In this document: in pieces, positions 1 to 64,000 of the stretch
How the letters are laid out: each line of letters begins with the position of its first letter
Numbering within the stretch: position 1 is the stretch's first letter
From: Octopus sinensis
Lineage: Eukaryota
Assembly (NCBI RefSeq): GCF_006345805.1
Contig: NC_043000.1
Location: 73,532,001-73,596,000, forward strand
Reading direction: 5' to 3'
Length of the DNA stretch: 64,000 bases
The notes under the pieces: model-generated
Told to the model about the DNA's origin: nothing
Database searches by the model: none
Seen by the model: the letters and a program-made list of their open reading frames with translations, nothing else
Program-made: the position numbers and the translations under genes

Positions 1-3000
1 TGAGACGATTTTCTTTGTGTAGCTTCTCTGAGTTGCTTCGAGTTCTGCTGTTTGTTTTATATTGTGTGGTGACCAAAGTTGGGAGCAGTAGTCCAAGCGG
101 CTGAGGACAAATGTTTTCCATAGGACCATCAGTGTCTCCTTCTCTCTTGTTCTGAAAGTTCGGAGAATCCATCCAGCTAGCCGTCTGCATTTTATTACCA
201 GATTAGCAATATGCATTTGGAAAGATGCATCATTGCTCATGTCAATGCCCAGGTCACGCACTGATTTTGACTCAGGGATTGCAATTCTTCCTGGGCCAGT
301 GTATCCAGTCTTCACGTCATTTACCTTTGTGTGCCAGTAGCGCAGGGCCTGGAACTTACCTGCATTAAACTGCATGTTTTTGTCCTCAGCCCACCTGTAT
401 ATTGTGTCCAGCTCATGTTGCAGATGCACAATATTTTCAGGGTTTTGTATTGCGTGGGAGACTTTTGTGTCATCTGCATAGCTAGCAAGGGTGGTCATCG
501 TAGCAACTGAAGGCATGTCTGAAAGGGCCACTATGAACATCAGTGGCCCCAAGACAGTGCCCTGTGGGACACCGCTTGTTATTTGCGTTTCCCTGGAGAT
601 GGCTCCATTGCTCACAACTGCCTGTTTCTGTCTTTTAGGAAGTTGTGCAGCCACTCTCCAAGTTTCCCGCCTATGCCGAGACCACGCAGTTTGTGACAGA
701 TCATACCATGGTCGACTTTATCAAAGCTTTTGCAAAGTCAAGATATATTACATCCACATTTGAGCCATTTAGTAGCTGTTTCAACACCCAGTCATAGTGT
801 TGCAGGAGCTGTGTTAGGCAGCCTCTACCTGGCCGAAATCCATGCTGGGTGTCAGACAGTAAGTCCATTTTCTTCAAGGAACATGATTAGGTTCTTACGG
901 ACTATTCGTTCCATGACTTTGCTGATGTGTGAGGTCAGAGAGATAGGCCTATAATTTTAGCATCTGCTCTGCTACCTCCCTTATGGATAGGGCATATTAC
1001 CCCCTCTTTCAGTTTGACTGGGAGCTTACCACTTGCAAGAAAGCTCTGAAAAAGAAGCTGTAGTAGCGATTTTGCAAGGGCTCGTTTGCATGATTTGAGA
1101 AGGATCGCTGGGAATCCATCAGGTCCAGCAGCTGAGTTTGTGTCAATCTCATCAATGGCTAGTGTGATATCATCTTCTTCGATGTTGATGTACTCAATTT
1201 GTGTCTCTTTGGCCGCTGGTAAAGTGGCAAAGAATTCTTCTGGGTTGTTGTTTACTTGCCTGTGTCCTAGAGGTGTAGTGAACACACTTGGAACTGTTCG
1301 TCAGTATTTCACTTATCCTCGTGGGATTTCCTGTGAGAGAGCCATCTTTTTGGAAGAGAGGTCCTATTCTCTGGTGCACTGTGGCTGTCTCTTTGGCAAA
1401 CTTAAAGAAAGCTTTAGGGTTTGATTTTATATTTTCTATTACCCAAGCTTCTTTATCTGCTCTTCCTTTTCATGGGACTGATGTAGACTTTTCTCAGTTT
1501 CCATTAGCATTCTTTCGAGCCGACACTTCTCACCACTTTTGGTGTGCTTGCTCAGGCGGTTTGCAATCCTTGTCCGTCGTCTCATAAGAATCCTCCTTCT
1601 CTAGGGATCCTGTTTTTGTTTTTGTGTGTGCTGGCCCTGCACATTGGGACATATTTGTCACATATGGCTTGTATTATGGACATGAAGTGTTTGTGTTTCA
1701 TGTTTATGTCCGGTGTGGAGAGACATTCAGGCCAATCCTGTTGAGGATCTCTTTCTCAATCGACTTCCAGTTGGCTTTATGAAAGTTTAAGTTGGAGAGA
1801 TGGTGGGTGCTTCGTATAGGCTGTGTGTCTGCGGGGGCTTTTGTTCCATACATAGACAGCTCTATTATGTTGTGATCCGAGATCATTGTCGGCATCACAT
1901 TAACATTATGGATAATATCCATATTGTTTGTGAAGCAGAGATCCAGTATATTATCTGCCCTTGTTGGTTGCAGAATATTTGCTCCATGAAAGAGGTATTT
2001 GTGAGATGGAGCAGGGACTCCACCTGTGCCTGCTGATGGTGTGTCATCCCTGGGAGCATCTGCCCCCCAGGCCATTCCACATTGGGGAGGTTAAAGTCAC
2101 CCATGAAGAATACACTGTTGTGCTGTTCAAGGTTGGTGAGGACTTCTCCTATGTTTGTTAGGCAGTCTTCAAACATGCCTGAGTGTTTTGGGGCGTCTGG
2201 TGGGCGATATGTAGTGCATATGACGATATTCAGTTGTCTTATGTGTACAATTTGAGTTTCACATACTGAGTTTGAATATGACAGCAGGACCTGGGGCGTG
2301 AGGTCATCTCGGATGTACATTGCAACTCCACCATGGCTCCTCCCTTTTCTATCTGTGCGTATGACTGCATATTGCGGCATGTGTATTTCTGCATCACCTA
2401 TATCGGGTTCAAGATGCGTTTCTGTGAGTGCCATGCATATAGCTTGATTGCATGTCACAAGGTCTCTCAGGAATGAAATTTTCTTTTTACAGTTTCCGCG
2501 CAGCAGCCCTCCTACATTCAGTAGAAATATTTTTGTGGTGTGTGTGTGTTGGTGTTGGTGTGTCTGTGGTGGCCATCCTGCATCTGTTGGAGGTGGCCTT
2601 ATGTGGTGGTGGTGTTCCAGCTTTGTGCTTGTAGCCAGGTCAGCTGCTGAACAATTTTTTGTGCCATGCACAAAAAAGACTGCTGTTCAGCTGCCGCCCT
2701 TCTCACATCTGGGTGAAGCTGGCCACCTGTTGGGTTTCCGCGCACCACATCTGCATACCGTCTTTCAGTAGTGGTCAGTGCGCTTTTTTCCCTTTTTTTA
2801 ACTTTTTGTTTTTGTTCTCCCTGAGGGAGGGAACTCTGTCTCGCGTCCGTGCGGTTTTGGTAGGGCCTCCGATGTGCAAAGCGACAGTTTGCACTTCAAC
2901 GCCGTACCAGCAGTCCCCCTCAGGTAGAATTTGCAGGTTGTTTCTTTCCCTGCCCTTACAGTTTTTGCTGGGGTCCCTCTGCTTTCTCTGGACAGGGTTC

Positions 3001-3182
3001 CTTTAGCCTTGATTCTGTCACCCTTTACCTCCTGCTTCCCATCAATTCCAGGGTGCCTTTCCTTTCTTGCGGCCATCGCACCTCTTTGGTCTTCAGTTGT
3101 GGTGTTGGAAGCTGGACATGTGTCATCGTTCCCTGTGTTCCAGGCTTCTCCATTTGGCTCTGGATGCTTTCCTCATCCTTTT

Positions 3183-3184
<2 letters not shown>
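1..3184 (-). mobile_element. Decayed CR1-like non-LTR retrotransposon (ORF1 remnant + APE endonuclease + RT), runs off the left edge
   Basis: APE motifs in ORF 1895-2671 (LLNVGG, ALTETHL, GGVAMY, YRPP, MGDFNLP). RT motifs AAGPDGFP (935-1285), LDFAKAFDKV, GVPQGTVLGP and YADD read on the minus strand. Multiple frameshifts. Confidence 0.85.
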
Positions 3185-3246
<62 letters not shown>

Positions 3247-3260
3247 CGGGAAGCTTTATG

Positions 3261-3300
<40 letters not shown>

Positions 3301-3480
3301 CATACATGCGTACACATACACACACACAGACACGCGCGCATCTATATATACACATAAGTACATACATGCATAAATGTATACATATGTCTATACATATGCA
3401 TACACATCCACACACACACGCGCCTCCTTATGTTCATAAAAACATACATGCATACACATATATACATACATGCATACTCA

Positions 3481-3530
<50 letters not shown>

Positions 3531-3707
3531 TATATACGTGCAGTTACCCATTATACAAACGGATACCTACATATAAACATACCCATATATACCTATTTAC
3601 ACATATGTATATATACATACATACATACACACATAACTCTACATACCTACATATACATAAATACACAAGCGTACATATATACATATATATATATCTATAT
3701 ATCTATC

Positions 3708-3739
<32 letters not shown>

Positions 3740-3744
3740 TATTA

Positions 3745-3790
<46 letters not shown>

Positions 3791-3938
3791 CCATATACAC
3801 ATACACACATACATATATACACACACATACACACACACATATATATATATATACATTTACACACACATTTTTACACATATATATATACACACATACACAT
3901 ACACACACACATATATATATATATATATACATATATAT

Positions 3939-3969
<31 letters not shown>

Positions 3970-4326
3970 CAGTTGCATATATACACATATATATATATAC
4001 ATATATATACATATATACACACAAGCACATACATGCATAAATGTATACATATGTTTATATAAATGCATACACATACACACACTCACGCTCCTCCTTATAT
4101 ACATAAATACATACATGCATACAAACGCATACTCATGTAATAAATAATAAATAATGAATAATAAATAATAGATATATACACATGCAGTTACCCTTTGTAC
4201 AGACGGAAACATACATATAAGCATACACGTATATACCTATCTACACATATGTATATATACATACATACATGCACATACACATAACTCTACATACTTACAT
4301 ATACATAAACACACGAGCGTACACAC

Positions 4327-4382
<56 letters not shown>

Positions 4383-4955
4383 TATACACACACATATATA
4401 CACATACATACACATACGTACACACACACATACACATACATACATACATATACATACATACATACACACACACATACACATACATACACATATATATACA
4501 TATATATATCTATATATACATTACACATATATATATATACACATACACATACACACATACATATACACATATATATATGTGTGTATATATACATACATAT
4601 ATACACATATATATACACACAAGCACATACATGCATAAATGTATACATATGTTTATACAAATGCATACACATACACACACTCACGCGCCTCCTCATATAC
4701 ATAAATACATACATGTATACAAACGCATACTCATGTAATAAATAATGAATAATAAATAATAGATATATATACACATGCAGTTACCCTTTGCACAGACGGA
4801 AACATACATATAGGCATACACGTATATACCCATCTACACATATGTATATATACATACAACACATACACACAACTCTACATATTTACATATACATAAACAC
4901 ACGAGCGTACACACACACACACACACACAACAATATATATATATATATAATATAT

Positions 4956-4999
<44 letters not shown>

Positions 5000-5230
5000 T
5001 ATACACACAAACATATATATATATATATAATATACACACATACATACACATACATACACACATATATACACATATATACATACACATACATACATACACA
5101 TACATACACATACACATACATACATATATATATACATATATAATATATATATAAACATAAAAATATAAAAGACCACACACATACACACATACACATGTAC
5201 ATACATATACACATACATATACACGCACTC
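3185..5230. repeat. Microsatellite-like complex tandem repeat, ~3 units of ~590-650 bp
   Basis: Unique anchors (cagttaccc at ~3541, ~4186, ~4778; acatgcataaatgtatacatatg blocks) recur among (TA)n/(CA)n/(AAT)n tracts. Confidence 0.8.
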
Positions 5231-5394
5231 ACATACATGCGTATATTCCTACTAACACCTATTCATTTCTATACATATATACAATACATATATACAGGTG
5301 TACATATACAATCTGTGAGTAGTCTCTTAGGAGGAAGTTAATCGGGGGTGCTGGGGGAACGGTGGGGTTGGGGGTTTTTGTGGGTGGGGTGTCG

Positions 5395-6320
5395 TCAATC
5401 GGGTTGCCGGGTGGGTCTATAGTTCTTGTAGTTTGCATAAATTTTATGCATGCAATTTGGGGAGTGTTCTGAGATCTTGTTGAGGAGATGGCCTTTGGCG
5501 AACAAGATCTCTAGGCTCTCGGAAATGCAAAGGTCACAGCAGGTATGGCCTCCTGTGTACGAACGCGCCTTCTGTAGTAGTCTCCACTTGGTCTTGAAGG
5601 AGATGGAGTTCCTTTTAAGGTACCAGATGTGGGAGGCGAGGGTAGTTTGGTTGGATTTATCAGGTCGCCGGAACGAGTGTGTGTGGGCGTACCAACGGGT
5701 CTTATAGCTGTTTGACGTCATTCCGATGTACGATTTTCTTTTATCATCGGGGCCTGATCGTACCTCGCATGTATATACGAGGTCCCTCTGTAGGCAGTTG
5801 TTGTTGTTGAGGGGGCAGGTGGTTTTATCAGGGAAGTTGCAATTGCTATCGGATGTTGGATGGGCCTCGGAAAGAGTAGATATTAAGTTTTTTCACGTTG
5901 TTGTTGGCTAGGTTCCTGGCTAGATTGGGCGTGGTAGAGTAGGAGAGTCTAATGGTGTTCTTATTTAGGATAGTATAGTACTTATGTTGGGTGGGGAAGT
6001 GTTTCTGTAGGAGAGTGAAGAAGATTTTAGCTACAGGTGTAGTAGCGACCTCACGGTTGAAGGGGGTTTGTACCAGCTAATGTGTCTTCGCCTATTTTTC
6101 CTGGGTTGGCGTGGGGCTATACTAGTATAGGTGATCTTATCTTTAAAGCCACTGCGGGCCAGGGCTCGTTGTATAGGGGCTGCGGCATTAAAGATATCTT
6201 CAGTAGCGGAGAGGCTAGATATTCTAATTGAGACACTTTTTACTAGGTTGTCTAATATATTTTTGGGGTGGTTGGAATTAATATCTATATATCTAAGGGA
6301 TTCATTTGGTTTGTGGTACG
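5395..6320 (-). mobile_element. 5'-truncated Penelope-like element (RT thumb, Cys linker, C-terminal GIY-YIG endonuclease), frameshifted
   Basis: Manual translation: [23 protein letters not shown]...WYKPP..KHFP...NKNTIRLSYSTTPNL...CNFPDKTTCPLNNNNCLQRDLVYTCEV...SYIGMTSNSYKTRWYAH...CDLC...CMHK. Confidence 0.85.
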
Positions 6321-6324
6321 GGTA

Positions 6325-6358
<34 letters not shown>

Positions 6359-6491
6359 ATATATATATATATATAATATAATATATATATATATATGTAT
6401 ATATATATATGTATGTATGTGTATGTGTATGTATGCATGTGTATGTATATATGTGTATATATGTGTGTATGTATGTGTATGTATGTCTGTG

Positions 6492-6544
<53 letters not shown>

Positions 6545-6894
6545 GTGTACGCTCGTGTGTTTACGTATATGTAAGTATGTAGAGTTATGTGTATGTGCAT
6601 GTATGTATGTATATATACATATGTGTAGATAGGTATATACGTGTATGCTTATATGTATGTTTCCGTCTGTACAAAGGGTAACTGCATGTGTATACATATC
6701 TATTATTTATTATTCATTATTTATTACATGAGTATGCGTTTGTATGCATGTATGTATTTATGTATATAAGGAGGAGCGTGAGTGTGTGTATGTGTATGCA
6801 TTTGTATAAACATATGTATACATTTATGCATGTATGTGCTTGTGTGTATATATGTATATATATGTATATATATATGTGTATATATGCACATGTG

Positions 6895-6929
<35 letters not shown>

Positions 6930-7081
6930 GTATATATATATATATATATATGTGTGTATGTGTATGTGTGTATATGTGTGTGTATGTTTATATATGTGTG
7001 TGTATGTGTATGTGTGTATATATATATATATGTGTAAAAATGTGTGTGTATATGTGTATGTGTGTGTGTATGTGTATATGG

Positions 7082-7126
<45 letters not shown>

Positions 7127-7161
7127 TATATAGTATATATATATATATATATATATATATG

Positions 7162-7211
<50 letters not shown>

Positions 7212-7360
7212 ATATATGTACGCTTGTGTGTTTATGTATTGTAGGTATGTAGAGTTATGTGTGTATGTATGTATGTATATATACATATGTGTAAATAGGT
7301 ATATATGGGTATGTTTATATGTAGGTATCCGTTTGTATAATGGGTAACTGCACGTATATA

Positions 7361-7399
<39 letters not shown>
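6325..7399. repeat. Inverted copy of ~3480-4420 (right arm of a large inverted repeat, part 1)
   Basis: gggtaactgca at ~6678 and ~7343; long reverse-complement identity with the 3510-3660 and 4020-4330 blocks. Confidence 0.85.
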
Positions 7400-7400
<1 letters not shown>

Positions 7401-9780
7401 TTTTGTTTTCTTCTTTCAAATTTTCTTCCATTTCTTGCCGAGTGTCTTCCCGACTCCTAGGGCAAAGAAAATCATAGTGTATATTGGTAGGCCATTAAAC
7501 CAAACTCAGTGAGGGCGCGTGGCTTAGTGGTTAGGGCATTCGGCTCATGATCGTAAGGTTGTGAGTTCGATTCCCGGCGACGCGTTGTGTCCTTGAGCAA
7601 GACACTTTATTTCACGTTGCTCCAGTCCACTCAGCTGGCAAAAATGAGTTGTACTTGTATTTCAAAGGGTCAGCCTTGTCACTCTCTGTGTCACGCTGAT
7701 TATCCCCGAGAACTACGTTAAGGGTACACGTGTCTGTGGAATGCTCAGCCATTTGCACGTTAATTTCACGAGCAAGCTGTTCCGTTGATCGTATCAGCTG
7801 GGACCCTCGTCGTCGTAACCGGCGGAGTCAAGAAAACCAAACTCAGTAGTTCGTTCATTTCTTTTATTTTTTATTTTTTTTTTTAAAGTTAAATTAAAAT
7901 ACATGAGCAGCAACAGTTCTCACATCGACAATGCTCTTCTCAATACGTGTGATGTACCAGTTAAGACAATCTTTTGCACTTCTTGCAGGGATGGTAAGCC
8001 AGGGATCATTCTCATATAATTTTCGGTTCCCTTCTTGATCATTCCTAGTGCTCCTACGATCACTGGTATTGTAACCGCCTTGAGATGCCACATTTTCTCA
8101 ATTTCAATGAGTAGGTCTTTATATTTTCTGAGCTTGTCAAACTCTTTCGCTGAGATATTATGATCACAGGGGATGCTCATGTCGATCAATAAGCAAACTT
8201 TATTGTTTTGGTCTTTCACAACAATATCTGGTTTATTGGCCTTGATGGTTCGGTCTGTATGTACTGGAAAGTCCCACAGAATGGTTACATTTTCTCCTTC
8301 AGTTACAGCCTCAGGGTGGTGATTATACCACTTGTCGGCAGTTTTGATATATTGTAATGCCGACTTATTAGCCAGTGTAGATATTGGCCAACTCTGTCAT
8401 GTATTAATTTATACTCCACTGGTGCTAAGACTTTACATCCAGAGATTAGTTGGTCCACTGTTTCAATCATGTCGTTGCAGAATCGGCATTTTGGGTCTGC
8501 TCCATTTTTCATCACATTGGCCTGGTAGTTCCGGGTTAATAGGCTTTGGTCTTGAGCAGCCAGGATGAAACCTTCGCTCTCTGCTTTTAGCTCTGAGCTC
8601 CGCAGCCACTGATGGGTTTGCTTCTGGTCAACATCAGCTTGTTTGCTGCGGGTCACATATTTGCCGTGCAGAGGTTTCTCCTCCCACCTATCAGCCAACT
8701 GCTCGTGCGCTTTTTTCATTGCCATCATTTTCACCTTCTTTGCAACAATAGTTGCCGTACTTCCCTCGGGTTGTTCAGTTTGGGTATCCTGCACGAGATC
8801 AATAGCAAATTTTTTGCTTTCCTTGATGATAGAATGAAGCTTCTTTCGTCTCTCGTGATTTTCCACGAGCTTTAGCATCCAGTCATTCGATATTTCGAGA
8901 TATTTGGCCAGTCCAATTGTGGTTGTTTTGTAAGATAGTTCAAATTGGATCAGGCCTCGACCTCCTTGGGCTCTGGGAAGGTAAAGGCGATCTACGTCTG
9001 CCTTTGGGTGGTGCATCCTATTACAACTCAGCAGCTTGCGTATTTTTCTATCTATATTCTTTACTTCACTCATATTCCAGTTCAACACATTGTAGCTATA
9101 AGTAACAACTGGAACTGCTAAGGAATTTATAGCTAACACCTTGTTACGTGCATTTAGTTCAGATTTCAGGACTGCACGAACTCTCCTATAACATTCCTTC
9201 CTGATTTTCTCTTTCATGCTTGCATGCTGAATACCAGAGCCTTCATTTATCCCTAAATATTTGTATGTCTGTTCTTGCTCAAGCTCTCTTATGACTGTGT
9301 CAACATCTAACACGACTGAATTTGTGGTCTTCACTTTCCCTTTCTGGAAAGTGGCCTTGGCACACTTCTCAAGTCCAAATTCCATCCCGATGTCATCGCT
9401 GAATGCTTTCACGGTGCGCAATAGGCCTTCAAGTTCATTATTGTCTTTACCATAAAGTTTTAAGTCATCATATAAAATAGATGGCTTATTTTTTTTATGG
9501 CAATTTTATACCCATACCCTGTTCTGTTTAATTCACTTGTAAGGGGTATTAGGGCTATGCAGAATATTAAAGGTGAAAGTGAGTCACCTTGAAAAATTCC
9601 ACAGTTGATGTTTATATTTTCTGAGGCAAGTACTCCATTAGAGTGGTATAATTGGAGATTCGTATTCCACAACGACATATTGTGCTTCAGGAAGTTTGAA
9701 ATCACAGGGGAAATTTTAAAGATGTCCAGCGATCTCAAGATCCATGGATGCGGTATACTGTCGAAGGCCTTTTTATAGTC
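7400..9780 (-). mobile_element. 5'-truncated R4/Dong-clade non-LTR retrotransposon (RT + CCHC + restriction-like endonuclease) inserted in (TAA)n
   Basis: DYKKAFDS, GIFQGDSLSPL, KYLG, GGRGL, CRFC..ETVDQLISGC and ANKPDIVVKD..LIDMSIP..KE.DKLRKY (PD-(D/E)xK). (TTA)n tracts on both sides. Confidence 0.85.
7511..7833 (+). mobile_element. tRNA-derived SINE with a CORE/Meta-like central domain and a 14-bp TSD
   Basis: A box tggcttagtgg (7520-7530), B box gttcgattcc (7565-7574), gtgtccttgagcaagacactt domain. TSD aaaccaaactcagt at 7497-7510 and 7834-7847. Confidence 0.9.
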
Positions 9781-10052
9781 ATTATTATTATTATTATTAT
9801 ATTATTATTATTATTATTATTATTTGAGTATGCATGTATGTATATATGTATATGCCTGTATGCATGTATGTTTTTATGAACATAAGGAGGCGCATGTGTG
9901 TGTGGATGTGTATGCATATGTATAGACATATGTATACATTTATGCATGTATGTACTTATGTGTATATATAGATGCGCGCGTGTCTGTGTGTGTATGTGTA
10001 CGCATGTATGTATGTATATATATATATATATATATTTTCATAAAGCTTCCCG

Positions 10053-10090
<38 letters not shown>
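9781..10090. repeat. Inverted copy of ~3185-3520 (right arm of the large inverted repeat, part 2)
   Basis: ttttcataaagcttcccgttatat is the reverse complement of atataacgggaagctttatgaaaa at ~3240; the flanking blocks also mirror. Confidence 0.85.
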
Positions 10091-10103
<13 letters not shown>

Positions 10104-11040
10104 GTGTGTATGTGTGTATGTGTATATATGTATGAATGTATATGTGTATGTATATGTATATGAATAATATGTATATGTGTATGTATATGTATGTATGTGT
10201 ATGTATGTGTATATGTATATGTGTATATATATTAATTAGTGTATATGTATGGACTAGTCTTCTGTGGGTGTGTTGAGGTATGTATGTGTATGCGTGTATG
10301 TGAATATACGTGAATGTATGTAGATGTAGGCGTGTATGAATATAACTCGTGCGTGTGTGTACGTGTGAGTGTGTGGGCGTGAGTGAGTGCTTGCGTTCGT
10401 ATCAGTAAGTAGATAGATAAACGGAATCTTTAGATATCCCTTGAGACAGGCTGACCGGTCAAGATAAAAATAAAGATATAAACAAAAGTAGTTAATAAAA
10501 TTAAAATAAGAGAATAAAAATGTGTGTGTATGTGTGTGCATGTATATGCATTTGTATATATATGTGCGAGTGGGTATACATATATGTATGTATATGTATG
10601 TATATGTGTATCTGTGTGTACGTACATGGGTATGTGTAGATATATGTAGGTATATGTATATATATATGTATATGTATGTGTACGTATGTATGTATATATA
10701 TATATATGTATGTATATGTGGGTATGTATGTATATGTATAGATATATGTGAATATGCGGGTATGTGTATGTGTATATGTGTATATATATATATGTAGATG
10801 TACAAGTGAGAGTCTCCCCACTTACCTAAAACTCTATTTTTCTATTTATATTTTTTATTTTTTTATTTTTTTATTTTTTAATATTTTTATTTTATTCTTT
10901 TATCTACTTTACCACCGATTCCTTTGACCACTCCCCTAATAATGACAGTTTTGCGCCATGCCTACCCCCAAAAAAGTCCCCCACCACCACCCATTTAAAC
11001 CTGCCTAAATGTATAAATGCCAAAACAACTCTTGTCTACT

Positions 11041-11091
11041 AGCTTCCTGATGATTTCTTTTGAATGAAACAGTTCTAGTCCTGTAGAAGCT
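11041..11091 (+). ncRNA. Degenerate type I hammerhead ribozyme-like motif
   Basis: agcttc-CTGATGA-tttcttttgaat-GAAA-c agttcta g-TC-ctgta-gaagct. Core intact, stems I and II imperfect. Confidence 0.4.
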
Positions 11092-11112
11092 CCTTCTATA
11101 AAATAAATATAA

Positions 11113-11155
<43 letters not shown>

Positions 11156-11236
11156 CATACATACATATATACATATACATATTTATGCATATATATACAT
11201 ACATACATATACACATATATATATATATACATACAT

Positions 11237-11299
<63 letters not shown>

Positions 11300-11622
11300 C
11301 ATACATATATATATATATATAATATATATATATATATATAATTAATTAATAAGGGGAGAGAATTAGATACTAATTTAATAGTATATCTATTCAACACCAA
11401 GTGGCCCAGTGCCTCGAGAAATCTGGATTATTATAATATTTTATAATATATTATAATATTTTATACAAAAATAAATATAAGAGAATGGTCACTATGTGGC
11501 TCATTCTAGCACTAGAAAATCCAAAAGGTTTCAACCACAAAAATACATGTTTCCCATGAAAGTCAGTACGATTGTTAGCTCACACGAACAGGGAAAATAA
11601 AAAATAACAAAAATACAGATTA

Positions 11623-11703
11623 TTTTGGGACAATTGTTTCGCTATTAATGAATTAAATGTAATTTTGCTTACAAAAAACCCACTTGTAGCTCCTCAGCCA
11701 AAA
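11623..11703 (-). ncRNA. Type I hammerhead ribozyme
   Basis: TTTTGG-CTGAGGA-GCTA..long loop..TAGC-GAAA-CAATTG-TC-CCAAAA. All three stems pair. Confidence 0.88.
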
Positions 11704-12157
11704 CTATCTGGATGAAATCCACTCAATCACACGCCAGATTTTACCATAACGAAAAATACACGTGTGGTTCAATTGATTACATCCGACGTTATAATTCAAA
11801 TGCCCCTACCAACAGCGCGCCAAACTTTCACGGAAACAAATACTACATTTAGAAATAAATGTAGCATAATTATAATTAATTAATAAGGGTGAGAGAATTA
11901 GATACTAATTTAATAGTATATCTATTCAACACCAAGTGGCCCAGTGCCTCGAGAAACCTGGATTATTATAATATTTTATAATATATTATAATATTTTATA
12001 CAAAAATTAATATAAGAGAATGGTCACTATGTGGCTCATTCTAGCACTAGAAAATCCAAAAGGTTTCAACCACAAAAATACATGTTTCCCATGAAAGTCA
12101 GTACGATTGTTAGCTCACACGAACAGGGCAAATAAAAAATAACAAAAATACAGATTA

Positions 12158-12236
12158 TTTTGGGACAATTGTTTCGCTATTAATGAATTAAATGTAATTT
12201 TACTTACAAAAAACCCACTTGTAGCTCCTCAGCCAA
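12158..12236 (-). ncRNA. Type I hammerhead ribozyme (second copy, stem I shortened to 4 bp)
   Basis: Same core as 11623-11703; the 5' strand of stem I is cut by the microsatellite. Confidence 0.8.
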
Positions 12237-12239
12237 TAC

Positions 12240-12274
<35 letters not shown>

Positions 12275-12486
12275 ATGATAAATATCAAAGTGAGTTATAT
12301 ACAGTAGCGGTAACACATCGTGACGTATTTTTGCCATTTCAATATGGCTAACCCCTAAGGGTGGATGCTACTGTAGTTTTTAGCCCCAGGAGGACACACT
12401 CCTCCAGCTGGCCATAGACACACTTTCTGTGTCCTGTCAGTATTTGCAAAGGGAAGTCATCCTTCCCGTCTTCAACTTATGATACA

Positions 12487-12531
12487 CACACGGACTCGAG
12501 TTTCGAGGTATTGACCTCTCGTCAGCGTGTG
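12487..12531 (-). ncRNA. Type I hammerhead ribozyme (canonical, minimal)
   Basis: CACACG-CTGACGA-GAGGT caat ACCTC-GAAA-CTCGAG-TC-CGTGTG. Confidence 0.93.
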
Positions 12532-12843
12532 ACAATCATAGTTGTCGGCGAGAATTAGATCTCCTTCACAAATACTTATACTTTTTCCAGCGCCCACTGT
12601 CGCTGATATTGAAAAAGTGAAATCAAACAATGATAAATATCAAAGTGAGTTATATACAGTAGCGGTAACACATCGTGACGTATTTTTGCCATTTCAATAT
12701 GGCTAACCCCTAAGGGTGGATGCTACTGTAGTTTTTAGCCCCAGGAGGACACACTCCTCCAGCTGGCCATAGACACACTTTCTGTGTCCTGTCAGTATTT
12801 GCAAAGGGAAGTCATCCTTCCCGTCTTCAACTTATGATACACA

Positions 12844-12888
12844 CACACGGACTCGAGTTTCGAGGTATTGACCTCTCGTCAGCGTGTG
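12844..12888 (-). ncRNA. Type I hammerhead ribozyme (identical second copy)
   Basis: Same 45-nt motif, 357 nt from the first copy. Confidence 0.93.
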
Positions 12889-13051
12889 ACAATCATAGTT
12901 GTCGGCGAGAATTAGATCTCCTTCACAAATACTTAATCTTTTCCAGCGCCCACTGTCGCTGATATTGAAAAAGTGAAATCAAACAATGATAAATATCAAA
13001 GTGAGTTATATACAGTAGCGGTAACACATCGTGACGTATTTTTGCCATTTC

Positions 13052-16000
13052 CTTTTTTACACGTTCCACTGACACAGGTGCCAGTGAAGCGACGTTGGTA
13101 ACGATCACGCTCGAATGGTGCCCTTTTATGTGCCACGAATACGGAAGCAAGTTGGCTGCTCTGGCAACGATCACGCTCGGATGGTGTTCTTGGCACCCTA
13201 GTAGCACAGGCATAAGTGCCAGTATGGCGACGCTGGTAACGATCATACTCGAATAGCTTTTTTGTCAACGATCACACTCGTATGGTGCTCTTTGCACCAC
13301 GCTAGCACGGATGCCAGTCATCGAAATGATTCTGATTTTGATTTTGATTTCACTTGCCACAATAGGTCTTCGCAAGCAAAGTTTAGTGACCAAAGAAGGA
13401 AAAGCTACGCATAAGCGTGGTTGTTATGCTCCTGAAATAGGCCACGAGTTATGGTTTCATCTGGCTTGCCGGGTCTTCTCGAGCTCAGCATATTTCCAAA
13501 GGTCTCGGTCGCTAGTCATTAACTTGGTGAGGCCTAATGCTAGAAGTCATGCTTCACCACTTCATCCCAGGTCTTCCTGGGTCTACCTCTTCCACATGTT
13601 CCCTCAACCGCTAGGGTGTGGCACTTTTTCACTCAGCTATCCTCATCCATTCTCACCACATGATCATACCAACGCAGTCGTCCCTCTTGCACACCACATC
13701 TAATGCTTCTTAAGTCCAACTTTTCTCTCAAGATACTTACACTTTGTCGAGTATGCACACTGACATTACACATCCATCGGATCATACTGGCTTCATTCCT
13801 TGCGAGCTTACGCATATCCTCAGCAGTCACAGCCCATGTTTCACTTCATGTAGCATGGCTGTTCGTACACATGCATCTTACAGTCTACCTTTTACTCTTA
13901 GCGAGAGGCCCTTTGTCACCAGCAGAGGTAACAGCTCTCTGAACTTTGCCCAAGCTATTCTTATTCTAGCAACTAGAATTTCAGTGCACCCTCCTCCGCT
14001 ACTGATTTGGTCACCTAGATAACGGAAGTTATCAACTACTTCTAGTTTTTCTCCCTGGGATGTGACGGAAGTTGGTCTCTGCGCATTTGCAGTGTTTATT
14101 GCTCCCGAGCATCTGCCATATTACAAAAACTATCTTCCCAGTTAGCCTTTCTTTGATATTACTGCACCACTTATGTGTCCATAGCTTACACTAGGTATAT
14201 CTTATAGAGTTTCTACCTACACCTCTACTACAGATAAAAAAGGGCCATCTACCTGAAGGTATTTGTGGTTTGGCTGCCTTCCGACTTATTAGGACTTTTG
14301 TTGATTCTATGTTGATTCTAAGGCCCTTCGATTCTAATCCTTGTTTCCACACTTAAAACTTCTCTCTAGTTCTGATAGCGACTCAGCGATTAGGGCAAGG
14401 TCATCAGCATAGAGGAGCTCCCAGGGGCATCCTGTCTGGAATTCCTCCGTTATTACCTGGAGGACTATGATAAATAGGAGGGGGCTGAGGACTGAACCCT
14501 GGTGGACCCCAACCTCTACTTTGAATTCTTCTGTCTACCTGTTGCCAACCCTTACCTTACTTACAGCGTCCCTGTACATGGCTTGCACAGCTCTCACTAA
14601 CAATTCATCTGTCCCTCGTTTCCTCATTGACCACCAGATAAGGGATTTGGGGACCCTGTCAAAGGCTTTCTCCATGTCAACGAAAGCCAGGTACAGGGGC
14701 TTATCTTTGGCTAGGTATTTCTCCTGCAGCTGTCTTACCAGGAATATAGCATCCGTAGTACTTTTCCCTGGCACGAACCCAAACTGCATCTCATCTAAAC
14801 TTACTTTCTTCCTAATAATTATCTGATCCAACAGCTTGATACTTCTGTAATTATTTGTATCTAGGGTGTCACCTTTACCTTTGTAGCAGTTAACTATTAT
14901 GCTGCTACACCAGTCATTGGGTATGACTCCGTGTATCACCTGGTTAACTATTCGGGTGACGAGGCTATAGCCGACATTGCCAGATATTTTGAGCATCTCT
15001 GCAGTAATTCCTGATGGGCCTGAGGCTATCCCTGTCTTCATGCTTCTAATTGCCTTGACTACCACGGAACTGTCAACACGGATAGCTGGTCACTCTGTTG
15101 GGTCGACATACGGTAGACTCTCTTTATCCCATGCATTTTCTTTATTCAGCAACCTTTCATAGTGGTGTCTCCAAACCATTCTCTTCGCATCCTCATTTAG
15201 CGCAAGTGAACCATCATCCATGCGAACACATTTCTCTCCTACCACATCACGATTCTCTCTCACATTGTTTTGCAACACGAAATACCTCAAGTCATTCGTC
15301 CTCACGGCGCAGAACATTGGCAAATTTTTTCTTATCTGCTTCCCCTCTGGCTGATTACACCTGCCTCCTGGCTTCCCTTCTGGCAGTCTGATACACTTCC
15401 CTGCTACCACCGTTCTTCCAGTCCTTCCAAGCTTGTTTCTTTTCTCTAATAGCCCTGTCAACAATATTGTTCCACTACCACGTTATTTTGGGTCTTGAGG
15501 GGACTTTGCACACCAACCACTGATCTGGTCAGTGGCTCTTAGTAGGTTGTCCCTTAGAAACCTCCAGTTGTCTTCTACTCCATCTGAAGCTATATCCCCT
15601 TCCATTTCGTCAAAGGCTTCAAGTAATATGTCTCTAAATCTCTGTCCATTTGCAGATCTTTAAGCATCCAGACCCTTCTTCTCCATGTTGGTCGTCTTCT
15701 GGTCGTCCTCTTAGTCCAGATCCTAAAGTCACTAACTACCAGTTTGTGTTGTGGGGTACATTCTTCGCCTGGGAAGGTTTTGGCATTTATAAGCAACCAT
15801 CTTTCCCTTTTCTGGTAAGGATATAGTCAATTTGGCTAGTATGTCGGCCCGATCGGTAGGTGACTATGTGGCTGGTAGGTTTCCTGAAGTTAGTGTTGCA
15901 AACCATAAGATCATTTGCATCGCAGAACTTCAGCAGCCTGGTTCCCCTCCTCGTTGCGGGGACCATAACCGTAGCCTCTATGTACGCCTTGGGAGCCCCC

Positions 16001-16490
16001 TGTATGTTGTCCAACATGCCCATTGAAGTCACCAGCCACAAAGAGAAGGTCCCTGTCGTTCGTCGATGAAGTAGTCTGCAGGAGGGTGTCATTGTATCGG
16101 TCTTTCTGTCCATCAGGTAGCCCTGGCTGAGGGGCATAGGCCGATATAATGGTAGCTAATCCATGATGAAGCACTAATCTAATCTTAAGTATTCTGTCGC
16201 ATACTCTGACTACCTCAATTACCTTATCTACCCATTTTTCAGCGAGAAGTATACCCACACCCCCGACCCCGTCAGTGTTTCCAGCCCAGAAAATCTTGTA
16301 CCTGCGTTCTTTGCCTGTGAGGAACCTAGCAGAACCTCTTCTCCACCTCACTTCTTGGATGTAACACATATCGACACATCTCCGTTCAAGCATCTCAACA
16401 ATCTCACCAGACCTACCTTTCAGTGTGCCGACGTTGAGGGTGCCAATCCTGAGGGTGTGGGAGGTATGTGCCCTAGGGACCTTGGGACGG
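13052..16490 (-). mobile_element. Near full-length decayed RTE-clade LINE (APE + RT), 3' UTR truncated
   Basis: TLNVGTL..QEVRW..GVGI..SAYAPQ..GDFNGHVG; GPSG, QFGFVPGKSTTDAIF, FVDMEKAFD, GVHQGSVLSPLLF, LLYADDL, YLG. Confidence 0.92.
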
Positions 16491-16523
16491 GGGAATATAT
16501 AATATATATACATATATGTATAT

Positions 16524-16560
<37 letters not shown>

Positions 16561-16597
16561 ACACACACACACAACACACAACATATATATATATATT

Positions 16598-17322
16598 GTA
16601 TTTAGGAATGGTCAATTTGCTAGTTTAGTCAATAAAAACACGTGCACTATATAATTGGTGTTAATTTGCTTCAGCGTTATTTATTTATTACATTAATCTT
16701 AATCTTTTTCGGCCAGAGTTCTTTCGTCACACTTCTGTGACCTCATCAGTGCTCCTTTGCTTTCTTCTTTATTATTTGTGTGTCTCTCCTTACTAACGGT
16801 CAGCCATTTTCTATTTTGTATTCTTATTGAATGAGTCTTCATTTGTGCGCATGCGTATACCTTTATGTGTGTCTGTGTTTTGTTAGTGTGGTGTGTGGGG
16901 GGGAGTGCCTGTAATATTTGTATCTCCTGTTTATACACGTCCGTGTAATTTGTTTTTGTTTATTTTTATTTTGTTCATGTGTTTACACCTACTTATTTTT
17001 TTTTGTTGTATTTAGTTAAATTTTTTTAATGTATATAGTTATTACTTCCATTTGTTTCTTATCTGTGTATTTTTTTATTTTATTATGTTTTTAGTTTTGT
17101 TTATATTGTTACCAGTTTATGAGGATCTTATTCTGTCATATGCTGTGTGTGTTTGTGTTGGGGGTGTATGCTAGTGTTCCATTCCAGTTTCCTATTCAGG
17201 CTAGGTTTATCTTCTATCATGTGTGTAGCTTCCATAATTTGTATAATTGTTGCAAATTAACATCAAATATATAATGCGTGTTTTTATTGGCTAAACCGGC
17301 AAAATGACCATTCCTAATACAA
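16598..17322 (-). mobile_element. Miniature 5'-truncated Penelope-like insertion with an inverted terminal segment
   Basis: Minus-strand QIMEATHMIEDKPSLNRKLEW (~17170-17250) resembles a GIY-YIG C-terminus. 16598-16669 and 17252-17322 are ~85% identical inverted copies. Downstream hammerhead-like motif. Confidence 0.6.
16711..16755 (-). ncRNA. Degenerate type I hammerhead motif
   Basis: ggagca-CTGATGA-g GTCAC agaagt GTGAC-GAAA-gaac-TC-tggcc. Stem II good, stem I weak. Confidence 0.55.
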
Positions 17323-17362
17323 AACATCTGTACGATTTCACATCAAGTATCTTGCAAAACAA

Positions 17363-17401
<39 letters not shown>

Positions 17402-17564
17402 ATAAGGATATAATCATAAAATAATTATATCAGTAGCCTTACACTTAAAAATGACTGTATAGGTAACATTAATTATTTTTTTGCATATATAATGACCAGT
17501 TAAGGACCAGTTGGATGTGACAGCATCGAAATCAAAGATTTATTTACGGAGACAGCGATTATTT

Positions 17565-17635
17565 ATCACCTGAGGAGATACAACTAGATCCTGTATATAT
17601 GTGGATCTATGTTGTACCAAAACATGTGTAGTGGT
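17565..17635 (+). ncRNA. Type I hammerhead with a G12A core mutation (probably inactive)
   Basis: atcac-CTGAGGA-gatacaac tagatcc..ggatcta t gttgtacc-AAAA-catgtg-TA-gtggt. Long paired stem II. Confidence 0.7.
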
Positions 17636-17824
17636 TAATAACAGCTATTGAATCATACTCCCTCTTCTTTTTGACTCTATTCTTTCCTTCTTATTTTTCA
17701 CACTTGAGAATGCCTAAGCCTAGAATTGGTAGTATACCATAATACATCTGGCTATCTGGTAATTCTGAGGGTGAACAAGTTCTATTTTGTACTCTGATAC
17801 GTTCTCAACAGAATACACCTCACC

Positions 17825-17865
<41 letters not shown>

Positions 17866-17904
17866 AACATATACACATACATACACACATGCACATATAT
17901 ATAT

Positions 17905-17972
17905 ACATATACTCTCTTTACTATTTTACTTGCTTCAGTAATTTGACTGTGGCCATGCTGAAGCACCGCCTT
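17905..17972 (-). mobile_element. 3' end of a tRNA-SINE family (same family as 57205-57570), cut by the RTE insertion
   Basis: ttttacttgcttcagtaatttgactgtggccatgctgaagcaccgcc matches ~57215-57265. Confidence 0.7.
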
Positions 17973-18899
17973 TCATCATCATCATTCATCATTGTTCGAC
18001 CGTGGTCGAGACAATGGAATTTACCATGTTGCGCCAGACTTCACGGTCCATCATAGCATTACGGAGGTCCTGTTGCTGGATGCCTGTATCCCTGGAGATT
18101 ACATCAGGGTAGGAGAGTGTGCGCCCTCTGGTGTTGCGAGTAGATGGCTTCCAGAGGAGAAGAGTAGAAATTACTTCTTTTTCAGCTCTACAACAATGTC
18201 CAGCAAACTGGACTCTCCTACCCTTCACAAGAGATGACACAGGTGGTAATTTCCCATATATTTGCATTTTCGTTGGATGGCGCCTCCACGAGAGATTTTG
18301 AGCTCTCATAAGGAGGCGAGTGTAGGTTCCATCCAACCGCCTCTCAAGCTTCTTTGATAACGTCCAGGTTTCTGAGCCATATAGTAGGATTGGTTCGACT
18401 GTGGCTTTGAATATTTCAAGTTTGAAGTCTCTACTTAGATTTGATGACCAGATCTTATGCATGTCATTACAGCTGACCAGGCCATACCCTTTCTAGTTAG
18501 AAAGTCTTTTCCAGATGATGATATGTATGACCCAAGATATTTATAATCAGAAACCATATTTAAAGGTGCACTGTTGAGAGTGTGGATGATGCAATCACTG
18601 TTGGACAGGCACTTGTTTATGTATTCAGTTTTGGTCTCATTAAGGTAAAGACCATACACAATTTGAGGCTTGTTCAAGAGATTGTAAAAGAGACTGGGCA
18701 TTGGAGAGAGAATCACTGATAAGAGCGATGTCGTCAGCAAAGTCAGTGTCTGTCAAGTACTCAGCTGGGTGTCTGGAACTTCTTCTTGGTTTTATTTCAA
18801 AGCCCTTGCCAGAGATGGTATCAACTGACATACGTAGCTCATAATCAACAACAATGATGAAAAGAAATGGGGCGAGTGTGTCTCCCTGCAGTATTCCGG
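17973..18899 (-). mobile_element. RTE-like LINE (second family), RT C-terminal half with a (GAT)n tail; runs into the assembly gap
   Basis: LTDTDFADDIALI, KYLGS, LLYGSETWTL, FAGHC; catcatcat tail at ~17973-17990. Confidence 0.85.
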
Positions 18900-18999
18900 N
18901 NNNNNNNNNNNNNNNNNNNNNNNNNNNNNNNNNNNNNNNNNNNNNNNNNNNNNNNNNNNNNNNNNNNNNNNNNNNNNNNNNNNNNNNNNNNNNNNNNNN
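18900..18999. other. Assembly gap (100 N)
   Basis: Run of N. Confidence 0.99.
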
Positions 19000-20009
19000 A
19001 TATATTACATCCGGGTGAATGGCAAACTTTTACAAAATTGCATTTTCGGGAGGGAAAAGTTTATATATATGGATGTATAGAGAGAGATCAAAATTGAAAA
19101 TATTCAGATGATCATGCAAATATAAGCATATAGATATTTATATATTTACAGAATAGATTTACATGGAGTACCAAAAAATGGGAAACCAGGGTAAGAGGAC
19201 ATGGTGTTTCAGGTCCAAAAGCTGTTTTGTGGGGCTCATAATTATGTAATAGTTGTAATGTTGGCAGATGGAGTGTGAAAAAAGTTAAGGATATGCAACC
19301 AGTAGTGGATACATATAAACATTACCATAAATCTAGCCTCTGTCTTCAGGGTGGAGAGTTTGGCATCTAACATTTTGGATTATAATACAAGGAATTTAAG
19401 GGTTGAAAGGATGATGAAGAAGGCAAATAGAAGTACGTGGTTGGAAGGCAGGAGGGGAGTGTTGAAGCAGAAGGGCAAGAAGAATTAGGAGAGGAAGAAG
19501 GTAGGTGGAGGGGTGAGTGACCAGGGGATTGAGATGAGTGAGAAGGGTGGGATGAGTAGCATTGTGAAGAGTGGTGTCCTTGTTGGGTGTTTTGGCAACA
19601 TGTGTTGTTAATCAGATGGTGAAGCCTATAGAACTGAGAAAGGGAAATAGTTATGATGAGGGAAGGGATTTAGTTATAGATGCCAGCAGGTAGTTAAAGG
19701 GGAAATAGTAAATAGAGAGGTGGACAGAGCGAGAGTAAGGGAGAGATTGGTTGGTAACAATAGCAAGGGGTAGGTAGTGCTAAGTGGTTCTGGTTGAGGA
19801 TAAAGCTAGGAGGAGATTGAGCAGGAATTCAAAATATGAGGGTGTGGTGGTGGTATAGGAGGATGTGCTAGGCAGGAGAATGTGTGAAAGGAATCGATAG
19901 ATATAGAAGAGAGGTTAAATAGAAGAAATATGTTGCTAACATGGATAAGCTGTAATTTAAAGTTGTATTGTAATTAAGGGAATTATATAGACTGTGTGTA
20001 ATGGGTAAA

Positions 20010-20219
20010 CTATGAATAAAATTTGTGTTTACACGAAAGGATTACATCTGAGAATCTGTTGAATAATCCTTTCATATAAGCACAAATAGTATTCATCGTT
20101 TTCCTACTATGCAAAGGCCATATAATTCCCCTAATCAAACAATAGGTTCTCTGATGTAATCTTGTATAAGCGCAAAATTTCTTCCACATTTTCCCATTAC
20201 GTAAAGTCTTTAGCAGCAT
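20010..20219 (-). mobile_element. Possible decayed PLE GIY-YIG C-terminal fragment
   Basis: Ends ...GLFNRFSDVILSCKHKFYS, loosely like LLNKISEHSPNCMHK and LVNTVIERAYRCKH in the other PLE copies. Confidence 0.3.
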
Positions 20220-20891
20220 TTACTTTCTCCCTTCTCCTGGTGCTATTTTCTTGTTATCTCAACATACCTTACACCTCTGCTACCCAGTCCCTACTATTCT
20301 CCTTCATTGCTTATCTCTTCTAGTCCCTTAGTCTAGTTAGCTGCCATCCCTGATTGACACCACACCGACTTTTCCTTTACCCCTCCTCTCTCTGTTTTTC
20401 TGTTTAACTTCTGGTCAGTTCCCCTATGTTATAGAATTTCTTTTTCTTCTACTTGCCTTTCATTTCGTCTTTTCTACCCCTATTCACCCCTTCCTACATG
20501 GTAGAAATCTTCCTCTCTTTCCCTTCCTTTTTTCCTTATTCTACTCCTTCTCTCCCTTCAACCATTTAAATTTTTAGCACTGCTATATGAACTGCATTTT
20601 CCAGCCTTTTCTTGACAATGGAAGGGGTGGGGCAAACTTATAATATCTCCATGTGACTGTTTACTGGTTGCATACCCAAGATATTTTGTGTATTCTATCT
20701 GAAAATTATGACTATTTCAATTATTATGTAATTCCAAGCTTCCTGAAACAGCTAAGTTAAGAAATTATGTACTTTCTTCATAGTATTCTGTATATTTTAT
20801 ACTCTATGTATATGTATGCATGTGTATGTGTATTCTTAATATACATAGATTTAAGTGTCTGTGTGTGCATGCATGTGTGTGTATACATACT

Positions 20892-20941
<50 letters not shown>

Positions 20942-20942
<1 letters not shown>

Positions 20943-22171
20943 GAGGGACGTTCAATAAGTAATGCCCCTGATCCACTTGCAGTTGTTTGATCTAGCTAAA
21001 ATTTTGCACCAGCAATTATTTATATCTCCATAGATTAAGTGGTAAATTACAGCTCTGAACTAATCGTGGTTTCTGATTTACAGGTGTTTGAACTGAGTCA
21101 AGTGTGAATTGGAGCCTATTGAGTGTCGAGCAGTGATCCGGTTTTTGTATTTGAAAGGACGCTCACCACGGGATACTTTTAATGAAATGAAAGTAACTTA
21201 TGGTGATGATGCCCCATCATATGACCTTGTAAAACGCTGGCATCGTGAATTCAAACATGGTCGGAACTCTGTGGCAACAGCTCCCAGATCTGGTTGCCCC
21301 CTTCTGCCATTGATGAGGCATCTGTCCGTCAAGTTGAGGCTGCCATTTTGGAAGATCGACACATAACTATTCGCCAAATAGCCCATAAGCTCAAGATTAG
21401 TACCGGGTCTTTGGAAACTATCATTCATGACCATTTACATATGCAAAAGGTGTCTGCCAGATGGATTCCCAGGTTGCTCACGCCTTTCCAGAACAGAACA
21501 AGAACGCTTCGTGTGCTCGAGGATGAATTTGGAGATGTGCCAAGAAGATGAGTCAAATTTTTCAAAAGACTGATTACACAGGATGAAACCTGGGTCCATC
21601 ACTATGATCCAGAGACCAAATCTCAGTCAATGCAGTGGAAGCACCGTGACTTACCTCCTCCAAAGAAGGCAAGGGTGCAGCCCTCCGCTGGCAAGGTTAT
21701 GCTCACAGTCTTCTGGGACCAGGACGGAGTAGTGATGACAGATTTCCTGGCAAAGGGTACCACAATTACAGGAGCCTATTATGCCTCACTTCTGAGGAAA
21801 TTAAGAGAAGCTATCAAAATCAAGAGGCGGGGCAAGATCAGCAAAGGCATCCTCCTCCTGCAGGACAACGCTCCGGTCCACAACTCGGATTTCGCCAGAT
21901 CAGAAGCACAGGCGTGCGGCTATGAACTCCACCCCATCCCCCTACTCTCCTGACCTTGCACCCTCTGATTTTCACCTCTTCCCAGCCATGAAGTTGTTTT
22001 TGAAAGGAAAGCGTCTTCTACAAAAACGGTCCCCAGAGCTGCATCAAACGATGGGAGAAATGCGTAACTCTGGGTGGTTCCTATGTAGAAAAAGACTAAT
22101 AACTGTGCCAAGCTTCGTTGCTCTACTGCTATGGGAAGTGGGTCAGGATCATTACAGTTGAACGCCCCTCG
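20942..22171 (+). mobile_element. Mariner (DD34D-type) DNA transposon, frameshifted and internally deleted
   Basis: TIRs cgagggacgttcaataagtaatg / cattacagttgaacgcccctcg in (TA)n. HTH (RAVIRFL..WHREFKHG), DETWVHHYDPE, WDQDGV, QDNAPVH, YSPDLAPSDFHLF. Confidence 0.93.
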
Positions 22172-22318
22172 TATATATATATATGAATTAGAAAAGAACC
22201 ACCTTTTATCAATTCAATAATGAAAAATTAAATTATACTATTTAGAAAAATTACATATAGAAAGATTAAATATAAGATAAAACATAGATAATAAATAAAA
22301 CGTATAAATTTGGTAGAA

Positions 22319-22397
22319 TAACGACACATGTTTCATGGCTATATTTAAGAAATGATAATAGTAATAATCAATATAAATATAGCCACTCTTCAGGTTA
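22319..22397 (-). ncRNA. Type I hammerhead ribozyme with a 12-bp stem II
   Basis: taac-CTGAAGA-g TGGCTATATTTA..TAAATATAGCCA t-GAAA-CATGTG-TC-gtta. Confidence 0.8.
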
Positions 22398-23054
22398 AGG
22401 ATAACAACAATAAAATAATTAATTAGATAAATTAATAAATATACGTAAATAATCTTGTAAAATACGAAATTTCTTAACAAATATATTCTTGTTTAAAAAG
22501 TAAGATACAATTAATTAAAATATTTAAAACAAATATATATATATATATATAAATACTATAATTTAAACTATATACATTAAATTAAATTAATAATTAATTA
22601 ATAATTAATTTAATTATTTATTTGATAATATCTTATACTAAATAATATCTTATACCCATTAAGTAATTTATATAAAAAACCTTAATGTTAAGTAATATAC
22701 ATAATGTTAGTACAAGCTATAAATATTAGAATTTAAAATAGGAAATGGTTCAAATATATACATACCTATTAGATAAACTAACTATATTTACTAATATATA
22801 TGTATTTTACTCAATAATAAAGTTGACCAAAATATCAATTAATATTAAACTAATTTACTTAAATGTAATACTACGTAATAAATATACCACCTAACTATTA
22901 AATAATGTATTGTCTTACAAAACTAATTCTCAAATTAAATTATATGTAATATGTTAAATCACATTATAAAAATAAAAATAACGCATAATAAATAAATAGA
23001 TATACATATCATAACTAATAATTATCAAGAAATTATATATAAATTAATATTTTG

Positions 23055-23156
<102 letters not shown>

Positions 23157-23399
23157 CTTAATACAATTCAAAAGTTAAATAATATTGTTGAATAAAAAAC
23201 GTTACTTTAGCTTGTCAATGAAAATAATATAACTGAATTTTAAATATAAAAATGTAGGTCTTAGCGTTTATAAGAAGTTAAACCCAAGAAGGCGTTGTGT
23301 AAAAAATAGAATAAAATTATCAATGAAAATGACGAAAAATATTTATTAATGAAAATGACGAAAAATATTTAAGCTTCATGAATTAAAGAAAAATAGAAT

Positions 23400-24480
23400 A
23401 ACAAAAGAACTATAAATGACTATTTACTATAAATTAAGTTCCAAATAATTAAGTAAAATATACATATAATATTAAATTAATTTATATTACTATAACTAAT
23501 AGGTCTTGATAAAATTATATATAATCATTTATGTATTAAGAAATATCTAAGTTGAAAATTATTCAAATATATTAATATAACATAATAATATAGTAAATTA
23601 TACACTAATACTATTAACTTATATCTACAAGAAGTAAATAACATAAAAAGAAATAAGGTTTTATACACATGGAAAAATAAGTTAAACATATAATATAGGT
23701 AAATAAATTTATGTTAGCATTTGATTTTAAATGACTATTTACTTTAAATTTAAAGTCTAAATAATGAATAAGTAAAATATATATATTATATTTAAATTAA
23801 TTTATATTACTATAATTAATATATCTCAATAAATTTATATAATCATTTATTTATTAGCTAAACCTATTATATAGATAATTTAATTTATATTTACATTTAA
23901 TTTTACGTTCCTCTAACAAATTTACCAACACATAATTGTTATTAAATAGTATTTCTTTGAATCCATTATTACACAATGAACAATAATTACTCCCTATACA
24001 ATACGATTTAGCCCTACAAATAATTTCCCAATTTAGTTTATATTAAATAGATCTAGAATTTAAGGTCCCAAATATATTTACTGAGACCTGTTGAATTTAT
24101 TAGATTTTTATTCCTAAAAGAATACATATGTTGAGATACTCTTGATTTAATTATATTCGAAGTGGACTCTATATAGATAGTGTTTAAATTATTATAATTA
24201 CCATACACTTATTCATGTAGTCTTATCCCTACATGAACAATAAATTATATCTTGGATTTTATTATTATTATTGGAATCAATATTTAATCTATCTTTGTAG
24301 AATTTATTTAATTTAAATGTATTAAATGAAGAAATAATATTACCAACATTATTAGTAGTTGAATACCCAACTCCAAAATTATAATTAGAATAAATCCCTA
24401 ATGAATATTTCAATTATATTTAAAATCTCTTTAATAATCTCTAGAAAAAAAATAAGGTACTAATATACAATACATGTACA
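23400..24480 (-). mobile_element. Decayed AT-rich Penelope-like 3' fragment (linker + GIY-YIG) with diverged downstream direct repeats
   Basis: GYSTTNNVGNIISSFN..CSCRDKTT; YIESTSNIIKSRVSQH..STGLSKYIWDLK..WEII..CSLC..KCKYK. Repeats at ~23415-23540 and ~23730-23860. Confidence 0.75.
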
Positions 24481-24509
24481 TCACCTCCAAACCTAATATA
24501 TATATATAT

Positions 24510-27330
24510 CATCATCATCATTTAGCGTCCGTTTTCCATGCTAGCATGAGTTGGACGGTTTAACTGGGGTCTGTGAAGCCGGAAGGCTTCATCAGGCCCA
24601 GTCAGATTTGGCAGTGTTTCTACGGCTGGATGCCCTTCCTAACGCCAACCACTCCGTGAGTGTAGTGGGTGCTTTTTACGTGCCACCTGCACAGGTGCCA
24701 GACAGAGCTGGCAAACGGCCACGAACGGATGGTGTTTTTACGTGCCACTGGCACGGGGGCCAGGCGAGGCTGGCAACGGACACGAACGGATGGTGCTTTT
24801 ACGTGCTACCGGCACGGGGCCAGGCGAGACTGGCAACGGACACGAGCGGATGGTGCTTTTAAGTGCCAAATGCACGGGGGCCAGGCGAGGCTGGCAATGG
24901 ACACGAACAGATGGTGCTTTTACGTGCTACCGGCACGGGGCCAGGCGAGACTGGCAACGGACACGAGCGGATGGTGCTTTTACGTGCCAAATGCACGGGG
25001 GCCAGGCGAGGCTGGCAACGGACACGAACGGATGGTGCTTTTACGTGCTACCATTACGGGGGCCAGGTGAGGCTGGCAACGGTCACGAGCGGATGGTGCT
25101 TTTATGTGCCAACGGCACGGGGGCCAGGCGACGCTGGCAACGGACAAACGATCGGATGGTTCGCTTAACCACAGCTGCAATTTCCACTGATGTTGATTTG
25201 GTTTGATTTTGACTTTTCTCACTGGTCTTGCCGGGTCTTCTCACGCACAGCATACTTCCATAGGTCTCGGTCTCTAGTCATTTCCTTGGTGAGACCTAAA
25301 GTTCGAAGGTCGTGCTTCACCACCTCGTCCCAGTTTTTCCTGGGTCTACCTCTTCCACTAGAGTGTGGCACTTTTGCACACAAATATCTTCACCCATTCT
25401 CGTCACATGCCCATACCAGCGCAAACGTCTCTCTTGCACACCACAACTGATGCTTCTTAGGTTCAACTTTTCTCTCAAGGTACTTACACTTTGTCGATTA
25501 TGAACACTGACATTACACATCCATCGGAGCATACTGGCTTCATTTCTTGCAAGCTTACGCATATCCTCAGCAGTCACAGCCCATGTTTCACTACCATGTA
25601 GCATGGCTGTACGTACACATACATCATACAGTTTGCCTTTTACTCTGAGCGAGAGGCCTTTTGTCACCAGCAGGGGTAAGAGCTCTCTAACTTTGCCAGG
25701 CTATTCTTACTCTAGCAGTTACACTTTCAGCACACCCACCCCCCCCCGCACTGACTTGGTCACCTAGGTAGCGGAACTATCAACTACTTCTAATTTTTCT
25801 CCCTGGAACATAGTAGACGTGGTCTCTGCACATTTTCAGTGTTTATTGCTCCTGAGCATCTGCCACAGACAAAAACTATTTTCCTAGTTAGCCTTCTTTT
25901 GACATTGCTACACCTCTTGTGTCCATAGCTTGCACTTGGTGCACCTTATAGAGTTTCTACCTACACCTTTTTTACAGATCGAGCAGGGCCTACTAGGACT
26001 TTGGTTTTGGCTAGATTAATTCTGAGGCCCTTCGATTCTAGACCTTGCTTCCACACCTGAAACTTCTCCAGTTCTGATAGTGACTCAGCAATTAGAGCAA
26101 GGTCATCAGCATAGAGGAGCTCCCAGGGGCATCCTGTCTGGAATTCCTCCGTTATTGCCTGGAAGACTATGATAAATAGGAGGGGACTGAGGACTGAACC
26201 TTGGTGGACCCCCAACCTCTACCCAGAATTCTTCACTGTACTCGTTGCCAACCCTCACCTTACTAGCAGCGTTTCTGTACATGGCTCGCACAGCTCTAAC
26301 TAACCATTCATCTATCCCTAGTTTCCTCATTGACCACAAGATAAGGGACCGGAGAACCCTGTCGAAGGCTTTCTCTATGTCAACAAAAGCCAGGTACAGG
26401 GGCTTATCTTTTGCTAGGTATTTCTCCTGCAGCTATCATACCAGGAATATAGCATCAATAGTACTTCTCCCTGGCACGAACCCAAACTGCATCTCATCTA
26501 AGCTAATTCTCTCTCAAATTAGTTGGGCTATAACCCTCTCCGTAACCATTACCTGATCCAGCAGCTTGATACCCCTATAGTCTAGGGCGTCACCTTTACC
26601 TTTGTAGCAGTTGACTATTATGCTGCTACACCAGTCATTGGGTATGACTCCTTCATGTATCACCTGGTTAACTATACGGGTGAGTAGGCTATAGCCGACA
26701 CTACCAGATATTTTGAGCATCTCTGCAGTAATACCTGATGGGCCTGGGGCTTTCCCTGTTTTCATTCGGCAGACTCTCTTTATCCCATGCATTTTCCTCA
26801 TTCAGCAACCTTTCATAGTGGCGTCTCCAAACCTCTCTCCTTGCATCCTCATTTAGCGCAAGTGAACTGTCATCCTTGCGAACACATTTCTCTCCTACCA
26901 CGTCACGATTCTCTCTCACACACTGTCTTGCAACACGAAATACCTCAATTCTTTCATCCTCACGGCGCAGAACATTGGCAAATTTTCTCTTATCTGCTTC
27001 CCCTCTGGCTAAATACACCTGCCTCCTAGCTTCCCTTTGGTAGTCTGATACACTTCCCTGCTACCACCGTTCTTCCAAGCCTGTTTCTTCCAAGCCTGTT
27101 TCTTTTGCTAATAGCCCTGTCAACAATATTGTTCCACTACCACGTTATTTTGGGTCTTGAGGGGACTTTGCACCAGCCACAAATCTGGGCAGTGGCTTTC
27201 AGCAGGTTGTCCCTTAGAAGCGTCCAGGTGTCTTCTACCCCATGTGTAGCTATACCCCATTCTATTTCGTCAAAGGCTTCAAGTAATATGTCTCTAAAGT
27301 ATATATACTTCATCATGGTCATCATGGTTT
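24510..27330 (-). mobile_element. 5'-truncated RTE LINE with a complete 3' UTR and (GAT)n tail
   Basis: Same family as 13052-16490 (GVHQGSVLSPLLF, LLYADDL, KAPGPSG); catcatcat tail at 24510. Confidence 0.92.
24700..25150. repeat. ~60/61-bp GC-rich minisatellite (~7 units) in the RTE 3' UTR
   Basis: cacga(a/g)cggatggtgctttta(c/a)gtgc...ggggccaggcgag(a/g)ctggcaacgga repeated. Confidence 0.9.
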
Positions 27331-29050
27331 ATAAGCGATTAGGCTATTTTATATCCTTTTCTATGGCGTTCTACCATACCTGATCATTTTAATACCTTGT
27401 AATTGCCTTTAAATAAACCTAAATTTTTGTACCTCTATAAATTCATACTTAGCTTATATAAAACAATATGGGTATCTTCACAACTTAAAATTAAACTGCT
27501 TAGATTATAATTTAATTAAATTATAATTTGTTCTTTCGCCTCAATGCTAAATCTTGATAACACTAAATTTTAACTTTATACAATATGGCTATATTGTTTA
27601 AAATAGTTTTAGTAATTACTTCATTTATATTCTTTTAACCAATACCGAGTATCAGTCTTGATTGTAATAGACTAAATAAGTTAATAAACTATTTTTAATT
27701 CATAATACTTAAATTATTATACATTTTCTATAAATCTTCTCTATTGAAGTTATGGTTTTAGTGATTAGACTATCTTTATTCTTTTTCTATGGTGCTCTAC
27801 CCTATCTGATCATTTTATTATATTATAATAGCCTTTAATAAATCTAGTTTTTTGTACCCTTATTAATTCATACTTAGCCTATATGAGACAATACCATTAT
27901 CTCCACAACTTAAAATAATTCAATTTAATTAAATTAGTATATAGTTAACTTGTTCTTTAGCGTCAGTGCTCCTATATTAAATACCAGTAAAATCCAATTG
28001 ATTAATCTCCATAAACACCATCTAATAAGTTAATATTTAGATAAATAATAAGTATAAATATCCAACTATTTCTATGTAATTTTCTTTTCCACCCTCTATT
28101 GTGGTAAAATTTGGTATATACTCAAAAGTATTCAAAGAAGTTTTATCCTTTTGTTATAATATCATTCTTAATAATCTTCTTGACTACCCTAAATTTTAAC
28201 TTTATACAATATGGCAATATGGTTTGTAATGATCTTTCGAAATTACTTGAATTATCCCTTTCTTAAAGTGCTCTATCCTCCTGATCTTAGTATTTATAAG
28301 GCCTTTATATAAGTAGCCATTCTAGTACCCCTAAGAAACTATAAATATCATGTATGGAGTAACAATTATAACTTCTAAAACCTATAATATAACTCTTAGT
28401 TTTAAAAATAGTTTAAAATTAGAGTTCCTGTAAGGTCAATATTCCTTTAGCTAATACCAGGTATCAGTCATTATTGATACTAACTAAATAAGTAAATATA
28501 TAATTTTTAGTTTAGTATACTTTGAATTATTATACATTTTCTATAAATCTTTTCTATTGATGTTAATAAAGTATATATACTTTATCATGTTTTTAGTGAT
28601 TAAGCTATTTTAAGCTATGTTCTGCCTAACCTGATTATTTTATTTTTTAATTATTATATAATAGCCTTTATTTATTTATTTATTTATAAAATAAATCTAA
28701 TTTTTGTACCTGTATAAATTCATATTTAGCTTATATAAAACAATACTGGTATATTCACTACTTAAATAAACTGATTAGATTATGATTTAATTAATACATA
28801 GCATGTTCTTTTACCTCAGTACTCCCTTATTAAATACCAGTATTGATCAATATTCACAGATACCATCTGATAAGTTAGTATTTACATATATAGTATGTAT
28901 AAATATATTCTAGATAATTTCTTTTCCTCCCTCTATTGTGGTAAAAGTTTGGTATATACTCAAAAGTACTCAAAAAACTTTTTATCCTTTTGTTATAATA
29001 TTCTTCTTAATAATCTTCTGAATAACCCTAATCTTTAACTTTATACAATA
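27330..29050. repeat. AT-rich diverged tandem triplication (~830-bp period), origin unclear
   Basis: Blocks at ~27370/27800/28625, ~27640/28455 and ~28080/28910 align by eye. Confidence 0.65.
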
Positions 29051-29059
29051 TAACAAAAC

Positions 29060-29348
29060 CGCAGTACTTTTTTTAAACCTGGTACTTATTCTGTCAATCG
29101 CTCATGCTGAACCATTAACATAAACATGCCAAGATCATTGTCAAGTGGTGGTGGGGCACAGTCAGACACAAAGACATAGATATATACCCAATGAGCTTCT
29201 TACAGTTTCTGTCTACCTAATCCACTCACAGGGCTTTGGTCGGTCCAAGGCTATAGTAGAAGGCACTTACCTGAGGTACCATGCAGTCACACTGAACATG
29301 GACCCATTTGATTGGGAAACAAACTTCTTACCACACAGCCATGCCTGC
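29060..29348 (-). mobile_element. Old tRNA-SINE copy
   Basis: Minus strand gcaggcatggctgtgtggtaagaag head, followed by ttctactatagcc..gaccaaagcc..gtgagtggat..gtagac shared with 57500-57570. Confidence 0.75.
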
Positions 29349-29389
29349 TTTTTAAAAAACCCATGGAGAGTATTTTTGATCCCTTCTTA

Positions 29390-31360
29390 AGAACCATATT
29401 CAGTCATGTGACCTCAGAGGTTTCTTATCAATTGTGATGAATACAGGTTTGACAAAACACAAAAATTTCAGAACCATTCTATAATTGTTATATGAAGACA
29501 TCAGCTGACAACAAATTGATACCGCACCAGTTCTATAACTGTGAAGTTTTGGCCTGTCAAGAATTACCATTTGGAGGACACAATCAAACAAAAGAACCAG
29601 ATAAGGGTAATTTTCTGTCTATATGTGAAGCAGTATCAGAATAGAATGGTTGTTCAAGATCACATTTAGATTTCATGAACAAAACAAGATCATTTAATTG
29701 TATAGCTGCTACAAGTGAAGGTGAAATTAAGGTAATAATTAAAAATTGCATTTGTTGCTGTTATGTTTGATGAGACTTCAAATGAAATCTCAATTGTAGC
29801 ACATTTTGCTGTTTGTTGATGAGAAGGAAAGGCTCAAGAAAGCTTTTTGGAATATGTTGATGTCCATGAAGACAGAAAAGCTGCATTACTGACAGAAGAT
29901 CATAAATTTGTTAATGAATTCGACTGCTTCAAATTTATGACGGAGTGAATGTGATAGCTGGGCATTTGAATAGAGTGCAAACAAGAATAAAGGAGATTTT
30001 TTTGGTGCAAACATCATATTTGTACATTGTTATACACATTCACTTAATTTGGTAATCCCTCAACCAGCTTCAAATATTTGTGGATGTCAAATTTTCTTCC
30101 AAACATTAAAATAACTTTTTCTCAAAGTTGACAGAATGATAATTATCCATTTTGTCCAACAAAATTAGCACAGGCAAGGGGATTCACTACAATCCTGGAA
30201 GATTTTGCATTTAAACTTTTTTGTGGTATTTGAAACCATACTGAGTGGTGCAAAAATTCTGTTTGCAATTCTTCAAAACGTTTGCTTGATATTTCAAGGT
30301 GTATTTGTGAGGTTGAGAACTTCAAAAAAATAATTGGTTGATATTATCACATTTGGTGTAATTGTTGTATTAATCATGATGTGAAATTAGGCTAGCTGCA
30401 AACAGAAGCAAAACTCTTGAATATTTAATGTCTGAGTATTTAAGGGAAGGCTGAACATAAATACATACATGAATGATCAAATCTTCATTGGTAGGGAGAC
30501 TAAGATAAAGGGATCAACTTAACTGTGATTGTTTGGTCATTTGTTATGTTCAAGATGCAAGACTGTCAAATCTTGTTGAAACCTTGTCCTTGATTTGTTC
30601 TCTTCAAATGCCATGAGAGCTCTCGTTGATTTCTAGTGCTTAACTGTTTAACTGGAGAAAAAAGTTTGAATCTAAGGACATGAGATATTGGAACTGATGT
30701 TCTGAACTCATGCAAACCATTTATTTGCGGAAAAATGGTTTTTATGTTTAGATTGCATGTCCCAACTGGGGCCCACTCATGAGAGAAAGGGTTCTAATTC
30801 TAGGGCTCACTACAATTTTACTGTCAGATTTTGGATGCTGTGCCTGGACCACCAGAGAAATGTGGTTGACAGTATGAAGATATTGTTCACATTGAAACTT
30901 TTTCAAGCTTATGAAAATTTCATTTTCATGGAAGCATTTTCATCTATGGATGTCCATGAAAACATAGGTTTTAGATGGATTGTCACATGAGCTGAAATCA
31001 ATTTATGTTGTAGATTTTGCAAAGCCAGTGTCAAACATCTGAAAAGATGTAGATATAACATGAGAGCTTAAACTAAATCTGGCCAAAGTAACAGAATTAC
31101 TACATCTGATTCTGACCATATCTGCCACATTTGCTCCCTGTGAGAACACTTTCTTCATTAAAGTGAGTAAATAATTATATGAGGTGTTCTCAAAGTGAAG
31201 AGAAATTGAATAATTTGGTCTTTATTTCCATAAATAATGAAGTTTTGAAAATGACTGTAGAGCATGGTGCTCCACATGGTGCTGATGCAATTTATACCAA
31301 AGTGATAGATGCATTTGCCAAGAAGAAATGAAGAATTGAACTGATTTACATATAAATTTT
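29390..31360 (+). mobile_element. Decayed hAT-family transposase (ZMYM1-like)
   Basis: FDETSN..., FVHCYTHSLNLV and a C-terminal dimerisation-like stretch (..CENTF..NNYMRCSQSEEKLNNLVFISIN..IDAFAKKK..IELIY) across frameshifts. Confidence 0.7.
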
Positions 31361-31719
31361 AAATAACTCATTAATTGTAGGTTCTGTTATTCACTCAGAT
31401 TTCAATTGTAACCAATAACAATCATCGTGGCAAGCTCTTCACCAGGGTCAGGGTATTGGTAATGGAGGAACATCGCATCCAATGGAGAGGAGTATCAAGC
31501 TTAATGCATAACCTGCTGGTAGAAGAGCATTTCACATTAAAATTAGTTCATATCACATTCACAGATGGAGTTGGTGGAGGAGAAAATAGCCTTTGTGATG
31601 GGGAGAGTAGGGCTCCACTTACCTTCCTCTCTGCCTTGGTAATTGGCTTGGATCAGACTGGTATATAAGAAGTAAATATATGGCACAACGAAGTACCGAT
31701 ATTTATTGGAATATATTTA

Positions 31720-31753
<34 letters not shown>

Positions 31754-31889
31754 TGTATGTGTATACAGTTGTAATTTCTTTTCTATATTTATTTATTCAC
31801 TTCTGCTTTTCTTTTTAAATATATATATATATATAATATATATATATATATATTTAAAAAGAAAAGCAGAAGTGAATAAATAAATACAC

Positions 31890-33628
31890 ACACATATATC
31901 TTGAATGTCTCGCAAATTGGTTTTCGAACAGAAAATTCGAGATGAAAATGCCTTGGTTTTTGAACAACATTGCCAAATCAAGTTAATTCTAACAGAATCA
32001 TTTCTGAGTTGACTGCCACGTTGTGTACATTGTGCTGTGCTTTTCTTTTCTAATTTTATTGAACTGTACCTTTTTTCCTTCTCGAAGTGAAATGTTATTG
32101 CTTATTTTTATGAGAAATAGTTAGCACGTGACAGAATCAGTAAAGCATTTATTTGTGAGAGAGCATTAAATGTTTATAATGTTCTAGTAAAAAAAAACAA
32201 CCCTGGTACAAGTGCTGAAAGTGATACTTTTGAATTCAAAGGTAGCAGAGTCTGGTTCAAGAAATTTAAGAAAAGAAGTGAAATACACAGGCATCGAGAG
32301 GTGGTGAGTTCAAACAAGGAAGCGGCTAAAAAATTTGTGATTGAATTTAGTGACTTGATAAAGGAAGGAGGTTATCTCCCCCAACAGGTGTTTAACGGGG
32401 GATGAAACAGGATTATTTCGGAAATGAGTGCCAAATAGGACCTCTATTACTAAAGAAGAAAAAGCATTGCCAGGGCACAAGTCAATGAAAGATAAACTCA
32501 CTCTTTTGCTATGTGGTGATGCACATGGTGATTTCAAGGTCAAGCCATTGTTTGTTTACCATTCCAATAATCTGAAGGTTTTCAAAAGAAACAATGCTAT
32601 GAAGAGTAAATTGCCTGTTATGTGGTGGGCTAATTTTTTATTGAGTGGATTCATGAAGATTTTGCCTCAAGTGTTAAAAAATGTGTAAGAAAAATCTTGC
32701 CACTAAAATGCCTTCTTGTGTTAGACAATGATCCCGCTCACCTAGTTTTGGAGGATGACTGAGTTGAAGTGTTTGATTTTATTCAGGTCAAATACCTGCT
32801 ACCTAGCACAAGTCCTCTAATACAACTAATGGACCAACAGGTCATTGCAAACTTTAAGAAACTTTACACAAAAGCCTTGTTTCAAAAGTGTTTTCAATTT
32901 ACTAATGACACGCAGTTAATTCTCAGAGAATTTTGGAAAAATCATTTCAATTCCTGAATTGTGTTAATCTTATTGATGCATGGAACCAAGTGAGTTTCAG
33001 AACCATGAATTCAGCATGAAGGAAACATTGGCCAGATTGTGTACCAGAACGAGACTTTGAGGGGTTTGAGACAGGATACAAGTACTGCTACTGTTGAGGA
33101 AATTGCTATTGTTGATGATGTTGTCTCTATGGGAAAAACTATTGGCTTTGATGTCGATAGTGAAGATATTTGTGCTACATGGGGTGATGTGCAATGTTTT
33201 GTGGAAAAATATCCCTCTGATACAATGGTAGCAAATAGAGCAATGACAATGTCATGTCTCATTTTAGAAACGTTTTACAATGCAGGCAAAAACTACTTAC
33301 ATTGGAAAGGTTTTTACTGAAAGAAAAAAGAAAAGATTTACCTGAGCCAAAGAGACAAAGAAGGGAAGAAAACCCCGAAAGACATTTACCAGAACTTTTT
33401 ACCCTCCTAAGAAATAATACATTTTTGTATGTTATTTACAGTTTGAATAAATGATTTTATACTAAAATATATGGTGTAAGCATGTAAATAAGCATTCATC
33501 TGGTGTTTGGAAATGAATTAATCTCTTTTACATTAATTTTAATGGGAAAAAATGATTCTGTTCTGAAACAATTTGGTTTCCGAACAGACTTTCAGAACAA
33601 ATTATGGTCAAGAACCGAGGTGGCTCTG
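31890..33628 (+). mobile_element. Decayed pogo/Tigger-like DNA transposon
   Basis: DETGLF-like segment, RTSITKEEKALPGHKSMKDKLTLLLCG, LVLDNDPAH, YLLPSTSPLIQLMDQQVIANFKKLY. Right TIR gaaccgaggtggctctg|ta. Confidence 0.8.
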
Positions 33629-33849
33629 TATATATATCGTACATTATATACCCTTATATCCCCTGTTTATTAATCGTTGGCAAATTTTCCCCATTCTTCA
33701 TCATCATGGGGGTTCGCTTCTTGCTACTTCTTGCTACTATCTATTTATTTGATCATACCAGTAAGTTATACAAGAGCATTTTTGTTGCTCTTTCCAGCAA
33801 ATAACTTACAACCATCTTTAGATTATTGTTAGCTGCTTATATTCAGCTG

Positions 33850-34680
33850 GCATCGACCACATTTGGATGGTGCTTTTTACGTGCCACCAGGACAGGGAGC
33901 CAGTCAGGTGACACTCTCAATGACCTATGCATGCTTGGTGCTTATTGCGTGCTACCAGCATGAAGCCAGTCAGGTGACACTGGCATCACCTACAACTATG
34001 ATTTCCATTTGATTGTGATTAGGTGATTAGGTTAGATTTGATTTTGATTTTGATTTTGATTTTACTTGACCTCCTCAGCATAGCATGTCACCCAATGATT
34101 CAAAGGCACTTTTTAAATGGGCTGTTTATGTGACACTGGAGTAAGCTATGGCTGTGATCTCACTTTACTTGCCAGGTCTTCTCAATCACAGCATATCTCC
34201 AGAAGTCACAGTCCTTCATCATTGCCTCTGTTCGAAGGTCATGCTTCACCACCTCATCCCATGTCTTCCTGGGTCTCCCTCTTCCATGGGTTCCTTCCAC
34301 TGTTAGGGAATGACACTTCTTCACACAGCTTTCCTTATCCATATGCAGCACATGACCATACCAGTGCAGTTGTCTCTCTTGCACACCACATCCAATGCTT
34401 CTCTCGGGATGCTTACACTCTGTCGTGTATGCACACTGACATTATACATCGAGCGGATCATGCTAGCTTCATTTCTTCCAAGCCTACGCATGTCTTCAGC
34501 AGTCACGGCCCATGGTTCACTGCTGTGTAGCATGGCAATTCACACACATGCATCATACAATCTACCTTTCACTCTGAGCGAGAGGCCCTTTGTCACCAGT
34601 AGAAGTAGGAGATTTCTGAACTTTGCCCAGTCTATTCTTAATCTAGTGGCAACGCTCACTGAGCATCCACCCCCCACTAC
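33850..34680 (-). mobile_element. RTE LINE 3' fragment
   Basis: GRGRPRKTWDEVVKHDL, LHSSEPWAVTAEDMRRL; same family as 13 kb and 25 kb. Confidence 0.85.
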
Positions 34681-36049
34681 AGTATGGCTATTTTCCAGTT
34701 CCTTTCACTGCTTTTAACATCTATGATAAGTTTCCTTACCATTATGATCCACCCACATACCAAGTTCGATTCTTTTGGTCTGCTGTTGTGAATTTTTGAA
34801 TCTGTTTCAAAAGTAATTTTTCTGTTTCTCACGGCCGGAGAATGAGGAAACTTGAAACTTTTTCAACTATATGGCAATTTCTGCATCCCACATTCTTCGC
34901 CACTTTTCTTCAGCTCTGTTCCTCAGAAATTGCAAGGTTAGAATTTCTGGATAAGATTTTGGCAGTTTGCATCTTCTTTCTCTCACCTTTGACTTGTGTC
35001 TTGAGTCATTATTTCTCAATGGTTCTATACCTTACTTTTAAACTCAGTGCCATGTCATGATTGCTATTCACTGTTGCCACCTTTTGGGATCACCATTTGC
35101 TAACCGTCATACAACATCATATACATTTAGCAGCATTTTTGAACTTTACAAACACTTGACCATTGACATTTTGAATAAACAGCATTTCTTCCTTCACAAT
35201 ACCAGCAGACCATTTTTTTACCTCTGTCATCAACACTACTAAAATTTATTTCAACCAGTTTACAAATGAAAGTTTCAAATCCCAGATTTGTTAATTATGC
35301 TTTGTTCAGTGTATGGCTTACACCATTTTACCACTGCAAGTCCAGCTTCTCATGATCATCATTGCACCAGCTCAACTTTTGCCACTGCAAGTTAATTGCT
35401 AACTTACAGTGTTACAGCCTTTATCATATTGTCATTTTCTTCGTATATGAAGTTGCGAGACTAAACCTTTGTAGAAGAATTTTCCTGCATGTACTTTCAC
35501 AATGTTTTCACCCTCAGTCTGCATGCACACTATACAAATCATGAACTTTCCATATTTTTGCATCGTTGGATTCAATTTCTGTGGACTTTCTAAAAACTTG
35601 CATGACTTGAACTAACTTGAACATAAACTAGAGCTTTTCCTTAGTTTGCTCCTAGTTTGGCATGGCTGTTGCATGTATTTATTAACTTTTGCTTTGCATT
35701 TGCTTAGTTTTGTGTATCACTTAATTTTTAATTTTTCAGAACGTCTATTCACATACATATTTTTTTTATGAATATTCTGTGCACGCATATATATTGATAA
35801 TTAAATTTCAATTAAATGTAACATTTGATCACTTGTTTTCTTTATTCAAAATTCGGACAGAACTTAGGGGATGACCTGATAGAATGTATTTTTATGTAGT
35901 AAATATATAGTTCTTGAATTTATTCTTCATCTCTATATGAACTCTTGTAATAATATACATGCAGCTACCTCAACACCTTGTACTGACTATATATTTCCAC
36001 TACTTACTAGGACTTTGGCTTTGCAACATTGCCCTTTGATTTTAAACCT

Positions 36050-36560
36050 TGCTTCCACACCTGAAATTTTTTCTCTCCTCCTCCTATTCATTCTTCACAT
36101 TCAGCAGGCTTTAATAATGGCTTCTCCAAGCCTTTTTACTTTGCAGAATCATTAAAGCAAGTGCTACATCATCCATGCAGACACATTTTTCTCCTGTGAC
36201 ATCACAATTTTCTCTCACACACTGACTTGCAATCTGAAATACTTCAGTTCTTTGGTCCTCAGGTCACTGGACATTGGCAAACTTCTTTTTTACTTCTCCC
36301 TTAGCTGAGTATAACTGTTTCCCAGCCTCCCTTCTGGCTATCTGGCACAGTTCCCTGCTACCCACATCCTTCCAGGCTTTTTAGGCCTGCCTGTTTCTTT
36401 GTTCTAATGGCCTTGTCTACTGTATTATTCCAACACCACATTACTCTAAGTTTTGAAGGGACTTTGCTCCAGCTACAGATTTGGCCTGTGGCACACAGTA
36501 AGCTGTCCCAGTAAGCTGTCCCGTAAGAATTTCCAGTTACCCCCTATGCACCTGTTACAA
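36050..36560 (-). mobile_element. Old RTE LINE internal fragment
   Basis: Similar to ~15150-15560 (catccatgcagacacattttctcc..., gggactttgc). Confidence 0.65.
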
Positions 36561-37559
36561 AATGATGTAACATGGTTTCTTTAGTGGTTTTTGAGGCAGT
36601 CACCCATTGCACCCATGTATGCATACGCATGTGCATTGGTTTCCACTTTATATTTGTATATAATGTTCTTGTGCAAACAGTTATTCTCTAGAGAACATAC
36701 ATTTTTGTCTCTACAGTTGCACTTTTTAGTCTCAATTTTGTATCCAGGCTTCCCCTTATTGTATTCCGTATTCCTAATTTATTTAATAGTGTTGATGTTA
36801 TTGTTATACCTACTTCTGTCATTTGGGACTATGTCTCCTGTAACGTCATCTTGATACTTTTCAATCCTGTTTTTTTATATCAATCCCCTCTGCTGTACTA
36901 ATCTTGATATTGGACTATTGCACTACTGAAAAATAAATTCAAGTTTACCTCACAAGTACTGCTGTGGATCCACTGTGGAATCTCTTGGCCTCCACCCATT
37001 GTCATGCCCCTATAGTACTGGCCATCTCTCACACGATGCTGTCCCTAATGAAATCATAAAGCATGGCCTAAATGCCTCACTTCCTTTCCCAGCCCAATCC
37101 AGTGGGGCTAGACCAAGGGGATGGTAAAAGGCATGATGGTGTGACAATTTTCCCACTCTGTGGTGATAGGCCCCTTATCTGGTATGCTGTTAAAGAAATT
37201 CCATACTCAGGTGAATTTTAAAATTAAACTGATTGTGAAACCGGCACAATAACTAGCTACTAAAGAAGAAAATATTTCCTTCTCTACCTACTATAAAGAG
37301 AGTTGGTCTATAATTTCAGGAAACTTGTTCTACAAGAAAGAAAAGGAGGCCTATATTAACAGTTAAGGGAGTTTAGAACTACTGAAAATGAAATTATTGA
37401 AAGATGCTGGTTTCACTTCTAAATATACAAGGAAGCTATTGTTAATAAATAAAAGAAAAAGAACAGATTCTACTTGTAACTGTGAATGAGACTGGTTTCA
37501 GAAAATCATCTAAAGTGAGTTTTTATAGTTATACTCACTGAATGTCACTTTTATACAGC

Positions 37560-37960
37560 TAGTGAGAGATTTCAGCTTGAGTGTATTTCATTGAATGTAA
37601 AGTATGGTATGGGATGCATTTTTATCTGCATGCATTGGTGAGTTTATAAAGCATGCACTGTCAATTATTGCATTGGAATAACTAAAATTGTTAAAGAGAA
37701 AATTATTTCCCACTTTGAAAAAATTATTTCTAGAGAAAAAAAAATGCAAGGTCATTTTTCAACAAGATAATGCTTTTGTTCATACTTCAAAAGCAAGAAA
37801 AAGCAAGAAAAAGATTGCTGAGAAATGTTCTGGTTATCATCATAGTGTAGAATTTAAATTCCATCAAGAATATTTGGGCACCTATTGAGAAGAAACTTAC
37901 TACAAGAAAATTTGCTAACTCTGATGGCATTAAGAAGTTGTAAAACATGGATTCAACAAT
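37560..37960 (+). mobile_element. Tc1-like transposase DDE fragment
   Basis: VIFQQDNAFVHTSK and a degraded SPDLNPIENIW-like segment. Confidence 0.55.
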
Positions 37961-38520
37961 ATTTGATACCCACTGCAGAAAAAAAAACTGACTTTATTCT
38001 AAGTTGATTTATAATCTTTCCAAAGGTTATGCAAAAGAACTTCATCATTACTTGCTTGGAAATTATTTGCTGTCTGTCATTCCTTTTGTAAGACATTGCA
38101 CCATATTGCACCATATTACCATATTCTCATTTTTTTTTCACTATTGAAATTGCATTGCTCATAATTTTGATGTGCATGATTTATCAGTAGGAAGAGGGAA
38201 AAGCATACATCATGTTCTACCTCTGAAAAGTTATAAATAAGACGGTTATTTTATAATATCTTCATCTATATATAGCTATGTCACAAAACTTATTAAAGGT
38301 AATAAAAATAGAAGGCTGGGAGACAGATCTTTTATATACACATATACATTTGTGTAAAAGACACACAGAAATATAATAATAAATCTACTTTCACACACCT
38401 AGACAGATATTTATCATACTGTACATACAATAATAAAACATACATAAAAATGTATGCCTATATACATACACATTTTTACACCCATACCTACATCTACTTC
38501 TATATATCTATCTACACACA

Positions 38521-39535
38521 CATCATCATCATTGTTTAACGTCCTTTTTCCATGCTGACATGTGTTAGATGGTCTGAAAAGTCAGCGGCTGCACTAGGCT
38601 CCAATCTGATCTGGCAATATTTCTACAGGTGGATGCCCTTCCTAATGCCAACCACTCCAAGAGTGTAGTGGGTGCTTTTTATGTGCCACAGGCACAAGAG
38701 ACAGTCAGATGGGCCTGGCATTGATCACGTTCAGACAGTGCATTTTATGTGCACCCGGCACAGGAGCCAGTCAGAGTCTACTGGCATTGGCAACATTCGG
38801 ATGGAGCTAGTCAGGGGACACTGGCATCGACCACATTCAGATGATGCATTTTACATGTACTGGAATGGGAGCGTCAGGGGGCACTGGCCACAGCTACAAT
38901 TTTGGTCTTCAACAGGTCTTCTCAAGCATATCATATCACCCAATGCATCAGGGTTACTTTTAAATGGGCCGGACATGCAACACTAGCATCGGCCATGGCT
39001 GTGATCTCACTTTAGTTGCCAAGTCTTCTCAGTCACAGCATATCTCCAAAGGTCTTGGTCTCCTGTCATTGCCTCTGTGAGGTCCAATGTTTGAAGGTCA
39101 TGCTTCACCTCCTTATCCCATGTCTACCTTTTCTACCTTTTCCACAGGTTCCTTCCACAGCTAGGGAGTGGCCCTTCCTCACACAGCTGTCCTCATCATT
39201 ACATAACACATGACCATACCAGCACAATCATCTCTCTTGCACACCACATTTGATGCTCTTTAATTTTAACTTTTCTGTCAGGGCGCTTACACTCTGTCAT
39301 ATATGCACACTGAAATTACACATCCAGCTTCATTTCTTTCAAGCCTATGCATGTCCTCAGCAGTCATGGCCCATGTTTCACTGCCATGTAGTATGGCAGT
39401 TCGTACACATGCATCATGCAGTTTACCTTTCATCCTAAGCAAGAGGCCCTTAGTTGTCAGCAGAGTAGGAGCTATTCTTATTCTAGTCACTATACTCTCA
39501 GAGCAACCACCTCCACTACAGACTTTGCCACCAAG
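38521..39535 (-). mobile_element. RTE LINE 3' fragment with tail
   Basis: catcatcatc tail at 38521; RMKGKLHDACVRTAILHGSETW. Confidence 0.85.
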
Positions 39536-39609
39536 GTTCAGATATATACATACATATACACACAACCAACCATTCATGCATACATATATTTAAATATAAA
39601 TAAAATTCG

Positions 39610-40075
39610 ATGACTGACATCTGTGCTAGTGGAGTGTTAAGAGCACCATCTGAGTGTGATTGTTGCCAGAGCAGCAAACTATCTTCTGTGCTGGTGGCAC
39701 ATAAAAAGCACCATTCAAGTTTGATTGCTACCAGCATTGCCTTACTGGCACTTGTGCCAGTGGGACTTGAAAGAACATTTGAGCGAGGTCGTTTCCAGTT
39801 CCACCAGACCGTCTCCTGTGCAAGTGGCACGTAAAAAACACCTTTTGAGTGTGGCCATTGCCAGTACCACCTGACTGGCCCTCGTGCCGGTGGCATGTAA
39901 AAGCACCCACTACACTCTCGGAGTGGTTGGTGTTAGGAAGAGCTTCCAGCTGTAGAAACTCTGCCAGATCAGATTGGAGTCTGGGCAGCCATCTAGTTCG
40001 CCAGACCTCAATCAAATCATCCAACCCACGCTAGCATGGAAAGCGGATGTTAAACGATGATGATGATGATGATTT
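39610..40075 (+). mobile_element. RTE LINE 3' UTR fragment, opposite orientation
   Basis: Ends gcggatgttaaacgatgatgatgatg. Confidence 0.85.
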
Positions 40076-40629
40076 ATTACTAAACTATACTTACATACTC
40101 TTCACTAACACATATACATCACTACTACCTAACTGCACTCATTCTTGTGCACAGTGAAACGCATTAACCTATGCATTTAAACTTGTACATTCACATACAT
40201 TTACATACAAACACACACACTTCTAGTACATAAGGGACAATAAACCCAGGTAAACTAGAATAACAAATTTAAAATAAATAAACTGAATGTAATAAAAACT
40301 ATCATAAGATATATAATAATAAATACTAGCATTAAAGACCCGTTGTTGCTGGGTCATAGTGCTAGTGCATGTATATATGTGTATATATATGTGTACATAT
40401 TACATGTACATCTATATATATACATCTACACATAAAATTCAAAATACAAAGTTATATCTTGATATCGCTAGTGATAACAATACTCAAAATATATAACAGA
40501 CTGGAATTGTTAGCCAGTCTCTTGTAATTTCGATCAATCGTATCTTGTCCTCCCTCTTGTATAGAAGTGTGGCTACAATCCAGCCTACCTCTACTTCTGG
40601 GGGGGGGGGGGGCATTTTAAACTTTTATC

Positions 40630-40815
40630 CGGCACGTCCTACATCCCAGATATAAAGGTAAAAATAAAATATTTCCACTTTGCAAGTTCGAGTCGAGTAC
40701 TCCCTTGTACACTCCGTTGACTCGAACCTTGCTTCTATTGTGGCGAATTTACCGCCTCTGATTAGATATCTTTCATAGTCGCACCAAGACACTTTTCGAA
40801 GGTGCTTTTCTCCAT
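40630..40815 (-). mobile_element. Short fragment of an older Tx1-like ORF1
   Basis: YLIRGGKFATIEARFESTE resembles YINRGKRYGTVEVRFTTEE of ORF1 at 44395-44865. Confidence 0.55.
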
Positions 40816-43800
40816 ATTTTATTATTACCCACAAGGGGCGAACATAGATGGGACAACGAATGGGTTTTACAAAAAAGCGAATTTTAAAAATTTACACAAA
40901 ATTACAAAAATAGCAAGAAATCGAATGTTGGAACAGACCGGAAGACATTACGGGTGGAGTGGGTGCGGGTTTAGCTCGGACTCCACGAGCCCCGCCTCCC
41001 CACTGATACTTTTGGTTTCGTTTGGTTTACATTTATGTTGTATCATTCACTCGCAACTTTCGTGCTACATCTTTCCATCGTTCTTCATACACTCTCTTAG
41101 TCAGGCATATTCTCTCCAGCCCTATCTTCCTTTTCAGGTGAAAGATGAAATAATTCATCAAACCAGGGCCGGAGATGAACTTGCCTGACTCTCTTCCATA
41201 TCACCTCTTTCGCAATTGCTACTACAACGAGAAAACGAAACTTACCTTCATTCGCGAGGAAATCCGGTGGGTCAATTTTTGTAATCGACTCAGTCGACAG
41301 CTGTACTCTTCCTGTACTTGACAACAGCTGTTCGGCATAAACCCACACCTCAGACACGTCCGGACAATGAACAATAGCGTGCGGGACAGTTTCCCTATCC
41401 CGCCCGCATCTTCGACATATCGGACTGTCTTGGCCACCGTGCCTTGCGAGTTTATCCCGAACAGGTAGAGCTCCTCTGTAGCATTGCCATGCCAGAGACT
41501 TCTGGAAGTTGTCCAGTGTCTTCGGCTTGAACGTACTTCGGTACAGACTGGCCAGCTGATTATCGTCGAGACCTAGGGTTTCCCCCAAGGTATCTTCACA
41601 TTCCGCCTCTATCAACCCTCTATAGAAGAATGTGGTGGAAACCCCCACCGCAGGCGTTGCCCGAGCGACGGAATAGCAGGAGAGCCTTGCGACACTCCGT
41701 GTACCAAGTGCCAAGTTTCGATCTACAATTCAGCTAGGTTTCCCATCCACCGAAACTAGTGAACTTGGGAAACATCAGTTTTGCTAGCGAAGACCACACC
41801 CGTTCACCATCCAGGTAGAGCCACAGATGTCAACCTCAGCGCATGTTTGCGCATCATCAGCCAAGGCATCCCTAGCCCACCCTTTAACGGTTCTTGACAG
41901 CAAGTAGAGCGTTTCACAAGTCGTTTCCCGCCCTTCCACAAGAAGTAGAAGAGCTGTCTTTCCAACTTGATCAACCACGAATCAGGACAAGGAACGACGG
42001 AAAGGCGGTAGGTGATAACCGATGCGATAAACACATTGGCCACCTCCGCCCTCCCTTTCAGGGATAGCCACCGCCAAGACCAGGTCTTGGTTACTGCAGC
42101 CACCCTGCTCGATACCTCGTCCCAATTCTTCTCTATGTGGAGGTCTGGACCGAACCAGACCCCTAGCAATTTAATCGGACCCTCCGTCCAACGTCCCACA
42201 ACGCTGTCGGGAGGCATCGACTTGCCTCTCCAGGTGCCGAGTTGCAAGCCGACTGACTTTTTGCGATTAACTTTTGCTCCTGTCACCGTCTCGTAAACCT
42301 CTGTGGCCTTGCCTACTTTATGTAGGTGGTCCATTTCGGTTACGATGATGGTGATGTCATCCGCGTACGCTGACACTGATTTTCCACTACCTGGCTGTCT
42401 CGGGATGCCGCTCAGTTTACGCAGTAATGGCTCAAGAGCCATCGCATTCAAAAGCAGGGAGAGCGGACACCCTTGACGAACCGAGCGCTTGATTTTGAAC
42501 GGCTTCGACAAGAAGCCGTTCACCCGAACTACCGAGTCGATGTTATCATAAATTTGCATAATCCACCTGAGGAAGCCAAGGCTCAGCCCGAACTGTGCCA
42601 GGGCAGATACCAGGTAACGATTGTCGACCCTATCAAATGCTTTAGATTGGTCTAAATGGACCAGTGCCCCACCCTTGCCAGAATCGTTATTAAACCCCTC
42701 TATAGTGTACCGCATAAGATGGAGATTATCCTGAATGGTTCTGCCCGGAACGGCACATGTCTGTGCCTTTCCGATCAGACCATCTGCGACACGCGCCAAT
42801 CTTTTCGATAACACTTTGGCCAAAATCTTCAACTCTGTGTTTAGCAGAGTGATGGGCCTGAAATTATCTCGCCCCGATAAGCGCGGCAGCCCGTCGAGTA
42901 GGTCCGTAAAGGCCCTCCTCCTATCCAGTCCGCCGCACTCACCGAAAAGCTGAGCGAAGTGCTCCTGAAAGGCCTCACGCATCTCCTCGTTGGTTCGTCA
43001 AAGATCGAATCGTGGCATCGTTACCATGCTGAGCTTCCAGCACTCGGGCCCATCTCACGGCGTTGATTCCTTCATAACCCATATGGCGGATCCTAGCCCT
43101 GACAATGCGGCCCATGTGTTTGGCCTCGAGGTGCTGGTTTAACACCAGTCTCTTGGACGCCACCTGAGCAGCAGAGCCAGTTTTCAAGGCTTCCTCTTCC
43201 AGCTATATCTAATTGACTCGAACTTGATGGCTCGTTTGAGGGCGTACCACCATTTGTTATTAATGATGGTACCAGATAGTGCCCTCTGAATTATAGTCCT
43301 AATCCGGTCTTTGTACTCCTTAATCGCCAAAAGGGACGTATTAAGTTTCCAGTAACCGGATCCTCTATTTTTAACCTTATCTATGTCAAGCTTACAGGTG
43401 ACCATTTTATGATCACTGTAGCTGATCGGGTAAAACTGTGGACGCTTAGCTATTTTTCGCTCTACTTTTCTAATTAGTATTCTATCTAAATATGACCTGG
43501 AAGATCCGTCGCTGTTTGACCATGTCCACAATTGAGCGTTCGGAAATTCCAGCCTATAAGGATCTGCTAGCTCAAAGCGGCTTAGCAGTTCTATGAAGCC
43601 ACTCTTACCTTTTCTATCTGAACGCGAGCCAACACAATCTACATCCGCTTTGCAAATTGTGTTAAAGTCTCCTAGCACAACTAATGAATGCGAAGTACCA
43701 AGAAAGTTTTCTAGTTCACGAAAATAATCACTTTGCCCTGTACTGTTGGGTGCGTAAATTGCAACCAGTCTGATAACTTTACCGTTACTGAACGTCAAAT

Positions 43801-45303
43801 CCATGACGACCAGCCTACCTTCTGAATCTGCAAAAATTAACTTTTTCTCAGAAACCCGGTTTCTTTTCATTAGGACCAACACCCCACTTCTGCCAGTAGG
43901 ACTGCCAGGAGAGAAAAAACTCTCGTAGCCGTCAAACAGCGGGAGTAGACCTCTTGGCCCCTCTAACCGGGTTTCTGTAGCAACAATAACATCTAAATTA
44001 TGCGACCTGATATCATGCAGGAAGCGACCTTGCTTCTAGCCTGCTCCCAGGCCGCGCACATTCAAACAACCAACATAAATGCAATCCATTACTTACCTTT
44101 ATATCAGTGGTTCTCTTTTTCTTTTTTGTTTAACTCTTTTTCAGGGCCTCGTGGGGGAGTCTGACGTAGGCCCTCGAATATATGTGGAGATGTCACATCC
44201 ATTCTTAGTGGGCCTACGTCATGGAAGAATTCGGACTTTATCCGCCCGTAATCCTTCCGGCCTATTCTGTAAACTACATAGTCGTTCTTTTTCCCTATTT
44301 TCTCTACTTTGGCCATAGCTGCCAATACGTTCCCGAGTCTGTTGTTTGATGCCTTAACGGCCATATATGAGTTCATCGACTCTCTTTTCTTCTTTTAGTT
44401 CACTCTGGGAGGAGTGGTTTCCGTTTTTCTTTTTTTTCTGATGATTTTTGCCCACCCCTCCTCATTTTTCTTTTCCTCGCTCTTATTTTCCTCCGCCGCT
44501 GGTTCTGTTGTCTCCGTCACCTCCACACCTTCAGTCGTCCCTTCTGCCACCAGACATTCGGCATCTGCCTCTGGGGGAATTCTCGATGTTCTTTTCCATC
44601 TATACAAGGGGAGGAGAACAATGTTCTCCGCTTTAATCGGCTCCATAGATAGTTTTTTTGCTATCTCCTCTGTAGTAAAACGCACCTCCACTGTGCCGTA
44701 TCTCTTTCCTCTGTTAATGTAAGTTATCTTGTCCATTAATGGTTTTAGATAATTCTCTATTTTTTTTTCTTCAATTTTTTGTATCATTTTTGTCGTCGTG
44801 TTAAATGTCTTATAGATTATTCTTTTTTTTTCTATTTCATCGTGTTTTTGGACGTTTGTGACCACTCACTTCCGTGCCCTCTTTTGTGACACAGTCCGCA
44901 TATTTTTTCAAGTCTTCCACGTTTATTTTTTTGATCTTTTTACCGGCCACTTCAGAGAATTTTTTCGCTGGAGCTGGTGCTGGTGCGACATCGCCTCTTT
45001 TTTCCTTGGCGACACCGCCTCTTTTTTCCTTGGCGACATCGCCGGAGACTCCTCTTCACTCGTCACCGGAGAATAAGAGATGGGGGACTCCATCTCGAAC
45101 AGTTGGCTTAACAAGCCCTTGGTAATTCAAGATAAAGGATATTTTTCCCCCACGGAGGGGGGAACACCAACGCGAAGTCCTCGCGCGAAGGCTGACTTCA
45201 ACAGTTAGACAGCAATAGACAAAAACAGGTAGACAAACAGTAGAGAATAACAGAGATAATAATACGACGGCAAAAATATATTAACTTACAATAAACGCAA
45301 ATA
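40816..45303 (-). mobile_element. Tx1/L1-clade LINE, full-length layout (5'UTR-ORF1-ORF2-3'UTR) with stops and internal deletions
   Basis: ORF2 starts MDCIYVGCLNVRGL; APE (ATETRL, AIYAPN, LGDFN, YLDRI, SDHK); RT (FRPITLLN, LDQSKAFDRV, QGCPLS, AYADD); CRRC..H..HC. Bracketed by gcttttctccat at 40804-40815 and 45304-45315. Confidence 0.9.
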
Positions 45304-45315
45304 GCTTTTCTCCAT

Positions 45316-47166
45316 GTAATTTCTTTATTACCCACCAGGGGCTACGAAGAATGGCGGACATAACAAAACATGGGAGACATATAACAATATGATTAAATTT
45401 ATGAGCAAATGAATATTAAAATGAAAAAATGATAATATGAAAGCGATGCTAACGGCCCCCTCCGCCAGCATCACTTACCTGTCCTTTTGTTTTCACTGTC
45501 ACCTGAATGTTCATTCCCAATACGAAGACCATCCATATCCATTCTTACTCCGAAACCCTCCTCCATACTTTCCACGAATTGTTCGCTCATTCTTGTATCT
45601 TTCACCTCCCAATTCTCCCTTCCACACCTCAACACAAACTCATCTATATTCTTCTTTTCCAGCACTGCATATCTGGTCCCATCCATTTCATACCATTCAT
45701 ACTCCTCCATTACCCTTTTAACTTCTTTCTGTTCAGTCACAATATAAAGGATATTTTTCCCCCACGGAGGGGGGAACACCAACGCGAAGTCCTCGCGCGA
45801 AGGCTGACTTCAACAGTTAGACAGCAATAGACAAAAACAGGTAGACAAACAGTAGAGAATAATACGACGGCAAAAATATATTAACTTTGGGTTCGTTTTC
45901 AAACTCTTGTCTGTCTGTATTATTATTTTTCTTTTGTTTTTTTGTTGGGTGGGTTCACCGTCTGCAGGGGAAGGGTGGGATTCAGAGGGTGCGGGTGGTG
46001 TTGGGGTGGGTTGGGGCTTCGCACAGTTTTTCTTTTTCTTTCTTTTTCTCTTTCTTTCTTTTTCTCTTTCTTTCTTTTTCTCTTTTTTCTTCCTTCTTCC
46101 CACTCTTGTTGCATCTCTTCTTCTGTCGTTTCTTTTTCCGTTTGGTTCTCTTTGGTTTCTTCCTCTTTTGGGGCTTTCGCGACGATTTCCTTTTCTTTTT
46201 CCTTTGGTGGGGGAGGGCAGTAGGCTCTTATGTGACCCCTCTGGCCACACTTGTAGCACCTGGGCGCCCTACCCTCCACCCACACTCTCATAATAATATT
46301 CCCAGTTTTTATACTGTCCGTAAGCTTTTCTATAACTTCCGCCTCCGTCTGTATATTCATTTCTAGTGTGGCACCTCTCACGCCTTCATATTTCATAATG
46401 GCGTGGAGAATGTCCACTTTATCTTCATTTCCTTTGATAACCGCAGCCGTTATTAATTCGCCCTCTAGGTGTGGAGGTATTCCCACCACCCTAATTCTGG
46501 TGGTCCTTCTATTCAAATACGAGGGGAACAAGTAAATCTTTTCTGTACTCACCACCTTGGCTGCTATATTCCTGGCTGGCTGCTTTCTCACTTTTAAATT
46601 GTACCGTTATGGTTCCATATTCTAATCCTTTTGTCATGTACACAATTTCTTCTCCTGTCTGTTTGAGAGCCTCTTCAATTGCTTCCATGTTAATCACTTC
46701 CATTTTTCCACCTCCATTCATAAATACTTTATATTTAATGGTTCTACGATGGAACCAGTCTCCGCGCCCTGCTGGAGGCAACAGCTCTACCTCTCCGTTC
46801 TCCTCCTCCTTCGTGAACTCCTGGAAGTCCGTCAACTTAGCCAGGTCTACCTCTTTTTCTGTTGACTTCTTCGTTATACCTGCGTAGGTGCTTTCCATTT
46901 TTTCCACCGCCAACTCCTCCTCAGATGTCGACGAATTTTCAGAGAAATTTCTCCCTTCCATCTCATCCGTTTGGTAGAGGCGGCTCATAGTCGCCTCAGA
47001 CCGAAAAACTGCCTCCCGAACAGACAACGTGCAACGCACAGAACCAGTGCGACACGAAACCGCACCAACCGACGTTCCAATTCCGCAACAACCCCAATTC
47101 ACTTTTTGTTCTTTTTTCCTTTCTAACCGAATTTCACAGAGCGCAAAAAACACCGCCGTTCAATCT
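45316..47166 (-). mobile_element. ORF1-only Tx1-derived unit U1 (with a 140-nt insertion)
   Basis: ORF1 with RRM-like and CYKCGQRGHIRAYC motifs ending RTGK*; no ORF2; 3' end gtgggtaataaag. Confidence 0.85.
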
Positions 47167-48878
47167 GATTTCTTTATTACCCACGAGGGGCTACACAGAG
47201 GGGACACTACAAACATTGGGGACATAGAACATCACAATTACAAAGAATGAAAAATGAATTTTGAAAAATGATATTATGAAAGTAATGCTAACATCTCATT
47301 CCGCTAGCATCACTTACCTGTCCTTCGTACCCTATCATCTATTGTTCTCCCCAATTTCAATACACATATTCTCCAAGTCCATAGCATATAATTTTTAAAA
47401 ATAATTCTTCGTCTTATCCCCAACTACCCACTCCTCCACTTTCACATTTCTATTTTCGCACCACACTAACAGTCCATCCATTTCTTCCCTCTTCACCATT
47501 GCATATTTCCAGACCCCCTTTTCATACCCTAGATAACCCTCTAACATGTCTTTTATGTCCTCTCTTTCTTTTTTTTAACCTACACAGAACAAAGCGCCCG
47601 GATTCGGTTTCAGTCTCTTGTCTGTGTGTATTACTTTTTTGTTTTCTTGTTGGAGGGGAGCGGGTGAGTTCACTGTCTGCAGGGATAGGGTGGGACTCAG
47701 AGGATGTGGGTGGTGTTGGATTGGATTGGTGTAGCGTGTTGTTTACTTTTCTCCTCTTTTTTTCCTTCCTTCTTCCCACTCTTGCTGGATTTCCCCTTCT
47801 TCCGTCGTTTCCTTCTCTGTCTGGATCTCTTCTTTATTCTCTTCCTCCCTTGGGGGTTCCGCAACAATTTCCTTTTCTCTTGGTGGGGGAGGGCAGAAGG
47901 CTCTTATGTGACCCCTCAAGCCACACTTATAGCACCTGGGCGCCCTGCCCTCCACCCACACTCTCATAATCACGTCTCCCAATCTGATGTTTTCTGTTAG
48001 GTCCACCAGTACCTCGTTCTCTGCCTGCACATTCAGTTCCACTGTCACGCCTCTCCAGCCCTCGGTCTTAACCGAGGCATGGAGGATGTCCACTTCCGCC
48101 TCGTGGCCGCTAATCACAGCCGCCACTATCCACTCAGCCTCAACGTTTGGGGGCACTCCCTCGACCCTTACTCTAGTAATTTTTCTATTTAGATACGTAG
48201 GCAAAAGTATTACCTTCTCGGATTTCACCGCCTTCGCCGCCATCTTCCTTGCTGCCTTCTCACTTTTGAACTGTACTACTACAGTACCATATTTTGAACC
48301 TCTCGAAAGAAATTCGATTTCCTCTTCCGTTCTTCTTAGCGCCTCATTTATCCATTCCATATTCACCACTTCTATCTTTTTCTTTTCGCTTGCGAACACC
48401 CTGTATATGATGGTCCTTTTCTCGTACCATTCCTTTCTCTTGGTGGTGGTGTGCCAGTTCGACCTCACCGCTGTCCTTCCTCATATACCTCTGAAACCTG
48501 GCAATTTTTCTAGGTTTATTTCCTTTTCCTGTGCCGTCTTCTTTTTTGCAACTCCTGCGTACGTTTTCCTGTTTTTTATCTCCACATTATTTACATCACC
48601 GATTTGCTCGTCTTCAGAGGTCGATGTCTCCGACAAGTTCTCAAATATCCATTCCTCCTCCGACTCCTCCACTAGGGAGTGGTCGTCCATTTCCCTCTGT
48701 CTGACAGGCCGAAAAGGCCGCCCGAACAGAAAAAGTGCAACGCGCAGAACCAGCGAAACGCGAAACCGCATCAACGACGTTCAAAATTCCGCAATAAAAA
48801 TAATTCAGTTTTTGTTCTCTTTTCCTTTTTACCGAACTTTACAGAGCGCAAAAAAACACGACCGTGATGTGAAAATCT
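47167..48878 (-). mobile_element. ORF1-only unit U2 (divergent subfamily)
   Basis: ORF 47743-48468 is clearly homologous but diverged (SRGSKYGTVVVQFKSEKAAR, CYKCGLRGHIRAFC); same termini. Confidence 0.85.
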
Positions 48879-48879
48879 T

Positions 48880-50548
48880 GATTCTTTATTACCCACAAGG
48901 GGCCAACGAAGAGGGGGACATTACAAGACATGGGGACATAGAACATTATAATTAAATTTATGAAGGATGAATTGTTACATGAAAAAATGATAATATGAAA
49001 GCGATGCTAAAGGCCCCATCGGTTAGCATCACTTACCTGTCCTTTGGTTTTCGCCGTCACTCCAATTTCCAATAATAAAACCGATATTCTCCATTCTCAC
49101 TTCAAAACGATTCTCCATATTTTTCACGGATTCATCACTCAGACTCATCTCTTCCACCTCCCAATTCTCCCTTTCGCACCTTCTCATAAACTCATCTATT
49201 CGCTCCTTTTCAATCACTGCACACCTGGTCACACCTGAATCGCACCATGTATACCCTTCCATTACCCTTTTAACCTCTTCCTGTTCTGTCATAATACAAA
49301 TGTTCGGCCTGGGTTCGCTTTCAGTCTCTTGTCTGTCTGTGTTAATTTTTTTTTGTTTTCTTGTTGGAGGGGAGCGGGTGGGTTCACTGTCTGCAGGGGA
49401 AGGATGGGATTCAGAGGGTGCGGGTGGTGTTGGGGGGTTGGGGCTTCGCACAGTTTTTCTTTTTCTTTCTTTTTCTCTTTTTTCTGCCTTCTTCCCACTC
49501 TTGTTGCATCTCCTCTTCTGTCGTTTCCTTTTCTGTTTGTTCTCTTTAGTTTCTTCCTCTTTTGGGGCTTCCGCAACGATTTCCTTTTCTTTTTTTTGGT
49601 GGGGGAGGGCAGTAGGCTCTTATGTGACCCCTCTGGCCACACTTGTAGCACCTGGGCGCCCTACCCTCCACCCACACTCTCATAATAACATTTCCAGTTA
49701 TACTGTCCGTAAGCTTTTCTATAACTTCCGCCTCCGTCTGTATGTTCATTACTAGTGTGGCACCTCTCACGCCTTCATATTTCATAATGGCGTGGAGGAT
49801 GTCCACTTTATCTTCATTTCCTTTGATAACCGCAGCCGTTATTAATTCGCCCTCTAGGTGTGGAGGTATTCCCACCACCCTAATTCTGGTGGTCCTTCTA
49901 TTCAAATACGAGGGGAACAAGTAAATCTTTTCTGTACTCACCACCTTGGCTGCTATATTCCTGGCTGCTTTCTCACTTTTAAATTGTACCGTTATGGTTC
50001 CATATTCTAATCCTTTTGTCATGTACACAATTTCTTCTGTCTGTTTGAAAGCCTCTTCAATTGCTTCCATGTTAATCACTTCCATTTTTCTACCTCCATT
50101 CATAAATACTTTATATTTAATGGTTCTACGAAGGAACCAGTCTCCGCGCCCTGCTGGAGGCAACAGCTCTACCTCTCCGTTCTCCTCCTCCTTCATGAAC
50201 TCCTGGAAGCCCGTCAACTTAGCCAGGTCTATCTCTTTTTCTGTTGACTCCTTCGTTATACCTGCGTAGGTGCTTTCCATTTTTTTCACCGCCAACTCCT
50301 CCTCAGATGTCGACGAATTTTCAGAGAAATTTCTCCCTTCCATCTCATCAGTTTGGCAGCGGCGGCTCATAGTCGCCTCAAACAGAAAAACAGCCTCCCG
50401 AACAGAAAACGTGCGACGCACAGAACCAGTGCGACGCGAAACCGCACCAACCGACGTTCCAATTCCGCAACAACCACAATTCACTTTTTGTTCTTTTTTC
50501 CTTTTCAACCGAATTTTACAGAGCGCAAAAAACACCGCCGTTCAATCT
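48880..50548 (-). mobile_element. ORF1-only unit U3 (chimeric 3' third)
   Basis: ORFs 49546-50535 and 49029-49451 are joined by one frameshift. Confidence 0.85.
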
Positions 50549-50565
50549 CCTCTTTTCTCTACATT

Positions 50566-52249
50566 GTAATTTCTTTATTACCCACCAGGGGCTACGAAGA
50601 ATGGCGGACATAACAAAACATGGGAGACATAGAACAATATGATTAAATTTATGAGCAAATGAATATTAAAATGAAATATGATAATATGAAAGCGATGCTA
50701 ACGGCCCTCTCCGCCAGCATCACTTACCTGTCCGTTTGTTTTCACTGTCACATGATTGTTCATTCCCAATACGAAGACCATCCATATCTATTCTTACTCC
50801 GAAACCCTCCTCCATTTTTTCCACGAATTCATCGCTCATTCTTGTATCTTTCACCTCCCAATCTCCCCTTTCACACCTCAACACAAACTCATCTATATTC
50901 TTCTTTTCCAGCACTGCATATCTGGTCCCATCCATTTCATACCAATCATACTCCTCCATTACCCTTTTAACTTCTTTCTGTTTAGTCATAATATAAATGT
51001 TCGGCCTGGGTTCGTTTTCAAACTCTTGTCTGTCTGTATTTTTCTTTTGTTTTCTTGTTGGAGGGGAGCGGGTGGGTTCACTGTCTGCAGGGGAAGGGTG
51101 GGATTCAGAGGGTGCGGGTGGTGTTGGGGTGGGTTGGGGCTTCGCACAGTTTTTCTTTTTCTTTCTTTTTCTCTTTTTTCTGCCTTCTTCCCACTCTTGT
51201 TGCATCTCCTCTTCTGTCGTTTCCTTTTCTGTTTGTTTCTCTTTAGTTTCTTCCTCTTTTGGGGCTTCCGCAACGATTTCCTTTTCTTTTTCCTTTGGTG
51301 GGGGAGGGCAGTAGGCTCTTATGTGACCCCTCTGGCCACACTTGTAGCACCTGGGCGCCCTACCCTCCACCCACACTCTCATAATAACATTTCCAGTTCT
51401 TATACTGTCCGTAAGCTTTTCTATAACTTCCGCCTCCGTCTGTATGTTCATTACTAGTGTGGCACCTCTCACGCCTTCATATTTCATAATGGCGTGGAGG
51501 ATGTCCACTTTATCTTCATTTCCTTTGATAACCGCAGCCGTTATTAATTCGCCCTCTAGGTGTGGAGGTATTCCCACCACCCTAATTCTGGTGGTCCTTC
51601 TATTCAAATACGAGGGGAACAAGTAAATCTTTTCTGTACTCACCACCTTGGCTGCTATATCCTGGCTGCTTTCTCACTTTTAAATTGTACCGTTATGGTT
51701 CCATATTCTAATCCTTTTGTCATGTACACAATTTCTTCTGTCTGTTTGAAAGCCTCTTCAATTGCTTCCATGTTAATCACTTCCATTTTTCTACCTCCAT
51801 TCATAAATACTTTATATTTAATGGTTCTACGAAGGAACCAGTCTCCGCGCCCTGCTGGAGGCAACAGCTCTACCTCTCCGTTCTCCTCCTCCTTCATGAA
51901 CTCCTGAAGCCCGTCAACTTAGCCAGGTCTATCTCTTTTTCTGTTGACTCCTTCGTTATACCTGCGTAGGTGCTTTCCATTTTTTCACCGCCAACTCCTC
52001 CTCAGATGTCGACGAATTTTCAGAGAATTTCTCCCTTCCATCTCATCATTTGGCAGCGGCGGCTCATAGTCGCCTCAAACAGAAAAACAGCCTCCGAACA
52101 GAAAACGTGCGACGCACAGAACCAGTGCGACGCGAAACCGCACCAACCGACGTTCCAATTCCGCAACAACCACAATTCACTTTTTGTTCTTTTTTCCTTT
52201 TCAACCGCAACCGAATTTTACAGAGCGCAAAAAACACCGCCGTTCAATC
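50566..52249 (-). mobile_element. ORF1-only unit U4
   Basis: ORF 50720-51646 (308 aa) intact to RTGK*; 5' part has single-base frameshifts. Confidence 0.85.
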
Positions 52250-52267
52250 TCCTCTTTTCTCTACATT

Positions 52268-53504
52268 GTAATTCTTTATTACCCACCAGGGGCTACGAAG
52301 AATGGCGGACATAACAAAACATGGGAGACATAGAACAATATGATTAAATTTATGAGCAAATGAATATTAAAATGAAATATGATAATATGAAAGCGATGCT
52401 AACGGCCCTCTCCGCCAGCATCACTTACCTGTCCGTTTGTTTTCACTGTCACCTGATTGTTCATTCCCAATACGAAGACCATCCATATCTATTCTTACTC
52501 CGAAACCCTCCTCCATTTTTTCCACGAATTCATCGCTCATTCTTGTATCTTTCACCTCCCAATTCTCCCTTTCACACCTCAACACAAACTCATCTATATT
52601 CTTCTTTTCCAGCACTGCATATCTGGTCCCATCCATTTCATACCAATCATACTCCTCCATTACCCTTTTAACTTCTTTCTGTTTAGTCATAATATAAATG
52701 TTCGGCCTGGGTTCGTTTTCAAACTCTTGTCTGTCTGTATTTTTCTTTTGTTTTCTTGTTGGAGGGGAGCGGGTGGGTTCACTGTCTGCAGGGGAAGGGT
52801 GGGATTCAGAGGGTGCGGGTGGTGTTGGGGTGGGTTGGGGCTTCGCACAGTTTTTCTTTTTCTTTCTTTTTCTCTTTTTTCTTCCTTCTTCCCACTCTTG
52901 TTGCATCTCCTTCTTCTGTCGTTTCTTTTTCTGTTTGGTTCTCTTTAGTTTCTTCCTCTTTTGGGGCTTCCGCGACGATTTCCTTTTCTTTTTCCTTTGG
53001 TGGGGGAGGGCAGTAGGCTCTTATGTGACCCCTCAGGCCACACTTGTAGCACCTGGGCGCTCTACCCTCCACCCACACTCTCATAATAATATTTCCAGTT
53101 TTTATACTGTCCGTAAGCTTTTCTATAACTTCCGCCTCCGTCTGTATGTTCATTTCTAGTGTGGCACCTCTCACGCCTTCATATTTCATAATGGCGTGGA
53201 GGATGTCCACTTTATCTTCATTTCCTTTGATAACCGCAGCCGTTATTAATTCGCCCTCTAGGTGTGGAGGTATTCCCACCACCCTAATTCTGGTGGTCCT
53301 TCTATTCAAATACGAGGGGAACAAGTAAATCTTTTCTGTACTCACCACCTTGGCTGCTATATTCCTGGCTGCTTTCTCACTTTTAAATTGTACCGTTATG
53401 GTTCCATATTCTAATCCTTTTGTCATGTACACAATTTCTTCTCCTGTCTGTTTGAGAGCCTCTTCAATTGCTTCCATGTTAATCACTTCCATTTTTCTAC
53501 CTCC

Positions 53505-53505
<1 letters not shown>
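52268..53505 (-). mobile_element. ORF1-only unit U5, 5'-truncated at (TA)n
   Basis: ORFs 52806-53612 and 52421-52906; same 3' end as U4. Confidence 0.85.
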
Positions 53506-54651
<1,146 letters not shown>

Positions 54652-54679
54652 ATATATATATATATATGTATATATATCT

Positions 54680-54725
<46 letters not shown>

Positions 54726-54792
54726 TATGTATATATATATATATACATAATATATAAATATATGCATAAATGCATACATATATGTACATACC

Positions 54793-56694
54793 TGTGGGAT
54801 GACGTCAGCAGCTGGGGAGCTGACCGGAACTTGGGGCTGACCGGAAGAGGAAGGGGCAGGAGTGACGCGCTCGCAGGCAGGGCAGGATTGGGTCTTTTTC
54901 GATCGAGGTAACCAAGGGAGTGAGTCGCGTGAGCACGTTGCTATGGTAGGGGAGAAGCAGCTGCTATTTCTAGTGTTCGGGTCGGGCTGCGTTGAAGGGT
55001 CCATTACCGTTGTAAGGTCTCCGTCGAGTGAAGAGAAGGTAGGTGTCCTTACTTCAAATCTCCCGCATACCCCACAAGCTATTTCGGCGCTTCATATAAG
55101 ACGTCACCACGGTGGCAGTGAAAATCAGGATTGCCAGCGCCATTATCAAACCCTTTAATGGTGAGGGCGATGTAGTGGCCTGGATTCGTAAAATCAGGCT
55201 GATGGCAAGACTGCAAGGCATAAGCGACGTGGCAAGTCTTATGGTGCTGTATTTGGAAGGGAGCGCGTTGATGCTATATTTTGAGATGGACGAGGAAGAA
55301 CGTCTGAGTGAGGAGAAGATAGAGAAACGCCTGAGAGATACTTACACCGAGTTTTTGCTAAGCTGGGTACGATTAGATGGACGGGAGGACAGGTGGACGA
55401 ATACGCGGCAGAAGTGCGAAGGTTAGCCACGCTGGTTGGGTTTACAGGAGAAGGGCTGGAGAGAGCAGCGCGTCTGGCGTTCGTAAATAGTTCCCCGATG
55501 AGGTAGGGATTCGCCTGCAACAACTGCCCGGGAGTAAAAAGATGGCGCTGAGTGAACTTGTGACTCAAGCCCGCGTGTTGACGCGACACACTGGGCAGAA
55601 GGCGATAGCGATGGCGGTTACGGAGGTGCGTAAAGACGGACAACGACCGGAGAAAGACGTGCAGAAGCCTACCGTGCAACGACAGCGGCCGTTCTCAGGT
55701 CGGTGTTTTAGATGTCAGGGGTCGTAAATGGCGAGGGAGTGCACGCAACTGGGGCCCGTTTGCTATCGATGCAAGCAGACAGGGAAACGACCGTGGGGAA
55801 GTTGCTGCCTCTCGAACTTTCTCCGCAAACGAGTAGAGGCGCTTTTGGAGACGCTGCCCGTAATTGATGTGGAGGCCGAGGGGAAGACGTTCAATGCCCT
55901 CGTGAATACGAGTTGCACGACGACCCTCGTGACTTCAAGGGTGACGAAGAAATGGAATGGGGCAAGTAGCGTCCGGGCGGTCGACGGCAGCGAAATCTGT
56001 TGCAAAGGCAGCAGCAAGGTAGAGATAGTGGTTCGAGGCGCGACGCTAAGGCTGCAGGTAATTGTGGCTGAACGCGTGATAAACGGGGTTGATGTGGTGA
56101 TGGGGATGGACGCCATCAACCGCCTCGGTGGCGTCAGTATTGTGGGAGAGGAGGTCACGTTCGGAAGCGTGGGGGCGTCGTGCACTGCGAGTCAGGATCG
56201 CCAGAGAGAGCAGAGCCCCGCGAGGGACTGCGCCGCTTACACCATCGGGGACAAAGATTTTCAGGCGGCGTTCGATAGAGTGGTGATGGAAGGACGAGCT
56301 CCCGATGCTGAAAAACAGAGTGAGCTGCTACCAGCATACCCTGAAATGTCACGCCAGGGTCGAGTGGAGAGGTGGATCGAGGAAGGGGTCCTTGTCCCGT
56401 GGGAGGAGGAGGTAGTGGGCGGAGTGCTACCCCTGATGGCGGTGGTGCAGCCTACGAAGGGAAAAGTCAGACCGGTGCTGGACTTCAGGGAGCTAAACCA
56501 GCATATATCGTGTCACACGGGAGGTGAGGCGACGGACGTTTGTGGTGAGTCGCGTGAGCACGTTGTTATAGTAGGGGAGAAGCAGCTGCTATTTCTAGTG
56601 TTCGGGTCGGGCTGCGTTGAAGGGTTCATTACCGCTGAAAGGTCTCCGTCGAGCGAGGAGAAGGTAGGTGTCTTTATTTCGAATCTCTCGCATA
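54793..56694 (+). mobile_element. Internally deleted Gypsy-like LTR retrotransposon (5' LTR, gag, protease, RT start, half of the 3' LTR)
   Basis: 5' LTR 54793-55076 (tgtggg...cccaca). gag KPFNGEGDVVAW; Cys knuckles CFRC and CYRC; protease-like LVNTSC; RT KVRPVLDFRELN. 56545-56694 repeats 54920-55069. Confidence 0.85.
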
Positions 56695-57204
56695 TTTTTA
56701 ATATAATTCTGTTATATATGTGCATGCGTGTGTTATGTTGATGTTTTTATGTTTACCTGTGTGCATGCATCTTTGTGCACAAATATATATGAGTTCATAT
56801 GCATATTTATTTATATACTCTTTCATTTTATTAATCTCCTGCACATATATGCTCAATTAAAATATGCAAGACCCACTATATACTTGACATTTTCGTATTC
56901 TTGTCAGCTGCATTCAAATATGCACCTACATATCCTAATCAATAATGGTTGATAAGTAAGCCCCAACTGGTCAAGCATTACAATGGCTTTTTCCCAGTTT
57001 CTCTCCATTCTGAATCATAACAACTTATGTATCTCTCACTAATCCAATAAGAATCATCCATAGAATTTAGCTTCTTCTATTATTAAATTTATTTATTTTT
57101 TATATTTTTATTTTTCTATTCGTTTATCTGTTTAATAATTATAATGTTTTGTATTTGTATGTAGAATATCTTCAAATATTAAAAACCTACCTATCAAATA
57201 GAAT

Positions 57205-57427
57205 CTCTCTTTTACTCTTTTACTTGTTTCAGTCATTTGACTGTGGCCATGCTGGAGCACCGCCTTTAGTCGAGCAAATCGACCCCAGGACTTATTCTTT
57301 GTAAGCCTAGTACTTATTCTATCGGTCTCTTTTGCTGAACCACTAAGTTACGGGGATGTAAACACACCAGCATCGGTTGTCAAGCGATGCTGGGGGACAC
57401 ATACTGACACACAAACATATACACACG

Positions 57428-57478
<51 letters not shown>

Positions 57479-57570
57479 GTATATACATATATACGATGGG
57501 CTTCTTTCAGTTTCCGTCTACCAAATCCACTCACAAGGCTTTGGTCGGCCCGAGGCTATAGTAGAAGAAG
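57205..57570 (-). mobile_element. tRNA-SINE family copy with an internal (CA)n/(TA)n tract, head missing
   Basis: tttcagtcatttgactgtggccatgctggagcaccgcc...ccactcacaaggctttggtcggcccgaggctatagtagaag. Confidence 0.8.
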
Positions 57571-57978
57571 AAACATTTTTATATCACTACACACTTCCTT
57601 CAAAAAGATATAATGATTACCTAAATGGAGATAGTTCTTTTTGAAACCTGAAGAAGTCCAACCATAAAATAGTATAAATGTGGCAATTTTATTGACATTA
57701 AACAACATGTTCAGAAATTCTTATCTGCTTGTTGGGTTTGACAGAAACATATATGTAGGTTCTTCTTACGTTCTTTTCATAACTTTTTTGAGCTTTCAGC
57801 CTCCAATTTATTTGTAATGTTTTTTTTAAAAACCTTATCTTTATGCAAATAAATCAGTAATTACATCCATTTATTCTCCATTTCCTTCTGTATAAATATA
57901 TATATGTATATATACATACATACGTATGTATGTATGTATGTATGTATGTATGTATGTATGTATGTATGTATGTATGTA

Positions 57979-59741
57979 TGTATATATAATAATTCTGAAA
58001 TGCGAAAAGTTCGTTTGTTTGTCTGGTTTTGGCATTGAGAACGGGTTAAAGGCCACTAAATCCCGTCGGATTGACTCCAAAATTTACAGGGACATGTAAA
58101 ATGAGGTGAGGATGCCAGTGGGCTAGGTTAGAAATCCATATCTTAAAAGGTGTCGTTGCTAGGGCCAAAAACGTACTTTGACAAGTCTACTCTCATTCTT
58201 TTATGTATCTATCTTCCTCCATCACTCACTCTCTTTCCTCCCTTCCCATCACATTCTATCTATAACGTCGTCTAACAGCGTCTAACTCCCCTTCACTTTC
58301 TCTTTATAATGTCGTGTCACGGCGTTCAATATCTCCCCTCCTCCCCGCCTTCCACAGCGCTTTCACACTCTCTCTCTACGTCTGTCTGCATTCATAGAGA
58401 GAATTATCATCGCCACATCCACCACACAATCATGAGAACAAATATAATGAGTGAGATATTTATTGAGTTAATTTATATATGTGTGTGTGTGTTCTATATA
58501 TAAATATGTATATATAATGTATATATACAAAGTGTATATATCTGTATTTATGTATATTAAACTTTTTAATACTTTTTGATAGTTATATATATATTTAAAA
58601 AAATATAAATTAATAATTCTAATTTTAAATTTAAAATATTTAAATTTTTCAATTTTATATTTTATATATTTTGTATATTATATTTTTATTTTTATGTTTT
58701 GGTTTATGTTTTTCACTGTTTGATTTGCCTAATAGTGAAAAGGGGTCTAAATGGGGCTGGAAGGGGATTAAAATTTAAAGGAGCGGGTGTTTACGAATTC
58801 TCTGTTACATCAAGCTAAAAAATTTGCGCCAGCCTTTTAATCGTCAATGTGTTGCCGTCCATGATGAAGAAGTTTTGAATGCTTGCCATGGTGAGTCTAC
58901 TGTCGTGAGAAAGAATCACTTCAAAACTTGGTGTTTAGGAATTTTCTTTTACATCAAGTTCAAAATTTTACGCCAGCTGTTAAACTGCCACTACATTGCT
59001 GTCCGTCGTTAAGAAATGCCAGCCGTGGTGACGACTCTACTATCCTCAGATTCTATCCCTTCAATCTTTGGTTTCCAATATTTTATTATTTTTATTCAGC
59101 TCGCAAGTTCGAGCTAAATGTTAGTGTTTTGTTGTCTGCCTTGAAGCAGACCTTTCCGTTGTCATTGCCTGATATTTATGAGTGATCTTTGAAAATATAT
59201 TTCTTTCTCAACTTACTCAAGATCTTTTGTTGTTTATAAATGGGGGAGAGATAGATAAAGATAGAGTAAGAGAAAGCGAGAGTGAGTCCGAGAGAAAGGA
59301 AGAGTAAGAGAGTGGGATAGTGAGAGAGAAAGGAGAGAGAAACAAAGAGGGAGAATCATCATCATCATCATCATCGTTTAACGTCCGTTTATCATGCTAG
59401 CACGGGTTGGACGGTTTGACCGGGTTCTGGGAAGCCAGGAGGCTGCACCAGGCTCCAGTCTGATCTGGCAGTGCTTCTACAGTTGGATGCCTTTCAAACG
59501 CCAACCACTCCGTGAGTGTAGTGGGTGATTTATTCGTGCCACCGGCACAGGTCCCGGGGGGGGGGGGGCTGACAGCGGCCACGATCGGTTGGTGCTTTTT
59601 ACGTGCCAGCGGCACAGAAGCCAGTCAAGGCGGCGCTGCCATCGGCCACATTCGGATGGTGCTTTTTACGTGCCGAAAGGAAGCAAAAGAAAGTAACAAC
59701 CATACTCTTACCCGCGCGTAGAGCGGGTCACCTTAAGCTAG
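57979..59741 (+). mobile_element. Non-autonomous Helitron-like element (interrupted by an RTE 3' UTR)
   Basis: 5' tatatataataa..gtttgtttgtc..aacgggt..cggattgactccaaaattt pattern; 3' hairpin ACCCGC-gcgtaga-GCGGGT (59710-59728) followed by CTAG (59738-59741). Confidence 0.6.
59356..59690 (-). mobile_element. RTE LINE 3' UTR fragment
   Basis: (cat)n gtttaacgtccg.. tail and minisatellite-type units. Confidence 0.85.
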
Positions 59742-60342
59742 ATATTACTCTATTATCAATTCACATACGGTTAGGATAGGTTTTTCAAACACAAAAAATC
59801 TCTTACAAATTATCTCTTCACATAATAACAAACTGTTAAATATTAATACATTTACTAATATTAACATTAATTTAGCTAATACCATCCAACCCTCTAGAAA
59901 TATTAATAACAAGGTTATTGTATCTGAAGTCAATTCCAATAGAATTAAGTTTATGTCAAGTAACGCTAAGATTAAAAATTCTATATACCAGTGTATAATC
60001 AGTACTCGTAATAAAGTACGATCTTACATTGGAAGCACATCGTTAGAGTTATCTAAAAGAATTTCTATCCATTACTCAACATTTAGGGATAGAAATAAAC
60101 GTAATAGTACCGGTCTCAGCAAACTGATTTGGGATTTAAAAGACCACAATGAACAATTTCATTTAGAATGGTTGATTCTCTCAATTTCGATACCTTATGA
60201 CAAAGGCAAGGAATTCTGTCTTCTCTGCAATTCTGAGGTATTTTTTATTATTTTTTCTAAAAATACTCTAGTAAACACGGTTATAGAGCGAGCATACAGA
60301 TGTAAGCATTGGCAAAAACACACATTTAGTGCATATAAATAG
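59737..60342 (+). CDS. Penelope-like thumb end + GIY-YIG endonuclease, open for ~200 codons, 5'-truncated
   Basis: In frame from 59737: RYYSIINSHTVRIGFSNTKNLLQIISSHNNKLLN...SIYQC..SYIGSTS..KRISIH..STGLSKLIWDLK..W.I..CLLCNSE..CKH. Confidence 0.8.
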   Translation, partial: ARYYSIINSHTVRIGFSNTKNLLQIISSHNNKLLNINTFTNININLANTIQPSRNINNKVIVSEVNSNRIKFMSSNAKIKNSIYQCIISTRNKVRSYIGSTSLELSKRISIHYSTFRDRNKRNSTGLSKLIWDLKDHNEQFHLEWLILSISIPYDKGKEFCLLCNSEVFFIIFSKNTLVNTVIERAYRCKHWQKHTFSAYK

Positions 60343-60543
60343 TCTCTATCATTATATATAATTTAAACTTTAATTTCCTTTATATTTAACATTCACTATT
60401 GGTATCCCTACTCTTTCTGTTAGCTACTTATGACGTTATATCATATAACGTTTTTTTAAACAATATTAATAGCGTTCTGTCAATCGCTATACAAATCCAT
60501 CATTTTTTGCTAAAATGTCTTATTGACGAGTTTCGTTTTTTTC

Positions 60544-60629
60544 ACTTTCCTGAAGAGAAGATTGCATTGTTTATACCATTTATTCTTTTGAATAGCATCA
60601 GTGGAATTTTCGAAACATGTGTCGAAAGT
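60544..60629 (+). ncRNA. Type I hammerhead ribozyme downstream of the PLE ORF, sense strand
   Basis: ACTTTC-CTGAAGA-GAAGATT..AATTTTC-GAAA-CATGTG-TC-GAAAGT. Confidence 0.88.
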
Positions 60630-60671
60630 AAAAATATTTGATCTACACCTGTGTTAAACTCCATTTATTTA

Positions 60672-60725
<54 letters not shown>

Positions 60726-60889
60726 TGAGATAGGGGTTGTAAATGCAACCCTCTATGGGATAACGTATATCCAATATACTGCTAGTGAAGTACCCAACAA
60801 AGTTGATACATAAATGTTAATGATTGCGATGCAATCAATTCATTTACTGTATTATATGGGCAAAGGTAAAATGATTTACCACAAATTAC

Positions 60890-61349
60890 TAATACAAGAT
60901 AAGAAAATGGAGAAACACATCTAAATCAAATATCAATTACCAGATAATACTCAATCACATACTTTATTAAACCACCACATAAGAGACTGTAGGGTTAAAT
61001 ATAAAAAGCAGAACAAATCAGTGTACATAAAGGAATGTACATAAAAAAGTGTACATAAAAGAGTAATGTTGTATAATAATTAGAATATATATATAAAAGA
61101 ATATAAATACAAGTAAATATATGCTTATATTTATATTTACTTGTATTTATATTCTTTTTTATATATATTCTAATTATTATACAACATTACTCTTTTATGT
61201 ACATTCCTTTATGTACACTGATTTGTTCTGCTTTTTATATTTAACCCTACAGTCTCTTATGTGGTGGTTTAATAAAGTATGTGGTTGAGTATTATCTGGT
61301 AATTGATATTTGATTTAGATGTGTTTCTCCATTTTCTTATCTTATATTA
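60890..61349. repeat. Near-perfect palindrome (~230-bp arms, ~10-nt loop 61122-61131)
   Basis: The arms are reverse complements apart from a short tandem-motif indel and a few substitutions. Confidence 0.95.
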
Positions 61350-61375
61350 ATGTGCGCTTCCCATAATAACAGGAA

Positions 61376-61448
61376 TCTTACTGAAGAGCCTACCTGAGTA
61401 AATAAATATTATTTTTATTGCTGAAGTAGGCGAAACTGCAGTATAAGA
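61376..61448 (+). ncRNA. Type I hammerhead ribozyme
   Basis: TCTTA-CTGAAGA-GCCTAC..GTAGGC-GAAA-CTGCAG-TA-TAAGA. Confidence 0.9.
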
Positions 61449-61614
61449 AGAACTAAGTTTGTAAAAGTTTTTAATTTTCATCTCATTAAATTTATCCAGC
61501 TTTTGTGTATCTAGCACACACTTCGCCTTTTAGTGTACTTATATATGAATAATATATGGCGTGTGCGAGAACACCGGCGATAATAATTAATTTTATTGTA
61601 TCGCATTTGACTTT

Positions 61615-61653
<39 letters not shown>

Positions 61654-61659
61654 CATACA

Positions 61660-64000
61660 TCATCATCATCATCGTTTAACGTCCGCTTTCCATGCTAGCA
61701 TGGGTTGGACAATTTGACTAAGGTCTGGCGAACCAGATGGCTGCCCAGACTCCAATCTGATCTGGCGGAGTTTCTACAGCTGGAAGCCCTTCCTAATGCC
61801 AACCACTCCGAGAGTGTAGTGCGTGCTTTTACGTGCCACCGGCGGTATTGGCAACGGCCACGCTCAAATGGTGCTTTTTATGTTCCACCTGCACAGGGAC
61901 CAGTCCAGGGGCACTGACAACGACCTCGCTCGAATGTTTTTTCACGTGCCACCGAGACAAGTCCCAGTAAGGCGATGCAGGTAAAGATCACGCTCGAATG
62001 GTGTTTTTTACGTGCCACCGACACGTAGGCCAGCTGGTTGCTCTTGCAACGTTCACGCTCGTATGGTACTCTTAGCGTTCCACTAGCACGGATGCCAGTC
62101 ATCGAATTTAATTTCGATTTCGATTTCACTTGCTTCAACAGGTCTTCGCAAGCAGAGTTTAGTGTCCAATGAAGGAAAGGTACGCATAAGTGGGCTTGGT
62201 GTAAATAAAACTAGAATAAATGGATATAAATATTTATCTTATCTATGAAAATATATTTTAGCTTAATGAAGAAAAAAATAACCGCTAGAGTGTGACACTT
62301 TTCACACAGCTGTCCTCATCCATTCTCACCACATGACCATACCAGTGCAGTCGTCTCTCTTGCACACCACATCTGATGCTTCTTAGGCCCAACTTTTCTT
62401 TCAAGGCACTTACACTCTGTCGTGTATGCAGGACTGAACCTTGGTGGACCCTACCTCTACCCGGAATTCTTCACTGTACTTGTTGCCAACCCTCACCTTA
62501 CTTACAGCGTCCCGTCCCTGTACATGGCTTGCACACCTCTCACTAACCATTCATCTATCCTTAGTTTCCTCATTGACCACCAGATAAGGGATCGGAAGAC
62601 CCTGTCAAAGGCTTTCTCCATGTCAACGAAAGCCAGGTACAGAGATTTATCTTTGATGAGGTATTTCTCCTGCAGCTGTCTAACCAGAAATACAATATCA
62701 GTGGTGGTTTTCCCTGGCACGAACCCAAACTGCATCTCATCTAAACTGACTCTCTACCTAATTAGTTGGGCTATGACCCTCTCCGTGACCTTCATTACCT
62801 GATCCATGAGATTGATACCTCTGTAATTATTTGTATTTAAAGCGTCACCTTTACCTTTGTAGCAGTTGACTATTGTGCTGCTACCCCAGTCATTATGTAT
62901 GACTCTTTCATGTATCACCTGGTTAACTATACGGGTGACTAGGCTTTATCCGACACTGCCAGATATTTTGAGCATCTCTGCAGTAATTTCTGATGGGCCA
63001 GGGGCTTTCCCTGTCTTCATACACTTAATTGCTTTACCTACCAAGGTGCTCTCAACTCGGATAGCTGGTCCCTCTGTTGAGTCGACATTCTGCAAACTCT
63101 CTTTCTCCCATTCATTTTCTTTATCAAGCAACCTTTCATAGTGGCGTCTCCAAACCTCTCTCTTTGCATCCTCGTTTAGTGCAAGTGACCCATCATCCAT
63201 GCAGACACATTTCTCTCCTACGACATCACGATTCTCTCTCACACACTGTCTTACAACACGAAATACCTCAAGTCTTTGGTCCTCACGGCGCAGAACATTG
63301 GCAAATTTTTTCTTATCTGCTTCCCCTCTGGCCAAATAAACGTGTCTCCTAGCTTCATTTCTGGCAGTCTGATACAATTCCCTGCTACCACCGTTCTTCC
63401 AGTCCTTCCTAGCCTATTTCTTTTCTCAAATAGCCCTGTCAACAATATTGTTCCACCACCACGTTATTTTGGGTCGAGAAGGGACTTTGCACCATCCACA
63501 GATCTAGTCAGTGGCTCTCAGCAGGTTGTCCCGTAGACACCTCCAGTTGTCTTCCACATCATGAGATGCTATATCCCCCTTTAATTTGTCAAAAGCTTTG
63601 AGTAATACATCTCTAAATCTTGTCCATTTGCAGAATCTTTAAGCTTCCAGACCCTTCTCCATGCTGGTCGTCTTCTGGGCATCCATTTAGCCCTGATCCT
63701 GAAGTCACTAATTACTAGTCTATGTTGTGGGGTACATTCTTTGCCTGGGAAGGTTTTGGCATTTATAAGCAGCCATATTTCCCTTTTCCTGGCAAGGATG
63801 TAGTCAATTTGGCTAGTGTGTCTACGAGATTGGTAGGTGACTAGGTGACTGGCAGGTTTCCTGAAGTTAGTATTGCAAACCATAAGATCATTTGCATCAC
63901 AGAACTCCAGCAGCCTGGTTCTATCCTCGTTGTGGGAACCATAACCGTAGCCTCCATGTATGTCATGGAAGACCCCTGTATGTTGTCCATTGAAGTCACC
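61660..64000 (-). mobile_element. RTE LINE with internal deletions, runs off the right edge
   Basis: (cat)n tail at ~61660; QFGFVPGKTTTD, FVDMEKAFD, KAPGPS, SQIDYIL. Confidence 0.9.

What the first reader, a model, noticed from the sequence alone, without database searches (positions are those of the whole stretch)
45316..53505. Head-to-tail array of ORF1-only 'half-Tx1' retroelements next to their ORF2-bearing partner
Seen: five ~1.7-kb units, each 5'UTR, ~450-aa ORF1 (acidic N-terminus, RRM-like, CCHC knuckle, basic patch) and short 3'UTR, with no trace of EN or RT. They end in the same cccc(t/c)(t/g/c)gtgggtaataa terminus as the full element. At least two protein subfamilies (U2 vs the rest) keep long open frames and conserved motifs despite strong divergence, which implies selection on ORF1 without ORF2. 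Known: mammalian HAL1 elements are ORF1-only L1 derivatives. Inferred: an independent, long-lived, array-forming bipartite system in which non-autonomous elements supply their own RNP chaperone and borrow ORF2 through the shared 3' end. I know of no description of this in molluscs.
Basis: partly seen in the sequence, partly recalled or inferred. Interest (0 to 1): 0.88.

Follow-up and report, generated by a model that had tools for sequence, protein, structure and literature searches.

The report
ORF1-only octopus LINE array
This is a real head-to-tail cluster of octopus retrotransposons that carry only the RNA-binding gene (ORF1) and no reverse transcriptase. They belong to an old mobile family that shares its 3' tail with a complete LINE and with a SINE, which makes it a rare fourth example of a "half-LINE" parasite.

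Summary
The array is real and lies on the minus strand. It holds four complete ~1.7-kb units and one 5'-truncated unit (45319-53506). Each unit has a 5'UTR, a ~450-codon ORF1 and a 3'UTR, with no trace of EN or RT. All five end in the tail that also ends the adjacent EN/RT element (40816-45303).

No unit in the window has an intact ORF1. The "full" neighbour is also dead.

- One solo ORF1-only copy sits in a SINE with a 19-bp target-site duplication (TSD).
- Another copy has an intact 463-codon ORF and a 16-bp TSD.
- ORF1-only proteins form one clade (bootstrap 95.5).
- dN/dS between subfamilies is 0.16-0.23.
- A 45-60-nt tail is shared with autonomous L1/Tx1-like elements and with a tRNA-type SINE.

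The autonomous elements form head-to-tail arrays too. In the window the full element carries a 12-bp TSD and landed 3 nt past a unit's tail. Unit U4 is an unequal-crossover hybrid of U5 and U3.

Verdict: a HAL1/HeT-A-like non-autonomous LINE lineage in Octopus. It is a new variant of a known kind. Trans-mobilisation and tail-directed targeting are inferred, not shown.

The parts
52271..53506 (-). Unit U5 (A-type). It is 5'-truncated at ORF1 codon ~93 against a (TA)n tract. The ORF1 remnant runs to the stop at 52421. One frameshift.
50569..52270 (-). Unit U4. ORF1 runs from the ATG at 52067 to the stop at 50720. Its 5' three quarters match U3 (5 substitutions) and its 3' quarter matches U5 (100% over the last ~750 alignment columns), as expected for an unequal-crossover hybrid. 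It has six 1-nt deletions in the N-terminal half and a 308-aa open stretch.
48881..50568 (-). Unit U3. ORF1 runs from 50370 to 49029 and is open for 274 codons from the ATG. Its C-terminal domain and 3'UTR are a different (B-type) module, 76% identical to A-type.
47168..48880 (-). Unit U2, a divergent subfamily (66% to the others, 82% to an intact O. sinensis copy). The ORF1 region runs from 48690 to 47310 and carries stops and frameshifts.
45319..47167 (-). Unit U1 (A-type). The ORF1 region runs from 46988 to 45471. It is broken by a 4-nt duplication, a 32-nt AAG expansion, a 10-nt deletion and a 139-nt insert (45749-45887) copied from the 5'UTR of a full-type element.
50688..50728 (-). Conserved 17-bp hairpin that contains the ORF1 stop codon (GGTAAGTGA...). 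The same hairpin is at 52389-52429, 48997-49037, 47278-47318 and 45439-45479.
   Evidence: 17 pairs, 3 with compensatory changes, across 6 copies from window, L001 and L002
50569..50630 (-). The 3' tail block shared with autonomous elements and a SINE (...TGTCCsCC..TCTTCGTwGCCCCTnGTGGGTAATAAAGAAAT). There is no poly(A). Equivalent tails end at 52271, 48881, 47168, 45319 and 40816.
45304..45315 (-). Left copy of the 12-bp target-site duplication ATGGAGAAAAGC of the full element. It is preceded by 3 nt (TAC, 45316-45318) and then by the U1 tail.
40816..45303 (-). Defective autonomous-type element. It has a 5'UTR, an ORF1 remnant (45099-44019, lacking ~100 aa including the CCHC), and ORF2 (44092-41036). 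ORF2 contains APE endonuclease at 43882-43184, RT at 42982-41804 (82 aa deleted) and zf-RVT at 41714-41097. A 3'UTR and tail follow.
40804..40815 (-). Right copy of the 12-bp target-site duplication of the full element.
40520..40815 (-). U0: an old fragment of an ORF1 (RRM region, about codons 95-205) from another Tx1-like family. The full element inserted into its 5' edge.

Best explanation
The units are copies of a non-autonomous, ORF1-present LINE family of Octopus. Each consists of its own 5'UTR, a Type I ORF1 and a ~190-nt 3'UTR. ORF1 has an acidic N-terminus, two RRMs, one CCHC knuckle, a basic/proline-rich linker and a small C-terminal domain. The last 45-60 nt of the 3'UTR are the same tail that ends an autonomous L1/Tx1-like LINE and one subfamily of a tRNA-type SINE.

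Inferred mechanism:
1. Pol II transcripts of a unit make ORF1p, which coats its own RNA.
2. The ORF2 protein of the autonomous relative recognises the shared tail, as in 'stringent' LINE/SINE pairs.
3. It starts target-primed reverse transcription exactly at ...AATAAAGAAAT, with no poly(A).
4. The new copy is flanked by a 12-19-bp target-site duplication.

The lineage lost ORF2 once. It then diversified into subfamilies while ORF1 stayed under purifying selection.

The window array was built in two ways. First, members of this superfamily inserted next to or into the ends of resident members, always in the same orientation. Examples are the full element, which landed 3 nt past the U1 tail, and the interleaved subfamilies U3/U2/U1. 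Second, an unequal crossover between U5 and U3 created U4. The copies in the window are relics, not active masters.

Shown: the anatomy, TSDs, tail sharing, clade structure and dN/dS. Inferred: use of the partner's ORF2, the role of ORF1p, and any targeting to resident tails.
For: - Array, tail motif and absence of EN/RT.
- ORF1 fold is tandem RRMs plus CCHC.
- Relatives are Octopus sinensis, vulgaris and bimaculoides proteins.
- A solo ORF1-only copy in O. sinensis (L001 9458-11055) has a 19-bp TSD. Joining its flanks restores a continuous SINE. There is no EN/RT within 20 kb.
- An O. sinensis copy (L002 2495-4184) has a 16-bp TSD and an intact 463-codon ORF.
- The window full element has a 12-bp TSD.
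- An intact autonomous copy exists (ORF1 470 aa, ORF2 1132 aa) in O. vulgaris L003.
- The tail is shared over 45-60 nt. The U3 tail is 92-93% identical to full-type tails in two species.
- The same tail sits on 6 of 18 SINE copies in the fetched loci.
- ORF1-only clade bootstrap is 95.5 and the full-type clade 90.5.
- dN/dS is 0.23 (A vs L002 unit; 0.15 in the RRM-CCHC core), 0.16 (window U2 vs L002 unit, dS 0.61) and 0.22 (L001 vs others).
- A private 5'UTR, stop-codon hairpin and 3'UTR are shared by all ORF1-only subfamilies and absent from full elements.
- U4 combines the 5' part of U3 with the 3' part of U5.
- Head-to-tail arrays of full elements occur in L002 (neighbours 75-89% identical), L003 (99.1-99.6%) and L004.
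Against: - No unit in the window is intact.
- Only three ORF1-only loci outside the window array could be examined (L001, L002, and decayed Logan contigs), so copy number and current activity are unknown.
- No autonomous element with a closely related ORF1 was found, so the time and mode of ORF2 loss are inferred.
- The tail shows sequence conservation only. Just a 4-bp hairpin is predicted, with no covariation.
- The three TSD-defined insertion sites share no obvious motif. Targeting to resident elements therefore rests on adjacency and orientation in a handful of loci, all chosen because they encode ORF1-like proteins.
- Trans-mobilisation has not been tested.
- Excess 1-nt indels suggest imperfect assembly in this repeat.
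Confidence: 0.72

Rival explanations
1. The ORF1-only elements do not form a self-sustaining lineage. Each subfamily arose independently, by internal deletion or template jumping, from an autonomous element carrying the same ORF1. The apparent selection on ORF1 was then exerted in the autonomous parents.
For: ORF2 loss is recurrent in Drosophila telomeric LINEs (PMC13534243). HAL1 is reported to be a recurrent L1 derivative (my own recollection of Bao and Jurka 2010; that paper was not read here, only gives it as the HAL1 reference). The nearest sister sequences in the tree (P0006, P0012 from O. bimaculoides) have unknown architecture.
Against: All four ORF1-only types share the same private 5'UTR, stop-codon hairpin, 3'UTR and ORF2-less junction. 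They form one clade with 95.5% bootstrap. None of the nine ORF2-bearing copies seen in the window and in L002-L005 has an ORF1 of that clade. Window U2 and the L002 unit are both ORF1-only and diverged with dN/dS 0.16.
Confidence: 0.13
2. The array is simply a local tandem duplication (a nascent satellite) of one internally deleted LINE copy. On this view there is no independent mobility of the half-elements.
For: U4 is an unequal-crossover product. The L003 array of full elements is 99.1-99.6% identical, as expected from recent unequal exchange. TE dimers are known seeds of satellites (McGurk and Barbash, bioRxiv 10.1101/158386, listed).
Against: Neighbouring units belong to subfamilies that are 66-76% identical and have different 5' ends. 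ORF1-only copies with their own TSDs occur at unrelated loci.
Confidence: 0.06
3. The array or part of it is an assembly artefact, such as a mis-joined or expanded repeat.
For: The indel:substitution ratio between U3 and U4 is 13:5, with 1-nt deletions in short runs. A ~0.5-kb-arm perfect-like palindrome abuts the truncated U5. An assembly gap sits inside the comparable O. vulgaris array.
Against: The units differ by 3-34%, so they cannot be copies of one read-derived unit. The same architecture recurs in two other assemblies.
Confidence: 0.05
4. The units are a tandem cluster of a host gene domesticated from ORF1.
For: Purifying selection acts on ORF1. A polyadenylation signal (AATAAA) lies in the tail.
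Against: The copies are TSD-flanked, dispersed and decayed, and they embed among LINEs. All local copies are broken. Subfamily structure and tail sharing with a LINE and a SINE are typical of mobile elements.
Confidence: 0.02

Closest known systems
HAL1 (half-L1) of mammals
   Same: It is a non-autonomous derivative of the L1 superfamily that keeps ORF1 and lacks ORF2. It is dispersed by target-primed reverse transcription using a partner's ORF2p. It is listed with HeT-A and Ag-Sponge as the known ORF1-present non-autonomous LINEs (PMC5786205).
   Different: HAL1 has the mammalian Type II ORF1p (coiled coil, RRM, CTD) and a poly(A) end used by a 'relaxed' L1. The octopus elements have a Type I ORF1p (two RRMs plus CCHC) and no poly(A). 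Their specific 45-60-nt tail is shared with the partner and a SINE. Their ORF1 is only about 30-37% identical to the partner's. They also occur in mixed head-to-tail arrays.
HeT-A with TART/TAHRE (Drosophila telomeric Jockey-clade LINEs)
   Same: ORF1-only elements lie head-to-tail in the same orientation with ORF2-bearing relatives. ORF1-only lineages can diversify into further ORF1-only lineages (PMC13534243). The 5' ends vary while the 3' ends are complete.
   Different: That system belongs to the Jockey clade, with a gag-like ORF1. It adds elements to chromosome ends without TSDs and serves a telomere function. Here the arrays are interstitial (L002 at 71 of 110 Mb, L003 at 32 of 40 Mb). 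Insertions have 12-19-bp TSDs. No telomeric repeats are in the window, and a solo copy lies in a SINE.
Stringent LINE/SINE partnerships (shared 3' tail, e.g. eel UnaL2/UnaSINE1, zebrafish ZfL2; PMC4176376)
   Same: A specific 3' tail, not poly(A), is common to the autonomous LINE and its passengers. The same tail occurs on a tRNA-type octopus SINE subfamily.
   Different: The passenger here is 1.7 kb, is probably Pol II-transcribed and encodes a protein. Recognition of this tail by ORF2p has not been tested.
Tx1 group of the L1 clade (Xenopus Tx1L; Keno, Kibi, Koshi, Mutsu, Dewa)
   Same: It has APE endonuclease, RT, a C-terminal zinc-binding domain and a Type I ORF1p (RRM plus CCHC), which PMC5203782 describes as consistent with Tx1. 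'L1-Tx1' is the only L1-superfamily label among LINEs annotated as recently active in O. vulgaris (PMC13282606).
   Different: The classic Tx1-group members insert at one defined target sequence. The three TSD-defined targets here differ. RT phylogeny was not done.
TE-derived tandem arrays from double insertions (McGurk and Barbash, bioRxiv 10.1101/158386)
   Same: A dimer created by insertion next to a resident copy is later expanded by unequal exchange (U4 in the window; the 99% identical L003 array).
   Different: Here the neighbours are often different subfamilies, or even different element classes: half-element, full element and a third family.

Membership tests
L1 superfamily / Tx1 group non-LTR retrotransposon (the full element) | APE-type endonuclease, RT and a C-terminal zinc-binding domain in ORF2 | tested here: met
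   Pfam Exo_endo_phos 2.4e-7, RVT_1 1e-27, zf-RVT 1.5e-9. An intact 1132-aa ORF2 is present in L003.
L1 superfamily / Tx1 group non-LTR retrotransposon (the full element) | Type I ORF1p: at least one RRM plus a CCHC knuckle | tested here: met
   The AF2 model (pLDDT 85) matches tandem-RRM proteins by Foldseek. The CCHC motif is conserved. The definition comes from PMC5203782.
L1 superfamily / Tx1 group non-LTR retrotransposon (the full element) | RT groups with Tx1 references in a phylogeny | not tested
   No reference Tx1 or L1 sequences were at hand. The protein search returned unnamed or 'hypothetical' fish, plant and fungal L1-like proteins at 23-41% identity.
L1 superfamily / Tx1 group non-LTR retrotransposon (the full element) | Insertion at one specific target sequence | tested here: not met
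   The three TSDs are CAGAAAYGTTAGCACGCCG, GGATGTGATATAATGA and ATGGAGAAAAGC. Their flanks share no motif.
ORF1-present non-autonomous LINE (HAL1 / HeT-A / Ag-Sponge kind) | Encodes an ORF1 homologous to LINE ORF1 and has no ORF2 | tested here: met
   The L002 copy has an intact 463-codon ORF and is 1690 bp long.
ORF1-present non-autonomous LINE (HAL1 / HeT-A / Ag-Sponge kind) | Dispersed copies with hallmarks of target-primed reverse transcription (TSD, variable 5' end, precise 3' end) | tested here: met
   L001 has a 19-bp TSD and its empty site can be reconstructed. L002 has a 16-bp TSD. The 5' ends differ by up to ~20 nt.
ORF1-present non-autonomous LINE (HAL1 / HeT-A / Ag-Sponge kind) | 3' end shared with an autonomous LINE of the same genome | tested here: met
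   A 45-60-nt tail is shared. The U3 tail is 92-93% identical to full-type tails in O. sinensis and O. vulgaris.
ORF1-present non-autonomous LINE (HAL1 / HeT-A / Ag-Sponge kind) | Mobilised in trans by the partner's ORF2p | not testable with these tools
   This needs a retrotransposition assay.
ORF1-present non-autonomous LINE (HAL1 / HeT-A / Ag-Sponge kind) | ORF1 kept under purifying selection after loss of ORF2 | tested here: met
   dN/dS is 0.16-0.23 between ORF1-only subfamilies. The clade is monophyletic. Caveat: sampling is sparse.
Telomeric retrotransposon array (HeT-A/TART/TAHRE type) | Head-to-tail, same-orientation arrays mixing ORF1-only and ORF2-bearing elements | tested here: met
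   Window: U5-U4-U3-U2-U1-Full-U0. L002: unit plus four full elements.
Telomeric retrotransposon array (HeT-A/TART/TAHRE type) | Located at chromosome ends, added without TSDs | tested here: not met
   The loci are interstitial in chromosome-scale assemblies. TSDs are present. There is no TTAGGG array in the window.
Satellite / simple tandem duplication | Units derive from one another by duplication (uniform junctions, monotonic similarity) | tested here: not met
   Only U4 fits, as a U3/U5 hybrid. U2 is 66% identical and sits between units that are 91% identical to each other. The junctions differ.

The most novel reading that the evidence does not exclude
This octopus L1/Tx1-like superfamily may integrate preferentially at or within a few nucleotides of the termini of resident relatives. 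This could work through the same tail recognition that selects the RNA template. The result would be self-extending, same-orientation interstitial arrays in which ORF1-only parasites, autonomous elements and unrelated family fragments accumulate. That would be a non-telomeric counterpart of the Drosophila HeT-A/TART/TAHRE arrays. It would also suggest that array-forming, self-targeting LINEs are predisposed to spawn durable ORF1-only lineages.
Probability: 0.3. Interest if true: 0.78.

Novelty: new variant of a known kind. Interest (0 to 1): 0.62.

Why it matters
ORF1-present non-autonomous LINEs are rare. A 2018 survey lists only HeT-A (Jockey clade), HAL1 (L1) and Ag-Sponge (CR1) (PMC5786205). 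They bear on an open question: what does ORF1p contribute in cis, and why would a parasite of a LINE pay to keep it?

The octopus lineage adds an independent case with a different ORF1 type (two RRMs plus CCHC). It also has a specific tail in place of poly(A), and a three-tier set of elements on one tail: autonomous LINE, half-LINE and SINE. This makes tail recognition and ORF1p cis-preference directly testable.

The co-occurrence of ORF1-only lineages with head-to-tail arrays mirrors Drosophila telomeres in an animal that uses telomerase-type repeats. It hints at a general link between self-targeting and ORF2 loss.

There is a practical point too. Such 1.7-kb ORF1-only units and arrays can be mis-annotated as genes ('uncharacterized protein', 'EPM2A-interacting 1-like') or as truncated L1-Tx1 copies in cephalopod genomes.

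Tried and rejected
- Tandem Repeats Finder found nothing, because its period limit is 500.
- Rfam and tRNA scans of the window were empty, so no small-RNA gene target sits at the junctions.
- The word-indexed protein search failed twice for ORF1. It returned 0 hits and then 1 hit, probably because K/E-rich words saturated the candidate list. The exhaustive HMMER search was needed.
- I considered that the GTAAGT at the ORF1 stop is a splice donor, as in a SpIRE-like origin. I rejected this. The hexamer is retained in all copies and forms the 5' arm of a conserved 17-bp hairpin.
- I considered that the shared terminus is host target sequence rather than element sequence. I rejected this because the solo L001 copy carries it between its TSDs.
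- I looked for a conserved RNA structure in the tail. Only a 4-bp hairpin is predicted, with no covariation.
- I looked for a common nick-site motif at the three TSDs and found none.
- I first read U1's 139-nt insert as a small mobile element. It is a piece of the full-type 5'UTR, 92% identical to 45137-45287.
- Names returned for ORF2 homologues gave no Tx1 label.
- The Logan contigs (L006-L009) were decayed ORF1 fragments from an unidentified sample and added little.
- The species of the window could not be fixed. The TE copies are 89-94% identical to O. sinensis copies. The common octopus SINE body is absent from the 64 kb.

Full report
OBSERVATION

A direct-repeat scan and a self-BLAST show a tandem array of period 1676-1716 bp between about 45320 and 53525. 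It has no other copy in the 64-kb window. The sequence is T/C-rich on the plus strand, and all coding sense is on the minus strand.

Five occurrences end the array units and one, at 40822, ends an EN/RT-bearing element.

Using the tails as boundaries, the minus-strand order is:
- U5, 53506-52271, 5'-truncated against a (TA)n tract
- U4, 52270-50569
- U3, 50568-48881
- U2, 48880-47168
- U1, 47167-45319
- three filler bases
- the full element, 45303-40816
- U0, a short ORF1-like fragment, to about 40520

tblastn with an intact ORF2 from a related octopus element hits only 44092-41036 and two unrelated LINE fragments. It hits nothing in the array. So the described anatomy is real: 5'UTR of about 200 nt, ORF1 of about 450 codons, 3'UTR of about 190 nt, and no EN or RT.

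STATE OF THE COPIES

No unit has an intact ORF1. The open stretches are 214-329 aa, and each copy carries private lesions.
- U1 has a 4-nt duplication, a 32-nt expansion, a 10-nt deletion and a 139-nt insert.
- U2 has stop codons and frameshifts.
- U5 is truncated.

U3 and U4 are less certain. Over 1222 aligned bases they differ by 5 substitutions but 13 indels, mostly 1-nt deletions in short runs. That looks more like unpolished long-read sequence than biology. A composite of U3 (N-terminal part) and U4 (C-terminal part) gives an open 450-codon frame.

The neighbouring 'full' element is dead too. Compared with intact relatives it lacks about 100 aa of ORF1 (including the CCHC), 82 aa of RT and 27 nt of the tail, and it has stops.

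Pfam finds Exo_endo_phos, RVT_1 and zf-RVT in its ORF2 pieces, and a weak zf-CCHC in the unit ORF1. An AlphaFold2 model of the U3 ORF1 (pLDDT 85) has two RRM folds. Foldseek matches it to tandem-RRM proteins such as IMP3, HuD, U2AF65 and hnRNP A1. This is a Type I ORF1p in the sense used for plant L1 and Tx1 elements (PMC5203782).

STRUCTURE OF THE ARRAY

- U1, U4 and U5 are 95-97% identical. U2 is about 66% identical to all the others.
- U3 is about 100% identical to U4 over its 5' three quarters, but only 76% identical over the C-terminal domain and 3'UTR.
- U4 equals the 5' part of U3 plus the 3' part of U5. It lies between them. This is the exact product expected from an unequal crossover between U5 and U3.
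- The junctions differ. U3 and U4 begin about 20 nt further 5' than U1. U2 has its own 5' end.
- The full element is flanked by a perfect 12-bp duplication, ATGGAGAAAAGC, at 45304-45315 and 40804-40815. It therefore inserted by target-primed reverse transcription 3 nt downstream of the U1 tail, into the 5' edge of U0.
- U0 is a fragment of an ORF1 of yet another family (best match 43%).
- U1's 139-nt insert is a piece of full-type 5'UTR.

RELATIVES ELSEWHERE

An exhaustive HMMER search found 215 relatives. The named ones are from Octopus sinensis, O. vulgaris and O. bimaculoides and are annotated as uncharacterised or CCHC-domain proteins. Five genomic loci were fetched.

L001 (O. sinensis) holds a solo ORF1-only element of 1598 bp.
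- There is no EN or RT within 20 kb.
- It has the same stop-codon hairpin and a related tail (...GGATAAATAAAGAAAT) with no poly(A).
- It is flanked by a 19-bp TSD.
- Joining the flanks restores a continuous SINE.

L002 (O. sinensis) holds a U2-like unit of 1690 bp.
- It has an intact 463-codon ORF and a 16-bp TSD.
- It is inserted in the 5'UTR of the first of four head-to-tail full elements.
- Those neighbours are only 75-89% identical to each other.

L003 (O. vulgaris) holds at least 3.5 full elements of period 5278 bp that are 99.1-99.6% identical.
- One has intact ORF1 (470 aa) and ORF2 (1132 aa).
- An assembly gap lies inside the array.

L004 (O. vulgaris) again has a truncated full copy upstream of another in the same orientation, though the two are separated by about 1.5 kb of other sequence rather than abutting. 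L005 is a separate family.

Head-to-tail clustering is thus a property of the whole group, not of the half-elements alone.

THE SHARED TAIL

Outside low-complexity stretches, the units and the full elements share no nucleotide similarity except the last 45-60 nt. The U3 tail is 92-93% identical to full-type tails in both species.

The same tail (...TGTCCCCTCTGTGTTTAGCCCCTTGTGGrTAGTAAAGAAAT) ends 6 of 18 copies of a tRNA-type SINE in the fetched loci. Three classes of element on one tail is the classical signature of a 'stringent' LINE whose ORF2p selects templates by their 3' end.

No convincing tail structure was found. Only a 4-bp hairpin is predicted, with no covariation.

A 17-bp hairpin that contains the ORF1 stop codon is conserved in all ORF1-only types, with three compensatory pairs. 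Its role is unknown. It explains the GTAAGT that looks like a splice donor.

EVOLUTION

In a neighbour-joining tree of the RRM-CCHC core, the four ORF1-only types form one clade (bootstrap 95.5). The ORF1s of the full elements form another (90.5). Identity between the two groups is 30-37%.

All ORF1-only types share a private 5'UTR, hairpin, linker (PQPTPTPP..HPSPAD) and 3'UTR. The most economical reading is therefore one loss of ORF2 followed by diversification.

dN/dS values:

| Comparison | dN/dS | Note |
|---|---|---|
| A-type vs L002 unit | 0.23 | 0.15 in the RRM-CCHC core; dS about 1.6 |
| L001 type vs the others | 0.22 | |
| Window U2 vs L002 unit | 0.16 | dS 0.61 |
| Among the near-identical A-type array copies | 0.56-0.77 | mostly post-insertion decay, as expected |

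Modules recombine between subfamilies, as seen in U3 and in the 3'UTR of the L002 unit.

INTERPRETATION

The units belong to an ORF1-present non-autonomous LINE lineage. It most likely uses the ORF2p of the tail-sharing autonomous L1/Tx1-like family.

The window array grew by same-orientation insertions at or next to the ends of resident relatives, and by at least one unequal crossover. Whether the adjacency reflects true targeting is inferred from few loci, all ascertained through ORF1-like proteins. Such targeting might involve tail DNA recognition or RNA-DNA pairing.

COMPARISON WITH KNOWN SYSTEMS

A 2018 survey lists HeT-A, HAL1 and Ag-Sponge as the ORF1-present non-autonomous LINEs (PMC5786205). 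The octopus lineage works like HAL1. It differs in four ways: ORF1 type, tail-specific (not poly(A)) ends, deep divergence from its partner, and array context.

It resembles HeT-A/TART/TAHRE in forming mixed head-to-tail arrays and in ORF1-only lineages begetting further ORF1-only lineages (PMC13534243). But it is interstitial, makes TSDs, and belongs to another clade.

Recent octopus repeat studies list L1-Tx1 families but do not mention half-elements or arrays (PMC13282606; PMC9115989). I cannot exclude that repeat libraries already hold these consensus sequences under another label.

LIMITS

- No genome-wide census was possible.
- No reads or expression data were available.
- No RT phylogeny was done.
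- The species of the window is not fixed. It is Octopus-like by TE identity, yet it lacks the common SINE body.

Noticed in passing
L001:6009-6165, L001:18091, L002:494, L004:35971, L004:18655 (-), L004:6227 (-): One subfamily of the abundant tRNA-type octopus SINE ends in the same ~55-nt tail (…GCCCCTTGTGGrTAGTAAAGAAAT) as the ORF1-only and full elements. Other copies of the same SINE body carry different tails, which suggests tail exchange. No copy of this SINE body is present in the 64-kb window.
   Followed up: partly
window 53551-54671: A large near-perfect palindrome directly abuts the 5'-truncated end of U5. Its arms are about 500 nt (95-99% complementary) with an 83-nt spacer, and they include (TA)n and (GA)n tracts. 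It could be a foldback element or a long-read assembly artefact.
   Followed up: partly
window 45749-45887 vs 45137-45287: U1 carries a 139-nt insert in its ORF1 linker that is 92% identical to part of the 5'UTR of the adjacent full element. The right boundary shares 9 nt of microhomology (TTTATmTTG). This suggests gene conversion or template switching.
   Followed up: partly
window 50569-52270 vs 48881-50568: U3 and U4 differ by 13 indels but only 5 substitutions over 1.2 kb. Most of the indels are 1-nt deletions in short homopolymers. This points to residual assembly error in the repeat and makes the frameshift calls unreliable.
   Followed up: partly
L003:19185-19284: A 100-N assembly gap lies inside the O. 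vulgaris array of full elements. The true length of such arrays is therefore unknown and may be underestimated in assemblies.
   Followed up: no
L002:4010-4057: In the intact O. sinensis unit the reading frame runs through the hairpin (…GKVSDAGGGGR*) instead of stopping at the TGA inside GGTAAGTGA. The exact ORF1 C-terminus therefore differs between subfamilies while the hairpin is kept.
   Followed up: no
window 1895-2671, 8303-9421, 14367-15062, 15911-16615, 26172-26759, 55728-56741: Fragments of other retroelements: two APE endonuclease pieces, three RT or RT-C-terminal pieces of unrelated LINEs, and an LTR-type gag/aspartyl-protease ORF on the plus strand just beyond the array.
   Followed up: no
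window 2931-4147, 6717-7286, 10254-10805: Long 'ORFs' made of (TA)n, (CA)n and (ATAC)n microsatellites (I/Y/T/H-rich translations). They are not genes. The window is very rich in such tracts.
   Followed up: no
L002:2400-2480: Upstream of the first element of the O. sinensis array there appears to be a degenerate tail remnant (…CCCCCATGTGACTAAAAT…). This suggests an older, almost fully lost element at the head of the array.
   Followed up: partly
NCBI annotations XP_036368115.1, XP_036361568.1, CAI9742213.1: ORF1 fragments of these elements are annotated as host proteins ('uncharacterized protein', 'EPM2A-interacting 1-like') in Octopus gene sets.
   Followed up: no
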